This document shows positions 1-64,000 of a DNA stretch of 64,000 bases, piece after piece (position 1 is the first letter of the stretch; each line of letters opens with the position of its first letter). The notes under the pieces were generated by a model, which worked only from the letters and a program-made list of their open reading frames with translations, did no database searches and was not told the DNA's origin. Source of the stretch: Pecten maximus (lineage: Eukaryota). The position numbers and the translations under genes are program-made. The stretch is from assembly GCF_902652985.1 (NCBI RefSeq), contig NC_047022.1, positions 17,112,001 to 17,176,000 of the forward strand, in the 5' to 3' direction.

Positions 1-3000
1 TCTTCAAACGGAGGGAAATATGTATCCGCTGTGTGGAGCCCTTGTATATGAGTTAGATAAAGACGGTCACAGCTCTGATGGGAGACAGCATCCTGTGGGG
101 GGAAGGATTGTCAACGTTAACGTTCAATTCAGTTTCCTGTGTCATAATCCAAGTATGGACATTACTTTTTGCAAATGTTAAAAAAGAGAGAAACCAGCGT
201 CCATTCATTACAGTAGAAAAACAATGTTTGGAGTCACGATGGTCTAGTGGTAGAAAGCAGTGCTACGTGATCGAATGGTCGCTAGTTCAAGTCCGGGCAC
301 GTGTTGTATCTTTGAACAAATACTTCACTCTGTTGTGTTCCATTCGACTCATCTATAAATGACTAAACGGAAAGGGTGGGCAAAAAATGTCGTTTGTAAG
401 CTGTTGGCGCCGAAATGGCAACTCAGGCTGTAAGCCCCCAAGTAGTTGAAAAAGACAAAAGACCCCGTAACCACGGATAATAATTTGTGAATCACTTTGA
501 GACTGCTATGTTGCTGTATTACAGCGGTAAATATACTCAAAATTATCATTATTATTAGTTTAGTTTATTAATAGATATAAAAGCTTAAGCACATTTTGTT
601 CGGATGACAATTTTTTATAAAATTTTCACAACATGTGTTATCATGCTTTATTGGATTACTCATCTTTTTTAACGTACTTTACTTTATCTAAGTACTTAAC
701 TGTCTTTTAAACATTACAGGTGACTGTTCGAAGTAAACAATATGGTTTGTCGTAATCAACCACAAAATTATCAAATTAATTTCAACATTTTAATGAATAT
801 AGTTGACCGTGAGGTTATCTACTTTTATGCAACAGAACTACATGAATTGTTGCAAGATCGTCGTTTTTTTTTAATCTGGTAGCACGAAATTTCGTGACGT
901 CAAAGATACTCTTTGAAAAGTGACGTCAGACAAAACGACTTCATTTAGTGACGAATTCACGAACATTGTTCTTCATGTCGCGACATCAATAGGAGTTATA
1001 TAAGGATCTGATAATATTCTCAATAACAAAGAGAAATAGGGGCTTCCTCTTTCTATCTCTTGGTCATCATCTGCAGCTTACGAAATTGCAATTGTAACCT
1101 GGGGGTGGTGACCTATGACCTCCCCGTATTGTATGGTTTTCCTACGACACTTTTAAAAGACACTGACTTTTACCTGATAACAGCTGAACATTTAAAGGTA
1201 TATTAAATGATTTTTCTTTGACACAAATATCCATAAGTATGGTATGGATATCCTGCAACAATGGGAAATGTAACACAAATACTTTAATATCCTAACACAG
1301 TGAAAACAGTTCTAGAAAGAACTTGATATTCTGGCATAGAGGATAAACATTGATATACACAATTTAACTTCCCAGCTTTGTGGATAACAGCAAACGTTCG
1401 AACAAAGATGCAGGAGCAATCAAATGTGTGTATATTTTTGCGTCTTCAGGACCAACAACCCTGTATATGAGTGACGAAGCGGCTCATAATTTACATGATT
1501 TGTATAATCTACAAATCACAAATACAGTCTTTACCTGAATTTTCCTAATCAGAGATCACGTGACAACTTACGGTATAGACGTACTGGCCTCCTAATATCC
1601 ATATAGTTTCAACCTGGTCTTTTAATGATGTTTCAACATACTGAAGAGCTCCGTCAAGGGAGGAGACTATTTTGTGTATCAATTTGTCATTCTTAATGTC
1701 CTTGCTGAAATAATGAAATTGTGATATAATGATACATGTATGTTGCTAATTTGTTCTTTGATTTGAGAAGATGGTGGAAACAGGTACAAGGTTATTTCTT
1801 TGTTATGTTATTCTATTGGAAATTGTCTTTCATTAGATATGGATAAAAAAAAAAGTACAAATTAACTTAATAAAAGACCCAGGAAAGGCTTAAACAGTCG
1901 AATATGGCACTCTTGACACAATGCTAAGAGGCAGTTGCCACTATACACCTATAACACTAAATGGGTCATGTGACATTAAACAAGGCAGTATTTTTTATTT
2001 TATTTTTTTATTGGTTCAGTTTTCAAAATTGACGGATATCATATCATGGTGACCTAACAGACTAGACAATATGAGTCCTCAGATTTTTTTTTTTTTTTTC
2101 GGACTAATTGTCTTACTTTCTCATTCTTAACGATAAACAATACGACACACATTATTGCGATTTTATCCCTTAAAAGGTACAGAGCGTAAACATTTAGCTT
2201 GCATAATTAAAATAGTTGTTTAATATGGATACCTTGGATTTCGACTGATGACAATATTGAAGACGTCCCGTGTTTTCCCCTCATTACTGGCACACTGCCA
2301 CGTGACCCGCCCTCGTATGTTTACGCATTTTCTGTCTTTAAGATGTTATGATATATAAAACAATTTACAGCATGTTTTATTAAAAGTGTGAAACAGATGA
2401 CAACAGGGATCACTGGATATGTGAAACAAATAACAACAGCAGTCACTGGATATGTGTGAAACAGAAATCAACAAGAGTCACTGGATATGTGAAACAAAAA
2501 AACAACAGGGATCACTGGATATGTAAAACAGAAAACAACAGCAGTCACTGGATATGTGAAACAAAAAAACAACAGGGATCACTGGATATGTAAAACAGAA
2601 AACAACAGCAGTCACTGGATATGTAAAATAGAAAACAATATGAGTTACATGATAAGTGAAACTCAAAACAGCAGGTCTCTAAACACGTAACACAGATATT
2701 CAGTAGATTAAAAAAAATTTCCCTTAATAGTAACCGTAGTGTTGCAAAATTCAATAGAAGACAAATTCATTTTTTTAAGTTTAAAAAAAAAATGCTTTCC
2801 TTTGGACAAACATAAGTTAATCACAAGAGATTCGCTTTTGTTAGAAAACGATGATTAACTTTGGTCAGGTGTAAATGGATACTTTAAATGTTAACAATAA
2901 CAGATCCTAATTAAAACGTGTACTATCATGTTAACAGTGACACTCACCTGGGGACGATGTCTTGGATGTTAAATCCATGAAGTATCGATATTCGTTTCTA

Positions 3001-3984
3001 AAAAAATAAACGTCCGACATCAAACCCGTAGTTCAACTTATACTATGTATACAATAAATACAATAAAAAACTATTACAATCGTATCGTAGTTGCGGCAAT
3101 CTTATCTAATCATTGATTGTGTTTCTTTTCAGATGAGGAAATGAGATAAGAACTTCAAAAAGATTTTCTGATGGTGAATACATTACAGGGATCAAAATAA
3201 AACTCTTTAGTAGTTCCTGGTGTTAGTGTTAGTGTACGCATGATCACGTTTATTTCAGCGACTTTATGTTTACATACAGGTACAATACAACGCTGATATA
3301 TGAACACCGGGGATGTCATTTTTATGAGTTTGAGAAAGTCTGAGTTGGTAAAGAGAATGAAGAACGAGCAATATATTAATTTAAGGATGTACAAATATGG
3401 ATGAGTCAGAGATTGGTAAATGCTCAGCTGTATTTATTTTTCTTACATATTGAATAAATAAATTCATATTACTATGATTAAAATAGTTTATCATTATTTC
3501 TGAAAACAATTTCTAAGGGGATATAACTACTGTACAATAAATCATCTCCCTAAAAATGAAAAGGGACATAACTCATGTAAACAAATTATCTCCCTATAAT
3601 TAATTAATATTGGTCTTGCGGCGCGCTGAGGAAATGTCCCGCAGGTTCCTCCATAGTAAAATCTGAAGCCATGGTGATCCCTGCACTAGGGCATGTACAA
3701 ATACATGTAGACTGTAACTAATTCTCAAGTCCCTGTGTTCAGAGTCACCGTTTACCTTGACGACCGGGGTTCGATTCCCTGATCGGACGTTAAAACATAT
3801 GGGGCAGCAAGCCCCACCACGTGGATTTTACCGCGGGTCCACTAGTCTCCTCTCACTATCATACAAATGGCTGACTTGAATATATAATGATATTTACTTA
3901 CGGGAGTTTCGGCCATGGCAAACTATTATTAAAACCTATTCCTCTGTTTGTCACGCACATAGCAGCCATGATCTTAAACTTCAT
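1..3984 (-). CDS. Dihydrofolate reductase-like protein (divergent); 5 exons in window, 3' end runs off the window
   Basis: Exons 3984-3902, 2997-2948, 2335-2233, 1704-1572 and 92-<1, all GT-AG with consistent phases (2,1,2,0) and sizes (83, 50, 103, 133 nt) close to vertebrate DHFR. Translation: MKFKIMAAMCVTNRGIGFNNSLPWPKLPNEYRYFMDLTSKTSSPDRKCVNIRGRVTWQCASNEGKTRDVFNIVISRNPS...ETIWILGGQYVYTDAVSHQSCDRLYLTHIQGLHTADTYFPPFE. Retains GIG..LPW, the catalytic Glu (NEY), GRxTW, ISR, ILGG, YLT and DTYFP motifs. Confidence 0.93.
229..482 (+). mobile_element. tRNA-derived SINE (CORE-like), decayed, in DHFR-like intron 4
   Basis: A box TGGTCTAGTGG (240-250) and B box AGTTCAAGTCC (about 284-294), followed by CORE-like GTGTTGTATCTTTGAACAAATACTTCACTC. 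Confidence 0.55.
2390..2645. repeat. Minisatellite, about 32-35 bp unit (TCACTGGATATGTGAAACA...CAACAG), about 7 copies
   Basis: Direct tandem repeats in DHFR-like intron 2; source of the spurious ORFs in 2478-2754. Confidence 0.9.
3730..3870 (+). mobile_element. Decayed tRNA-derived SINE fragment in DHFR-like intron 1
   Basis: B box GGTTCGATTCC near 3768, then a degenerate GTGGATTTTACCGCGGGTCCACTAGTCTCCTCTCAC core resembling the SINE at 5809-6027. Confidence 0.5.
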
Positions 3985-4878
3985 GTCGCCTTTGTCCTTA
4001 CAACTTCTGATACCGAGACCACGTACTGTGTTGGTAGGTGTATAATTATAGCCGATTATACACGAGTTATATACTGATGATCCACGTGTCTCGTTCAGCC
4101 ATCTGTTGTTCAAAGATAAAATCAGCCATATGCGTAAAACAGCATGTGAAAATGGGCTAACCACTCTCATTAATGCATAAATTATATATACTGTACATGT
4201 TATCGGCTCGTAGATATTACTGTATCACTTATAAAAGGCCGCCAGAACACTGACTGTAGGTAGTCGGTAAGACAAAACCAGGTAATAGCCGAGTGATGTG
4301 GGCGGTAAACTAAAAACTAGCTTCTATTACTGACTGATACTAACGACTACCAGAGAATGTGTTCTATTTCCACAGGGTATCCACTTGTCCCCACGCTATA
4401 TAGACATGTATGGTATTTGAATGATCAATTTCTTCGCCCAACCTTGACACAACGAATATTGTTTTCTATGTTTGAACTTTAAACTGACTGTATCATTTAT
4501 TTCATGTATCATTGTCTAAAATTATTAATATGCTATAAATTACTGCATAACCATGATATCATTATTATCATAATACCATTATTTTTCTTATTCTGATAAC
4601 TTTTAACATACATGTATCATTAATCATTTTTAAACAATTAAATAAACACCATAAATATGTGTTTACTTCTAATTACTTTATATCATTAATTATCACAATG
4701 TTATTAGATAATAATTTAATTTTGTATGAAACACGCATTTTCATTGGCTGAAATAATTTTATTGCGAAATGTAACGTCATTTTTGATTGGCTGATGACGT
4801 TGCGTAATAATTTATCACAGAAAAGAGTTCGCCAAAGAAAGTGAAATATCTTGGTGTGTATAAGACGAAATTAAATTA

Positions 4879-4998
4879 TAAGAATTAACATTAATTATTT
4901 TTTCTGTTATACAGTCATAACAGAAAAAACTAGAGTGTACTCTAAATAAACCGCGAATATGACTGTATAACAGAAAAAATAATTGATGTTAATCCTTA
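4879..4998. repeat. 41-bp inverted repeat hairpin, probably the end of a non-autonomous DNA element
   Basis: Arms 4879-4919 and 4958-4998 are reverse complements with 2 mismatches; the loop contains the palindrome GAGTGTACTC. Confidence 0.75.
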
Positions 4999-5269
4999 AT
5001 TAATTTTCCATTTAATGATTATCAAATCAATAATAGTTATTATTTCATGAGTTAAATAGTACGGTGCTATCATGATTAATGGTTTCAGATTCAGATTCTT
5101 TTATTTCTTTGTGTTTTTTCAACACATCAGAGAGAAGACATTAAAAAACAATACAATGTAATATAGTATGACACAAACACAATTACAAAAGTACAATGTA
5201 CATACATATTCAGAACAACACGTCGAGGTCATGTTCTTTTACGAGTTGTCTACCTTCCAACGCAAATGT

Positions 5270-6110
5270 ACAAAGGTGATGGGCCACACAAATGATGTCA
5301 TATGACGAGGTGTCTACAGATTGTGGGGCCACACAAATAATGTCATATGACGACGGTGACTACTGTCTACAGATTGTGGGGCCACACAAATAATGTCATA
5401 TGACGACGGTGACTACTGTCTACAGATTGTGGGGCCACACAACTAACGTCTAATAACGGCGATGTCTACAGACATGAGAACACAACTAACGTCATATAAC
5501 GATTGTGTTAACACAACTGACGTCATTTGTCGACAGTTTCTACAAGTGATTTGGCAACACGACTAATATCATATGACGGCGATGTCTAAAGATGATGGGG
5601 CCACATAACTGACGTTATATGACGACGGTGTCTACAGATGATGAGGCCACATAACTAACGTCATATGACGACGGTGTCCAAAGATGATGTGGCCACATAA
5701 CTGACGTCATTTAACGACGGTTTCTACAGATGATGAGACAACACAACTAAGGTCATATAACGATTGTGTTTACACAACTAACGTCATTTGACGAAAGTTT
5801 CTAAAATTGGTTTAGTTTATTTTGTTTAACGTCCTATTAACAGCCAGGGCCGTTTAAAAACTACCAGGTGTTGGAGGTGGAGGAAAGCCGGAATACCCGG
5901 GGGGAAACCAACGGCCTACGGTCAGTACCTGGCAACTGCCTCATGTAGGTTTCGAACTCGCAAATCAGAGGTAGAGGGGTAGTGATAAAGTGTCGGGACA
6001 CCTTAACCACTCGGCCACCGCGGCCCCTACAGGTGATAGTTCAACACATCTAATATCATATTATGACTGTGTCTACAGATGAAAGAACCACACCCTACTA
6101 ACGTCATATG
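5270..6110. repeat. Degenerate about 46-bp minisatellite (GTCTACAGATGATGGGGCCACATAACTGACGTTATATGACGACGGT), interrupted by a SINE
   Basis: Tandem units visible from about 5270 to 5805 and again from about 6028 to 6110. Confidence 0.85.
5809..6027 (-). mobile_element. Full-length tRNA-derived SINE (V/Meta-type conserved core, I-group LINE-like tail)
   Basis: Minus strand reads GGGGCCGCGG, A box TGGCCGAGTGG, B box GAGTTCGAAACC, core GGTTTCCCCCCGGGTATTCCGGCTTTCCTCCACC and tail GCTGTTAATAGGACGTTAAACAAAATAAAC. Confidence 0.85.
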
Positions 6111-9100
6111 AGTATTTACCTTTTTCAATTGAGTTTCTGTTCTATTGATAGGGTTTTCTGTACACATAAATATTCTACTTTTTCGTCTCTTTTCTTCTTA
6201 AAATAATTTGCTTCTTATGTATAAATACATATTTTTTCAGTCAAATCTGTTATGCTGCCCATATGAATTTAAGACTATCTTAGACCAAATCTTTTATTTT
6301 GAAATATAATAGTCCATTTGTAAAATGCTGCCAAACTCCATTCTCATGTGTTAAGTTAACCAGTCCTGAAAACTTGACCAGTTAATCAGATACAGTCAGT
6401 GGATATATTGGTCAGTTCGTCTAGCCCTGGTCATTGAGAATACAGGCTGGACAATATATCAGCCTATACATAAACGCAGTAAATAGCACTGTTGGAGAGC
6501 GAGGTCGTCCATTATATGAAAAAATGAAACGTGTACGTTTAACTAGTAATATATTTTAGCCTAGACATATACGCCCCAGGTTTAACATTGGGTTCTTGTT
6601 GCCCTAATTGGTTCTTTTGTATACTTCTTGACTTAATAAGATCACATTTTAAAAGTCGTCTCTATTTCAATTCAGCTCTAAGTTTTTAAACCGGGGGTGT
6701 GTTTTTCACATATGTGAACCGTTGCTGATCAGATACTCGGAACGTGGCTTGTTAAAGATAGCCCCTAATTCAATTGTCATTTTCATAGACCATGATAGAG
6801 TATGCTTGTTAACCAGAATGTTTTCATCAGATTCTGTGATGCTCGTAATTTTAATTTAGAAAAGCACGACAAAGCATGTCATCTTCTTATTGCGTATCTA
6901 GGTAGTATTTGGATGAAATATCTGTGTATGGTGTTCCAGAGATAACTAAAGTAATGCTCTTATTTGTATGCATATGTATATATTTTGAGCCTGTGATAGC
7001 TATTGTTGAAATCCAATAGAACATTTTGTGATCACGTGCAGAGTCTTGACAGAGCTTGGTAGATATTTCAGTGTATCTTTACTTCCAAATTCTCGTTCGA
7101 GAGTCAAGGTATGACGTCAATACATTCTTCGAAGTTTAAGCTGGATGCCTTGTTAGTTTTTAAAAGATCAGTGTCTTTCCAAAATTGCTATTTTGTCAAA
7201 AAACGTTGAAAAACTCAGCGGGTCAAAAATAGAGCCTGTTCTATAGTCTTCGATTCTATAAACAAATGTCATAAAACTAACATTGAAAAGGAAAGTTGGT
7301 AGTTAAGAATTATTTTGAGAACAAGATAAACTTCTGGATGTGCAAATTACGAAACCAGCATGTTGGCACGTGCGCCATGTGTTCTCCTGACTCTGGCACG
7401 TGCTTTTGCCGTGTAAACTCAGAATATATATATACATTGTTTATACTGGTCAAGGTGTTAGACGGACACCACTGGACACTGTCGGTGTCCAGCATGGTCA
7501 ACTTCAACCAGGAAAACCGTATCTATTAAATTCCGTTGTACATTAAGTTTCTTTAACTCACTAAAATGTTAAAACGAATGTTAAAACGATATTATTTGGC
7601 TTAAATTCTAAAAAGAAAAAGTTCGTCCAAATTACTTGATGATGTTAAATAGTAATTTTTGTCATTTCCTCTGAACATTAAACTTATTTTGAACACATGG
7701 ATATACCACTAAATAAATCATGGGTTGGGAATTGTGTCAAGTCCCTGTGATTTTAAACGACTAGTAAATCTGATTGTAGTCAATTTTGTATGCGTACATA
7801 TTTGAAATTGAAGCCTTTTTATTTGTGTTTCGAAATATACATGTACCTTTCGTAGAGTATAGAAGAGTGATTTGAATCCCACGATGGGCAAGTATAAGGA
7901 AACATGATATGGATCAGCTATTTCGCTAATTATCGAAATTTGACCGTTTTATGTTAAATACTTGATAAAATGACCCTCTGTCTTTGAGCTAGATATCCCT
8001 CCGTCTATAAATTTATTATACCATTAACTTCTAGAAAAGCAGACCAAACATATTTACTGCAATCTACATTGATGGCAAATCAATTGACATAAGCAATGTA
8101 TGTAAAATTGTATTATCTTTTTGTATAATATTTGGTCATGAATTATTACAAATTTTGCGTGCTATTTTAATTTCATAATACATTCGCTACTATGCATGTA
8201 TAATACTCGTGTTAAGTACATGTGTACGCATAAATCTGACCTTGAGTGTCAATTGCGTTGTAATAGAATATCGATGAGATATGAATAATGCTAAAAATAA
8301 ATAAATGAATTGGATTTGAGATTTAAATGGGATCACGGGGGTACCAGTAATTAGCGAGACTTGATCCACGAATGTTCCTATGGTGGTTTATATTAATCTC
8401 ATCTGGAGCTGACCATGCCTCAGCCAAACGAGCCCAGACAGTGTGATATACAGACCACTGGTCAGCTAAGTGTCCGAAATGAGATACCAGACGTTCATAA
8501 ATCCAGGTCGATGACCGGAAGTATATGCCAGACAAATAGCTACCGGTCATTCATTCATGAGCCGGGGCCGAAGAAGAATGTGTTTATCGGTAAAGTATTT
8601 TCATTGTAAATGCTGATTTTGTAATCAAATGTAGCGTCCAATCGTAACGTATAAACCTGTATTTGTAATAGGCAACTTAAAAAATCAGTGCGTGTCTGTT
8701 TGGATAGAAGCCAACGGAAGCAGGTTGTAGTGTCCAGACTGCTTCTCAACGGCCTTAAATTGTCTTGTTCGGATTTAAAATCTGGACCAACTCTGATTTT
8801 CTTCAGTCACGTAATGATTAGCAAAAATGCTCAAAGCATGGCTAATCTAAGGCTTGAATAAAATGGTTTAATATCGAAATCTTATTTATTTTCTATATAT
8901 TTAACCAGATAATATAAATTGGTCTATTGATGCATGGACGGAAAACTGAACGAGTGCACCCTGAATAGACAAAATGTTTTGTATAAAACAATGCAAACAC
9001 GATTTGATTATCAATTGATATAATGAATTGCATAATGGCGTTGCAATCCGTTGACACCAATCGGGAACCGTCGGCACTTTCCGTAAACGGGAAAATATTA

Positions 9101-9839
9101 CGAAAAGTGCCGACGATTCCCGATTGCCGTTGACACATTTAAAAAATAATTTGACCGGTCACTTGCCGACTTGTCTCTATAAATGTTTCGGCACTGTGAT
9201 TTTGTCTTAGGTAAGATCTATCAAATCCAGAACATTTCATCCCAAAACGTAATTTATAGGGTCATGCGGTGCAAAGGTGATGTTTGTTTTCATATTAATG
9301 GTCGCGTGGCGATAAAAAAGTACTACGATTTGCGTCTCGATTAAAAAACAAACACATGGGAAATTCCTTCTCTAATTTTCTCTTTTCAAAATATAACAAA
9401 ACTTTGTACAAATGGATTTTGTATGATAACAACAAAGCAGTTCTATTATGTTATATAAATTCTAAAATGGCCGTTCTGACCAAATAAAAATCCAAGATTT
9501 GGCTAATGCCCATCTGAAATTGTCTCTTAATGACCAGATCGATTGAAACCAAAGCATTGTTATGCACGTCTCTTATTGGTCCAAACCTGGCGTTGCGAAG
9601 CCAGGAATCTGAGAAACGGACCGGTCAGTACTGTCGCGGTTGTGCTCTTGGACAAGGCTCTTTGTCTTACTTGCTGGCTCGCATGCGACAAGCTTCTCGT
9701 ATGTTGTTCAGTGAAGTAGCAACCAACTACTACAATGAGGCATCTAAATGTCCTCTCACGTATGGATTGCTAAGTGGTGTACTATATATATCTTGTTTTA
9801 TACAGCTGTCAATAATGCGGAAAACTGCGATGGTTTACA

Positions 9840-10556
9840 TACAATATCAATATTTACATACAATAGAATTATTTCAACAATGGAAATATTTCCACAAAAG
9901 AAATATTTACATACAAGAGAAATATTTCAACAATAGAAATATTCACATACAATAGAAATATTTCAACAATGAAAATATTTACATCCAATATAAATATTTA
10001 CATACAAGAGAAATATTTCAACAATAGAAATATTCACATACAATAGAAATATTTCAACAATGAAAATATTTACATCCAATATAAATATTTACATACAAGA
10101 GAAATATTTCAACAATAGAAATATTCACATACAATAGAAATATTTCAACAATGAAAATATTTACATCCAATATAAATATTTACATACAAGAGAAATATTT
10201 ACATCCAATATAAATATTTACATCCAATATAAATATTTACATACAAGAGAAATATTTCAACAATAGAAATATTCACATACAAAAGAAATATTTCAACAAT
10301 GAAAATATTTACATCCAATATAAATATTTACATCCAATATAAATATTTGCATACAATAGAATTATTTCAACAATGGAAATATTTCAACAATAGAAATATT
10401 TACATACAAGAGACATATTTCAACAATGAAAATATTTACATGCAACAGAACTATTTACATACCATAGGAATATTTACAAACAATAGAACTATTTACATAC
10501 AATAGAAATATTTACATACAATAGAAATATTTACATACAATAGAAATATTTACATG
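9840..10556. repeat. AT-rich minisatellite of 17/19-bp monomers (ACAATAGAAATATTTACAT) with a 91-bp higher-order unit
   Basis: The marker ACAAGAGAAA recurs at 9913, 10004, 10095 and 10186, an exact 91-bp period. Confidence 0.92.
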
Positions 10557-12636
10557 CTTAGATGATTTAGTTTTGTAGAGATAAATGACGATTAAAATAT
10601 ACTAATGTCATATCCTGGGAGGATCAACTAAAATCATTGAAGGTTTATTTCCAATAGGTCCCAGTTTTGTTACAGGAAGTTGTCAATTTAACAAGAAATA
10701 TGATTTCACGCAAAAATTACCCTCATTCCATAAATCCTTGACCATATATTTCATTGCTGTGTTGAGTAGCGTCCTGACCTTCAAAATGCGATAAGTCCAG
10801 CAATTGGTCATTTGTTACAGGAAAGAATGTCCGAATGTAGACATTAGGGACAAATTGTTTATCATGAGGGGTCACACTGACCGTTGGGCGGAATTCTAAA
10901 TATAGAAGTGGCAAGTGGTCATCTCTGTACTAAAAGTACTGTGTATATACCTGAGGTATATACTAGACGTGGAAAAGTACAAATCGACAGGGAACATGAT
11001 AACTTGTTATAGTCTACATGTATTTGGACCTATCTTAAAGCTTATAGGCAATTTTTAGCGTCTATACGTTTTAAGAAGATTTTCTTTTGTCTTATTTTGG
11101 GGGGAGGGGGAGGGGGAGGGGAGGGGGGGGGGGGGAGTTACGCTCCCGTGTTGAAAATGCTAAAGTGTTCTCGAGTACTTGATAAAAGAATTGGTTTGCA
11201 TAAAAAAAATATGTTTCCTATCGTTGATATTATTGTTTCTTTCATTAACCTACAAAATCAATGTTTATATATTTTTAGAATGTATTCCCATTTAGCCGTT
11301 TTATAAAAGGTGTGTGTGTATGGGGGGGGGGGGGGGGGGGGGGGCATTTCTGAGAGTTTCCAGCTCGCAAGGCAAGTGACACTTTTCCAATATTTATATA
11401 TATATAATGTTAGTGTTAATCAGCTTGTTTATTATCGATTGGCATGCATTGTTTATTATCGATTATCGAACGACATGCACCCACCAGGATTTTGATTTTA
11501 ATAAAGAAAGTCTAAGGGGACATGCATGTACATTTTATGATTGTGTGGTGTGGAAAATTGAGTCAAGTTCCTAATTATCTTAACTTTATAACGCCTCTTT
11601 GTCCATTCTTATTAACTAAACATTTATTCGGTATTTATTGTTTCGTCAATTCAACAATCCGAGGGTCCAAATACAGAATTGATAACGATACAAAAGAGGT
11701 ATATTAAGATATCAGATACATACATATATTTTTGTTTTATAGCATTATTAAATACAATTCTTGGTTAAAATACATTTATTTGAATTGATGGGATATTTCA
11801 GACTAAAAACATAAAAAAAATGTATACCAGCATTCGACCTTGACCTTCATCCTCGAAGGCCAAAAAACTGCGTTGTACATAATAACGTATTTGTAGAAAA
11901 GCTGCCCGAAGGCCATGTTTTCTCTGGGAAGTCGTCAACAGTGTTCATCTTTTTGTTTGGTTTGGATTTTATTTCAAAATACCAGTCTGAGTAATATAAG
12001 CATTCATCGTATTACAAGTATCTGTCCAGAGTAAACAACAGCATGGCCACTGCCTTCCGTAATATTACAATGTCACATTCCACTCCGGAACTCTTTTTTT
12101 TCATGTTGACACGGTCGTGTTAAATCTTCGTCCTCCTTATATATTTTTACATATTTCATTTCCCTGGATAAACATGTCAGGTTGTTTACTTGGCAGACTG
12201 GTCCTACATGCCAAGTTTGCTGGAAAACAGATATATTTCGAAATCTTGCCCTCGATAACTTTTATTTTATTTATCCTCGTAATAATAACAAACCAAAAGG
12301 GCCCTCTCTACCTTGGACGTTATTTTATTCGATATCTGAAATAAACAAAACGAAATCGAAGAGTTGGTGGGTTGTGATAAAAGTACCGAGAACGGAACCA
12401 TTGGCACTAGTCAAGTAGCTCTGCGTATGGATCGTGGTATGTCACCAGTGGCTAGAGCTGCTAGTTATGGAGTTCCGTTGTTTACCAACTCACACATTTT
12501 AGGCAAAACGTTTTCGATGGTATGGTTAACGAAGGCCATATAAATAAATCCGAGATGTATTCACCTTTGCTATTTAAGATTGATTTAGAAACATTCCGAC
12601 GTTTTCATGGTGACGTCGAACACGCATACATGTATA

Positions 12637-13651
12637 CGAGGTCTGATTGATATGTTGTGAGCCTCATATTAAAGGATTTGAATTTTGCTGGACATATTGT
12701 ATTATTTTTCAACATAATCCCCTTCAGTATCTATTCACTTTTGCAAGCGGTGTTTAAGGGCCTCAATTTATATAACTCCTTTTCCTGGCTGTTCAGAAAG
12801 TCATCTACTGCATGTATGGTCATCATCTGGGTGCCTGAATTAGCTGTTTTCGTGAATGGCAGTCATGGCAATGACAGACTTTTGAATAGGAGCATTGTCC
12901 TGATGGAATAACACACCTTTAGTGAGCTTTCCGCGGCGATTCAGTTTAATATTTTCCCGTAACTGCCTCAGAAGTGAAGCATAGTATGTGTCATTCATTG
13001 TTTGTCCCTTTTGTAGATAACCTACCAGCAGTATATCATCTGCATCCCAGAAAACCGAGACCATAACCTTCCCAGCAGATGGAACAGTCTTTGCCTTCTT
13101 TGGCGTGGGAGAGCCAGGGTGTTGCCATTGTTTCCATTGTTGTTTTGCCTCTGGGGTAAAATGATGGACCCATGTTTCATCCATAGTGACTAATCTCTGG
13201 AGAAAATTGGCAGGATCTTCCTAAAAAAAGTTAAGATTAGTACGCGATAATATGCAACTGGTGTGCTTCTTATCAACTGTCAGAAGTCTTGGTACCCATC
13301 GTACCATCGTCACCATCGAAAGCTTTCTCATTGCAAGATCCTCGATCAGAATGGAATGTACTCTTTCCTGTCAAATGCCAACTCTACTGGCTATATATCT
13401 TTCTGTGACTCGTCTTACCGTCATAATAATATCATGAACTTTATTTACCAATTCTGCGGTTGCGGTTCAGGACGGGGGTCATCCTCAAGGCTTTGTCGGC
13501 CGCGCATAAATTCCGCCATCCACCTTTTCACTGTAGCATATGAAGGGGCATCTTTCCTTAGTGTTGCTACCATATCGTTATGGATATCCTTAGGTGTCAA
13601 ACCTTTTTATGCAAATATTGGATCACTGCTCTTTCACCGATTTTTGTCCAT
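12637..13651 (-). mobile_element. Decayed mariner transposon (irritans/Himar-like), transposase pseudogene with one TIR
   Basis: ATG at 13651 (MDK...RAVIQYLHKK...DAPSYATVKRW); MDETWVHHFTPE...SAGKVMVSVFWD...LFHQDNAP; C-terminus ...EGDYVEK* with stop at 12704-12702. Frameshifts present and the YSPDLAPSD segment is deleted. TA followed by CGAGGTCTGATTGATATGTTGTGAGCCTC at 12635-12665; the other TIR was not found. Confidence 0.9.
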
Positions 13652-14134
13652 TTTGCAAACTCCGCTTGCCTTGTTTACTTTAGAGTGCTACCTCGGCGAT
13701 ATAAACTAACCAAATGAGACCAGTCCTTGGGTACACGGCCCTATATAGTCAGAGAATAGTAAGACTTAAAAAGAACATTTCAAGGTCAATACAAAATAAA
13801 TGTTTAAATACGTACTTAAAGACGAATCCAGTCAAAAAGGTCCCTATTCTGTACTATCAACACTTATAGGCATGACGTCATGATTATTTTTCAGGTTTGA
13901 TAATTTCTATGATCTAGAATTACTCCTTGATATATCTAACTATAAAGTAATTCTACAGAAGAAGCTGTTAGGATCTACAGCGAATGCTTGGTGATTTTGA
14001 GAAACTATATATTTCCAGAGAATCATTTTGGCATATCATATGGCTAGATTTGTGTAAATTTGTTGGTATGTATTTGCTTCTTAAATTCAACATTGCTCTC
14101 TTATATACATTTGTAGATGACAATCAACGTCCCA

Positions 14135-14540
14135 TCAATAGCTCCCTGTGTGCGGGATGCTTGTGTGTAGTGTATGTGTGTGTTTCGGGAGGGTGCAGTA
14201 TGTGTGTCTCCTTGTCATAGAGCGGAACTGAGGCCGACTTTATAGTGCTACCTCATTGAAGCATACTGCCGAAGACACCTAGCAGGACACCCCACCCGGT
14301 CCCATTACACCGACAACGTGCGAGCCAGCCACCCCACTCCCAAATAAACAAGAGTAGCAACTACCATAAGATATTTATAGACCAGGGGACAGGACCCATT
14401 CCCCACAGGGGTGAAAGTTTAACTCAAGGCCAAAAGTAAGGTAGTGTCAGAGGAGTCATTAGGAAGAAGAAAGTTTCTAGAAAGAAGAGAAAAGATAATA
14501 TTCCAAATCTACGATCATGCAATGGATGGTGCAGTTCTTA
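14135..14540 (-). mobile_element. Decayed Meta-SINE-like interspersed repeat
   Basis: CCCCACCCGGTCCCATTACACCGACAACG...GAGCCAGCC resembles, from recall, the reverse strand of the bivalve Meta-SINE core; boundaries approximate. Confidence 0.4.
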
Positions 14541-15715
14541 ATTCTTACCTACATAGTGGTCACCCGTGTATGACACCGTGAAGGAGCAACAAGGAAAGTT
14601 TATGTATCTTAATGCATGTCGTAGGATGCGACTGGGTATTCTCTTAAATGGTTGAAGGTGGCTACAGGCATGGTTGCGATTTATGCAGCCTCGAGATGCC
14701 AGCTTCGAAAGATGCTTTAATCTGAAGCGCACAAGTGATATATTTTACAATAATATATTAAGTCTTGAAGCCAAGAGTCTAGTTTAGATAGGAAACTCAA
14801 GAAAAAATATGGACTATCTGAAATATTTTACAAAATTTAGTTGTCCGTACCATACATTTTATTGTGTTTATACTATTATATCCGCGTAAACCGACTATTA
14901 CTCTTCACCTACTCACTAAACAGTGATTCCTTCTTCTCGCTTGCTGATACTTTCGTAATGAAAGGAAAGTCTTAGTGTTAATATGTGATTTAAAACATTA
15001 GCTTGAAATATATTCAAGATAATCTTAATAATTAAACTACTGTAATCCCTGTGTAAATAAAATTATATGAATAATGGCATGCTTGTTACAAGGAAGATTA
15101 AATAATAGAATTAATTTCTTATCGTTCTTTCTTTCTGGGATTTTTTATTATTTTTTTTTCATTTAGTCTCCTTGACATATGTATCATACATGTATATCCG
15201 TGTCTGTAGTAAGGATTCCATTTTTTCTCTCAAAGCGGGAGAGATACATGTAAGATGACTCGTGTGAGCATGCGCAGACTAGACTCTATGCGTATCCAAA
15301 TTACTTACATTATCAGTAATGAATAGTATCTATCATATATATATATGAGAGCGTATCCTTAAATAAAATACCCGTATGTAAAACGAATAACCAGTATCAC
15401 ACTCAACTTTCATTGTACCTCACCAAAACCTGTTCATGTTTCCTGAAATGCTTCGGGGGTTTATTTCTCAACAAAACGGCAACGACAATGTACGGGGGCC
15501 TATTAGTACCAAATGAAAAAAACTCACGTTATTACGACTTAAACATATGTTGTTATTGCCAGTTTAGGTCACCGTCGGTTGAAAGGTCAAAAGGCCGTAA
15601 AATCATACACAAAACGCGTTAAATATATAGGTTAGTCTTAAGTTAATAAGTTATTGCGAATTCCTCTATCTCGTTATAATGAATCAAGTCATAACAACGA
15701 GATGACGTAACGTAA

Positions 15716-15845
15716 CTCGTAATAACGAGATAATTTACCTCGTAATAATGAGATAATTTACTTCGTAATAACGAGATAATTTACCTCGTAATAATGAGAT
15801 AATTTACCTCGTAATAACGAGATAACGTAACTCGTGATAACGATT
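15716..15845. repeat. 23-bp tandem repeat (CTCGTAATAACGAGATAATTTAC), about 5 copies, each a mini-hairpin
   Basis: 23-bp period (15716, 15739 and onward); each unit contains the inverted pair CTCGT-AATA-ACGAG. Confidence 0.85.
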
Positions 15846-17884
15846 TTTTTTGCGTGTGGTACGAATTTGTAAATGAAGGTGTCATATGCAGCATATAATT
15901 GATAATTTCTTTTATATGATTTCATCAATAGATGATTTGGTTTCACAAATATATTATTTGATTTGATATCAGTGATATATGTTTTCAATTTGTCACTAAC
16001 TGATTTGGTTTCCTTTGTATTATGTTCTGTTATTACAGTGCATGCTTTCAGCATTATATGATATGATTTTATCAGTAAAAGATTTAAAGTCATAAGATCT
16101 ACGCAGTTCACGTGAAAAAAGATATATCCAGTTTTCAGGGAAACTTTTCTCACGCAACAGAGCCGTACCAGCTTCATGGGTCAATCCAGAAAAAAAAAAT
16201 TTGATCATTCGAATTTTATCTTTAATAAGTAGCTTGAAAAACACATGTATATCTGGGTGCTTGTAAGCGCTCCAGTTCTGAGATTATTTGATATTTCTGT
16301 GACCACACGTGTCGTTGCCTGTATATAAGCTCGATGTAAATCTTAAACCGCCTCTAATTTCTGGTATTTTTATTTTTCTGTAACTGAATTAAAGCTGACA
16401 TAGGAGACGTGCCACTCCGACAGGTTGTTATTCGGTTGACGTGGAATACCTCTCGACTGGACGTCCGAATGACCACTAGACCGTAATAATGAGTTACAGG
16501 TGACCATACCTCCAATACATGTTAAAGAATACAAGGTCACAAAGGTTAAAGTCGAGATCCCGAAAATTCGAGCCACCTCGTTGTAACATTACACTATTCA
16601 ATTAACATCAAAATATCATAGATATTTGTGAGATTTTTAAAATTTCTTTTTTTCTTTGACGAACTTTTGACAGACCAAGAAATCAAAACGAGATTTCATA
16701 AATCATATTAATGACATATCAAGTGACTTGATGATTTATTTTTTTCAAAAATCAAGACTTTCATACGATAGTCTTGACATTTATTTTGGCATGATGATAT
16801 AATCTTAAAATCTTATCAATAAAGTTAGTTTATAATTTCTCTTTTTTTCTTTTATTATATCTACAAAACATGACAATTTGGTGAGATATCAAAAATAACA
16901 TATTTGCGATATTTGTTTTAATGTTATTTTCGTGAATAATTGGTCAATTTATTTCAAAATAAGGAAATAAATATAAATGAAATCATGAGAATGTAATTAA
17001 AATATTCATTGTTTCTGGAAGTTAATTTTATCATCTTTTCTACTCGAGGTATTTATGTTTTTCGAGAGACGCTTGACGGGAGTTTTGTTACGAGATAAGA
17101 TGTGGCAGTTATGATATTTCATTATATAGTTTAGGGGAAAGACATTTGCATGACTTGGCCAGACATGAAGAAATAGTCTGGAGCGAGCTGGACATGTCAA
17201 ATGCCGTAGAGAAACGTCAGACCAGACCAGGTCATCTCTCGGTCACGCTGTGGCCACAAAACATGTGTTGAGATTATATTTTAAACTTTTAAACTCTTTT
17301 TTATCTGCGTGGCTAGTCTGACCTAGTTTTGTTTGGTCAGTGACCGCGGCGATGGACAAAGGATGGACAATTAACTGGTACAGTAAAGCACTGATACTCG
17401 TCCGACGTGAAGCTGTGCAGCGCAGCGGCATAAAGAGAGAATATATATCAAAATATAGTTCATTGAAAAGCTCATTATTATGTTTTTAAAATCTTAAGTC
17501 GATGTAGTCTTAGAAAAAAACCCACTTCAAATACATACTTAAAGTTGTATTGTACAGTAGATGTTCACGTCTACAATTTCATTTTTACAAAGACTTTACA
17601 GCTTCCCTATTCAGTCGTTATGATGCATAAGAAGAATTCCTACATGTATTCCAAGTTAACTGTGGACGTAACAGGTCTGTAGTCAGTTTTGAATTATTAT
17701 ACTGATGATATAGCCTGTATGTTAAACTGACCCGATATAGAATGTAACTTATATTGAAAGAAAATTTTCGTTTTAGATATTTTATCGAAAATATATAATC
17801 GGAAAATTATCAATAAAAATGTACAAGGTGTAAAATGAAGAATGACAACTGAACGTGATAGAAATTCAACGTAAAGATTAGAAG

Positions 17885-18115
17885 GCGACGGCGACGGCGA
17901 CGTCCGACTTGTAAGTTACAGACGTCGCCGACACGCAAACTCTTAGCAAGGCGTCGCCGACACGCGATTTTTATAAAAGGCGTCGCCGACATGCGATTTG
18001 TAAGTAAGGCGTCGCCGACACGCGATTTGTAAGTAAGGCGTCGCCGACACGCGATTTGTATAAAAGGCGTCGCCGACACGCGATTTGTAAGTAAGGCAGC
18101 GTCGACACTCAATTT
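17885..18115. repeat. CpG-rich 29-30 bp tandem repeat (GGCGTCGCCGACACGCGATTTGTAAGTAA), about 6 copies, likely transposon-internal
   Basis: Tandem units seen directly, with partial copies at about 18213 and 18245; explains ORFs 17810-18311. Confidence 0.85.
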
Positions 18116-21100
18116 GTGAAAAAGATGCCGCACACAAAATGTAAAGAATTCGCCGTTGATATACTCTTGATAATTGATTAAAAGATAAGTCACCGCCCAA
18201 CACTCGGCGGGTAAGGCGCCAATACATATGATATACAATTAGTAAGTTAGGCGCCGCCGATATTAAACTTATAATACTCCTCTGCACATTGACCAATACA
18301 TATCGCGACATCTGTCCCCTACTTGTAAGTAAGACGCAATGCGATTGGACAATAATGCCGAAGTTGGACGTTTAAATAAACTAGTAACATGTTGACCTAG
18401 TTATAATCGTGTGAAGGATAGCACAAATATTGCATTTCTCTTCATGATTTTTATCAGAATGAGAAAACATACACTGTTAAGATCATGTCTGGTTCATTTC
18501 ATATCAAATATCAATTGATACAGGTATTTGTATGAAATGAAGCCGCGACGATCAAGGACATGGGGCGTGTCTACCCGTGACATACGGCTTATACAGAATA
18601 AAAAATAAAAAGGATAGAAAACGACATGGAAAAGCGTGTGAATATGACCCCGCTTTGACATCTGGTGACCTGAAGAGTACAACAGCACGTGCAGACAGAT
18701 GCTCATTTGCATATTGCTTTGTCAAAGCGAACAAAGCTTTCTACACTTATCCTGGACAGGGCTAGAAAAAGCCATTTAGTTTTTCATTAAACGTTACCGA
18801 TTTACGCCAAAATACAGGTTTATGGGCCGAGTGAATTAATGAATTCGAAATTATGGCCACAGGATAGCTTGACCAAAGCTTGTAAACACAATTGACATGG
18901 GTCTTTACATTTGTGTGCTAAACAGACTCTCGATATTTATTAAGAATACAAAATACTCGAGCTAACTGTACTCCAAACTCCCCTTAAAGTTGTATGTTAT
19001 CTTGATTCCAAATTGGTCACAGTTCGAAAAACTTCACTGCAATTGTTTTAGTGTTTGTGGGGAAGAAGAAAAAGAAGACTTCGGCTGTTAAGGATACGTC
19101 CTTAAGGGAGATTACTCTAAAACAGTGTACAAAAATATGAAACGTAGCTGGCGAATAAAGTAAATATTTGTCGTTTGTTTGTTGTTTTTTTTCTGTCTTT
19201 TTTGTTTGTCTGTGTGTTTTTTTGTTTTTTGTTTTTGTTTTTGTTTTGTTGTTGTTGTTGTTGTTTAATGGTACGATGTATCATATTCCGTGTCGCGAAT
19301 CTATTTCCTAGAATCTTGACCTTGATTCTCCACTTAGAACCTTTCCCTTGATCTATCCGTATGTATTTCTGTATATTACCTATCATACATTGTACAACAT
19401 CCCCTGTCACGTCTGTTCTAATCTCTTCTCCCCGGTGCTCTCTTTCATTCAATGACTTCCCTTCTGCGTGCTTTCTCATATTCTCATCTCTCAACGAATC
19501 CGAGCACTCTCATCCTTCCCCATATGCCACACATGTTCCCGCTGTGGGTTCTTTAATCTTGCACCCCAAATGAACCGTGCTGTAGTCTTCCCTCAATCCT
19601 TGAATTCCATGCGCTACTCTTCTCTGTCCGCTTCTTTACTCTGTCTGCCACTTCATCACTCATCCTCTGATGTAAACTTATTAGTAATCTCTCCTTAACC
19701 AAGCCCCATCCCCTCATCCCCACCCCCGCCCCCACATCCCCACACACACACACTCACTCCCTCACTCCTCACCCCTCACCCCTGCACACGCACGTACGCA
19801 CGCACCTTGCACTCATTCTCATTGTCTATCATCATCAAAATTCAAATTATCAAACAATATGCATGTCAAAACTCAGTAGAAAGCAAACTAGTTAAGCAAT
19901 GCCTGCATATGTTTACAGATATTGGCAGGTTAAATTTATTCCCTTCATTGTTTTACGATTAAAGCTGATTTTAATTGTAATTAATAAAATCTTAAGTGCT
20001 TCTTCACTCGACCAGGTTTCATCAACATTACTTAACTTAAACGTTTCTATAATAAATCATTATTAAATTTAAGAGAGGAATCCTAACAAAGGAACTTTCC
20101 TTTAACTCAATTATGCGGTTCTATGGAAAGATTTAAGGTAGGAAATATCCTTAAGTTACGTCACAGTGCTGCAGACTGAATACCAAATTACCTGTACTTA
20201 ATCATTGTGACGGTATCATATAAACAGCTACTGATAGTAAGGAGGAATGTGGCACATGGACTGGTCAGCAGCTGTGTTTATTTACGAACGCGGATGTCTG
20301 GACAAAATTGATTGCGTTGGTCAAGTGCCAGAATGAGACCCATCCTATCATTACGTTGTCAGACTTTCTTCACAACCTTTAAATAGATGAACAATTCGGT
20401 ACACCTGTACGTAGGAACGGGAATAGACAACGTACCTTTCGTGAATTAAAAACACATTTTCACTGACCTGGATTGTTACGCTTGAAAATCTTTCAAATGG
20501 TATCATTTGCATTTCAATTGAAAACAATACATAGCACCATGTTCGTAATGAGATCTATGTCATTTAGACGCTTCGAATTATATGCCTGTGTCATACACAT
20601 GTGCGTGCCACCAATTGACAATGACTGCTTTCGTTGGACAGGTTGGACCAAAGTTGTTCGTTTATGAAATAAGAACTGTTGGCTGATTTAATGTTGTTTT
20701 GGGACGAGCCGTGACAAAGACTCCTAAGGCCTAACTTGATATCTGCAGGTTGAAAACAGACGAACTGGTTTGATTTAAAAACATCTTAAAATGGAATCGA
20801 TATATCATATTATATGATATGAACTTAAATACATTTTTTTCAAGTTTCTGAAATATGATAGACCATTTAAATGATTAGATACGCCGTTGTGTCATATTGC
20901 GTTGCCAACTAATCAATATACAATGTAGTACGTAAGTGAATATACTACACACTCGCCCCTTTCATACATCTTTGGACACTTATTTGAAACTGACCAGTAA
21001 AGACATAATGTTTTATCATAGAAAATTTATAGGAACATTTGAACGTCCATCACTTTTATTTTCCTATTTGAAATCCCATTAGGCGTATTTTAGTACTAAA

Positions 21101-22809
21101 GGGTAAAATATACTTAACACGTGATATACCGTCTTATGGTGTTTATAAATTACGAAACTGACCGCTAGCCAAGGCGTTGAGTGATGGTCAGTGTAAATTT
21201 GCCAAAGGCTTTTGGACGCTGACCAGAAACGTACGTAAAGGTTACTTAATTGTTTGGACACTCTACTGACCGGCAATGCAGCGTGATATCTCGCCTCTCG
21301 GCTAATAATCACGACATGGCCATATTTACACAATCCTACGTGTGCAAATAATCGCGAACCAAAGTTTCACTTTGTGCGCCTTGTACGTGAAACTCACGTG
21401 TACACGAACGAGACTTCAAAAACACGTGCAATCTATAAATAATATCTCGTTATAGTGTCACATATAAAAATAATACACAATCATAATGTACAATACTACT
21501 TAATGAAAATGTATCGGGGCCAAGTTGTTCAATGGATGATAAGCTTAATCATTCGTGAAAATCTCATTTCTCTGTTACTTCAAAGCCTGTATGTGTATAT
21601 TCCTTCAAATATGCAGGTAGGAGACAGTAAAGTGTTCCGTAAGTTAAGTTAGTTTTACTAGAAATAGGTTTTATCGGAATTTAGCGTAATCGCATGTGTC
21701 GACATACGATTAGTAGATGGAGATCCAGATGTATAATACATGTAAAGTGAAAGTAAGAACAATCATAATAAAGTTTTCTCATGTAGCCACCAATTAAAAA
21801 GTTTATTAGAAAATAAGAAAATTATATGATTATAGACATTTATCATTCAGAACTGGACAATCAAACAAGACGACTTGATTTATAAAATTTTGCGAAATAT
21901 AACTGACAAATAGGCATTTATTGATACCGAGATAACTTTTATTTCCCCTTATGTGTTTTACAGCCTCTTACCCAGGAAGTCCTCGTTATACAGGTATTCA
22001 TCAGGTCAGGGTTAATGATGTAAGATTCTTACGTGTTGTGTAATACAAAATGTAGTTACATGTATACCAGTCGTTATATGAGGTTTATTGCAATATGACA
22101 TGCCCTCGTGACCACGAGATTGTCATATTTCCCTGACCACTGTATTGTATGTTATTAAAATATGGCGTACGACATGGAGGAGACATACTGGTGTCCATCC
22201 TTCGAATTTCAAAAAGTTATTATTTATTATGATTATTTTCATTGAAGTTTATCTCGGTATTTTAAACAATTAAAGAATAACGTACTGTAATATTTCCGAC
22301 GACTATGACAAAACTTAAGACAGAATGAGGTAAACTTGTAATGGAGTATCCGAGACACGGCTTTAGTTTATTCTGGTAAGATTTGAGATTTTAAGTATTG
22401 GTAAAAGGGCTAAATAGTTAAATAAACATAGGATCATTCTTAACACGTGTATACTGCGATCTTTATGCAATTTGATTACTTACACAATGTCATCTCGGTG
22501 ACCTGTCAGCTGTATAATGGTCAAATGGTTTCTTAGTGTCACTAACATACGTTACCACAGAATGGAACAAAAGAATGAATACTTAGGAAAACGTGGGATA
22601 GTTCCTCCAAGTGAATGTTGTATATAAACCAGATGATGATGATCGGCTTATCGCTAAGTGAAAGTGTAACGACGCCTACTTATAACGTGTAAAACGATAC
22701 GACACCTACTCATGATGTTTAAAGTTATACATAATCACTCCAGAAAAAATATTTAAACGTTTGCTGTGTTTAAGTGGTACGACACCTACTTCTACCTATA
22801 ATGTTCAAA

Positions 22810-24130
22810 GTTAAACAACACCTAATTATAATGTTTAAGTGATACGACACCTAATTATAATGTTTAAGTGATACGACACATACGTATAATGTTTAAGTCA
22901 TACGACACATACGTATAATGTTTAAGCGAAACGACACCTCATTATAATGTTTAAGTGATACGACATGTACTTACAATGTTTATTGATACGACCCCTACTT
23001 ATAATGTTTATTGATACGACACTTAGTTATAATGTTTATTGCTACGACACTTAGTTATAATGTTTATTGATACGACACTTAGTTATAATGTTTATTGATA
23101 CGACACTTAGTTATAATGTTTATTAATACGACACTTAGTTATAATGTTTATTAATACGACACTTAGTTATAATGTTTATTAATACGACACTTAGTTATAA
23201 TGTTTATAAATACGACACTTAGTTATAATGTTTATTAATACGACACTTAGTTATAATGTTTATTGATACGACACTTAGTTATAATGTTTATTGATACGAA
23301 ACCTATTATAATGTTTAAGTCATACGACACATAGTTATAAAGTTTATTGATACGACACTTAGTTATAATGTTTATTGATACGACACATATGTATAATGTT
23401 TAAGCGAAACGACACCTCATTATAATGTTTAAGTGATACGACATCTACTTACAATGTTTATTGATACGACCCCTACTTATAATGTTTATTGATACGACAC
23501 TTAGTTATAATGTTTATTGATACGACACTTAGTTATAATGTTTATTGATACGAAACATATTATAATGTTTATTGATACGACACATAGTTATAATGTTTAT
23601 TGATACGACACATACCTATAATGTTTATTGATACGACACTTAGTTATAATGTTTAAGTCATACGACACATAGTTATAATGTTTATTGATACGACACTTAG
23701 GTATAATGTTTATTGATACGACACATACGTATAATGTTTATTGATACGACACTTAGTTATAATGTTTATTGATACGAAACCTATTATAATGTTTATTGAT
23801 ACGACACATACGTATAATGTTTATTGATACGACACATACGTATAATGTTTATTGATACGACACTTAGTTATAATGTTTATTGATACGAAACCTATTATAA
23901 TGTTTATTGATACGAAACCTATTATTATGTTTAAGTCATACGACACCTCATTATAATGTTTAGTTATACGACACATAATCATAATGTTTAATGATATGAC
24001 ACCACATATTAATGTTTCAGTGATACGACACCTACTAATGGTTCAGTGATACGACACCTACTAATGGTTCAGTGATACGACACACACGTATAATGGTTCA
24101 GTGATACGACACACACTTATAATGTTTAAG
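22810..24130. repeat. 28-bp minisatellite (TACGACACTTAGTTATAATGTTTATTGA), about 47 copies
   Basis: 28-bp period (23071, 23099 and onward); homogeneous centre with diverged edges. Confidence 0.95.
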
Positions 24131-27100
24131 TTCTACAACACCTGCTTGTAATGTTTAAAGTGATACGGTACATATTTAATGTTAAAAGTATTACAGTACC
24201 TATAAATATACTTACACTATGTCCGTCGCTAACAAATGTTTATGTGATTTTTCCAATGTCGACACAACTCGAGATTCATTGTTGCTCTGTAAATCTATTT
24301 ATAGAATACCAAGGACAGCATGTGTCGTGATCTTTTAGCTTGATGTAAACTGTGTTTTTTTGTTTGTTTTTTTTATCACTTCGTTTTATTGTAGACTGCT
24401 TAGACTGCTTATTTCGCGATCATAATTATTCAAACGCATACTGTTTATTTCTAGAGCGCTAAATCTTACGGTAGACTGCTTATTCTTTGTACCTACATTT
24501 TTTTAGGCAACTTATTCTCCGACCACACAGTTTTACTATCGACCTATTTTCAGACACTCGATTTTACTGTAGACTACATATTTTGTGAGCAGTAATTTCC
24601 TTACTGACATTTTACAAATATAATATTGAAAGCGTGTTTCATTCAACACATTTGTCTTTTTAAACAGCATTGCTTGAGTAATACTTCAATTCGCGCGCAA
24701 AGCTTCGTGCCAATTGACGAAGAAAAAATACTCACAAATAATTAATTAGGAAATAAACTTAATTCTTTACAATATTGAAATAATGGTCATTTCCTGTGAA
24801 TATTTGAAGAACTCCTCAGGGGACATCATAACAGCCGGCTGTCGGTACGTCGGTACAGCACATTCCTCTATACCGTAATACTATCATTCTAATGTACAGA
24901 GGACTGTCAGCCACATATGTATCGCCCTTTCTCTGGAACCAGTGTCAGGTATTACGAAGGAATTAAGAATGCCGAAAAGATCTTATGTTAATACTCCTCA
25001 AACTATGACATTCCTCTTTAACTAATCGGAATTATGTACATTAACGCTATCAAAAGAAGCTATATATGCATAAAAGTAGGCACTTTAGAGACATTTGCTA
25101 AACACCATGTATTTCAAAGATTGTAATCGGTGTCATATTTTATCTGTATAGATAGCATGCGTATGCTATTTTTTTTTATACAAGACACGGGTGCCTTTTT
25201 GTATTCGGTTAATTTTAACGTTCTCAAACACCATTAAAATCGGTGGGTATGTTCTTAAAAACATTCGTGGTGGAATGTATAGGAAAGCAATTTCGTTTAC
25301 TTAAGTACTATTTAGAATGAATGGTGATAATAATTATGAAATAAGGCCATATATTCCATTGAATCTCATTGTCCCGTGAAAAATCCGTAATTTTCTGTCG
25401 CTAATCTACTGCTTTTAGATTTTTATTTCTCCAGTTTTATACATCCGAGAGTAACAGTAATAGTTATCAGGTGTATTAGTTTCGCACGAGTTATCGTTCC
25501 TGGTTACGAAACTCTGCATTCCTTAGTGACAACTTGTAAACTCACAATAAGCGAGATTTGACGTGAATGACACATAAGGTCATCGTTAATTGTTCAGATC
25601 TGGGTCAGTGTGCTGCTCGGGGCAGTGATGGTCAGGTCGAACTAATCGTTATTCATAAAAAACGCCAAATTGACCCTACTTCACACAAACTTAGAAATTA
25701 ATCGGTATTTTTCCAAAATGTCCGAAAACTGCCATCTTCCTCGGCATAACCGTTCACAAGTATTTAGCATACTTCTGGAATTTACATCTTAAACTCCGTT
25801 GCAAGATAATTCTTGATGCATTTGATTTCCGGAAAGCGTTGTGATACTTGAAATTAAGCTGTTTACGAAATTATGGCACTTTAGTATCTTTAAATATGTT
25901 CTCTCAAAATACAAGAATATCCCAGAATATCGTATTTATGCTGTTTCAAAACGAATTCGTCAACCAGAACAATCCGTTTTACAACTAAAATCCGTTTTGT
26001 TTACTAGAATGGCCGATACATCATTTATATTGTACGGAGATTTTCCATCATAACGTGTCAGAAATTAATTACTACTCCAAGTATTAATCTAATTCTTATC
26101 TTTTCCTCTTTTCAAAATTGCCTGTATATATGCCTTCATTCGTTTTGTTATGCCTATCTCGTTTATAACTTCTACATTTCCTTTCTCTGAAATACATAAG
26201 ACACATTTTTAATTCGTGTAACGTAAAACGTCCTCAGAAAACGTGAAACGTCAACCAAAAATGTAGCTCTGACATGCATGATATATTCTGAAATTAGTTG
26301 ACCTGCCACCTAAAAACACGGTATATGGATAATCGTTGAAAGCTGGCCACATTTCTTTCTCTTCTTCAGCCAGACTGACCATCGTCCTGTGCCTGAGGGG
26401 ATCCAAGTCCTGTCGGCGTTTGTCAACAGCGGCCTCTGACATAAGTGTTACGGCGAAGGCCGATACACATAAATTGGGGTCCCTGGGGCGCTCAGCTCAC
26501 AGGAAGATCTATATTTTTAACGCAGTGAAGCTTTAAAACTTGAAGGTTACAAATGTCATACTACATCAGATCAGATGTACTGTTTCAGGTCTGCTCGCTG
26601 ATGAAGATAAATAGATAAGAGGAAAATAGACATAAATATCTTTTGTTTGTTTTGTTACTGTTTTTTGTTTTGGGTTTTTTATACACTCAATACTATTTTC
26701 AATGGCAAAATAATTAATATTGACAGAATTTGGAAAATACTAAGGGGTAAAAAATGATTATAGACGTAAGTTTCATGTTAGTCTGATGTTGCCAGGAAGT
26801 CTAGACCAGTCAAAATATATTTGAACCCGAATTAAAAACAAAATGAGTTTGTCGCTTTTCTACAAAGAAAATTGTTTTAAGAAATATGATATATATATAA
26901 CTCTTACAGTCATATGTCATTTAACCATTCGTGTTATCATTAAGTACGGCATTGTTATTGATGACGTCAGCGTCATGATACCCGTGTTATTGATGACGCC
27001 AATGTTATCGATCCGTCAATATTATTGGGAGAATGGGGATTTTTTTTTAACAGTAGAATGTCGCTTTCCTCCTTAACTGACCATAGCTGTTTATTGAACG

Positions 27101-27340
27101 CTAAACAATACAATACTTAACGAAATACATAAAACCCAGGCGTGTGAAAATCATTATTCTAGAAAAAAATGGTGAGCGGTTTTTTGACAATATCTAGAAT
27201 AGAAAGATTTTCTTTGTTACTTACAGCGCCAGGTAAAATTTGCTGTGGGACCCGACAAACGGTTGCTCCCATGCTTACACGCATGCGTGATTTTTAACAG
27301 CTGAATTCTCTGCTACTGTAATACAGATGTTGTGTCTGAA

Positions 27341-27374
27341 TATATAAGTGGCCAGCCGGACTGGACTGTCAGTC
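27341..27374 (+). promoter_or_regulatory. Core promoter of the FMO gene: TATA box plus initiator
   Basis: TATATAAG at 27341; Inr TCAGTC at 27369-27374, with its A exactly 30 nt after the TATA start and 38 nt before the ATG. Confidence 0.65.
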
Positions 27375-27408
27375 GGTCGCACGCTTTACCGACAGCCAGC
27401 CGAACAAA

Positions 27409-30400
27409 ATGAAAACAATAGCCATCATCGGAGCTGGATGTAGCGGCCTGACTGCCATAAAGTGTTGTATAGACGAGGAACTGATCCCTGTTTGTTTCGA
27501 AAGAGAAAATGACATCGGTGGATTATGGAATTACAAAGAAAATTCAAAAGTAGGAACCGGCAGTGTGTATCGGTCATGTGTTATGAACACCAGTAAAGAA
27601 ATGATGGCGTTTAGTGACTTTCCACCTCCTGAGGATTTTCCTGTTTTCCTACCACACAGATATGTCAATAACTATTTTCAACTTTACGCGGACAATTTCG
27701 ATTTACGGAAATATATAAAATTCCGTACTATTGTCACCCGGGTGGTCCCGTCTCCGGATTACGATCAAACTGGCTGTTGGGACGTGACGTATTGTTCATG
27801 TTCTGGATCAGACTTCGAAAAAGTTACCCGGAGATTCGATGGAATTTTGATCTGTACTGGACATCACACTTTCCCGATGACCCCGGAGTTCGAGGGAAAA
27901 GACGGATTCCAGGGAAAGGTGATGCACACACATAGCTACCGCTCCAACAAGGATCTCACAGACCAAAACGTTCTTGTGGTCGGTAAGTTAATCAGTGAAC
28001 ATTTTCTTTCGATTTTCTTTTTTTGTCACGTTGATATATTTCACAGTAGACACTAAGGTATCGTATTTGCAATACTAGGCAATTGCACGATATTTTCACG
28101 AACCCTTCTAATATAAAAAAGCAACAAACCAAAACACAAAAAAAAATCCCACAAAAACAACAAAAACCAAAAACAACTAAAACAAACACAAACAAAAAAC
28201 CGTCATATACATAATTAAACATTAAAAAACGACCGATACCGTGTTTCCGAATCAAATTAACCTGCTATATCTTTTTTAATATTTCACTTCACAAATCGTG
28301 TGATGCACTAAACTAAACATCCTCCGATACACCCCACTAAACATCCTCCGATACACCCCAATAAACATCCTCCGATACACCCGACTAAACATCCTCCGAT
28401 ACATGCCACTAAACATCCTCCGATACACCCCAAAAAACATCCTCAGATCCACCCCACTAAACATCCTCCGATACACTCCACTAAACATCCTCCGATACAC
28501 CCCACTAAACATCCTCCGATACACCCCACTAAACATCCTCCGATACACTCCACTAAACATCCTCCGATACACCCCACTAAACATCCTCCGATCCACCCCA
28601 CTAAACATCCTCCGATACACCCGACTAAACATCCCCCAATACACCCTAATAAACATCCTCCGATACACCCCACTAAACATCCTCCGATACACCCCACTAA
28701 ACATCCTCCGATACACCCCACTAAACATCCTCCGATACACCCCAATAAACATCCTCCGATACACCCCACTAAACATCCTCCGATACACCCCACTAAACAT
28801 CCTCCGATCCACCCCACTAAACATCCTCCGATACACCCGACTAAACATCCTCCGATACACCCCAATAAACATCCTCCGATACAACCCAACAAACATCCTC
28901 CGATACACCCCACTAAACATCCTCCGATACACCCCACTAAACATCCTCCGATACACCCCAATAAACAAGTCAAGTCATGTTTACTGAACTTATTTCCTTA
29001 ACAGATTTCAATAAATTTGATGTAAATTGTGGGTACTGGTATGGCATATGAAATTGCGTATTGTCATCTTATATATTAATGGGGTTTAACCCGATACACC
29101 CCCATAAACGTCTTCCGACAAACATCCTCTTTTATAACCTACGTTCTAAACGTTTTTTAAAAGCTTATTCCCAATATTTGAATCTTTTCTGACTGTTTTA
29201 CGTAATCTGTTTTTTATAGTGTTAATATATTTATCTATACTTGTAGTTCAGAAAATATAAATCAATCAATCAATCAATTCTGTTATATCACAAGTACAAG
29301 TTTATAGTTACAAAGTGGAAAACATAGTTTAATTTCGGGATAAATCATCTTAAACATGATAAAATATAAAATGCTAATACTGTATACCTGGTAATTTTCG
29401 TCTCCGTTTAATTTTTGCCATTTTCGCCCTTTGAAGATAGGGCGAATTTAAGATGAAGGCGAAAATTTCAAACTGACTTTAAGGATTTATAAGCCATAGT
29501 ACAAGGGCCAAGTGCAGTCAGATCACAAACATGCCCTCTTATTTTTCCACTGTAAAATCACGTACTATTCTTAGCATTTTCAATTAAAAAATGATACATA
29601 CTAAGTTATTTTAAAAAATCAGTCATTTTTTTTTTTAAATTATGTAGTCCGGTCATGATTAAAATGAAATACAGAGTGGTATCAAATTCCTGCCATGGAA
29701 AAGACTAATTTTATGAGTTAACCGTCGCTTAATTGTGGCTTCCATTCATGTACATGTGAACATAAATGATCATGTTTGCTGAAAATCACCCATGCATACC
29801 CGATACTAATTGAATCAGCAGTGACTAAAAGAAAATCTGAGCACAGGTAAACGTTCTTTGTTTCACACCTGATTACATTTCACATATCATGCTGGTAAGA
29901 CAATTGGGGAACTTGATAAGTCCCGAGTGGTCCGATTGCAACTGTATTGAGAATTCCGAACGGAATTTTTCGATTTTACAAAAGATGAAAAGGATATTTC
30001 TTGAAAATCATTTAGGGGGAATTTAAAACGGGGCGAATATGTTTTGTGTTGCTCAAGGGCGAAAATAATTGGGGCGAAAATTACCAGGTATACAGTATTC
30101 TGAAAAAGAACTGTTACATATATATGTCATTGGACAAATCGCTTATACGTGACTGATGTTAAATAGTGATATTGACTAGCAAACCAGTAAATAACAGATA
30201 AAAGGTTAATAACAGCACCGCTGATTATCATAAAACAATTATGGACTTTTTAATTGGTTGATATGCTGTGATATTAATCAAAAGGAAATATATTGACCGA
30301 GGCGAGGTAAAAAGCCCATAATTGTATAATATCAATCCATCTTATTGGCCTTGATGAAAGTCGCGTTTTAGGTTGTACGTGGGTGGAGAAAATAAAATAA

Positions 30401-33400
30401 AATAAATATCCCTTTGAGCTGTTTTGGTTTCCTTAAATAGAATTAAACTATACCTATTCAGATCAGAATGACATGACTGGGTCATGATCGTATTCTGTAT
30501 ACGTGACATTTGTTTTTTTTTATTTTATGTTTATTTTACAAGACATTAACAATTTACATACAATACACAATGCTATTCAGGGTCGGCAGTGTTTACATCA
30601 TAAACAATTCTGACAGGATTTTCTACCAGATGTTCTCAATATAATCAAATAACGATATCCAGTCAGTGCATTGTTTCAATTAGAAAAACAGAAAAAAAAC
30701 ATTATTATGCCTGTGACGTCATAACACTATAGTATCGTGAAATTCCATTTCTAAAGATACGCACTTACTGTCATTCGGAAGTCTCTGTTTGTAACTAGAC
30801 ACACAAGTAACTGCGCATTAGATACGAAATTTAGTAATAAATAAATTTCGTATTTGCCGAATAATGAATATAAAACTATACCATTCAGCTGTCCTGTCCT
30901 TGTAATCAAAAGGGGGCGAAAGTGTGAAGATTGTCAAGTGAAAAAGAAAGGGAAAGACGAAAAACACAAGTATGAATATCACATTTAAACGCAAAAATAA
31001 TTATAGATACATGCACACATTAATTCATGAATGATGAATTTTAAACAGCATCATAGTGCTTTTCGTTTTTCATGACTCGTCAGTTATGTTAAACCTTTTT
31101 ATTCTATAGAAAAAACTCTATTTCATATATGGTGTGAAAGGCTGGACGATGACTGATATAGTGTCAAAACTACACGGTATATGTATTTACCATGATTGTT
31201 AACAGACACACTTATACGTACACTTCTCTGTTACCACTTGAACAATTTCAAACTTCGGGTAGCACTATATTTACCTGTGATTACGGCCATAGGTCATAAT
31301 CAGATGCAGCCCTGGACGGATGTGACACACGTGTCACACTATTATTTATATGTATTGACTTGGCATTGGACGACGACGACATTTTTACAGTGTTACTTTA
31401 AACACAACCCTGTAACAGAAATAAAATACAAATTTCCATTCTTTCATTGTTTGATATGATTTAAATTTTAATTATGCAAATAAGATATCTACAGAAGTGC
31501 AAATACCATATCGACCGAAATGCAAACTCTGTATGTTAGTCATCTTAATGTAAAGACATAGTTCATGGAAGGGTTATACAGTTGATACTGTGGTGAAGAG
31601 TGCCATTCATTACGGACCAAAGATCAGTTCTTTCATCCTTCTAGGACTCGTCAAACGCTGTGGAAATACAGTGTATGTAAGAGAGGTTAGAAAAATGGGA
31701 AAAAAAGGTATTCGAAGGAAATATGAGAATTGCAGACATCCTTCAAAAATCGCTTTGATAACAATGTTGTATATACTGAGTATATATATATATATATATA
31801 TTTCTGCTACAGGAATTGGAAACTCCGGAGCAGATATTGCTGTTGATATCAGCCACGCTGCTTCACAGGTAGGTTGTCATTTACGATTATCTTACTTCTG
31901 TTGTACGCCAAATCAAACTACAAAATGACGTTCCTTTTGATTCTTTACAAATTAAAATGCTACAACGTAAACATATACGATCCCCAAGCTTGCTTGATGT
32001 GAGTAATTTAGTCAGTGCCACAATGTGAGTCTTGATTTCCGTTTTCACTTACACATATAACTAGAGTATTCACAGATGATATTGGCTATTACATAGGCTT
32101 TTGTATATTTTTTACCAAGCTACAAGGAAATATTTCACAAAGCAATTGACATTTTATCTTATGTACCACAATAACATTGGTAGAACTTGCAGATGCATAC
32201 ACATATTAAACGTTTTTCCTTTTAGAATATAAGATATATTTAAAAAAATTATATCTAAGATAGTTATTAATATGTTGAGTTTGGTCAACATAGTTATCAC
32301 AGACTACAGTCCATTGGAGAGGAAATTTCTTGAGATCTTCTCTACACCTTAGAAACTATCTTGGATATCTCAGATAATTTTTAAATGGACAATAAGCCAT
32401 CATTCCAGTCAATATTAATTATACAAAAGACAAACAAGATATTAACACCTTTCAATATAAATGGAGAGCTAGATACAGAGGAGCCAAAAAATAAATTAAA
32501 CTCAGTTATACAACTAGTTCGTCTTTCTACGACTCGTCAGTGAGACTAATGGCTTACAATGTTGATACGTAGCCGGCGATAGAAGACACCGATTTAGGGC
32601 CGAAGAAATTTAGATGGAGAGGCCCTATAGCCTGATATCATAAGTGAAATAAGTTGTAATGATCATTTTTTAATTATCGGATTTCAATTAATGTTAAGCA
32701 CATGACTATGTATGTTGCGCAATAGAGTTTAACATTCATTGAAGCACGTTGATTTTGTCTCCACCTAGCATCATCTGTGCCTTGATCTTAATAAAAATAG
32801 TTTTCAAAATGAGGTCTGATTATCCTGATTGACGGATTTTGTGGCCAATGTCGTCACTAACCTATTTTTCTCGATGTAGTCGTGACGTTACTTATATTTA
32901 TTTTGTATTTACATGGCAGGTTTAAATGGCCAATGTTTATTCTTCTGGAAGACCCAGCTACAAAAATATTTACATTCGGAATGGTGATAATCGGTAATTC
33001 ACGAAAATTGAGAAACCCGGATATAAATGACATTTTTTTGTATAATGGTGCCCTACCCAGACCCTACTTGATACATGCTACCCTTGTTTGTGGCCTATTT
33101 CAATGTTAACAAGCATGATACTAAACCAAAAAATATATTTACTTTAAATAAAAGGATTCGGTTTTAATGATTTCACACATATGTATGTTTTCGGAGCTCC
33201 CTTCAACAATGTAATGTTCAAATCTTTTCTTTTTATTTAACAGGTGTATCTAAGCACGCGCAGAGGTGCATGGATCATTAACCGGAAGGGGTTTTGGGGA
33301 CTTCCGGCAGATGCAATGGCTAACAGTAGATTTGCATTCATGCTACCAAAAAGCGCCCTCCAGTGGGGAGTAGAGAAAATGTCCAATTTCAACTTTGATC

Positions 33401-35971
33401 ACAAGAAATATGGCATTAAGCCAGCTAACAGGTGAAGCTACTAACATGAGGTACCCTGTATCTTACTGTAGATTACACGAGTACTATGTGAGGACTATTC
33501 GACTCTTTAGCAATAGTAATCGTGGTATACATTTACTCCTTTAAAATATCGTCGGAATATATTTATTCTTATCAGCCACAACATAAATTAAATTCAATTT
33601 ATTTTTCAATTAAGTTATCAAAATTAAGGATATTATGCTTATCGTAGAGATGTACAAGTTACTTTCACGTTTCTTTGAATTAATTTACGTAGTATTTTAT
33701 CCTTTTTGTGTTACTAATTTTAGAGCCTTGCAGTCACATCCCACTATAAACGACGAACTTCCACTTCGCCTGTTAACCGGATGCATCAAGATAAAACCAA
33801 ATGTACGAAAATTCGCACACGACAAAGTCTCGTTTGAGGACGGGAGTTCAGAGAAGATCGACACAGTTATTTTTGCCACTGGATACAACTACACGATACC
33901 AATAGTGGACGAATCCATTACGAGGGTGAAGGAAAATGAAACCTGTCTCTACAAGTTTATGTACCCTCCCCACCTGCAACACCCTACTCTAGGCATTATT
34001 GGACTTGTCCAGGCGATCGGAGCTGTCATGCCAATATCGGAAATACAATGCCGATGGTATACAAGAGTCATAAAGGGTGAGATTTGATTTTTTTGTTTCA
34101 CTTTTAATTTTAACAAGTTTGATTTCTACATTAAAATGAATACAAGAACAGTCATAATATATATCATTTTTCTCCAATTAGTAAAAACGAGTGTCTTAAT
34201 AGTTTCTGTCGAAAACGATCTAGTGTTAAAAATGTTATCATAGTTTTAAATCAACAAGGTAAAATTAATAGGCTATATAGAAATGTTGAGGATATGGATC
34301 TAGTTTGAAAACCACTGATTACTAATTCTAATCAAATTATATCAATACAAAATGTTTATAAAGCTACGATGAATTGCCCTACCGATAATTTATTGTAATA
34401 AGCTTAGGTGATTTGTTTTATCAATAATTGACCAATTAAAATGCTTCTCTCTCGCAAATTTGGACTATTCAAGCACTTATATAACGATGAAAGATATAGT
34501 ATAAGCCTCAGTTGTTAAAACATATATCAGTTGTAGCGGAAGTGACACCTGTTGGTGTCGTCTGCTGGTTTAGTTCTACCATCTCGGATAATTATTATAT
34601 AATAATTAAACCTTCAGTATTCTACATGATTAAATATATGATGAGCGATGAACTAGATAATGATGATTATACAGAATACGTGAAATTTTGATAGCTCAGA
34701 TACGAAAAGCAAAAATATCAAATTTTCTTCAAATTTCAAAATACATGTTTAGATATCAGGTTTTTTGGAATGATAAGACAAAGAAGCGGATAAAGGATTT
34801 TTTTCTGCTTTTATAAGGACTTTGCAAACTTCCTACGGAAGCGGAAATGATGGCTGACATTGCGCGAAAAAGAGAGACGGTTGCTAGTGGTTACTACACC
34901 GCTAAACGCCACACAATCCAGGTAGGTCACAATTATCGACATTAACTTATATAGAAGGATATTCCCCGTTTTTCAGTGTTTAATATTATTCTACAGCAGT
35001 CGATCGCGTATTTGTTGCGGAGTAAAATCCGGGTTTGCCAAACCATTTGCCGTTTGTGACATCGCTTTTGTTGGCGTAATCATTTCTAAGAGAAGAGAGT
35101 CCATCAATAAAAGCAGATTTTTTTTGAAAGACTGTGTAGAGTTAGTTAAATCATAAGAATTAAGTTGAATATATTTTTATGTTTTGGACTTATAACACAA
35201 AAACACAAAACGGAGTGTACTCTCACCATCAAACGCTACGCGTTTTATTTAGTGCACATTCCGTTTTTTGTGTTAAATCTCCATAACATAAACTATATGT
35301 ATAATTTAACCCCAAAGTAACTCAAAAACATGAAGACTAGCCACGATTGATCATGACACCTTTCGTACAAGACGATTCTACCACAAAGCTCATTTGAGTG
35401 TGAAACAATTACTTGAAACAAAGTTGAAGAAATAACCTCGTGAATATATTATGTTTGTGTTAAGTTGAAATATGTTTTCCTTTATCTAAAGACATTCTGG
35501 ATTGACTACATGGACGATGTTGCTGAACAAATTGGCGTGAAACCCAACTTACGGCGAATGGTTTTTGAGGACCCATATCTAGCCCTGAACTGTGTTTTCG
35601 GACCTTGCCTTCCTGCACAGTATCGTTTGGAAGGCCCAGGAAAATGGAACGGTGCCAAATCATCTATCCTAAATGCCATGAACCGGTATAGCGCCTCCAT
35701 GCGGTCAAAAGTTATGCCAAAGAATCATAGTTCGTCCGCTATGAAAAACATTGACAATAGTTCAGCTTCGACTGGAAACAAGATTATTGACCTTTTGACA
35801 CGCATTGGGATCAGGAAGCGTAACTCCGCTTTGACTCTAGACAAGAATGAACACTCGTCACTGATAACAGACACCACAAACAGCAATATTGCGACTTTCC
35901 CAACATTTCTGAAATCCTTCTATACTATTTTTATTGTTATGTTCCTGTTCTTTTGTGTGTGTGTTGTTTGA
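27409..35971 (+). CDS. Flavin-containing monooxygenase (dimethylaniline monooxygenase, FMO5/FMO2-like), 6 exons, about 584 aa
   Basis: Exons 27409-27982, 31813-31868, 33244-33431, 33724-34076, 34818-34921 and 35492-35971; all GT-AG, phases 1,0,2,1,0, total 1755 nt. Motifs: FAD-binding GAGCSG, GGLW, NTSKEMM, FMO signature FQGKVMHTHSY, NADPH-binding GIGNSG, FATGY, YRLEGPGKW, and a C-terminal hydrophobic anchor. Confidence 0.96.
28312..28967. repeat. 24-bp minisatellite (CCACTAAACATCCTCCGATACACC), about 27 copies, in FMO intron 1
   Basis: Near-perfect tandem array; generates stop-free octapeptide ORFs on both strands. Confidence 0.95.
29380..30095. mobile_element. MITE / non-autonomous TIR transposon with TA target duplication (Tc1/mariner-pogo type), in FMO intron 1
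   Basis: TA|CTGTATACCTGGTAATTTTCG ... CGAAAATTACCAGGTATACAG|TA: a perfect 21-bp TIR, with subterminal GGGCGAA motifs. Confidence 0.88.
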
Positions 35972-38854
35972 ACTTTGACAGAATGCTACGGATTTTTCGA
36001 ATGACGCGCCATGTATTTGCCAATTTAATAAAATTATCACTCAATAAGAGTAAGAAATGTCCCATTTTAAAGTTTTTTTCTTAGAAACTAGCATTGTTTG
36101 GCAAACGCATATGACTTGAATTGATATATTCAGGGATACTGCGTCGCGCTTAACATTTATCTGTCTGTGTGCGGCAAGCCGTCCTTATTTTTTTAGAATA
36201 TGTTTTTAGATAATGTCGAATTTGCTCTTATTATGATCACTCTCTTGTCTGTTTTCCTAAACGTTTAATGATGTATGTGTACTGACATTTTAGCAATAAA
36301 GCAATTAAATTGCAAATATTAACTTTGAATGGAATATTGATAGTTTCTGGAAATACTTATTCAGATGTATTAAGAAGTATATTCAGTCGTTCCGTTCATA
36401 GATCGAAATATAAATATATATATATATATACCTGTATATATTGTGTAAAATGTGTTCAGACATATGTATCCATTATACTCATGCACAGTAGTGTCTTTTA
36501 AACTTGTGGAATGAAATAACTTTTTAGAAGATCATGTAAACTAAGATAACATATAAATATTTGTATTGTTGCAAATTCTGATATTTTTATTCATTGAGGA
36601 GTAGTGAAGCTTAAAACTGTCCCATTTTTGATGTTACCAAAAGGCAGTTGTTAACTAATTTATAGTTTTTTTTTTTTTTTTGTAATTTTATCTCATTCTT
36701 TTGTTTCTCTTTAACGGTTTAAATATTCCATTTTCGTTGTGTTTTTATTTACTAATTTTTGTTAACGCTACACCAGGGATACGTTATTTAGGAAATGTAT
36801 ACTAGTTTTTATTATGTCTAAGTATAAAAGAGTGCTTTATGAAAACAATTTTACAAGGTCGAAAATACATTCATGCACATAAATTGATAATAATGTTTTC
36901 CAATACTGATATCAAAGAACGAATACATTATTATGTGATGCAAATGATGAGTATTATTGTTTTAAGGTGATATCAACGTTGAATTTACATTCTCAAGTAA
37001 AATGCCATCAAATACTTGTAATACATTGTAATACAACCGTAGTACAAGGGAGGTAATCACATGTTTAATGTTGTTGTAAAATGGCGTTTGTAATATAGAA
37101 AGTGGTGTAATATTGATTAATTGTTGAATATACGTTAAATATTTCTTTTCGCAATTGAAAATTGAAGATTTACTATATAGTGTTTTACGGCAGGAATTGG
37201 TGCATCAATACATGTATAAGATTTCGCTCTTCCGTTGGATTTAATCGAAAATGAAGATCGCTATGTAAATAATAAAGATGTATACCATTTAAATATATTC
37301 AACAATTAGCTCGCACTAAAATCTTTTGATCAAAATTAACGAAAGGGTTAATCTGACGCAGACTTAATTGATTTTGTTTAATTGTTGGGTTTCCTCGGCG
37401 TAAAAATGTATTTTTTTTTGTCTGAGGTTTTTAGTAATATAAATTTCGTCGTCGAAATACTAAGTTCTGTACGATATGAAGTCAGATATTTTCCGAGTTA
37501 AATTATTTACCAGGCAGTTCTGTTGTAATTACCCCGTTTCTTATTTGAAGAGTGTTACATGACCTTGATTGTTACCTAGATTTACACGAAATGTCGTCGA
37601 CGAATAATCTTACTCTTCCAATGCATAATTCCCTAAAACCTTTCTTGGGTTTCAATTTAAATGACTAGTGTGTTCATATTTTGTTTCCGCTATGTCGATA
37701 TTGAGTTAGGATTATTAGCATTTCCTTGACATATCTTTAATAATAATAATTGGAATAAAATAAAGGGAGATAACCATTCGATTTATGTTTATTAAAACGA
37801 CCATTACTTCAATTTACCATTTACGAAGCTATGACCTCTTAAGTATTTGACAAACAGATGAAATTCGACGTTGTTACCCACATTACATGATTATTATATC
37901 AAATGTTTCGAGAAGTTTCATTTTGCCTGTTTCAAGAGAATTGACACTGAATATGTTTGATTTTTGTACATAAAATACCTAAGTATTAACGTCCCCTCTA
38001 TGTAGAGACCAATATTCAGATTGGATATTCTGGAGAAAAAAGAATTCTCGATAATATTGATAACAATTGTATATAAAAAATAATTCCTTGTTTTTATGGA
38101 ATATAATTTATATTATATCCTCCTTATCCCCCTCGCTGCAAACAACTTAATTAAGCTCCCTTCTTTATTTTTGCAGAAGAATCACTGCTTTGAAATTAGT
38201 TAGCTAAAAGTGTTTCACAAATAAGCCATACTCAAAATTTTAATTTTAGTATTTACTCTAGAGGAAGGTCTAATTTGAAGATAAATACGATATATTACAT
38301 AGAAAAGTCGGCAATAATCCAATACTTAATTTTAAATAATAGGAATATGATTTTTACTGATAATCTTCTTCTATAGTATATACCTTTGTATGTTACGTAT
38401 ATTTGTATTTTACACGCTGTACCTTATAATGTGCCATATTTGCATTAAAATGTTATAAAATATTAATAACTTGTTCGTTATAACGTTATTATTCATTTCT
38501 CATTCCTATTATGCTAAAAACAATGATAAAATAAGTAACGAATCTTATGTATACGGATTTATTATGACAATGGTATATTGTGTAAGTTATCAACATAATC
38601 AACATTTTTTGTGCTATGATATCAATGATATAATATAAAATCCCTGGACGGACATATACAACATATATTTTCATGTTCATATATTATGTGCTGCTTGATT
38701 TGGAACGAATCAGCGATTCGTAATAGGAAATTGATTTTACACTTTAAATTAACCTGAAGTCAACAAAACAATGCATACAAATTAAGGAATAGACTCCAGC
38801 ACACAGCAGAGTTTCTTAAAATAGCTAGCTGCCATATGATTAGATTTTATATTG

Positions 38855-40623
38855 CTATTCAATTTGTATATTATTTAGAAACCTGTCTTCAAAATCTGTT
38901 TTCGTCATGGATGAATAACAAACCGTCTCGTAATTATTGTGATCGAAATGGTGACCTTGGAAATTAGCACTTGTAATCAACACCTGAGCAGTTTTAGCCT
39001 TAACACCAGCTGCAAACTTGCCATGAAACGTTGACTTAGGATTGGTTATTTTACTCATCACGTGATCTCTCACGTAACTACGATATTTTGGCGAGAATGC
39101 GTCAAGAATAGTCTTTACTAAGGATGCGTAAGCCTCAGGGTCGTCAGGTTTGTACCCGGGACCAAATTTCCAGTACGGAATGAACTTAGGGGGATTCTTC
39201 TTTGGCACACGGACGTTTGAAATTTCTCTGACGTAAATTGCCTTCAGATTTGCTGTCGACTGCTTGTCGAGGAGAAAGAAACAGATCTCAAGTAGTCGTT
39301 CGATGTCCATGAACGGAGTGACGATATAGACTTCCGTGGAGGCCTCGGAGAACCAACGCTGAAGGAGTGACTGCCATACGGGATAAATATCTGTTCTTCC
39401 ATTCACGAATCGACCGATAGATATCTCTTCTGGTGCCTTTAATTTTTTAGTTTCCTTTAAAGAAAGATATTCGATATATGTGATAAGGTCTTTAACGTAC
39501 TTTCTTAATCATAAATATGTACTGTGTAGCAATGTAACCGTCTATAGCTGATGACATTTGAATATTACACACCGACATTAATCAATAGACATTTACACAT
39601 AAAACACCTATACCATTGATAAACATATATAGCATATTCACGTGATGTTATGCCAAGTCACAAAAATTCTTCCTAAGTGTATTCCATCACTCAGTTGCTA
39701 AGCACCTGCAGAAGTTAAAATTGGATAATGTGTTCATAGTCTTAGTTAATTCGAACTCGAATAACGAGAATATCCTGCTGAACTCTTAAGTACAAATTCA
39801 GTTCCAACAAATATTTCTGTAAAATACACACAGTTACCTCGGATACTCGGTATTCTCAGGTTTATATATGACCCCAATGATTTCGAGATAATGAGGTCCG
39901 AGTATACTATATATCGATAATGTTTTTCCTCAAAGTTTAGGGCAAGGAGATTTGTTTAAAAAACAAAAACTTACTTTTTCTGAAGAGACATCTTCTTTTG
40001 CTTCAGTTTTCTTCGTTTTTACCTTGATGTCATTAGATGTGCTGCTGTCCGCTTTCCGTTTTTCATGCCTGTTTGAAATAAATCATAAAGCATTACTGTT
40101 TAGTTGGTAATATTTGCGGGGGATTTTATTTCAACGCGAAAATAAAACACCAGTGAATATTTACACATACACATAAAAAGTGTTTACTGCAGAATGCTTT
40201 ACAAGGCGTGGTTGTGCGAAACATAATATCCGGACTTGAGTCCGATTGGGACAACCGCAAAATATAAACCCTACGAAGATAACTTTCCAGTAATTACTCG
40301 TATACGTTAAAAGGATGAATACATTTTCATTTTGTCACATAATGACATAAGGTTCAGATTTTTTGAATATTTTATAAGAAAAATTGCTTGAAGGATTAAC
40401 CTTTTTTGACAGGTGCAGCTTGTTTGACTTAAATGCTACCTGGATTAATATCGAATGTATATAATATAGCATAACTTATGTTTTATACTCGATACAAATA
40501 CAGGAATGATTCTTCGTTCTACACTTATATCTGTTTCATAATATACAATTTTTTTGTTGTGCGTATGTGATAAAACATTTGTAAACAGAGGAATCAATAT
40601 ATCTACTGTTGTACTTACCCCAT
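38855..40623 (-). CDS. Single-HKD phospholipase-D-fold protein, putative nuclease (Nuc/BfiI-like), 3 exons, about 232 aa
   Basis: Exons 40623-40619 (ATG GG|GTAAGT), 40068-39975 and 39454-38855; phases 2,0; 699 nt. Protein: MGHEKRKADSS...EVYIVTPFMD...TFHGKFAAGVKAKTAQVLITSANFQGHHFDHNNYETV...*. Shows the PLD-superfamily pattern hhTPF...HxK...SAN...NxE. Confidence 0.82.
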
Positions 40624-40656
40624 ATTGCGATCTCGAGTCAGAGGTCCGGCTATAAT

Positions 40657-40699
40657 GACTGATAAATTTAATATATCTTATAAATATATAGATTATATA
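40657..40699 (-). promoter_or_regulatory. Candidate TATA plus Inr core promoter of the PLD-fold gene
   Basis: Minus-strand TATATAAT (40699) and TATATATT (40690), then Inr TCAGTC with its A at 40660, 37 nt before the ATG at 40623. Confidence 0.5.
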
Positions 40700-43600
40700 C
40701 CCTCTGTACAAAACAAACAACCATTTATCGGACAAGAAGAAACATGTTTTGTTGACAAATAAGGAGATATTTGCTTTCGGTGGGGGCGGGGATGGGGCCA
40801 TATTTGATATGATTCAACATAGATCGATAAGGTAATGGTTAACCTAATGTAGCAGGGCTTTATTACATACTTTATATAAGTATCTGGGCAATTTGTGTTG
40901 TTAAGCGGTCATACGTGGTGAGTCTTGACCAATATTTTATCATAAATGACCACGACAGTACCATACGCACGTTCGATCGTGCTATTGCTGCGGCACTTAA
41001 CCCCTTTAGTTGAGTTTTTATTTGGTATTACTATAATTGTTAATAACCCTCTTACACAGATTTAATCGAGGGTAATAAAACATTATTTGTAGGAATTTTG
41101 TTTATCATTAATAGCCCAGTTACATACGCTTTCAGTGCTTGAATTGATAAAGCTCTTTAGTGGGGTTATTTTGTATCATTATTTAGTACAAAAGCCTTGT
41201 AGCTCAATTTGTTTGTACTATGGCGGATAACAAATAAATCTTGTTATTTGGAATCAATTATAAATTACAACAAATGCTTTTGTTTATAACTGATACCATA
41301 TAACCTCGTTAGTTGGGGTTATTTTACATAATTATTTACAGTTACCTCGTTTTTACAAATAAAATTCCTTTGTTGGAATAATTTGCATCTTTAATAACTA
41401 TATTAATTTTGTTACTCGGGTCAGTTGAGACGTTTTGTAATCATCGATCACAAATAAACATCATGACCATTTTATTATCTACTGTCTTTTTAACTACAAT
41501 CACATTTCGAAGCATCGGATGTTTAGTCAAGCGTTTTTATGACGGGGTAATCCAGGTCAGGCGAACGTTTTATCATGGGTCTATTATTAAAGGTCAACAT
41601 GGCCGATACCAGATACATGCCTACAACACCCCATAAATTACCTCGGGTGTAATAAATTAAGTCAACAAACTTAAATGATAATCTACGTCACGATTTAAAG
41701 GGACGTAATACAACTATTTGTGTGTATCATAGGGGGCTGAGGAATGCATGGAATCTTATGATTCGGGTAGAACTATATATGTTATGAAGTAGAAATATCT
41801 TAAAACAGTGATATAAAAAGAAAGAATGGACGTGGATCATATGTTTTAACCGTCAAGATGTCAACAAAAATCTTATTGACTCTTGATCGAATCTTCTTTA
41901 AAACAAATAAAACCGTAAACATCATTAGTTGACTGGGATTTTTTATTTTCCAATATGGTACTTATCGTTCAAACATAACCAATGCTACTTTAAGAAACCT
42001 TTGACACGAGTTCTACTTCAAAAGCATTACACTAATGACACACACGGACATGCCATCTAATCAAATAAAAGATGAAATATATGCCAAATAATGCTTATAA
42101 ATACAAACTTCTAGGATACGTTTCATATAATATCAAATGAAATAAAAATTGACTTAAAATCTTATATTCATTAAATGAATAATACTTTGTAATTTGTTTT
42201 ATATTTAATTATGAAAAAAACCTATTAATTTGAAATTTTCGGCTAGCAATGTGCATATTTTTAGTTTAAACCATAGACTTCGTTGTAAAAACACTCATTC
42301 TGATGGTATGTGAAAATCTTATAGTGTTGCGCAAATTACTTCAACCTTTGTTTATGTAATTTTTCTCCGGACTCCGCTTCCCTTCTTACCTCCGTCTTTT
42401 ATACTCAAGTATCACTGACTAGAATGACTAATCAGTTGTATTATTAGTTTGATTGAATTTTTACTCTATTTAACTCTCAACGTGTATTGGAATACACCAG
42501 CATCTTGTTTGTCTTTCGTAAATCCACCGGGGTATATTACACTACTGACATATGCAAAAAATATAAAATTGACGAATCCACACACAGGATACAGGATGTT
42601 TTCGTAATAAAAGCTGATAAGTTTGAAATTTAATAATATCTTCCATACGTATTAGTTCTGAGGACAGTGATTCATCATACTTTCAACAAAGACAACAAAC
42701 AAACAAGTACAAATGAGGAAAAGAATAAAAAGCAAAGTTAGTTTATATATAATTCATTGTGACAAATCATTATCAAAAGTAAAGCTTCCCCCGTCAAATC
42801 CGCTTAAAATGTATCAGAGAGGTAGCAAACCCCCCAAAAATAGACATAATCTGCTTTTAATGCGAGTCAAACGTAATATAGGACAACGGTGATGTTATAT
42901 TGTTAATGTTTCACCATACTTGTCAGAATGGTTTCCCCTATGTTCTAAACATGGTTTCTGTTTTCAAAAGTTAAATGCTACTAAACGAGGAAATGTATAA
43001 GGTTCTTGATAATACTAAAGTTATAAAAAAAGTTATAAACAGAGAATGCCGGAAGTTTCACAGCGTTGATATCTAAATAATATATCTACCTACTGGATAC
43101 ACCAATTGTATTGAATAATTGAATATATCCCTCTGCTCTGATTTATAAATGTGTTGATTAACAACGACCGTTATACATTCGCCGTTTTCACAAACAATTA
43201 ACAATTGTCACATATAATACATGAGAACTATTTAAATAACACAAGGGAAATAACTCCTATATATTTTGTTTTGTTTTGATACACACATTTATTGTACATG
43301 GTAAATACATAGTTTTGAATTCATCGAACACTGGGAATTCTAGCAGTTAATTTTCCATAGACAGTCACGGGCGAGATATAATCCCAATCAAATGATTCTT
43401 GTCATGCCTCTCTAGATTAAAACAGATAAACAGTATTCCACATGTCATGAAAACAAAATATCACATATTTTGGTGGGAAAAAAACTGCAACAGCAACAAG
43501 GATAATGTAGGGTATAATTAGATACAACGCATATCAATTTAGTAAATAAAATGGGAGACTGTTCTGAATCATTTACAATCCAAACTGCCTGTCATACCAA

Positions 43601-44605
43601 TGCATCAAATGAAACTCGTTGTAGACAATTATACCTAATCAATAATTGTTCAATGTCAGCGTGCTAAGAGTGATTGTTTTAAAAGACCGAAAGTTACGTT
43701 ACACATAAAGAGGCGGTGTTCAATGGAACTTCGGGATGCAATTAATTATTTGTTAACATTGAATAAAAAAAAAAAGAAGCTCAAAAGCTCAGAATGTGGT
43801 AAAAGCATTATTATAACTGAAGATTTGTTTGAAATAAGGATAGAATCTTTAAGAAAGCATATTGGTATTAATGATACAGGCTGATACTTTTTTTCAAGAA
43901 AAAAATAATATTCAATTTGGGTTCGGAGAGGTAGTGATAAGAACATCTCTAGGGTGTGTCCTCAATTACATCTTGATGAACATGATAAATGGACCGATAA
44001 GTTTTTGTTTCTGGCCATATCTGATTTCGTAAACAGTATTAAGATGATAATTCTGCCTTGTGAAAACATAACTTAATAGTTTGTTTCGTGTTTTTACTAT
44101 TTTACCAAAGATTGGCAGTCTGATTAATTCATAAAATATATATTTCATTTTTTTCCCTGTATAAGCGATATCATTGATAAATAAGTCGCTGATTTCCATA
44201 AGATATGACTGGGGTCAAATTGTAAGATTGGATACATCCAAGTACTAATTGTACATGTCTGCTTCATTAAACTTTTTCCGTTGTAGTTCATCTCATGTGC
44301 TGTACTAAATTGGCCCTATGTCTTCATGATTGTGGGTCTTTAGGATATGTCTTATTCTAGAGTTTCTAACTAAGGGGAGATAAGCTAATATTAGAATCTT
44401 CTTGAGCAATCCTTGATAAAAAAAACTACATACACAAATAGCATCGCATTAAAAATCCATAAACGCGATATTCACTGTATTACTGTTGGAATGAAACATT
44501 TAGAGTGCTGACAGTACTCGTTATACGGTCGAGAGAAAAAAATTCAAATTGACATTAAAATGTCATTTCAAATGTGATTTTGCAGCGTTTTCAAGAACAC
44601 ATTAT

Positions 44606-47600
44606 TTACATGCTAAACGGCGTGTTGTTGTTGAACGCTTGTTCTACCCTTTCTGCCAAGCCTTTTTGGTCAATTTCCGTTAATGCACTTTTCAAAGTTT
44701 CAAGTCGTTTGTAAGGATCGATACTTTCGTTGTCCAGCCAGTGTAAAAGAAGCCTTAGTTTTAACTGATTTCCGTCTTGCGGGTTTGGAAAGATGCCAGC
44801 CAAGCGATCAGCCGTCACCATTGGTATCCCTAAAAGTGTTGCTAATGAGACGTACTCATTGTTGGGTATTTGTCTTGCAAGGAGAGTCATGCTTCTCTCT
44901 GAGAACACCTCTGCAATAATCAAAAATGCATTAGTTATTTAGAATTGAGGCAAGTAATAAGGTCTTATATAACCTGTCTGTCTACGATTTATATTTCCCA
45001 ATATTACCTGCTGAAAGACTCTTTTGAAATGAAAAAAGCCGAAAACATATAATCATTTCATGGAGTGAAACTTATTTGTAGAAATATCGTCTGCCGTGTG
45101 ACAGGTGGACAGTACAGATCAAGATATTCCTATGGGAGCTGAATGCATCAGATATTTGTTAAGAGAAGCGCAATTATGTTTGATCAGTATTGTTTAATGA
45201 TTACCATGTATTGTACAGTAAACCAAATTAGTATCACAGGTAGGCTAGATTAGGCAGATCTACATCCTCTAGTTTCACACATGTATTTATGATATATCAG
45301 AATAAATAATTTGTTTTGTCAATGCCATTTTTGCAAAGTCGCCGGAGTTAAAAAGACATTTAATCGATATTATGCTAATGTTCAAATTTTCATCTTCTTT
45401 GGCGTTCAGTGAGAAATTGAAATTTTAAGAATAGTTCTATAGAAAAAAGAATAGAAATGCTGCTGCATTAAAGGGGTATCTAAACAGCAGATCCAGTCAA
45501 AACTGTGATATTTTACAGGCCTATAAATTCCTACTATGGTGCAATTTAACAGAAGTAACATGGTTAACGTTTATTATATGTCTTGGCAAACCGGAGGACT
45601 TGCTGTTGACATGTAATTTGTTAAAATGTTTGTAAATGTCACCAATACATCAGACAAATGCATGTTTCAGGGGAACATAATTAACTCATTAAATTGCATA
45701 AATTGCACAAAATAGCCATGTCGTTTTGCTCAATAGTGTCTAAAGCACAAAACAAGAGCATAGGTTTTTACCAGATTTGACTTTATAATATGAATAAACA
45801 CTGTGTATTTTGACCTTGAAATGCAAATGGTGGTTGTGAATAATATCAAACAAATGTGGAATATAAAGAGGTGTTTTAAACATAAAAAATGTTCCTATTT
45901 GACACTATAAAAACCCTAGACATGGCAAGAAGATTGCTTTCAGAAAGAAATGTTTAACTGCTGAATTTGGGGTAAAATATGTCTATTTCAGAAAGAGGCC
46001 ACAAACTCAACTGTTTAACAATCTGATTTAAAACAAAATCCTTTTTACTATGATCAGAAGTCATAGGAGCATTTTCATTTGATTGAAATGCTTCTCTTTT
46101 TGCCATGTTTGTGTACTATTATTCACAACCACCATTCGCATTTCAAGGCTAAAACAAAAGAAGTGTTTTATACGTACATAAAGTAAAGTCCGGTCAAACA
46201 AATGCTCTAACCCTGTGCTATAGAACTTGTGAGCATAACAGCTTGGCTATTTTTCAGGTTTGGTCGTTTTTGTGACTCAGAAATACTCCATGCTATATCT
46301 TACCAAAAAATAGCTCTGTAGAAGAAACCGATAACATCCACACCAAATGTTTGGTGATTGTAAGAAACTGAATGTCCAAACAAATATGTTGGTATATTAC
46401 ATGACTATTTTTTGCATTTTTTCATATATCTATTCGTGTTTGAAATTTACCATTATTTTGCCGTATAGATGGCCGTTAAGAAAGCTTTTACTCAATGTAT
46501 GTAGTAATCTATTGAATTTCATTATAGGAGAGTTAAAGAAAAACAATGTTTTTCATACATTTATGAGCTGGTCGAAGACTACTTAATGATATTAATCTTC
46601 GTAAAAGAAAGCCTCTATAATTAGCGTTAATTGATAATTGTTTTGTTTCTATGAATGACCATTAGTAGAACAGTAGAACATAGATTACCCGCACCTGGCG
46701 AAACTCTGGGTCTGATTTCTGGGATAGGTTCATATTTCGGTTTGTGTTCATTTCGCGGTTGATTTCTAGATGACGATGTTTGTGGCAAAGATTTTTTGAT
46801 ATCTTCCATATTGATACAGACTACGAAGTCTTTATCTTCGAAGCTGTCGTATGGTACTGTCTCAGGTCCGACTGCGCCCAAGCTAGACAGTTCTTGATTG
46901 TAAGCAGTTGTTTGTAATCCTGGGGTTCTATTTAATGTAGCCTGGGAAGATGATAATGGACTGCCAGGGTTGTTTCTCTTCCGCAATTCTTTCAATGCAT
47001 GGAATACTGCATTGTGAAGACGCCGTCGGTTCCGACCACTGTCTAGGTCGTATTCCAGGGTAGCAAAATCTCCAATTCCAAATCCCGCGTTTCTCTCTAC
47101 ATGGAATGAGAGTGAGTTATCGTGATTGTTACGGTCAAAGATGATGAAACGACTCACTGGGGTGACGGATTTAAGAAACTTTATTGCCGTATTATTAGCC
47201 AACGAAACCCTCACCCTGTTCATGTTCTTTAAACGTATTGTCGGGGATGTACATGTAGGCAGTAAATCCATGCCCATTTCATTCGTTCGTTCCTTTTCCT
47301 TTTGTGATCTTTCATCCTGATTCACTATTTCTGAGCGTAAAAATAATATCTCATTTGCTTCTCTTTTAGTAAAAAGTAAAATGTTACACCTTGGGTCGTC
47401 GAGGTCGTAAACATATTTTACTGCGGCAATCGCATCTAATTGATGGACATTCGGTCTGTGTCTTACACAAATTACTCTGAAAGATAGAATAATTATTAAT
47501 TATTGAAAACATTCTATCAGTATGAATGGGCTCAAAAGTACAACAATATGAAGAATATGTACATTAAACTAATTTAGCACAGGTATTGCAATGAAAGATG

Positions 47601-49937
47601 AAACATGAAAATAGTAATCACTGAAATACTATCATCTATGTTTTTTCTATTTTTTTTATCAATGTCAGTTTTTAGGGTACCGTTTTGTTTCGTTGGGCTT
47701 GACTTCGTTTCGTTTCGTTTGAATCGTTTTGTTTCGTTTTGCTTTCGTTAAGCACTTTACAGGTACCCCGGTTTTCAGGTAAATATATTATTTTGGCGAA
47801 AATTAGCTTCAACTCGGACGGTATTTTCCCGAATCGGATCAAGCCACTATTACACATGTCTACCCATGTGCACGGCAGTACTCGAAGGACACCCCTCTAT
47901 GTATCTTCGGTACGTTTGGTTAGACAAATCAAAAGTAAACAGTGAGAAACCAAATCTATACATGTAGGAGTAATTGCCTACATAAAAATACTGCACCCAC
48001 TTTTTTATCTTCACATCAGCCAATATTGTCATTTTTAAGTTTCATTACTGAGTGTATATATTGTAGAAATTTTTACTGTGCATATTGAAGGATGTCAAAT
48101 AATTTCATTGACGAATAAAATACTCACGGACAGAAGTGATCAGTGGTAATTTCGAAAAGAGTTGGTTCAATTTCCTTGACGGTCGCTGTTTCCAGTTCAC
48201 GTACTTCATCGTCCTCGAAATACAGGACAAGTAGTGTAGCTATTTCGCTGGCTTCGAGCATATGGTCTAACGGTTGTATAGACACTGTCAGGTGTACTGG
48301 AACTAGGAACTGTCGGTCATGGAACACGTTCACCATGTCAGAGATTCCAAGTATTCCGTGATTTTCTCCCAGCGTTTGTTTCACTCTCTGTTGTATTTGA
48401 ATACCATCAAGGGAGGTAACCTATGTACAAAGTGATAAGAAAATATTAAAATTTTCAGACTCAGAAGCATTTGGATTGTAGGTGACAAAGATACAATGCA
48501 AAGAAATACCAGTAAATATGAGTTATGTCTTTTTGTCTTTTTGAATTCACTGTGTAATATAGGAGCTTGAAATAACAGGCGTTCTTCCTTTGTTTCTATT
48601 TTAGGGTACGAGGTAATTGAATAAAAAGGTGAAATATAAACCTTACGCGCATTTGAACATTTCGTCAATACCTGTAGGGCAAAATGACAAAAATCTAAGA
48701 CATGTTACAGTAAAAACTACACATTTTATGCTATCATCACCCTCAAAAACGTTTTTTTCCACCTACACATTTTACTCTATTATCACCCTCTTAAAATAAG
48801 CGGGCTGAAGTTAGCAGCGGATTCGTTATTCGTTATTGGGGATTCGAATAACGAATCCGCTGCCAGCAGCGGATTGGGGATTCAGTTTTTTATGTTTAAA
48901 TGATGTTTCTTTTTATTGACGTTTTGACGATTGGATTGAAATAACAAATCCGTTTCAGCCGTGGATTAGAGATTCAGTTACATATAAGTATTTTTCTTAT
49001 TATATGCGATTGGGGATATCGAATAACGAACCCGCTGCCAGCAGCGGATTGGGGATTCGAATAACGAATCCGCTGCCAGCAGCGGATTGGGGATTCGAAT
49101 AACGAATCCGCTGCCAGCAGCAGATTGGGGATTCAGGTTTTTTTTATGTTTAAATGATCTTTCTTTAAGTTGACATTTTAATGTTTGGATTTAAATAACG
49201 AATCCGCTGCAACAGTGGATTGGGGATTCAGTTACATATAAGTATTTTTTTCTTATTATATGTGATTGGGGATTCAAATAACGAATCCGCTTGATAAACT
49301 ATGATTGGAGATTCGATTTTACATTTTTATTTTGTGATTCGAATAGCAAATTTGTTGCCAATAGCGTATTGTGGATTCAGTTTATGATGTTTAATTGACG
49401 TATTTTATCATAAATTACGAAAATGGTAATTTGCGGGTATTACAATGATATAATTACTTGGTAATTCAATCAACAATAATGGAATTCTAGTTCAAATCTG
49501 CTGCCAAGAGTTTCTTTCTTGTGGGAGGTTTATCGTCTCTTTACAAGTAGACAAAGTTCTATGTTTCTTCGCCAGCACTCTATGTTATATATTGTAATAT
49601 ATAAAGACCAGAGTATCATTTCGATATAGCTGAAGGTTTGATTGGAATGCAAACATGTATACGGAATCTAAAATTATATCAGTAAAATAATCTTGGTTAT
49701 TATATTTATGCTACAAATAGGATAATATTGTTAAACTATTCTGCTGTTGTTCGAATCTCCAATCATATATTAAAAGGAAAAATATCAATTGAACATGTAT
49801 GTAACTGAAACCCCAAATCATATTTTATAAGAACTAGAAATGTCTGTAAGACATAAATGGTCCCGTCTTCACATGAAATTAGTTATCGATACTTGGATAA
49901 TGTTTGTATTTTAACCAATAAGGGGCCAGAATTTTTT

Positions 49938-49968
<31 letters not shown>

Positions 49969-52900
49969 ACAAAAATAAATAATGCCATTGTCTTTGTATA
50001 GCCAGACTGCATATTATACCAAATTTCATAAAAGTCGAACGATATTTAAGTATCGACCAATCAGAAATCTCTATTTGGCGGCCATCTTGAATCGTTGTTC
50101 TGTTTTTTTTTTTTTTTTTTAATTGTTTATAATGCGTGCTGTCATGGTATCATTTCTCCCATCAATATCCATAATCAGATAGAACAAACGCTATTACAGG
50201 ATATGTTTTAATAAAGTTTAATATTGAAGCGGGACGGGACGGGACGGACACGCGAACACTATTTATTAGATTTTTACCTGTGAAATATTGAGAATTATTC
50301 ATTCTATCAAAATGATATTTTGAAAAATATCACTTTTTCTGATTTGACCAATCAGAACACTGCTTAAAAACGACAATGCGGAAAGTAAAGATTTGAAATT
50401 ATAGGATGTATAATGTAAGATAGAATATAGGCCATATAACGTCACAATTTTGCGTACATTTGTAAGCCACTGACAAGGGACTACAATGGATTCTGGGAGA
50501 GATTGAGCTGTCTCGGTATATTTTACTATGGAATCTAATGAACAGAATATTTAACAGTATCTTCAGTAATACCAAATATATTTCATTCGTGTTGCTAATT
50601 TTTTTTTTTTTAAATATCAAATAATTAGCCACATTCATAAAATATAGTTGGTATTACTGAAGACACTCCTCTATACCACCATCCCCCACCATTTCATGGC
50701 GGGGGTATAAAAATAGCAATTAGGCTTAAGAAACTGAATCCCCAATCCGCTGCTGGCAGCGGGTTCGTTATTCGATATCCCCAATCCGCTGCTGGCAGCG
50801 GGTTCGTTATTCGATATCCCCAATCCCATATAATAAGAAAAATACTTATATGTAACTGAATCGCTAATCCACGGCTGAAACGGATTTGTTATTTCAATCC
50901 AATCGTCAAAACGTCAATAAAAAGAAACATAATTTAAACATAAAAAACTGAATCCCCAATCCGCTGCTGGCAGCGGATTCGTTATTCGAATCCCCAATCC
51001 GCTGCTGGCAGCGGGTTCGTTATTCGATATCCCCAATCATATATAATAAGAAAAATACTTATATGTAACTGAATCTCTAATCCACGGCTGAAACGGATTT
51101 GTTATTTCAATCCAATCGTCAAAACGTCAATAAAAAGAAACATCATTTAAACATAAAAAACCGAATCCCCAATCCGCTGCTGGCAGCGGGTTCGTTATTC
51201 GATATCCCCAATCACATATAATAAGAAAAATACTTATATGTAACTGAATCTCTAATCCACGGCTGAACCGGATTTGTTATTTGAATCCAATCGTCAAAAC
51301 GTCAATAAAAAGAAACATCATTTAAACATAAAAGAAACTGAATCCCCAATCCGCTGCTGGCAGCGGATTCGTTATTCGAATCACCAATCCGCTGCTGGCA
51401 GCGGGTTCGTTATTCGAATCACCAATCCGCTGCTGGCAGCGGATTCGTTATTCGAATCCCCAATAACGAATAACGAATCCGCTGCTAACTTCAGCCCGCT
51501 CTTAAAATATTTGTTTTTCGTTCCCCTCCCACACGTTTTGTATGTAACTTTCAGTATCACATGCGATCAGTATAAAGACAAAGTGATTATTTCTTTCACT
51601 TGCTGTATTAAAAACATTTCTTTTGATGTTCCTTTCTTTTAAAATGATTAATGAATATTGGAATAATAACATATACCAACCTCGATAGTGACCTGCATGG
51701 TACTCTCCACAGAATCGGGTGGGAATTCAATTTTCATCCTCTCATTTTCTGGATCAAGATTCTCTACACAACCTGCTCGAGTAACTTCAACAGTCTGTAC
51801 TTCAATTTGAGACGTTATGAATACAGCGTCAATATCGAGTTGATCTGTTTCAATACTCACAGTAATTTCCCCTGCCTGGATTAAAGAATAAGAACAGAAA
51901 ATAATCAGCATTTTCAATTATCCATCAATCATTTGTTCAAAAACTATATACACACTCTTTACGTCACAAGTACCAGAAAAATAATACATTACTTTCTTCC
52001 GTGGCTCTTACAACATCGGGCACAATCTGGATAGAGATATTGGGTCGTTAGCAGTTTTTGACTTTGGAAAAATACACCAAAAAGTCGAAATTAATCTTTC
52101 ATTAAAGTTAGTTTTAGTTTTTAAAATTAGTTTTCTTGTTTTTGCCCTTTTATCTTAAATATAAGTGAAACGATCGCTATAATCATACACTCATAAATAA
52201 GATGAAATTTTTCATTCGACATGAGGTTCGTGATATTTCAATTATAAGACTCAATTTATAATGAAAATACAGTCGAACCTTGTTATCGCAAAGCCAATGA
52301 GTTCATTGAAAATCCCGAAAATTCGATGTAATCGAATATATTCCATGTAAACTGTTTGCTCTAGCAACTGCATTTCGTTCGTTCGTTTTCCTCGATAGCG
52401 AGGTTTTACCTAGCCCGAGTTTCGCCTTGCCCTGACACCATGCCTGGTGTAGGGCAAGAGCGCACTACTATATGAAAACGTAGAATTCTCCAACACCGTT
52501 TAGTGTCGCTAAGATTTTGGTGCAAAGATAATAAGATCGGGGGTGACATAACACCTACTTACATATATGAATAAACGAGATATTTATTGACCCAAAAACA
52601 CATATTCAGTCCAATGTCGGTGTTCTATTCCGTTCGTATAGACTCTCGCTTTACGCTGGTAAAAAAAAACACTTGACTTGAAGCTATATTGCCCTATGAG
52701 TGCGCGATGGAGCGAAACGAACAATCTTTTTCGGATGAAGTTTACCGCTTATAATTTAAATATTAAATGTTACAGGTTTTTGAGAAAAAAAAGCTTAGTT
52801 TTCTTGATTTAAACCATGTAAGAATAAAACCACAATAGATGATAGTGTGTCTTTTTGGTCCATTGCGTTCCAATTCTGGTGATTAATTGCACCATCACTT

Positions 52901-55733
52901 ACAAAATGGCGGGTCAACAGTGTGAAATTGTTGACAAGCGTAAAGTGAGGGTCCATACGTTTTCATATAGCAGTGTGCTCTCGCCCCTTCACCAAACATG
53001 GTGTCAGGGCCAGATGAAACTCGAGCTAGGTTTGACCTTACATAACCTTCTATCATTATGATTTGTATCCCTTGCAAATGTCTACAATCAAACAAAAATG
53101 TTTATGAACTCTGTATTTGCATTTTTATTTTCAAACATACTATTTCAAGAATAAGGAATTGAATATAATTGTATTACCTGCTTTTTGACGTCATACCGAT
53201 CCCAAGATTGTCTCCCTTTCCGCCTGACATGGAAGGTAAATATGGCGTTACGCTTAGGGATTCTAGGTGTCACGGATACCACTATTTTACCATCTGAGTT
53301 TTTTAAAGTGTAAAACTCTCCTTCATTTTCATTGTCAAGAGTGAGATAAGGCATTGGGAAAATGTCGCTCTCTAAACATTCCTGTTCGGTTAATGTAGGA
53401 CATGTGATGTCAACATCAATAACAGTTGACTCGAATGAGATTTTGTCACTTTGAATTTCTTCGAAAGGAAATTCACTTTTTCTTTTTTCTGAATCCCATG
53501 GTTTTGTTTTCACACAAATGATGTCGTTGTACGATATACATCTGAAAGGTAACGAAAACTATCAGTATGTACTTCATTGAATTTCTATCCAAATAATTAT
53601 GAAGCCAGCATATGTATTCTAAATCATCAAATAACCTCTGAACTGATCATTTATTTAGCCAGTGGATATATTTCGTCAATCCAATCCTTTCGATTATCTT
53701 TATATTTTCTTATTACAACAGATTAGCAAATCAAAATCAAAATTGTATCAGTGATCAATTCAATTTTTTTTTATTACGTACCATGACTATTTCTAATGAC
53801 ATTCAAGACAAAAGTTCATGTCGATGATAAGCATTCCAATGCTTTATGTAAAAACAGAAAGGAGTGAACAATATCAAAAAAGTTGCTTTCTGATAGAAAT
53901 GACTCATATGAGAAAATTTAATTCCTTTGCAATATTGGTAAAAAAAACTATTCAAGCTTTCAAAAAAGGAATTGTACATTAGTAATTTATACCAAATATA
54001 AAACAAAAAAACTTACTCAGCCATCCTGCTTTCTGCAACGTTTGAAAGAGTATTTTCATTCAAACTGAAAGATAATATTTTATTGCATTCGTTGATTAAA
54101 AGGGCATTATAAATAATATTTTATGACATTACTTTAGGATAAGCAGATATTGGTAACCCATTAAATCATTCTCATACCATAAACACTGAGTTTGATTTCA
54201 TCAAAAAACACACAGGTTATTTAAGATTATTCAAAATGAGATAAAACATTGTCTTGTAGGCAACGACCAAGGGAAAGTGTCATGGCCGACAGTATGATCT
54301 CAGTGTCCTTGTGCCATAACAAGTTAAGTCAGACGTGCTTATTGATATGCCTAGTGGTTCCATTGTCACTTCAATATTTTTCATTTTGAATGTATGACTT
54401 AACCTGAATATGACATAGATTTGAATGGCTGGTATCGTCAATTAAGCAGAAGACGCTTACACTATCGGACCACCTGGTCTTATTCCCCTTGTACTTCTTC
54501 AAGGGTTTCCATGCAGATATATCATGTTTCAGTAATACTTTATTGATTTTGAGTTAGAAGTACAGTTTCGTTATCATGTCTGTATTCTCTGATGTTTTTG
54601 TTAAATGTGATAACGTTGAACATATCATCTTTTATTTCTTTCATGATTTTCAGGAATATCCCCTTAGCATCACTGAAGGCAACAGCTGATCTATGCTGCA
54701 ATCTGTCCACAAGAAAGTTTGTTTAATCCTACTTCATAATCGAAGTTATTTTCATATGTATATACATTTTGTACTTTTGTCCTTATATGGCATTTGCTTG
54801 CAATGATTACATGGGTTTTTAATAATATTGAGAATGTCGGATACATCAAGAATAACATGTTAAAATAGTAAATTAATCATATTTTTAAGATATTGCTTCC
54901 AATTGTTCTTCATTTTGTTCATGAATGTTAACTTGAAGTTGAATTCATTATTGATCCACGTTTCCCTTATATTATTTGTATAATATATGACTGATAGCTG
55001 AAGGAAACTGATAACTTTCATTTGCTCAAAAAGCCAAGTAGATGAATAAATTGTAATGTAAACTCATTTGGAGCCTATATGCTTACAGTAAGTATGGCAG
55101 AAACGTGGCTTTTATATACCTCTGGAATGTTTTAACAGATTATGAAAACAAATTCGGATGTTCATATTTTTCACATACATTATATTATTTTGTGTATACA
55201 TTCATATCCATTCATCACTTTCTTTTAAATATCTTAAAGTGGGGCAACCCGATTGAACTTTTTAAATAAAACATAATTATGAAATGTCCCGAAAATACAT
55301 ATGCATGTTTAAGAAGAGTCGCAGTTAATCAAAATATCTATTTATTTTACATCAATTGTGAAACAAGTAACATAAACTTAAATGCATCACTTTTCTTGGC
55401 CAAGAGGGAGGTGTGGTGATCTTAATAAGTGAAGAAGCCCCACATGGTCTGGTTGGTGACTCTGGTCGCCTAGGTAAAAGGTGAGTATGTTACCGTTATG
55501 CCATTCGACCAAACTTTAAAAATGACAATACAATTGTTTTTCATTTCAAATGGCATTTCGCTTAGCAAGTATTAAACTCAATGAGAAAAATACTGTTGAA
55601 ATGTTTTAAGATAAATTTCAAGAAATAAATTATCTTAAAACACCAATCGATGTCAATATATGGAGTACATTTGTATATTACATGCTATTTTAGACCTCTT
55701 CCTCGCTTATTACCTGCTGGGATTACTTCCCAT
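44606..55733 (-). CDS. Death domain-containing protein 1 (DTHD1)/PIDD-like ZU5-ZU5-UPA-death domain protein, 7 coding exons, about 668 aa
   Basis: Exons 55733-55714, 54064-54017, 53541-53178, 51875-51681, 48420-48128, 47476-46695 (or 46689) and 44910-44606; all GT-AG with matching phases 2,2,0,0,2,1; 2007 nt open. ZU5-like GCVE...IEFPPDSV...VTIEV...SDMV...FEITTDHFC, UPA-like CNILLF...SPTIRL...FDRNNHDNSLSFHV, a low-complexity linker, then a death fold FSERSMTLLARQI...LATLLGI...LLLHW...LKSALTEIDQKGLAERV. The start exon is less certain. Confidence 0.85.
47674..47770. mobile_element. Short MITE-like element with a (TTTCG)n interior
   Basis: Inverted ends GGGTACC...GGTACCC around degenerate TTTCG/TTTTG pentamers. 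Confidence 0.45.
48799..51500. mobile_element. Foldback/MULE-like non-autonomous element (2702 bp) with long modular TIRs and 9-bp TSD, in an intron of the DTHD1-like gene
   Basis: The left end AGCGGGCTGAAGTTAGCAGCGGATTCG... is the exact reverse complement of the right end ...CGAATCCGCTGCTAACTTCAGCCCGCT. CTTAAAATA is duplicated at 48790-48798 and 51501-51509. Arms are built from 38-bp subrepeats containing CCGCTGCTGGCAGCGG. Confidence 0.92.
49832..50711. mobile_element. Helentron-associated non-autonomous element (HINE/DINE-like) nested in the foldback element
   Basis: Starts AACTAGAAATGTC, has an internal (GGGAC)n microsatellite at about 50230-50250, and ends in the stem-loop CCCCACCATTTCATGGCGGGGG followed by TATAAAA; no TSD. 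Confidence 0.6.
52408..53031. mobile_element. Decayed MITE with about 75-bp imperfect TIRs, adjoining a pogo/Tigger-like MITE remnant (about 52270-52409)
   Basis: CCTAGCCCGAGTTTCGCCTTGCCCTGACACCATGCCTGGTG...TATATGAAAACGTA matches the reverse complement of 52955-53031. Confidence 0.65.
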
Positions 55734-55944
55734 TTCCGTCTCTTCCTCTAAAGATTGTTTTCTGTAATCCGAAACACAATATATACAACACTGATACAAT
55801 AGTTTGTACACTGTAAGAAATATAAGCAGAAGTAATACAATAGCATTAACACTATTAATATGATATCATATACAGACTTGATACAATGATATAAACAATA
55901 TTGATAAAAGAATATATACAACATTTATATATAAGCAAAACCAC

Positions 55945-58900
55945 CCATATGTGTTGATCTGTCGAGTCGGATCGCCCGAGTTTCTTGCGCGGAGGAAGAT
56001 ATCACGAGTGTGCTTTTATCACATACCTGTATTAATTATAACTTACCTTAATTATGAAATCCATTTTCGGTTTGAAGTGGCATTTCATCACTATGTATTA
56101 ATTTCGTTTGATCACTATTTTTGTACTGATTAACTCCCTTCTGTTTTCAAACTGATAATGTAAAGGAAAATCACAACACTTATGGATGCGAAATCATTTA
56201 TTTGCAATCAGATATGTATTCAAACGTTAAAATAAATGCCGTGTTAATAAATTCTCCAAACTGTCCGTGAAAGTGTTCGGCATTTAATTATGATTTAAAA
56301 TACAACATCGTTTACTTCAAGCGGCAAAGCTTGAATATATTGTTTAATTTAATTTAATTTAGCATTAGTTAAGCATGGATATACAGTAAAAAATCAAATT
56401 AAACCTATATATCGATGGCTGTCGTTGAGCGACTACGTCACAGCGCGTGCAAATTGTATTCACAAAAACAAGCGATATGTCACACCAAATCATCGTCAGA
56501 GTCAGTGATTCGTAGGATTCTACGATATTTCCTTGGAGATATAACTTGAGAGGAAGATTGGGAAGATATTTGAAAGGAAATGTTAAATGTGCCGCCAGTA
56601 ATATTTGCCCTAGATAACATTCCCGTGGCAAGATAATGACAATCTCCAGATGACCTTGGCATTGGATTTTTAACTGGTTCGATCACGTTTTCATTTCTGG
56701 AATTTCTCTTTGCCACTTCACTACGATGTTTGTTTTGTTTGTTCGAGTTTTACGGCCCATCGACAACTAGGGTCATTTAGGGCCAAACAATAATATCTTT
56801 TTATTGTTTATGTTAAAATCAGATAAAATGGTCATTTTCAAAAGCATTCGTATTGTATATGTTTACATTATATGATTAAAAAAGCTGGTTAAAAATGGTA
56901 AAAATATATTTATACGAATAGATTATGTGAACTTTGTGATATATACGTCAAAGGGAGTAAGGTAAAAGACATCAAAGTCTATAGAATAGATCGATTTCTT
57001 TCAAGTAGCTAAATACTGTTTTCGAGTCCCCGGAACTGAAAAGGGTTTTCATATCCGGGACTCGAAAATCTTTATCACGAATATGCTTGAAATCGGAACA
57101 TTCTATTAAAAAGTGCTCCACTGTGAATTGAGCATCACATGCATAACATATTGGTGGATCTTCTTTAAAAGGAACGAACGAGTAGGATATGTGTGCCCGG
57201 TACGGAGCCGAGAGAGGACTATTTCCTCTCTACGATCCTTCCGCCCGGAGTGGACGCTTTAAGTTTCGGTTGTACTTTAAAAAGTTTGTTGTTCGTCTCG
57301 AGAGACCAGCGTTGCTGCCATTTATTCTGGATGGAAAACTAATTACAGGTTTGAAATCTGTCAGTGACAATGTCAAAGAGTTTAACGCATTGCAAAGTAT
57401 TCTTCGTAATACTGATTATCTATGTAATTCCACTTTACATCGCATATATAATATTTAAGTTATTGATGAATTACCTGATTAATTGAGTGTGTAAGCATCC
57501 AACGCTACTCTAATAATAATCAAGCTGGCTGAAGGGCTTACAGAATAAAGAAACTGAATTGAAATGAGAACGAAAAGAGAATGCTTGAGGGGTAGTAGTA
57601 GTTATTTTGTGTCAACGCCAGAACTTTATAGTATTTAGGACTAACGCCAGAACACCAGAACAATCTCTTATTCTTATCGGTATTGTGTGTGGTCTTTATA
57701 TTTTAAACTAGTCATGTAGTGGTCCATTTTTTTAAATTGAAGATAGGTATAACCCTATATAGATGGCAAGTTCAATTTAAAAACAAAATATCAAACAACT
57801 ATCAGCTATTACCTCATCCAAATTTTACGACAAATTTCAACTGATACTGCTAGTTCATGGTATACATGTACGTATAATGCCCCGGCCCTGTCTTGAACAA
57901 GTTATTGAACACCGTTACATGCAATCTTTCGATTTCAAAACGAAGTTCAACAACTACCGAAATGATGCAGTTGAAGAAAAGGAAAGGACGATCTCATCAC
58001 TGGCATTAAAACATGCTATCTTATTAGTCCGTGATCCCTGTACATGCACCAGTAAAATAAAGTATGCCGAGATGACCCCAAAAAGTGTACCTGGTGACAG
58101 TCGATTATATAATCGCATGACCTTTCAACCCCGTATGTAAAGTGTAGTCAAGGGAGATAACCTTAGCTATATCTGTATACGCTAGGTGGCGTGCTACACG
58201 CGCCACCTTATAATCAGTTCTTGCTTAGCGCTACATCCGCCAGCATCGCTCTCCTCGCACTGTGTCATGGGTGAAGAGGAATCCCATTGACGTAGGTTTA
58301 CAAAAATGAAGAATCTGGACAGGCTGAGGGAGAAGTTTGAAAAATGGTGTTTTGTTGGAGGAATTCGGCGATGTTTTCACGGATTATTGTGTTTTGGATG
58401 TAACAATTCGTATTGAATGACACGGTAGGTTAAAGATGAATGTTTCTAGATGACGGTAGCATATAGTATGCGCCGTGTCAGTTTGAATAAATGTGTTTTT
58501 TAGTCAATTGAAGTGAGATGGGGTGCCGTTTCGCTCGTGGCGGAGTTGCCAACCTTGTACTTTACAGAGTACATATACCACTGTCATACAAAAAAAAAAA
58601 AAGATTTTTTTTCTATGCAAGCGCCTGTCATTTTAATTGCCTGTTTTCGTCGCACCCCCTGAATCCCAACAATTTTGTATTATGATACCACACAGTGTTG
58701 AGTAGAGACGGCGGATGGTCTTATCCCAGCTGACCCTTTGCCATAGCGCGTTTTCCTCATTTTCACTGACCGGCTCAGTACTGTTCGGTTATATTTCTCA
58801 ACCCTCGTTGTTTCAGTTCTTTCCTACGGGACTGTAGCACCTGACGACTGGTGCTAAATAACTCTGATGTCATTATGTTGTATGGATAGTCTATTTCACG

Positions 58901-59415
58901 AAGGTAACGGTCCCGTACGGGCTGCTATGAAGGAACAGTGTGACTTTCTTCGTCATTTATAAACCCTTCCTCGTTATTCACTTCATCAAATATCAGATCA
59001 TGATGAATTTCAAAATTAGCGTCCGAAAGTTCCATGTTATGATGATATACTATGAGCTATCAAACAGACTCTAGCAGACGACAGAAATGTCGGAGGACAA
59101 TATTTATTTAAGTGAAATAAACATACATTTTAAATATTTAAGCAATTTATGTTTATTTGTATTTAAATTCATTTATTTAAAAAAAATATTTTCATAATTT
59201 TTTATTAGAGTTGTATGATACAGTCTCACTTTATTTCTTCTAATGAGCTGTCTATTTTTAGTTTCATGGAAAAGGGAATTCCTCTTAAAAGTAGTTGCGG
59301 CTAGTATGGTGATACAACATCTTGTATCACATATGTGTGATACAAACCGACAGAAAACATTCACCGAAATGTGTTATATCACTATAGTAAGATTACATAG
59401 GTATCTGATAAAATA
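55945..59415 (-). mobile_element. Disrupted Crypton (DUF3504-type tyrosine recombinase) transposon with nested insertions
   Basis: Minus strand about 58912-58628 translates, with frameshifts, as DRYLREIDYPYNIMTSELFSTSRQVLQSRRKELKQRGLRN..STEPVSENEENALW.KGQLG.DHPPSLLNTVWYHNTKLLGFRGCDENRQL (CryptonA/ZMYM/KCTD1-type). A Crypton-like tail ...NITGGTFNI...KYRRILRITDSDDD lies at 56480-56716. Inverted 15-mers TTTTATCACATACCT (56014-56028) and AGGTATCTGATAAAA (59399-59413) bracket the fragments. Confidence 0.75.
56728..57390 (-). mobile_element. 5'-truncated I-group (I/Nimb-like) LINE, ORF2 C-terminus and 3' tail
   Basis: Frameshifted translation KWQQRW..NNKLFKVQP..RREEIVLSRLRTGHTY..EDPPICYACDAQFTVEHFLIEC..VFSYLKEIDLFYRL* (stop 56974-56972), with RLRxGH and a CCHC knuckle. 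Tail GGCCCTAAATGACCCTAGTTGTCGATGGGCCGTAAAAC followed by (CAAA)n. Confidence 0.88.
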
Positions 59416-61449
59416 TTGTTACAATATTGTTTATGACACTTACAATACGTTATATACAACATTCATACACTATTATAAACAACATTAGTTAAACAGCATA
59501 TAAAATATTCATACAACAATACACAACAATGATACAATAGAACTTTCATTATTTATCATAAAAACACGAATACAATACCATACAACATTCATGCAACACC
59601 CCGATGTATCTCAGTAGAAAAACAAAAATGATCAGTAATAAAAAAATGTAGGACGAATCTAAATCAGAAATATGATAATGGGAGAAAAGGGTCAAAACAA
59701 TACTATTTCGTTTGGAGGACTTTATAATTGATCAGCAAGAACAAGAGTCTATCTGTCCTTCCGTCCGTCAGTCAGGCCATCCGTCCGTCTGTATGTCCGT
59801 CTGTCTAACCGCCTGTCTATCCTTCAGGATAAAACCACTAATGTCACGGTTACGTTAATGCTCAACACGACCTGTAATAGATACTTTTTTTATCTCGGCA
59901 ACGATACAATCGTCCATGTATATATGTATGCAATCAATGCATTTGTTATCTGACTCGAGTCTGTAACGTGAGAACTATGTGATTGTGTAGGTTTAATTTT
60001 ACGCGAGTGTCTTATATGACATCACTGCCGTTATGGTTAATCTTATATACGGCTTAATACAACAGTCATACTTCAAATAACAAAGGATTGGGAAGGGATC
60101 GTATGCGATATTGTAAGATGACATGTTTATGGATTTCCAAAAATGACAAATATATATAATATTAAAAAATATCTTATGATTTCATTTTGTTTTAATTTTA
60201 ACTGCGAAGTTTCATTTGTTTGAAAATTGAAACTGACAAAGCTTTTGTAATCATTAAAGTAGTTCGCCTATTGTTTAAGTGTGTGCATTCACTGCATGAG
60301 TTGTCATATATAACACGCTAATGTCACAATACATGTAGTACATATGTAGGCAGATGTTTATTCATATATTTTTCTATCACTTAACTGTAGATACCTAAAG
60401 TAATAAACCTGGTTTGTTATAAAAAAAACAAAAAACACATGCAGCTTTATATCGTAAAACTTATAGAAATATGAAATACAAAAGTTGTATCCAAAATTTA
60501 ATGTTAAACTGAACCAATATTGCATTTATATTTATAATGATATAGCTATGAGTGATTTATGTAGTATCGTGTAATATCAGGTTATTAATGTGATATTGAT
60601 ATATGTCATATCAAACATTAGTACTCTTAACGCACAAAACAGATACATACCATTACTACAGCAATACCGCATATCATTTAGCAAAAGAACTAACGGTAAA
60701 TAGTTTGGATCCCTTTGATGTCCCACACAACTCGGCGACTCTCGGCAGGCAAAACGTTTCTGATTGGTTGACCAATCAGTGTACATCGCCAGTTCGAATA
60801 CAGACGTCCGATTGGGGCACGATATCGGTGTAGTGTTTCGAGTAGGCGGCCGGGTTTACCCGCGAAATTCATCGATGAAACATGAGTTTGAAATTATTTG
60901 GTATTTAACCGGATTTTGTCTTTTTACATAAAGGACCAATTATCATGAATTTGACAGTTTTACCCAAAAGTTAAAAATCACTTTTAAAATTTTGGTTATT
61001 TACATTCCCGTTTCTGGTTGTTATAATATAGAGAAGGTAACCAACTCCCACATGAAAATTTTACCGTCGTCAGTCACCTACCTCGCTTCGGTGCTCTATA
61101 TCACATGAAATTCCCACTAAACAATCAAACGGCCGTTATGGACCGCTTGCGGACATAATTTCCTCTAAATGTAAACATGTTTCACTGTATCAGTCCGCGT
61201 ATTTAAGCTGATAAATCCACGACATGCTCCAGTTGGCTGTTGGTTCAACCATGACAGAGACAACTTCAACGGAAGTAATAAATTCACGACCCCTAGCGGC
61301 GGAGGTCAAGATCTTCGAGGTGTTCCGAGTACTATTATCGCTACGAACAGGTAAGAGAATCTCGATGTATTTGTTTTGGCGGAATTTTTGAACGTCAATT
61401 TTCCTAGTGATCGATCCTCGATTATATTTTTTCTATCTTCACGTGAAAA

Positions 61450-63846
61450 ATGTCAGATTTTCACAAGGATTACAAGGTATCTTGGCTTCTTCAAAATATC
61501 ATTCAATCTAGTGACAATGACTATGTTGATTTAGCAGAAATTCAGAAAAAAAAACTGGATGTAAAGCAGGATGGTTTGGGAGATTGGTAAAACAGTTTTT
61601 TACAGTGAAAACCAAACCAGGGAGATGCAGGGATTGCTGGGCTAAATTAACACAGCGGTATTATGGAGTCACATGGAGTAAAGAGAGTACACCAACTGAA
61701 TGTTCACCATCTTCACTGCCAGCAGAATTTTTTATAATATCATCTGAACAGAACTTGGTCAAAATTGGGTATTTTACAGGTACAATTATCAATGGTGCTA
61801 AAGTTCTTTTAGAAATAATTCTAAATTCTATATGTCGCCAGTGGTCTGTTCAAGTTAATGGTAAAACTGTCAACCTAAAAGATCTGGAGATCAGCAATAC
61901 ATATGTAGACCATAGATCCATATTCAAGATTGTTCGACAGTTTCGTTACTGTGAAGGGCTGACAAATGAAGACTCATCTCATCATGATTTGAATTGTTTT
62001 CGCGAACATGTTTCAAAAATTTCAGATGAAAATGTGGAGATCATCAGATATCGGGCAAAAACTTGTACAGCCATTTTACCATTTAAATCATCTTTAACAT
62101 GCATACAATGTAAAAAGTATATACCAGTTAACCCTGTTTTACAATCTAATGACAATTCAGTACATGTATTAAATGAAATTGACAACAAGAAAACTTGTGA
62201 TGCAAAAAATGAAACCAAAATCAAAGATGAGACAAAAACCAACAATAACAGTGACATAAACAATGATGTGATTTTATGTGAAAGTGATCATAAAGACATG
62301 TGTACTATTTTTTGAACAAATATTCCCTGGCTGTCATTTAAATATGAAAACATTTCTTTTGTCTCAAAAAATGGCAATTGAGAGAGATCCTCATGGAAGG
62401 AGGTGGGACAAGGACATCATTAGAATGTGTTTAACTTTATGGTGTAGAAGTCCAAGGGGTTATACTGAACTTAGGAACAGTAACTTCATGATTTTACCTT
62501 CTAAAAATATTTTATGAATATATAAAAACACTGTTAACCAAGAGGCAGGTATCAACAAAGACATGCTTCACTGGATGACTAATGAGGCAAAATTACAAAA
62601 TATTCCTCCTGAGGGTTTATATGGTGGCCTACTCATCGATGAAATGTCTATCCAACCAGACCTTCAATTTAAAAAGGCTAATGGAACTCTGAAGCTGATT
62701 GGATTCACAGAGTGTACACCTGAGTCAGTCATTTTCGACCAACTGAAAACTAATAAACAGGAAAAAGTACTGGCAACACATGTTCTACAACTTGTATTCC
62801 TCGGATTCACGGGATTTCGGTTTCCTTTCGCACATTTCCCAACTACCACTGCTTCTGGACATGAACTGTACTTACTTGTCTGGAAGTCTGTACATATGTT
62901 GTCAATGTTTGATTTTAAAATACAGTATATCAGTACAGACGGTGCGCAGAGTAACAGAGATCTCTTCAAACTCTTATTACCAGATTTTGATTGAGCTGAT
63001 CCTAAGACATGCTCATTTACAAATATATATACAAGACAGAATCCCAAGCTTTTTTTCATCATGGATTACTCTCACGTAATGAAGAAAATTCGAAACAACA
63101 TATTGAAAAGTGGTGTCGAAAAAATTTGTAAAAGGCATATGAAACTTAATAATGAATTCATTGAATGGAGTCACTTTCGTAAAGCATATTTCTGGGACAT
63201 TTCTACCCATACATTCCCAATCCATCATAAACTTACACAGGAGCATATATTCCTGACCTCTGAGGGTAAAATGAGGAACCATCTAGCAGAGGATGTACTC
63301 AACAGTGAGATGTTGTATCTGATGGAACAGTATAAGGTTAGTTTAGGGGAAGCTGGATCACAGCTTGATGCCACAATTGGTCTACTGAAAAGTACCAGTG
63401 CCCTGATAAGAAATTTTAGAGACCCTCGTCCCATCACAGATGCAAGCGATGATCGACTACAGGAGATCTACGACTCGCTGCAGTGGTTTATAAAATGGGA
63501 AAAGTCCATAAAATCAGACGAGACCATCAAAAATAAGGAAAAACACCTGATATCTCACCAAACCAGAGAAGACATTGTTTCCTCAATTTTAGGATTTCAT
63601 GAACTGTGTTTATATAAATTCCAAAGGTCACATGCATCAGTGGTACCAAGTCGCGTAAACAGTGATGCCATAGAAAACATGTTTTGTCAACAACGCACAT
63701 TACATAATGGAGCAAACACTAATCCTACCTATTTAGGTTACTGCCATAGTGTCAATTCAGTAATACTGGGACAAGTTTCAGTATCCAGAAAGTCCAATGC
63801 AGGTTGTGGGGTTGGTGCAGTGTTGCCTTGCAAACCTCAACAGTAG
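61450..63846 (+). pseudogene. P-element-superfamily (THAP9-like) transposase pseudogene with an N-terminal RFX-like winged helix
   Basis: Reconstructed across 2 homopolymer frameshifts (A9 at about 61546-61554, T6 at about 62308-62313) and 2 in-frame TGA stops (62515, 62992). Motifs: RSPRGY..LR...LPS, LLIDEMSI (D1), FRFPFAHF, ISTDGAQSN (D2), MDYSHVMKKIRNN (DxxH), KMRNHLA, NSDAIENMFCQQR..GANTNP (E). Element termini not determined. Confidence 0.9.
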
Positions 63847-64000
63847 AAAAAGGTACCTTAAACTGTCCTGGCTAGTTAATTCTGAAGTGATAAAGAAAAA
63901 CAAATGTAACTTACTTGTGTTTGTGTAAAACCAGTGAATCCAAATATCAACTGTTAGGCCTAATATGTAATAACTGATTTGTAATTAATTATCTATAAAA

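What the first reader, a model, noticed from the sequence alone, without database searches (positions are those of the whole stretch)
38927..39025. Metazoan PLD-fold domain with a BfiI-like H-K-N-E active site but no HKD aspartate
Seen: FHGKFAAGVKAKTAQVLITSANFQGHHFDHNNYE, with His-to-Asn spacing 20, Asn-to-Glu spacing 12 and no Asp at HxKx4D. Known: the restriction nuclease BfiI uses H105/K107/N125/E136 and also lacks the Asp, whereas animal PLD1-4 and PLD6/Zucchini keep HxKx4D. The whole domain sits in one 600-nt exon behind a Lys-rich disordered N-terminus. Inference: a non-canonical animal PLD-family nuclease closer in motif to prokaryotic defence nucleases than to standard animal PLDs.
Basis: partly seen in the sequence, partly recalled or inferred. 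Interest (0 to 1): 0.7.

Follow-up and report, generated by a model that had tools for sequence, protein, structure and literature searches.

The report
Unnamed invertebrate nuclease with bacterial cousins
This scallop gene encodes a protein predicted to fold like phospholipase D enzymes and to pair with itself; it belongs to an apparently undescribed invertebrate family whose closest relatives are rare bacterial and archaeal genes, so it likely cuts DNA or RNA, possibly as a defence against viruses or mobile DNA.

Summary
The 600-nt last exon (39454-38855, minus strand) encodes a 199-aa domain with H144-K146-N164-E176 and Val where the HKD Asp would be. Scallop orthologues are 87-90% identical. 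The AlphaFold model (pLDDT 90) has a PLD fold (Z 8-13; 9-18% identity to all solved members). A homodimer is predicted, with E176 touching the partner's H144.

The BfiI comparison is only partly right. Animal TDP1 also has an Asp-less HKN motif with the same His-Asn spacing of 20.

The stronger result is the family. It has 169 representatives at 50% identity; named members are molluscs, a nemertean, a brachiopod and amphioxus. No Pfam family covers the domain, about 40% of members have lost His or Lys, and some carry nucleic-acid-binding domains. The genome has three paralogues plus separate PLD6, TDP1 and MITD1 genes. Its nearest relatives are a rare prokaryotic Cys-rich-PLD family (hhalign probability 99.3%; other PLDs score far lower), often near defence genes (9 of 11 loci against 5 of 11 controls, not significant).

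Best reading: a homodimeric, metal-independent nuclease (0.6), probably defensive. Activity and substrate are untested.

The parts
38855..39454 (-). Last coding exon, 199 codons plus stop; holds the whole single PLD-fold domain
   Evidence: ORF and translation; 90% and 87% identical to Argopecten and Mizuhopecten proteins; AF2 pLDDT 90; PLD fold
38927..39025 (-). Predicted catalytic motif: H144 (39025-39023), K146, N164 (38965-38963), E176 (38929-38927); V151 at the HKD Asp position
   Evidence: Sequence; intact H-K-N-E/D in 72 of 131 family members; E176 contacts H144 of the other copy in the dimer model
39140..39223 (-). Pro/Lys-rich loop, residues about 78-105 (6 K/R, 2 D/E), longer in the three scallop orthologues than in the other three rows of the first alignment
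   Evidence: Alignment A1; pLDDT 53-65 over residues 81-100; charge count
39455..39974 (-). Intron 2, GT-AG, 520 nt
   Evidence: Junction in one contig of run X2
39975..40068 (-). Coding exon 2 (94 nt): charged, Lys-rich N-terminal tail with a KRK stretch shared with both scallop orthologues
   Evidence: Splice signals and translation; orthologue N-termini; spliced contig
40619..40623 (-). Predicted coding end of exon 1 (ATG plus 2 nt, followed by a GT donor); would give a 232-aa protein matching the 231/233-aa orthologues
   Evidence: Inference from sequence and orthologue length; no junction contig seen
38498..38854 (-). Probable 3' UTR
   Evidence: Contigs run from inside the exon to 38498-38750 in runs X3, X4, X5, X6; these runs are only guessed to be RNA

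Best explanation
The gene encodes a small single-domain PLD-superfamily enzyme that is predicted to pair with itself and likely works as a metal-independent nuclease, probably against foreign or mobile nucleic acid. Shown: an intact spliced gene, conserved in three scallop genera, with H144-K146-N164-E176. Predicted: a PLD fold, and a two-fold dimer in which the two motifs form one site and E176 sits against the partner's H144. Inferred from established PLD chemistry (PMC2853115): one His would attack the scissile phosphate to form a phosphohistidine, the other would protonate the leaving group and then activate water, with Lys and Asn holding the phosphate. The missing Asp likely goes with a longer beta-hairpin (His-Asn 20 or more instead of 17) and is not a loss of catalysis. 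Substrate class is inferred from fusions in relatives (RNase H1 hybrid-binding domain, CCHC knuckles, Mrr N-terminal domain, Cys-rich putative Zn domains). This copy has none of them and would rely on its charged tail and basic loop or on a partner. A defence role is the weakest step (about 0.4 on its own).
For: Fold: Foldseek's top hits are the PLD nucleases R.NgoAVII (E 6.9e-6) and SauUSI (1.9e-5). The top 28 of 48,161 chains in the VIA search (Z 13.2 to 5.2) are all PLD-fold by their titles and my recall of those families; unrelated folds start at Z 4.0. Dimer: ipSAE 0.56 against best control 0.00, runs agree in at least 87% of contacts, pLDDT at least 79. That mark was reached by 21 of 30 solved microbial homodimers and 0 of 23 monomers, and by 17 of 29 eukaryotic homodimers (animals 7 of 16; only 1 of 7 with no older solved relative) and 0 of 30 monomers. 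Like dimers are solved (Nuc, Zucchini, BfiI), so the pass may come from memory. Four relatives (P0110, P0135, P0136, P0151) carry two motifs in one chain (read by eye), as expected if two domains make one site. Conservation: 72 of 131 members keep H-K-N-E/D. Fusions: Cauli_VI in P0005 (E 1e-18); zf-CCHC in 4 of 89 scanned and Mrr_N in 1 of 89. Prokaryotic sister family: H, K and N are invariant in 17 of 17 rows; reciprocal HMM scores and hhalign 99.3%; tree with 13 other PLD domains. All 6 RE_NgoFVII-type domains in that tree also lack the Asp, while the other 7 outgroup rows keep it.
Against: No activity was measured, and the PLD fold also serves lipases, synthases and pseudo-enzymes. The best single structural match is the non-catalytic FAM83A domain (Z 13.2, rmsd 2.7, 140 aligned; non-catalytic status recalled), with phosphatidylserine synthase at Z 11.0. 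54 of 131 members lack His or Lys, so the fold is kept for non-catalytic use in many lineages. The domain is only mildly basic (27 K/R, 22 D/E). The Cauli_VI fusion is a single protein whose 84%-identical relative lacks it. The paralogues' N-terminal domain has no significant structural match (best Z 5.9; RNase H3 N-domain Z 4.5). Defence neighbours: 9 of 11 loci against 5 of 11 controls, one-sided Fisher p 0.09. Three copies with 72-90% orthologue identity look more like conserved genes than an arms-race expansion.
Confidence: 0.6

Rival explanations
1. A housekeeping nucleic-acid end-processing phosphodiesterase (TDP1-like adduct removal, or Zucchini-like small-RNA processing) rather than a defence nuclease.
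For: HKN-type motif with TDP1's spacing of 20; many TDP1 chains among Foldseek hits at E 2e-4 to 2e-3; strong orthologue conservation; a KRK stretch in the tail that could be a nuclear signal (inference); UniRef's automatic name for P0003 is 'Tyrosyl-DNA phosphodiesterase 1'.
Against: True TDP1 and PLD6 genes lie elsewhere in the genome. TDP1 is a two-domain monomer and this is a single domain. VIA Z to TDP1 is only 5.2-8.6. Repeated loss of catalytic residues and varied fusions are unusual for housekeeping repair.
Confidence: 0.15
2. A lipid- or small-molecule-acting phosphodiesterase (cardiolipin-hydrolysing like MitoPLD, or cleaving cyclic oligonucleotide messengers).
For: Same fold and chemistry; single-domain dimeric mitochondrial phospholipase is an established case (PMC2853115); lipid-acting enzymes score Z 8-11.
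Against: No membrane anchor or signal peptide is evident in the 231/233-aa orthologues (by eye). Every recognised fusion in the family is a nucleic-acid-related domain. The canonical lipid-type PLD domains sampled score 10 bits or less against both family HMMs.
Confidence: 0.13
3. A catalytically silent or near-silent scaffold or nucleic-acid sensor, like FAM83 or MITD1, in which the motif is residual.
For: FAM83A is the top VIA match; 54 of 131 members, including this genome's C7 paralogue, have lost His or Lys.
Against: This lineage keeps all four residues unchanged in three scallop genera, and H, K and N are invariant in the prokaryotic family. Pfam PF07894 finds nothing in this genome at E up to 1.
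Confidence: 0.1

Closest known systems
BfiI / R.NgoAVII / SauUSI (RE_NgoFVII-type, PF09565) PLD nuclease domains
   Same: Single PLD domain per chain; His-to-Asn/Asp spacing 20 (BfiI H105-N125, NgoAVII H104-D124); Asp-less long hairpin in 6 of 6 sampled PF09565 hits; top two Foldseek entries.
   Different: 9-18% identity; no B3 or helicase domain; Asn-Glu spacing 12 against 11 (BfiI) or 13 (NgoAVII); PF09565 hits only 1 of 89 members, below cut-off.
TDP1 (PF06087)
   Same: Animal PLD-superfamily enzyme with HKN instead of HKD and His-Asn spacing 20.
   Different: TDP1 is a two-domain monomer on a separate multi-exon gene here; this protein is 232 aa with one domain.
Nuc / NucT / PLD6-Zucchini / DrmC (PLDc_2, PF13091)
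   Same: Small single-domain PLD proteins, Z 8.4-11.1; DrmC shares the ITSAN segment; weak sub-threshold DrmC, NucT and PLDc_2 hits in several members.
   Different: The sampled DrmC-like, Nuc-like and PLD6 sequences keep HxKx4D with spacing 17; scallop PLD6 is a separate gene.
FAM83 (PF07894) and MITD1 (PF16565) PLD-like domains
   Same: Fold; FAM83A is the highest VIA score (Z 13.2, rmsd 2.7, 140 aligned, 10% identity).
   Different: No sequence match; MITD1 is a separate gene; their lack of catalytic activity is recalled, not tested.
Unnamed prokaryotic Cys-rich-PLD family found here (e.g. P0146, P0150, P0152, L007-L018)
   Same: Shares the N-terminal Trp helix, the P and R positions, FHAK..AG, S.N and the terminal Glu.
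   Different: Carries N-terminal CxxC putative Zn-binding domains; no PADLOC model matches it at E 1e-8; function unknown.
RNase LS / RnlA family (architecture analogy only)
   Same: A nuclease that takes either a caulimovirus viroplasmin domain or a TBP-like domain at its N-terminus, which was read as RNA:DNA-hybrid targeting (PMC3710099).
   Different: HEPN catalytic domain, not PLD; here the TBP-like call is only a lead.

Membership tests
PLD superfamily | PLD alpha/beta fold | tested here: met
   AF2 pLDDT 90.2, pTM 0.87; VIA Z up to 13.2, unrelated folds 4.0 or less; Foldseek 20 matches at E up to 0.001
PLD superfamily | HxK motif with downstream S.N and acidic residue | tested here: met
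   H144, K146, S162-A-N164, E176
PLD superfamily | Two motifs forming one active site | tested here: inconclusive
   Homodimer model passes (0.56 against control 0.00; E176 with partner H144) but may reflect solved look-alikes
PLD superfamily | Metal-independent phosphohistidine catalysis | not testable with these tools
   Needs an assay
PLD6 / Zucchini | HxKx4D...GSxN with spacing 17 | tested here: not met
   V151, TSAN, spacing 20; a canonical PLD6-like gene lies on contig C1
PLD6 / Zucchini | N-terminal membrane anchor and CCCH finger (features recalled) | tested here: not met
   N-terminus is a short charged tail with no Cys in exon 2 or the orthologue tails
TDP1 | Two HKN motifs in one chain; PF06087 | tested here: not met
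   One motif; no PF06087 hit; separate TDP1 gene on C3
TDP1 | HKN without Asp, His-Asn 20 | tested here: met
BfiI / NgoAVII-type restriction nucleases | H-K-N/D-E site with His-to-Asn/Asp 20 | tested here: met
   (Asn-Glu differs by one residue)
BfiI / NgoAVII-type restriction nucleases | C-terminal B3 DNA-recognition domain | tested here: not met
   Protein ends 23 aa after E176
BfiI / NgoAVII-type restriction nucleases | Absence of the HKD Asp in BfiI itself | not tested
   BfiI sequence not retrieved; 6 of 6 sampled PF09565 hits lack it
DISARM DrmC | NF038319 above cut-off 133 bits; HxKx4D | tested here: not met
   11.9 bits, E 0.12; sampled DrmC keeps the Asp
FAM83 | PF07894 match | tested here: not met
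   No match in this genome at E up to 1 or to the protein, despite top VIA Z
MITD1 | MIT domain plus PF16565 | tested here: not met
   PF16565 hits a separate gene on C6 only
TBP-like hybrid-binding domain (RNase H3 / RnlA N-domain), for the paralogues' N-terminus | Helix-grip fold matching DUF3378 / RnlA | tested here: inconclusive
   Atlas features 0.83-0.87 and TM 0.40-0.44; VIA Z 4.5, rmsd 3.1, 68 aligned, 16% identity to RNase H3 2-70, not above other folds; Foldseek E about 0.1-0.2; DUF3378 E 0.14 in P0102

The most novel reading that the evidence does not exclude
An unrecognised prokaryote-animal conserved immune nuclease. A rare stand-alone prokaryotic defence gene (Cys-rich PLD) has a sister clade in invertebrates that diversified into active enzymes and pseudo-enzyme regulators and repeatedly took on RNA:DNA-hybrid-binding modules (RNase H1 hybrid-binding domain, TBP-like domain, CCHC knuckles), as RNase LS did. 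It would cut replication or reverse-transcription intermediates of viruses and retroelements.
Probability: 0.2. Interest if true: 0.85.

Novelty: new variant of a known kind. Interest (0 to 1): 0.64.

Why it matters
Known animal PLD-fold nucleic-acid enzymes are few (PLD6/Zucchini, PLD3/4, TDP1; list recalled). This adds a separate lineage that Pfam, NCBIfam and PADLOC miss and that UniRef mislabels as TDP1. Its prokaryotic sister family is small enough to test at once for phage defence in laboratory E. coli, and the 199-aa scallop domain is easy to express. If both are defence nucleases, this is a further case of shared bacterial and animal immunity, with a built-in set of active, dead, tandem and fused forms for dissecting regulation. 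It may matter for antiviral biology of farmed bivalves.

Tried and rejected
Sequence searches of the single protein found no PLD family: Pfam, PDB by sequence or profile. A word-based search for longer fused forms found none of 295 candidates (weak evidence). Orthology to PLD6, TDP1, MITD1 or FAM83 was rejected. A chance ORF or pseudogene was rejected. No viral member of the animal family was found (0 of 64 pattern matches), and a metagenome scan gave 1 locus of 251 matches. Broad Asgard inheritance is not supported: 2 of 301 genomes of that phylum match the prokaryotic profile, one being the seed; 1 of 400 scored in the class of G001, the seed only, with one genome not scored. Direction of transfer cannot be told, since neither group nests in the other. 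Defence-island enrichment is not significant by fixed rules (11 of 11 against 8 of 11 at E 1e-8, p 0.11; 9 of 11 against 5 of 11 at E 1e-20, p 0.09). It reaches p 0.015 (8 of 11 against 2 of 11) only after I removed by judgement hits that look like housekeeping helicase, SMC/RecN-type ATPase and cysteine desulfurase genes, which is post hoc. L011 (4-kb contig) was left out of these counts. The exon 1 junction was not seen in 8 runs. Runs X7-X13 with small word shares give no evidence beyond two short unspliced contigs in X7. Earlier-findings look-ups gave nothing for this family and two notes on an unrelated PD-(D/E)xK family.

Full report
1. Observation. The minus strand carries an open frame at 38855-39508. 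From the AG acceptor at 39454 it gives a 199-aa product, P0001, with H144, K146, V151, N164 and E176. Exon 2 is 40068-39975, and the junction to exon 3 appears in one contig of run X2. Exon 3 and its downstream flank are covered by contigs in runs of three studies, P1, P2 and P7, whose RNA status is a guess or unrecorded. A first exon ending in ATG plus two bases at 40623-40619 would give 232 aa, in register with the 231- and 233-aa orthologues, but no contig shows it. The motif alone would prove little: a relaxed version occurs in 22 of 100 shuffles of the window.

2. The gene is conserved. Proteins of Argopecten irradians and Mizuhopecten yessoensis are 90% and 87% identical over all 199 aa, so the window is most likely from a scallop (inference). 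UniRef's automatic name for one of them is TDP1. That is wrong: this genome has a separate multi-exon TDP1, a canonical PLD6-like gene with HxKx4D and GSFN, a PLD3/4-like exon (family label from my reading of the motif) and MITD1. FAM83 was not found.

3. Fold and assembly. An AlphaFold2 model from a 91-sequence alignment has pLDDT 90.2 and pTM 0.87. Foldseek ranks R.NgoAVII (E 6.9e-6) and SauUSI first, then TDP1, polyphosphate kinase, FAM83A, MITD1, BfiI, NucT, Nuc and Zucchini. VIA gives FAM83A 13.2, SauUSI 11.6, FAM83B 11.3, NucT 11.1, Nuc 10.6, BfiI 10.4, mouse Zucchini 10.1 and NgoAVII 9.3, all at 9-18% identity, with unrelated folds at 4.0 or less. The fold is therefore secure, but no solved protein is a specific parent. 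The two-copy prediction scores 0.56 against a best control of 0.00, with at least 87% contact agreement and pLDDT of at least 79. The interface includes 141-147, 160-163, 169 and 172-177, and E176 touches H144 of the other copy. The calibration counts are 21 of 30 microbial homodimers and 0 of 23 monomers; 17 of 29 eukaryotic homodimers, but 1 of 7 with no older solved relative. Because Nuc, BfiI and Zucchini dimers are solved, the pass shows likeness, not binding.

4. The family. A six-sequence profile finds 169 representatives at E up to 0.001 among 1.84 billion, of which the best 150 were listed. Named members are bivalves (Argopecten, Mizuhopecten, Sinanodonta), gastropods (Biomphalaria, Babylonia, Batillaria, Nucella), the nemertean Tubulanus, the brachiopod Lingula and two Branchiostoma species. 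Most members are unnamed, so 'animal-like' is an assumption for them. Of 147 animal-like proteins, 131 had residues at the His, Asn and Glu columns. Of these, 72 keep H-K-N-E/D, 5 keep H and K only, and 54 lack H or K; some fragments may be misaligned. None of 77 H-K carriers has Asp at +7, and 43 of 77 have the 20/12 spacing. This genome has three members: this gene, a C3 paralogue (33% identical) and a degenerate C7 paralogue (28%). Of 89 hits scanned against Pfam, none passes a PLD-family cut-off; six have sub-threshold PLDc_2 hits, four carry CCHC knuckles and one carries Mrr_N. One amphioxus protein carries the RNase H1 N-terminal domain. Many spiralian members share an N-terminal domain that folds confidently (pLDDT 88) and resembles RnlA and RNase H3 N-domains only weakly.

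5. Prokaryotic sister family. The tail of the profile search held Cys-rich proteins sharing the Trp helix, FHAK..AG, S.N and Glu. A pattern from them found 12 loci among 28 matches in GTDB genomes: Proteobacteria, Bacteroidales, Bathyarchaeia and one Promethearchaeota. There were also 29 plasmid records and one viral contig. An animal-only HMM scores the 19 prokaryotic proteins at 26-54 bits. Other PLD domains (from 60 loci: PLDc_2, DrmC and RE_NgoFVII hits and scallop PLD6/PLD3-like exons) score 9 bits or less, except one archaeal two-domain protein at 27.9. The prokaryote-only HMM scores its best animal-like hits at 40-52 bits (P0001 41.8) and outgroups at 10 or less. hhalign gives probability 99.3%, E 1.6e-20 over 139 columns. 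P0122, first labelled animal, is Cys-rich and was moved to the prokaryotic group. In a 132-row FastTree the two groups are separated by one branch (SH 98). In a 44-row IQ-TREE quick tree with 13 outgroup domains they form a joint group (SH-aLRT 93) with each side at 86, unstarred and with long branches. The prokaryotic family is rare. PADLOC has no model for it at E 1e-8, but restriction-modification, AbiEi, SoFic, OLD/AriA and PDC genes lie within 8 kb in most loci. Against arbitrary stretches of the same 11 genomes the excess is 9 of 11 against 5 of 11 (p 0.09): suggestive only.

6. Mechanism. Established chemistry: PLD enzymes use two HXK motifs, from two domains or two subunits, in a metal-independent two-step reaction through phosphohistidine; Nuc and BfiI do so as homodimers (PMC2853115, passages). 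BfiI's site is H105, K107, N125, E136 and NgoAVII's is H104, K106, D124, E137 (PMC4267654, passages). The scallop protein has the equivalent set and a predicted dimer that joins them, so a nuclease is the most likely function (0.6). In the sampled outgroups the Asp is present in the 7 short-hairpin domains and absent in the 6 longer RE_NgoFVII-type ones, so spacing and loss of the Asp look like one structural feature (inference). It is not specific to prokaryotes: TDP1 has HKN motifs with H263-K265-N283 (PMC5778467, passages), and has itself been proposed to derive from restriction-system HKD domains (PMC3417536, passages). The link to hybrids is by analogy: RNase LS proteins swap a viroplasmin domain for a TBP-like domain, which was read as hybrid targeting (PMC3710099, passages), and the RNase H3 N-domain binds hybrids much like the RNase H1 hybrid-binding domain (PMC4132731, abstract). 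This copy lacks both modules.

7. Novelty. Nine full-text searches listed no paper describing this animal family or its prokaryotic sister. I saw listings and abstract starts for most, and passages of PMC11442185 and PMC3597702, neither of which showed it in the passages seen. The library lacks most subscription journals and I read no supplements, so prior mention is possible. I file it as a new variant of a known kind: a distinct family of the PLD superfamily, not a member of PLD6, TDP1, BfiI-type, DrmC, FAM83 or MITD1.

8. Verdict. Observation confirmed; interpretation partly supported; interest 0.64. The boldest reading not excluded is a prokaryote-animal shared defence nuclease aimed at RNA:DNA hybrids (probability 0.2, interest 0.85).

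Noticed in passing
window 44606-53558, minus strand: Spliced multi-exon gene 4 kb upstream on the same strand, ending in a death-like domain (PF20690, E 0.019, below cut-off). Junctions 47476/48128 and 44910/46695 are seen in contigs. It has its own stop, so it is not fused to the PLD gene.
   Followed up: partly
window about 27340-35971, plus strand: Flavin-containing monooxygenase gene (PF00743, E 7.5e-41 and 5e-25 for two exons), convergent with the PLD gene. Contig cover in run X4 over 36000-38300 suggests a long 3' UTR.
   Followed up: no
G000:C3:39859171-39868476 (L002, L005): Paralogue with an N-terminal helix-grip-like domain. Its motif has Ser where the Argopecten-type orthologues have the Asn. 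Two near-duplicate short exon-like stretches lie between the two domain exons.
   Followed up: partly
G000:C7:23790351-23794720 (L024, L025): Third paralogue that has lost His, Lys and Asn yet is 72% identical to a relative, P0079: a conserved pseudo-enzyme.
   Followed up: partly
P0110, P0135, P0136, P0151: Unnamed relatives with two PLD motifs in one chain, grouped loosely in the tree; source organisms unknown.
   Followed up: no
L019 8851-10188; L020 8980-10179: Prokaryotic homologues sit alone between traU and a recT/YqaJ block on a conjugative plasmid, and beside an AAA-ATPase/helicase pair, DUF4238 and RES genes on a Rhizobium plasmid.
   Followed up: partly
L039 (G011:C77): An archaeal two-domain PLD protein of 514 aa scores 27.9 bits against the animal HMM, the only outgroup above 9 bits; it may be a further related branch.
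   Followed up: no
window 12843-13220, 61530-63843, 28279-28998: Mariner-type transposase fragment (PF01359), a TNP-like transposase (PF21787) in pieces, and a 24-nt-unit tandem repeat.
   Followed up: no

What the first reader, a model, noticed from the sequence alone, without database searches (positions are those of the whole stretch)
38855..55733. Death-domain adaptor (ZU5-ZU5-UPA-DD) tandemly linked, and splice-compatible, with a bacterial-defence-type PLD nuclease gene
Seen: two same-strand genes about 4 kb apart. The death-domain exon ends ...AGC AT|GTAAAT, so its stop codon overlaps a possible phase-2 donor at 44609. The PLD gene's exon 2 (40068) has a phase-2 acceptor, so that splice would give an open ZU5-ZU5-UPA-DD-linker-PLD protein of about 898 aa. 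Also seen: the PLD gene has its own TATA/Inr and a perfect ATG GG|GTAAGT first exon, and a minus-strand AATAAA at 43293-43288 could end the DD transcript. Two separate genes is therefore the default model and the fusion a possible isoform. Known: PIDD/DTHD1-type proteins are oligomerising death-fold scaffolds, and single-HKD nucleases (Nuc, BfiI, Zucchini) must dimerise to form one active site. Inference: a sensor/scaffold plus dimerisation-activated nuclease module, i.e. a candidate undescribed invertebrate immune or cell-death system. Phase compatibility alone has a 1-in-3 chance of being coincidental.
Basis: partly seen in the sequence, partly recalled or inferred. Interest (0 to 1): 0.85.

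Follow-up and report, generated by a model that had tools for sequence, protein, structure and literature searches.

The report
Two neighbouring scallop genes, no shown link
A scallop death-domain scaffold gene and a small PLD-fold nuclease-like gene do sit head-to-tail about 4 kb apart and could in principle be spliced in frame, but every test I could run points to two independent genes, not a new immune or cell-death module.

Summary
I found two minus-strand genes with canonical GT-AG introns.

- **Upstream gene:** 6 exons, 652 aa. It ends in a UPA domain confirmed by fold and a probable death domain. The two ZU5 domains could not be confirmed.
- **Downstream gene:** 3 exons, 232 aa. It is a single-motif PLD-fold protein with H-K-N-E catalytic-type residues, and it is predicted to form a homodimer.

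The stop codon of the upstream gene does overlap a GTAAAT donor-like site. That site is in phase with exon 2 of the PLD gene and would give an 882-aa open fusion.

Nothing supports a functional link between the two genes:

- The PLD gene's orthologues in two other scallops are annotated as standalone proteins of 231 and 233 aa with the same short MG/ME start.
- None of about 90 family representatives, the longest 457 aa, carries a death, UPA or ZU5-like region.
- The only other PLD paralogue in this genome has no death-family gene within about 28 kb.
- The death-family paralogues have no PLD neighbour.
- The usual read-through splice, from the penultimate exon to exon 2, is out of frame.

The scan has noted other ZU5-UPA-death genes elsewhere in this genome. 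My verdict is two ordinary neighbours, each of modest interest on its own.

The parts
55714..55733 (-). Death-domain gene, coding exon 1. It encodes MGSNPS plus 2 bases, in a good Kozak context, and the start resembles an N-myristoylation motif.
53178..53541 (-). Death-domain gene, exon 2 (121 codons). The fold is unassigned.
   Evidence: no paralogue in this genome
51681..51875 (-). Death-domain gene, exon 3 (65 codons). It is the putative N-terminal part of a ZU5-like domain.
   Evidence: The ZU5 call rests on motif resemblance only; Pfam gives no hit.
48128..48420 (-). Death-domain gene, exon 4. It is the putative C-terminal part of a ZU5-like domain and ends in ..DHF-C just before the UPA domain.
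   Evidence: Paralogues have SFS/TFS at the same place. There is no Pfam or PDB sequence hit.
46695..47476 (-). Death-domain gene, exon 5. It holds the UPA domain (residues about 26-167 of the exon) followed by a roughly 90-residue disordered linker.
   Evidence: - AF2 model.
- VIA Z-scores: 14.7 ankyrin-B ZZUD, 12.6 NLRP1 FIIND, 11.1 CARD8, 10.2 UNC5b. The next unrelated match scores 6.9.
- Foldseek ranks the same proteins first.
44609..44910 (-). Death-domain gene, last coding exon, holding the probable death domain. The stop TAA lies at 44608-44606.
   Evidence: - A profile of this exon plus 4 paralogues hits the FADD and PIDD death domains in the PDB at E 0.007-0.03, and the top 12 hits are all death domains.
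- Pfam Death matches 3 of the 5 sequences at E 0.0044.
- The window sequence itself gives only bDLD3 at E 0.014.
44604..44612 (-). Donor-like site CAT|GTAAAT overlapping the stop codon. This is the only site that would give an in-frame fusion to PLD exon 2.
43288..43293 (-). First canonical AATAAA downstream of the death-domain gene's stop. It is the probable polyadenylation signal and implies a 3' UTR of about 1.3 kb.
40684..40699 (-). TATA-like heptamers 60-76 nt upstream of the PLD gene's ATG.
40619..40623 (-). PLD gene, coding part of exon 1 (ATG GG), followed by the donor GTAAGT.
   Evidence: Orthologues start MG.. or ME.. and then P-x-KRK.
39975..40068 (-). PLD gene, exon 2. It encodes a lysine-rich tail with a KRKAD motif that resembles a nuclear localisation signal.
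38858..39454 (-). PLD gene, exon 3 (199 codons), holding the whole PLD-fold domain. The stop TAG lies at 38857-38855.
38927..39025 (-). Catalytic-type residues H144, K146, N164 and E176 (numbered within exon 3). There is no aspartate at the HKD position.
   Evidence: These residues lie in the predicted dimer interface.

Best explanation
These are two independent, neighbouring protein-coding genes on the minus strand of a scallop chromosome. The assembly statistics match Pecten maximus, and the closest proteins come from Argopecten and Mizuhopecten.

**Gene 1 (652 aa).** This gene belongs to a lineage-expanded scallop family of PIDD/FIIND-like proteins. It has an unassigned N-terminal part, a ZU5-like region (inferred), a UPA domain (shown by fold) and a C-terminal death domain (probable). 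I infer that it acts as an oligomerising death-fold adaptor, possibly self-cleaving at the HF-C boundary and possibly anchored to membrane by N-myristoylation.

**Gene 2 (232 aa).**
- It has its own promoter and a 5-nt coding first exon.
- It carries a basic tail that resembles a nuclear localisation signal, followed by one PLD-fold domain with H-K-N-E residues.
- I infer that it works as a homodimer that builds one composite active site, like Nuc, NucT, BfiI or Zucchini, and cuts phosphodiester bonds in nucleic acid.

**The link between them.** The in-frame donor at the stop codon of gene 1 is most likely a coincidence.
For: **Gene models**
- All introns are GT-AG and all phases fit.

**Gene 2 stands alone**
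- The orthologues are annotated as 231-aa and 233-aa proteins that begin MG/ME-P-x-KRK, at 87-90% identity.
- Family members number 90 and range from 69 to 457 aa. None is long enough for a fusion and none matches my DD, UPA or ZU5-exon profiles or Pfam Death.
- The named members are all marine invertebrates.

**PLD fold**
- The AF2 model has pLDDT 88.8.
- Foldseek ranks NgoAVII, SauUSI and TDP1 first.
- VIA gives Z 13.3 for FAM83A, 11.6 for SauUSI, 11.3 for NucT, 10.6 for BfiI and 10.3 for Zucchini and Nuc.
- Eight of 50 relatives weakly match Pfam PLDc_2.

**Homodimer**
- The model supports binding but does not show it. The score is 0.56 and the best of 3 controls is 0.01.
- That mark was reached by 21 of 30 proteins solved as pairs of one chain and by 0 of 23 solved as single chains.
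- On eukaryotes it was reached by 17 of 29, but by only 1 of the 7 with no older solved relative, so the pass may come from memory.
- The runs agree in at least 90% of contacts, and the partner's pLDDT is at least 80.
- The interface includes H144, K146 and E176.

**UPA and death domain**
- for UPA; for the death domain.

**No family-level linkage**
- The only PLD paralogue (C3:39.86 Mb) has no DD, UPA or ZU5 profile hit across the ~58 kb examined around it (about 28-29 kb to either side).
- DD-family paralogues on C6, C8 and C15 lie nowhere near a PLD gene.

**Splicing**
- The usual read-through splice, from the exon 5 donor to PLD exon 2, meets a stop after 16 codons.
Against: - The stop-overlapping GTAAAT is a decent donor (7 of 9 consensus positions) and is in the right phase.
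- The genes are only 4 kb apart on the same strand.
- No RNA evidence could be obtained, so a fusion isoform is not excluded.
- Orthologues of gene 1 could not be retrieved because of length limits on the search.
- ZU5 is not confirmed.
- Nuclease activity is inferred from fold and residues only. About half of the wider family has lost H, K or N.
Confidence: 0.75

Rival explanations
1. A low-level read-through (conjoined) transcript uses the donor at the stop codon. It would make an 882-aa fusion of ZU5-like, UPA, death domain, linker and PLD, as a minor isoform alongside the two main products.
For: - There is a donor-like CAT|GTAAAT at the stop.
- It is phase-compatible with the strong acceptor of PLD exon 2, and the frame stays open across the junction.
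- The first canonical poly(A) signal lies 1.3 kb past the stop, so the donor is transcribed.
Against: - No fusion-length relative exists among 90 family representatives.
- The orthologues are standalone.
- The PLD gene has its own TATA-like element and first exon.
- The standard conjoined splice is out of frame.
- A G before a TAA stop creates GTAA by itself.
Confidence: 0.12
2. The two genes make separate proteins that nevertheless work together. The death-fold scaffold would recruit or concentrate the PLD enzyme so that it dimerises and cuts nucleic acid during an immune or cell-death response.
For: - The genes are adjacent on the same strand.
- Single-motif PLD enzymes need dimerisation, and a homodimer is predicted.
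- Marine invertebrates are known to pair death-like adaptors with many effector domains (PMC8195603).
Against: - The PLD protein has no death-fold or other known adaptor domain with which to dock.
- Paralogues show no co-occurrence.
- HKD and PLD are not mentioned in the main text of the PMC8195603 survey (0 occurrences).
- The flanking genes are ordinary: a flavin monooxygenase.
- The PLD protein is 87-90% identical between scallop genera, which suits a conserved housekeeping role better than a fast-evolving immune effector.
Confidence: 0.08
3. The PLD-fold protein is a non-catalytic pseudo-enzyme, a scaffold like the FAM83 DUF1669 domain, and not a nuclease.
For: - The best structural match is FAM83A at Z 13.3.
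- About half of the wider family has lost H, K or N, while W27, W34 and D50 stay invariant.
Against: - The window protein and all of its closer relatives keep H, K, N, H and E/D.
- These residues meet across the predicted dimer axis.
- One relative is fused to an RNase H1-type nucleic-acid-binding domain.
Confidence: 0.15

Closest known systems
Nuc / NucT / BfiI catalytic domain / Zucchini (single-HKD PLD-superfamily nucleases)
   Same: - It has one PLD-fold domain of about 150-170 residues.
- It has an H-x-K motif followed by a conserved N and an acidic residue. From my own recollection of the literature, the H-K-N-E spacing resembles BfiI.
- The predicted symmetric homodimer brings the two motifs together.
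   Different: - Identity is only 8-16%.
- Pfam PLDc_2 gives no hit for this protein.
- The family is metazoan-only as far as its members are named.
- There is no aspartate at the HKD position.
- It has a basic N-terminal tail instead of a signal peptide, a DNA-binding domain or a mitochondrial anchor.
- Its activity is untested.
NgoAVII / SauUSI nuclease domains and PADLOC DrmC / ZacB (bacterial restriction and defence PLD nucleases)
   Same: - These are the best Foldseek E-values, at 6e-6 to 9e-5.
- Eight of 50 relatives weakly match ZacB and a few match DrmC.
   Different: - The window protein itself matches no PADLOC model.
- No bacterial member of the family was identified.
- 'Bacterial-defence-type' is a loose resemblance, not membership.
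TDP1 (tyrosyl-DNA phosphodiesterase)
   Same: - It shares the PLD fold and an HKN-type motif without the aspartate.
- UniRef names one orthologue after TDP1.
   Different: TDP1 has two motifs in one chain of about 450-600 aa. This protein has one motif in 232 aa.
PIDD1 C-terminal half and the NLRP1/CARD8 FIIND (ZU5-UPA plus a death-fold domain)
   Same: - The UPA fold is followed by a death-fold domain.
- A His-Phe-Cys motif sits where PIDD1 has HFS and NLRP1/CARD8 have SFS. Paralogues have SFS or TFS there.
   Different: - It has no LRR, NACHT or CARD.
- ZU5 is unconfirmed.
- It has Cys in place of Ser.
- Its N-terminal 120 residues are unassigned.
- Self-cleavage is untested.
Ankyrin / UNC5 ZU5-ZU5-UPA-DD supramodule
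   Same: It gives the best UPA match, Z 14.7 to ankyrin-B 4d8o, and shares the UPA-then-DD order.
   Different: It has no ankyrin repeats and no receptor ectodomain. The tandem ZU5 is not shown.

Membership tests
PLD superfamily, single-HKD nuclease type | PLD alpha/beta sandwich fold | tested here: met
   - The AF2 model has pLDDT 88.8.
- All top Foldseek and VIA matches are PLD-superfamily chains, with Z from 9 to 13.3 over 131-156 aligned residues.
PLD superfamily, single-HKD nuclease type | H-x-K ... N ... acidic catalytic motif | tested here: met
   H144, K146, N164 and E176 are present in the window protein and in 26 of 50 relatives. The HKD aspartate position holds Val.
PLD superfamily, single-HKD nuclease type | Match to the Pfam PLDc_2 / PLDc models at the curated threshold | tested here: not met
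   The window protein gives no hit even at E 10. Eight of 50 relatives match below threshold, best E 8.3e-5.
PLD superfamily, single-HKD nuclease type | Homodimer that forms one active site | tested here: inconclusive
   - The prediction supports binding but does not show it. The score is 0.56 against a best control of 0.01.
- The mark was reached by 21 of 30 solved one-chain pairs and by 0 of 23 single chains.
- The pass may come from memory of solved PLD dimers.
PLD superfamily, single-HKD nuclease type | Metal-independent phosphodiester cleavage of nucleic acid | not testable with these tools
   This needs a biochemical assay.
ZU5-UPA-DD proteins (PIDD1 / ankyrin / UNC5 / FIIND type) | UPA beta-sandwich | tested here: met
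   The top 7 VIA matches are all UPA domains (Z 9.4-14.7). The next match is unrelated, at Z 6.9.
ZU5-UPA-DD proteins (PIDD1 / ankyrin / UNC5 / FIIND type) | C-terminal death domain | tested here: inconclusive
   - The profile hits FADD and PIDD death domains at E 0.007-0.03.
- Pfam Death matches 3 of 5 family sequences at E 0.0044, below the curated cut-off.
- No fold model was made.
ZU5-UPA-DD proteins (PIDD1 / ankyrin / UNC5 / FIIND type) | ZU5 domain(s) before the UPA | tested here: inconclusive
   - Neither single exons nor a paralogue profile give a Pfam or PDB sequence hit.
- Only motif resemblance and position speak for it.
ZU5-UPA-DD proteins (PIDD1 / ankyrin / UNC5 / FIIND type) | HFS/SFS self-cleavage at the ZU5-UPA boundary | not testable with these tools
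   The sequence shows H-F-C here, and SFS/TFS in paralogues. Whether cleavage occurs is unknown.
Conjoined (read-through fusion) gene | Spliced transcripts joining exons of both genes | not tested
Conserved two-gene module | Adjacency or fusion recurring in paralogues or other species | tested here: not met
   - Paralogues are unlinked in this genome.
- No family member is a fusion.

The most novel reading that the evidence does not exclude
The death-fold scaffold and the PLD-fold enzyme form a scallop-specific effector pair. They would be joined by splicing at the stop-codon donor or by recruitment. Oligomerisation of the death domain would then force the single-motif PLD domains to dimerise and switch on a nuclease during infection or cell death.
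Probability: 0.07. Interest if true: 0.7.

Novelty: new member of a known kind. Interest (0 to 1): 0.28.

Why it matters
If the pair were a real module, it would be a first example in animals of a death-fold scaffold wired to a PLD nuclease. That would echo the adaptor-plus-effector logic of bacterial conflict systems.

As it stands, the value is more modest, in two parts:

- **The PLD gene.** It documents a small family of single-motif PLD-fold proteins in marine invertebrates that Pfam does not recognise.
  - Some members have an intact catalytic set and others a lost one.
  - Some members are fused to nucleic-acid-binding domains.
- **The death-domain gene.** It adds one more PIDD/FIIND-like UPA-death gene, this one with an HF-C boundary, to the scallop expansion.

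Both are cheap to test at the bench.

Tried and rejected

**Searches that found nothing**
- The search for homologous proteins with exon 5 (260 aa) and with the death-domain exon (100 aa) found nothing within the allowed length ranges. Orthologues of the 652-aa protein lie outside those ranges, so these blanks say little.
- Pfam gave no hit on single exons of the upstream gene, and phmmer against the PDB gave none either.
- The profile of the ZU5-like exon found nothing in the PDB.
- The Atlas search with exon 5 gave only low scores.
- The profile of the long PLD subfamily found nothing in the PDB.
- A paper search for the orthologue's locus name found nothing.

Exons were handled one by one by reference.
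- In scripts I checked only frames, phases and the few codons across the two candidate junctions.

**Reading rejected**
- I rejected membership of TDP1, because this protein has one motif and TDP1 has two.

**No obstacles in the sequence**


Full report
**Setting.** The window is AT-rich eukaryotic DNA (about 35% GC, no N). It is G000:C8:17112001-17176000 of a 918.3-Mb assembly in 3,983 contigs. The closest proteins come from the scallops Argopecten irradians and Mizuhopecten yessoensis. From my own knowledge the assembly size fits the king scallop Pecten maximus, and earlier notes of this scan name that species. The nearest gene on the low-coordinate side is a flavin monooxygenase on the plus strand (27.4-36 kb), so this is not an obvious immune cluster.

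**Checking the observation.** Reading the minus strand and checking frames exon by exon gives two clean gene models.

- *Upstream gene.*
  - Its exons are 55733-55714, 53541-53178, 51875-51681, 48420-48128, 47476-46695 and 44910-44609, with TAA at 44608-44606.
  - All introns are GT-AG and all five junction phases fit, which would happen by chance about once in 240. The product is 652 aa.
- *Downstream gene.*
  - It has ATG GG at 40623-40619 followed by GTAAGT, then exon 2 at 40068-39975 and exon 3 at 39454-38858, with TAG at 38857-38855.
  - The product is 232 aa.
  - The last codons of the upstream gene read AGC AT|GTAAAT.
  - Exon 2 of the downstream gene needs two bases in front of it.
  - AT plus exon 2 stays open.
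  - TATA-like heptamers lie 60-76 nt before the downstream ATG.
  - AATAAA at 43293-43288 is the first canonical signal after the upstream stop.
- *One correction.* The fusion would be 882 aa, not about 898.
- *The donor-like site.*
  - It matches 7 of 9 consensus positions, as good as the true donors here, and only 3 of 74 GT sites in that stretch do as well.
  - Even so, any gene ending in ..G TAA carries GTAA, and phase agreement is 1 in 3. The coincidence is therefore not remarkable among the many same-strand neighbours of a genome.

**The downstream gene is a PLD-fold protein.**

- *Sequence searches.*
  - Pfam and PDB sequence searches find nothing for it.
  - An all-against-library HMMER search finds a small family of 90 representatives at E ≤ 0.001.
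  - Eight of 50 aligned members weakly match Pfam PLDc_2, 4 match the NgoFVII PLD domain and 3 match TDP1.
- *Structure.*
  - An AlphaFold model built on that alignment is confident, with pLDDT 88.8 and pTM 0.86.
  - Every good match to it is a PLD-superfamily chain.
  - Foldseek ranks NgoAVII, SauUSI and TDP1 first.
  - The VIA second look gives Z 13.3 for FAM83A, 11.6 for SauUSI, 11.3 for NucT, 10.6 for BfiI, and 10.3 for Zucchini and Nuc.
- *Catalytic residues.*
  - The window protein keeps H144, K146, N164, H169 and E176, as do all its closer relatives.
  - About half of the wider family has lost them, whereas W27, W34 and D50 never vary.
- *Dimer.*
  - A two-copy prediction supports a symmetric homodimer but does not show it. 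The score is 0.56 and the best of 3 controls is 0.01.
  - That mark was reached by 21 of 30 proteins solved as pairs of one chain and by 0 of 23 solved as single chains.
  - On eukaryotes it was reached by 17 of 29, but by only 1 of the 7 with no older solved relative, so the pass may be from memory.
  - The runs agree in at least 90% of contacts and pLDDT is at least 80.
  - The interface brings H144 and K146 of one copy against E176 of the other.
- *Likely substrate.*
  - The first 45 residues are lysine-rich, with a conserved KRKAD motif.
  - One amphioxus relative carries the RNase H1 N-terminal nucleic-acid-binding domain (Cauli_VI, E 1e-18).
  - Together these point to a dimeric enzyme acting on nucleic acid. 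That is an inference; no activity was tested.
- *"Bacterial-defence-type" is only a loose likeness.* A few relatives weakly match the PADLOC ZacB and DrmC models, the window protein matches none, and every named family member is a marine invertebrate.

**The upstream gene is a PIDD/FIIND-like UPA-death protein.**

- *UPA.*
  - Exon 5 was folded with six paralogous exons from this genome. Residues 26-167 form a confident beta-sandwich.
  - Its seven best matches are all UPA domains: ankyrin-B at Z 14.7, NLRP1 FIIND at 12.6, CARD8 at 11.1 and UNC5b at 10.2.
  - The next, unrelated match scores 6.9.
- *Death domain.*
  - The last exon aligns with four paralogous exons.
  - That profile finds the FADD and PIDD death domains in the PDB at E 0.007-0.03, and the top 12 hits are all death domains.
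  - Three of the five sequences weakly match Pfam Death.
  - The death domain is therefore probable but not proven.
- *ZU5.*
  - Pfam and PDB sequence searches with single exons or a paralogue profile give nothing.
- Its presence rests on motif resemblance and on its position before the UPA domain.
- *Two small features.*
  - Exon 4 ends in H-F-C exactly before the UPA domain, where PIDD1 has HFS and NLRP1/CARD8 have SFS. Paralogues here have SFS or TFS.
  - The protein starts MGSNPS, which fits the N-myristoylation pattern (plus my own knowledge).

**Are the two genes linked in function?** I could run the following tests.

1. *Fusions.* The 90 family representatives are 69-457 aa long. The longer ones carry other N-terminal regions, and none matches Pfam Death/ZU5 or my local DD, UPA and ZU5-exon profiles.
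2. *Orthologues.* The Argopecten and Mizuhopecten proteins are 231 and 233 aa and start MG/ME then P-x-KRK. This is the same layout as the three-exon model here. A 5-nt coding first exon is unlikely to be annotated without transcript support. That is an inference, but it argues that the gene has its own start in those species too.
3. *Paralogues.*
   - This genome has one other PLD-family gene, at C3:39.86 Mb.
   - That gene is the orthologue of a 393-aa Argopecten protein with a different N-terminal domain.
   - The ~58 kb examined around it (about 28-29 kb to either side) has no hit to the DD, UPA or ZU5-exon profiles.
   - The death-family paralogues lie on C6, C8 and C15, far from either PLD gene.
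4. *Splicing logic.* Read-through chimeras normally use the penultimate exon's donor. Here that donor (phase 1) joined to PLD exon 2 meets a stop after 16 codons. Only the unannotated donor at the stop codon would work.
5. *Literature.* A broad survey of death-like adaptors and their effectors in bacteria and marine animals does not mention HKD or PLD in its main text (PMC8195603).

None of these tests supports a module.

**What could not be done.**

Junction counts and synteny remain the decisive tests.
- Orthologues of the 652-aa protein could not be retrieved because the word-indexed search only sees proteins of 0.55-1.75 times the query exon's length.

**Verdict.**

- The best-supported reading is two independent neighbouring genes (confidence about 0.75). 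A minor fusion isoform (about 0.12) or a two-protein module (about 0.08) is left open.
- Each gene is a new member of a known kind: a PLD-superfamily protein that Pfam does not recognise, and one more scallop UPA-death protein of a type this scan has already noted elsewhere in the genome.

Noticed in passing
L004:172-9426 (G000:C3:39859000-39868999), minus strand: - This is the second PLD-family gene of the genome. It is the orthologue of a 393-aa Argopecten protein (P0007/P0095) and carries a conserved N-terminal domain of about 150 aa, shared with nemertean and annelid proteins.
- The exon for residues 150-207 is present twice (L004 3076-2906 and 6651-6478).
- The Atlas feature search puts the N-terminal domain near the RnlA/LsoA toxin N-terminal domains (score 0.86). 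That is a lead only.
   Followed up: partly
P0004 (Branchiostoma belcheri, 331 aa): This PLD-family member is fused to an RNase H1 N-terminal (Cauli_VI) nucleic-acid-binding domain (E 1e-18). That hints that the family acts on nucleic acids.
   Followed up: partly
window 38858-39454 (-) and alignment A1: About half of the PLD-family members have lost the H, K or N catalytic residues, while W27, W34 and D50 are invariant in all 50. This suggests a second conserved function or surface that does not depend on catalysis.
   Followed up: partly
window 48128-48140 (-) and 47470-47476 (-): A His-Phe-Cys motif sits at the boundary before the UPA domain, where PIDD1 has HFS and NLRP1/CARD8 have SFS. 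Paralogues on C8 have SFS/TFS. This may be a self-cleavage site with a Cys nucleophile.
   Followed up: partly
window 55714-55733 (-): The upstream protein starts MGSNPS, which fits the N-myristoylation pattern (Gly2, Ser6). That would place the scaffold on a membrane.
   Followed up: no
window 44322-44427: A dispersed repeat of about 100 nt lies in the presumed 3' UTR of the death-domain gene. At least 39 further copies at 79-87% identity lie on many chromosomes.
   Followed up: partly
window 48980-49190 and 50670-51560, both strands: The introns of the death-domain gene hold repeated units that translate as ..NPLPAADWG.. and ..SAAGSGFVIR.., in both orientations. This looks like a satellite or transposon remnant.
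   Followed up: no
window 27409-35968 (+): These are exons of a flavin-containing monooxygenase gene (Pfam FMO-like, E 1e-65, 7e-41 and 5e-25). The gene converges on the 3' end of the PLD gene.
   Followed up: partly
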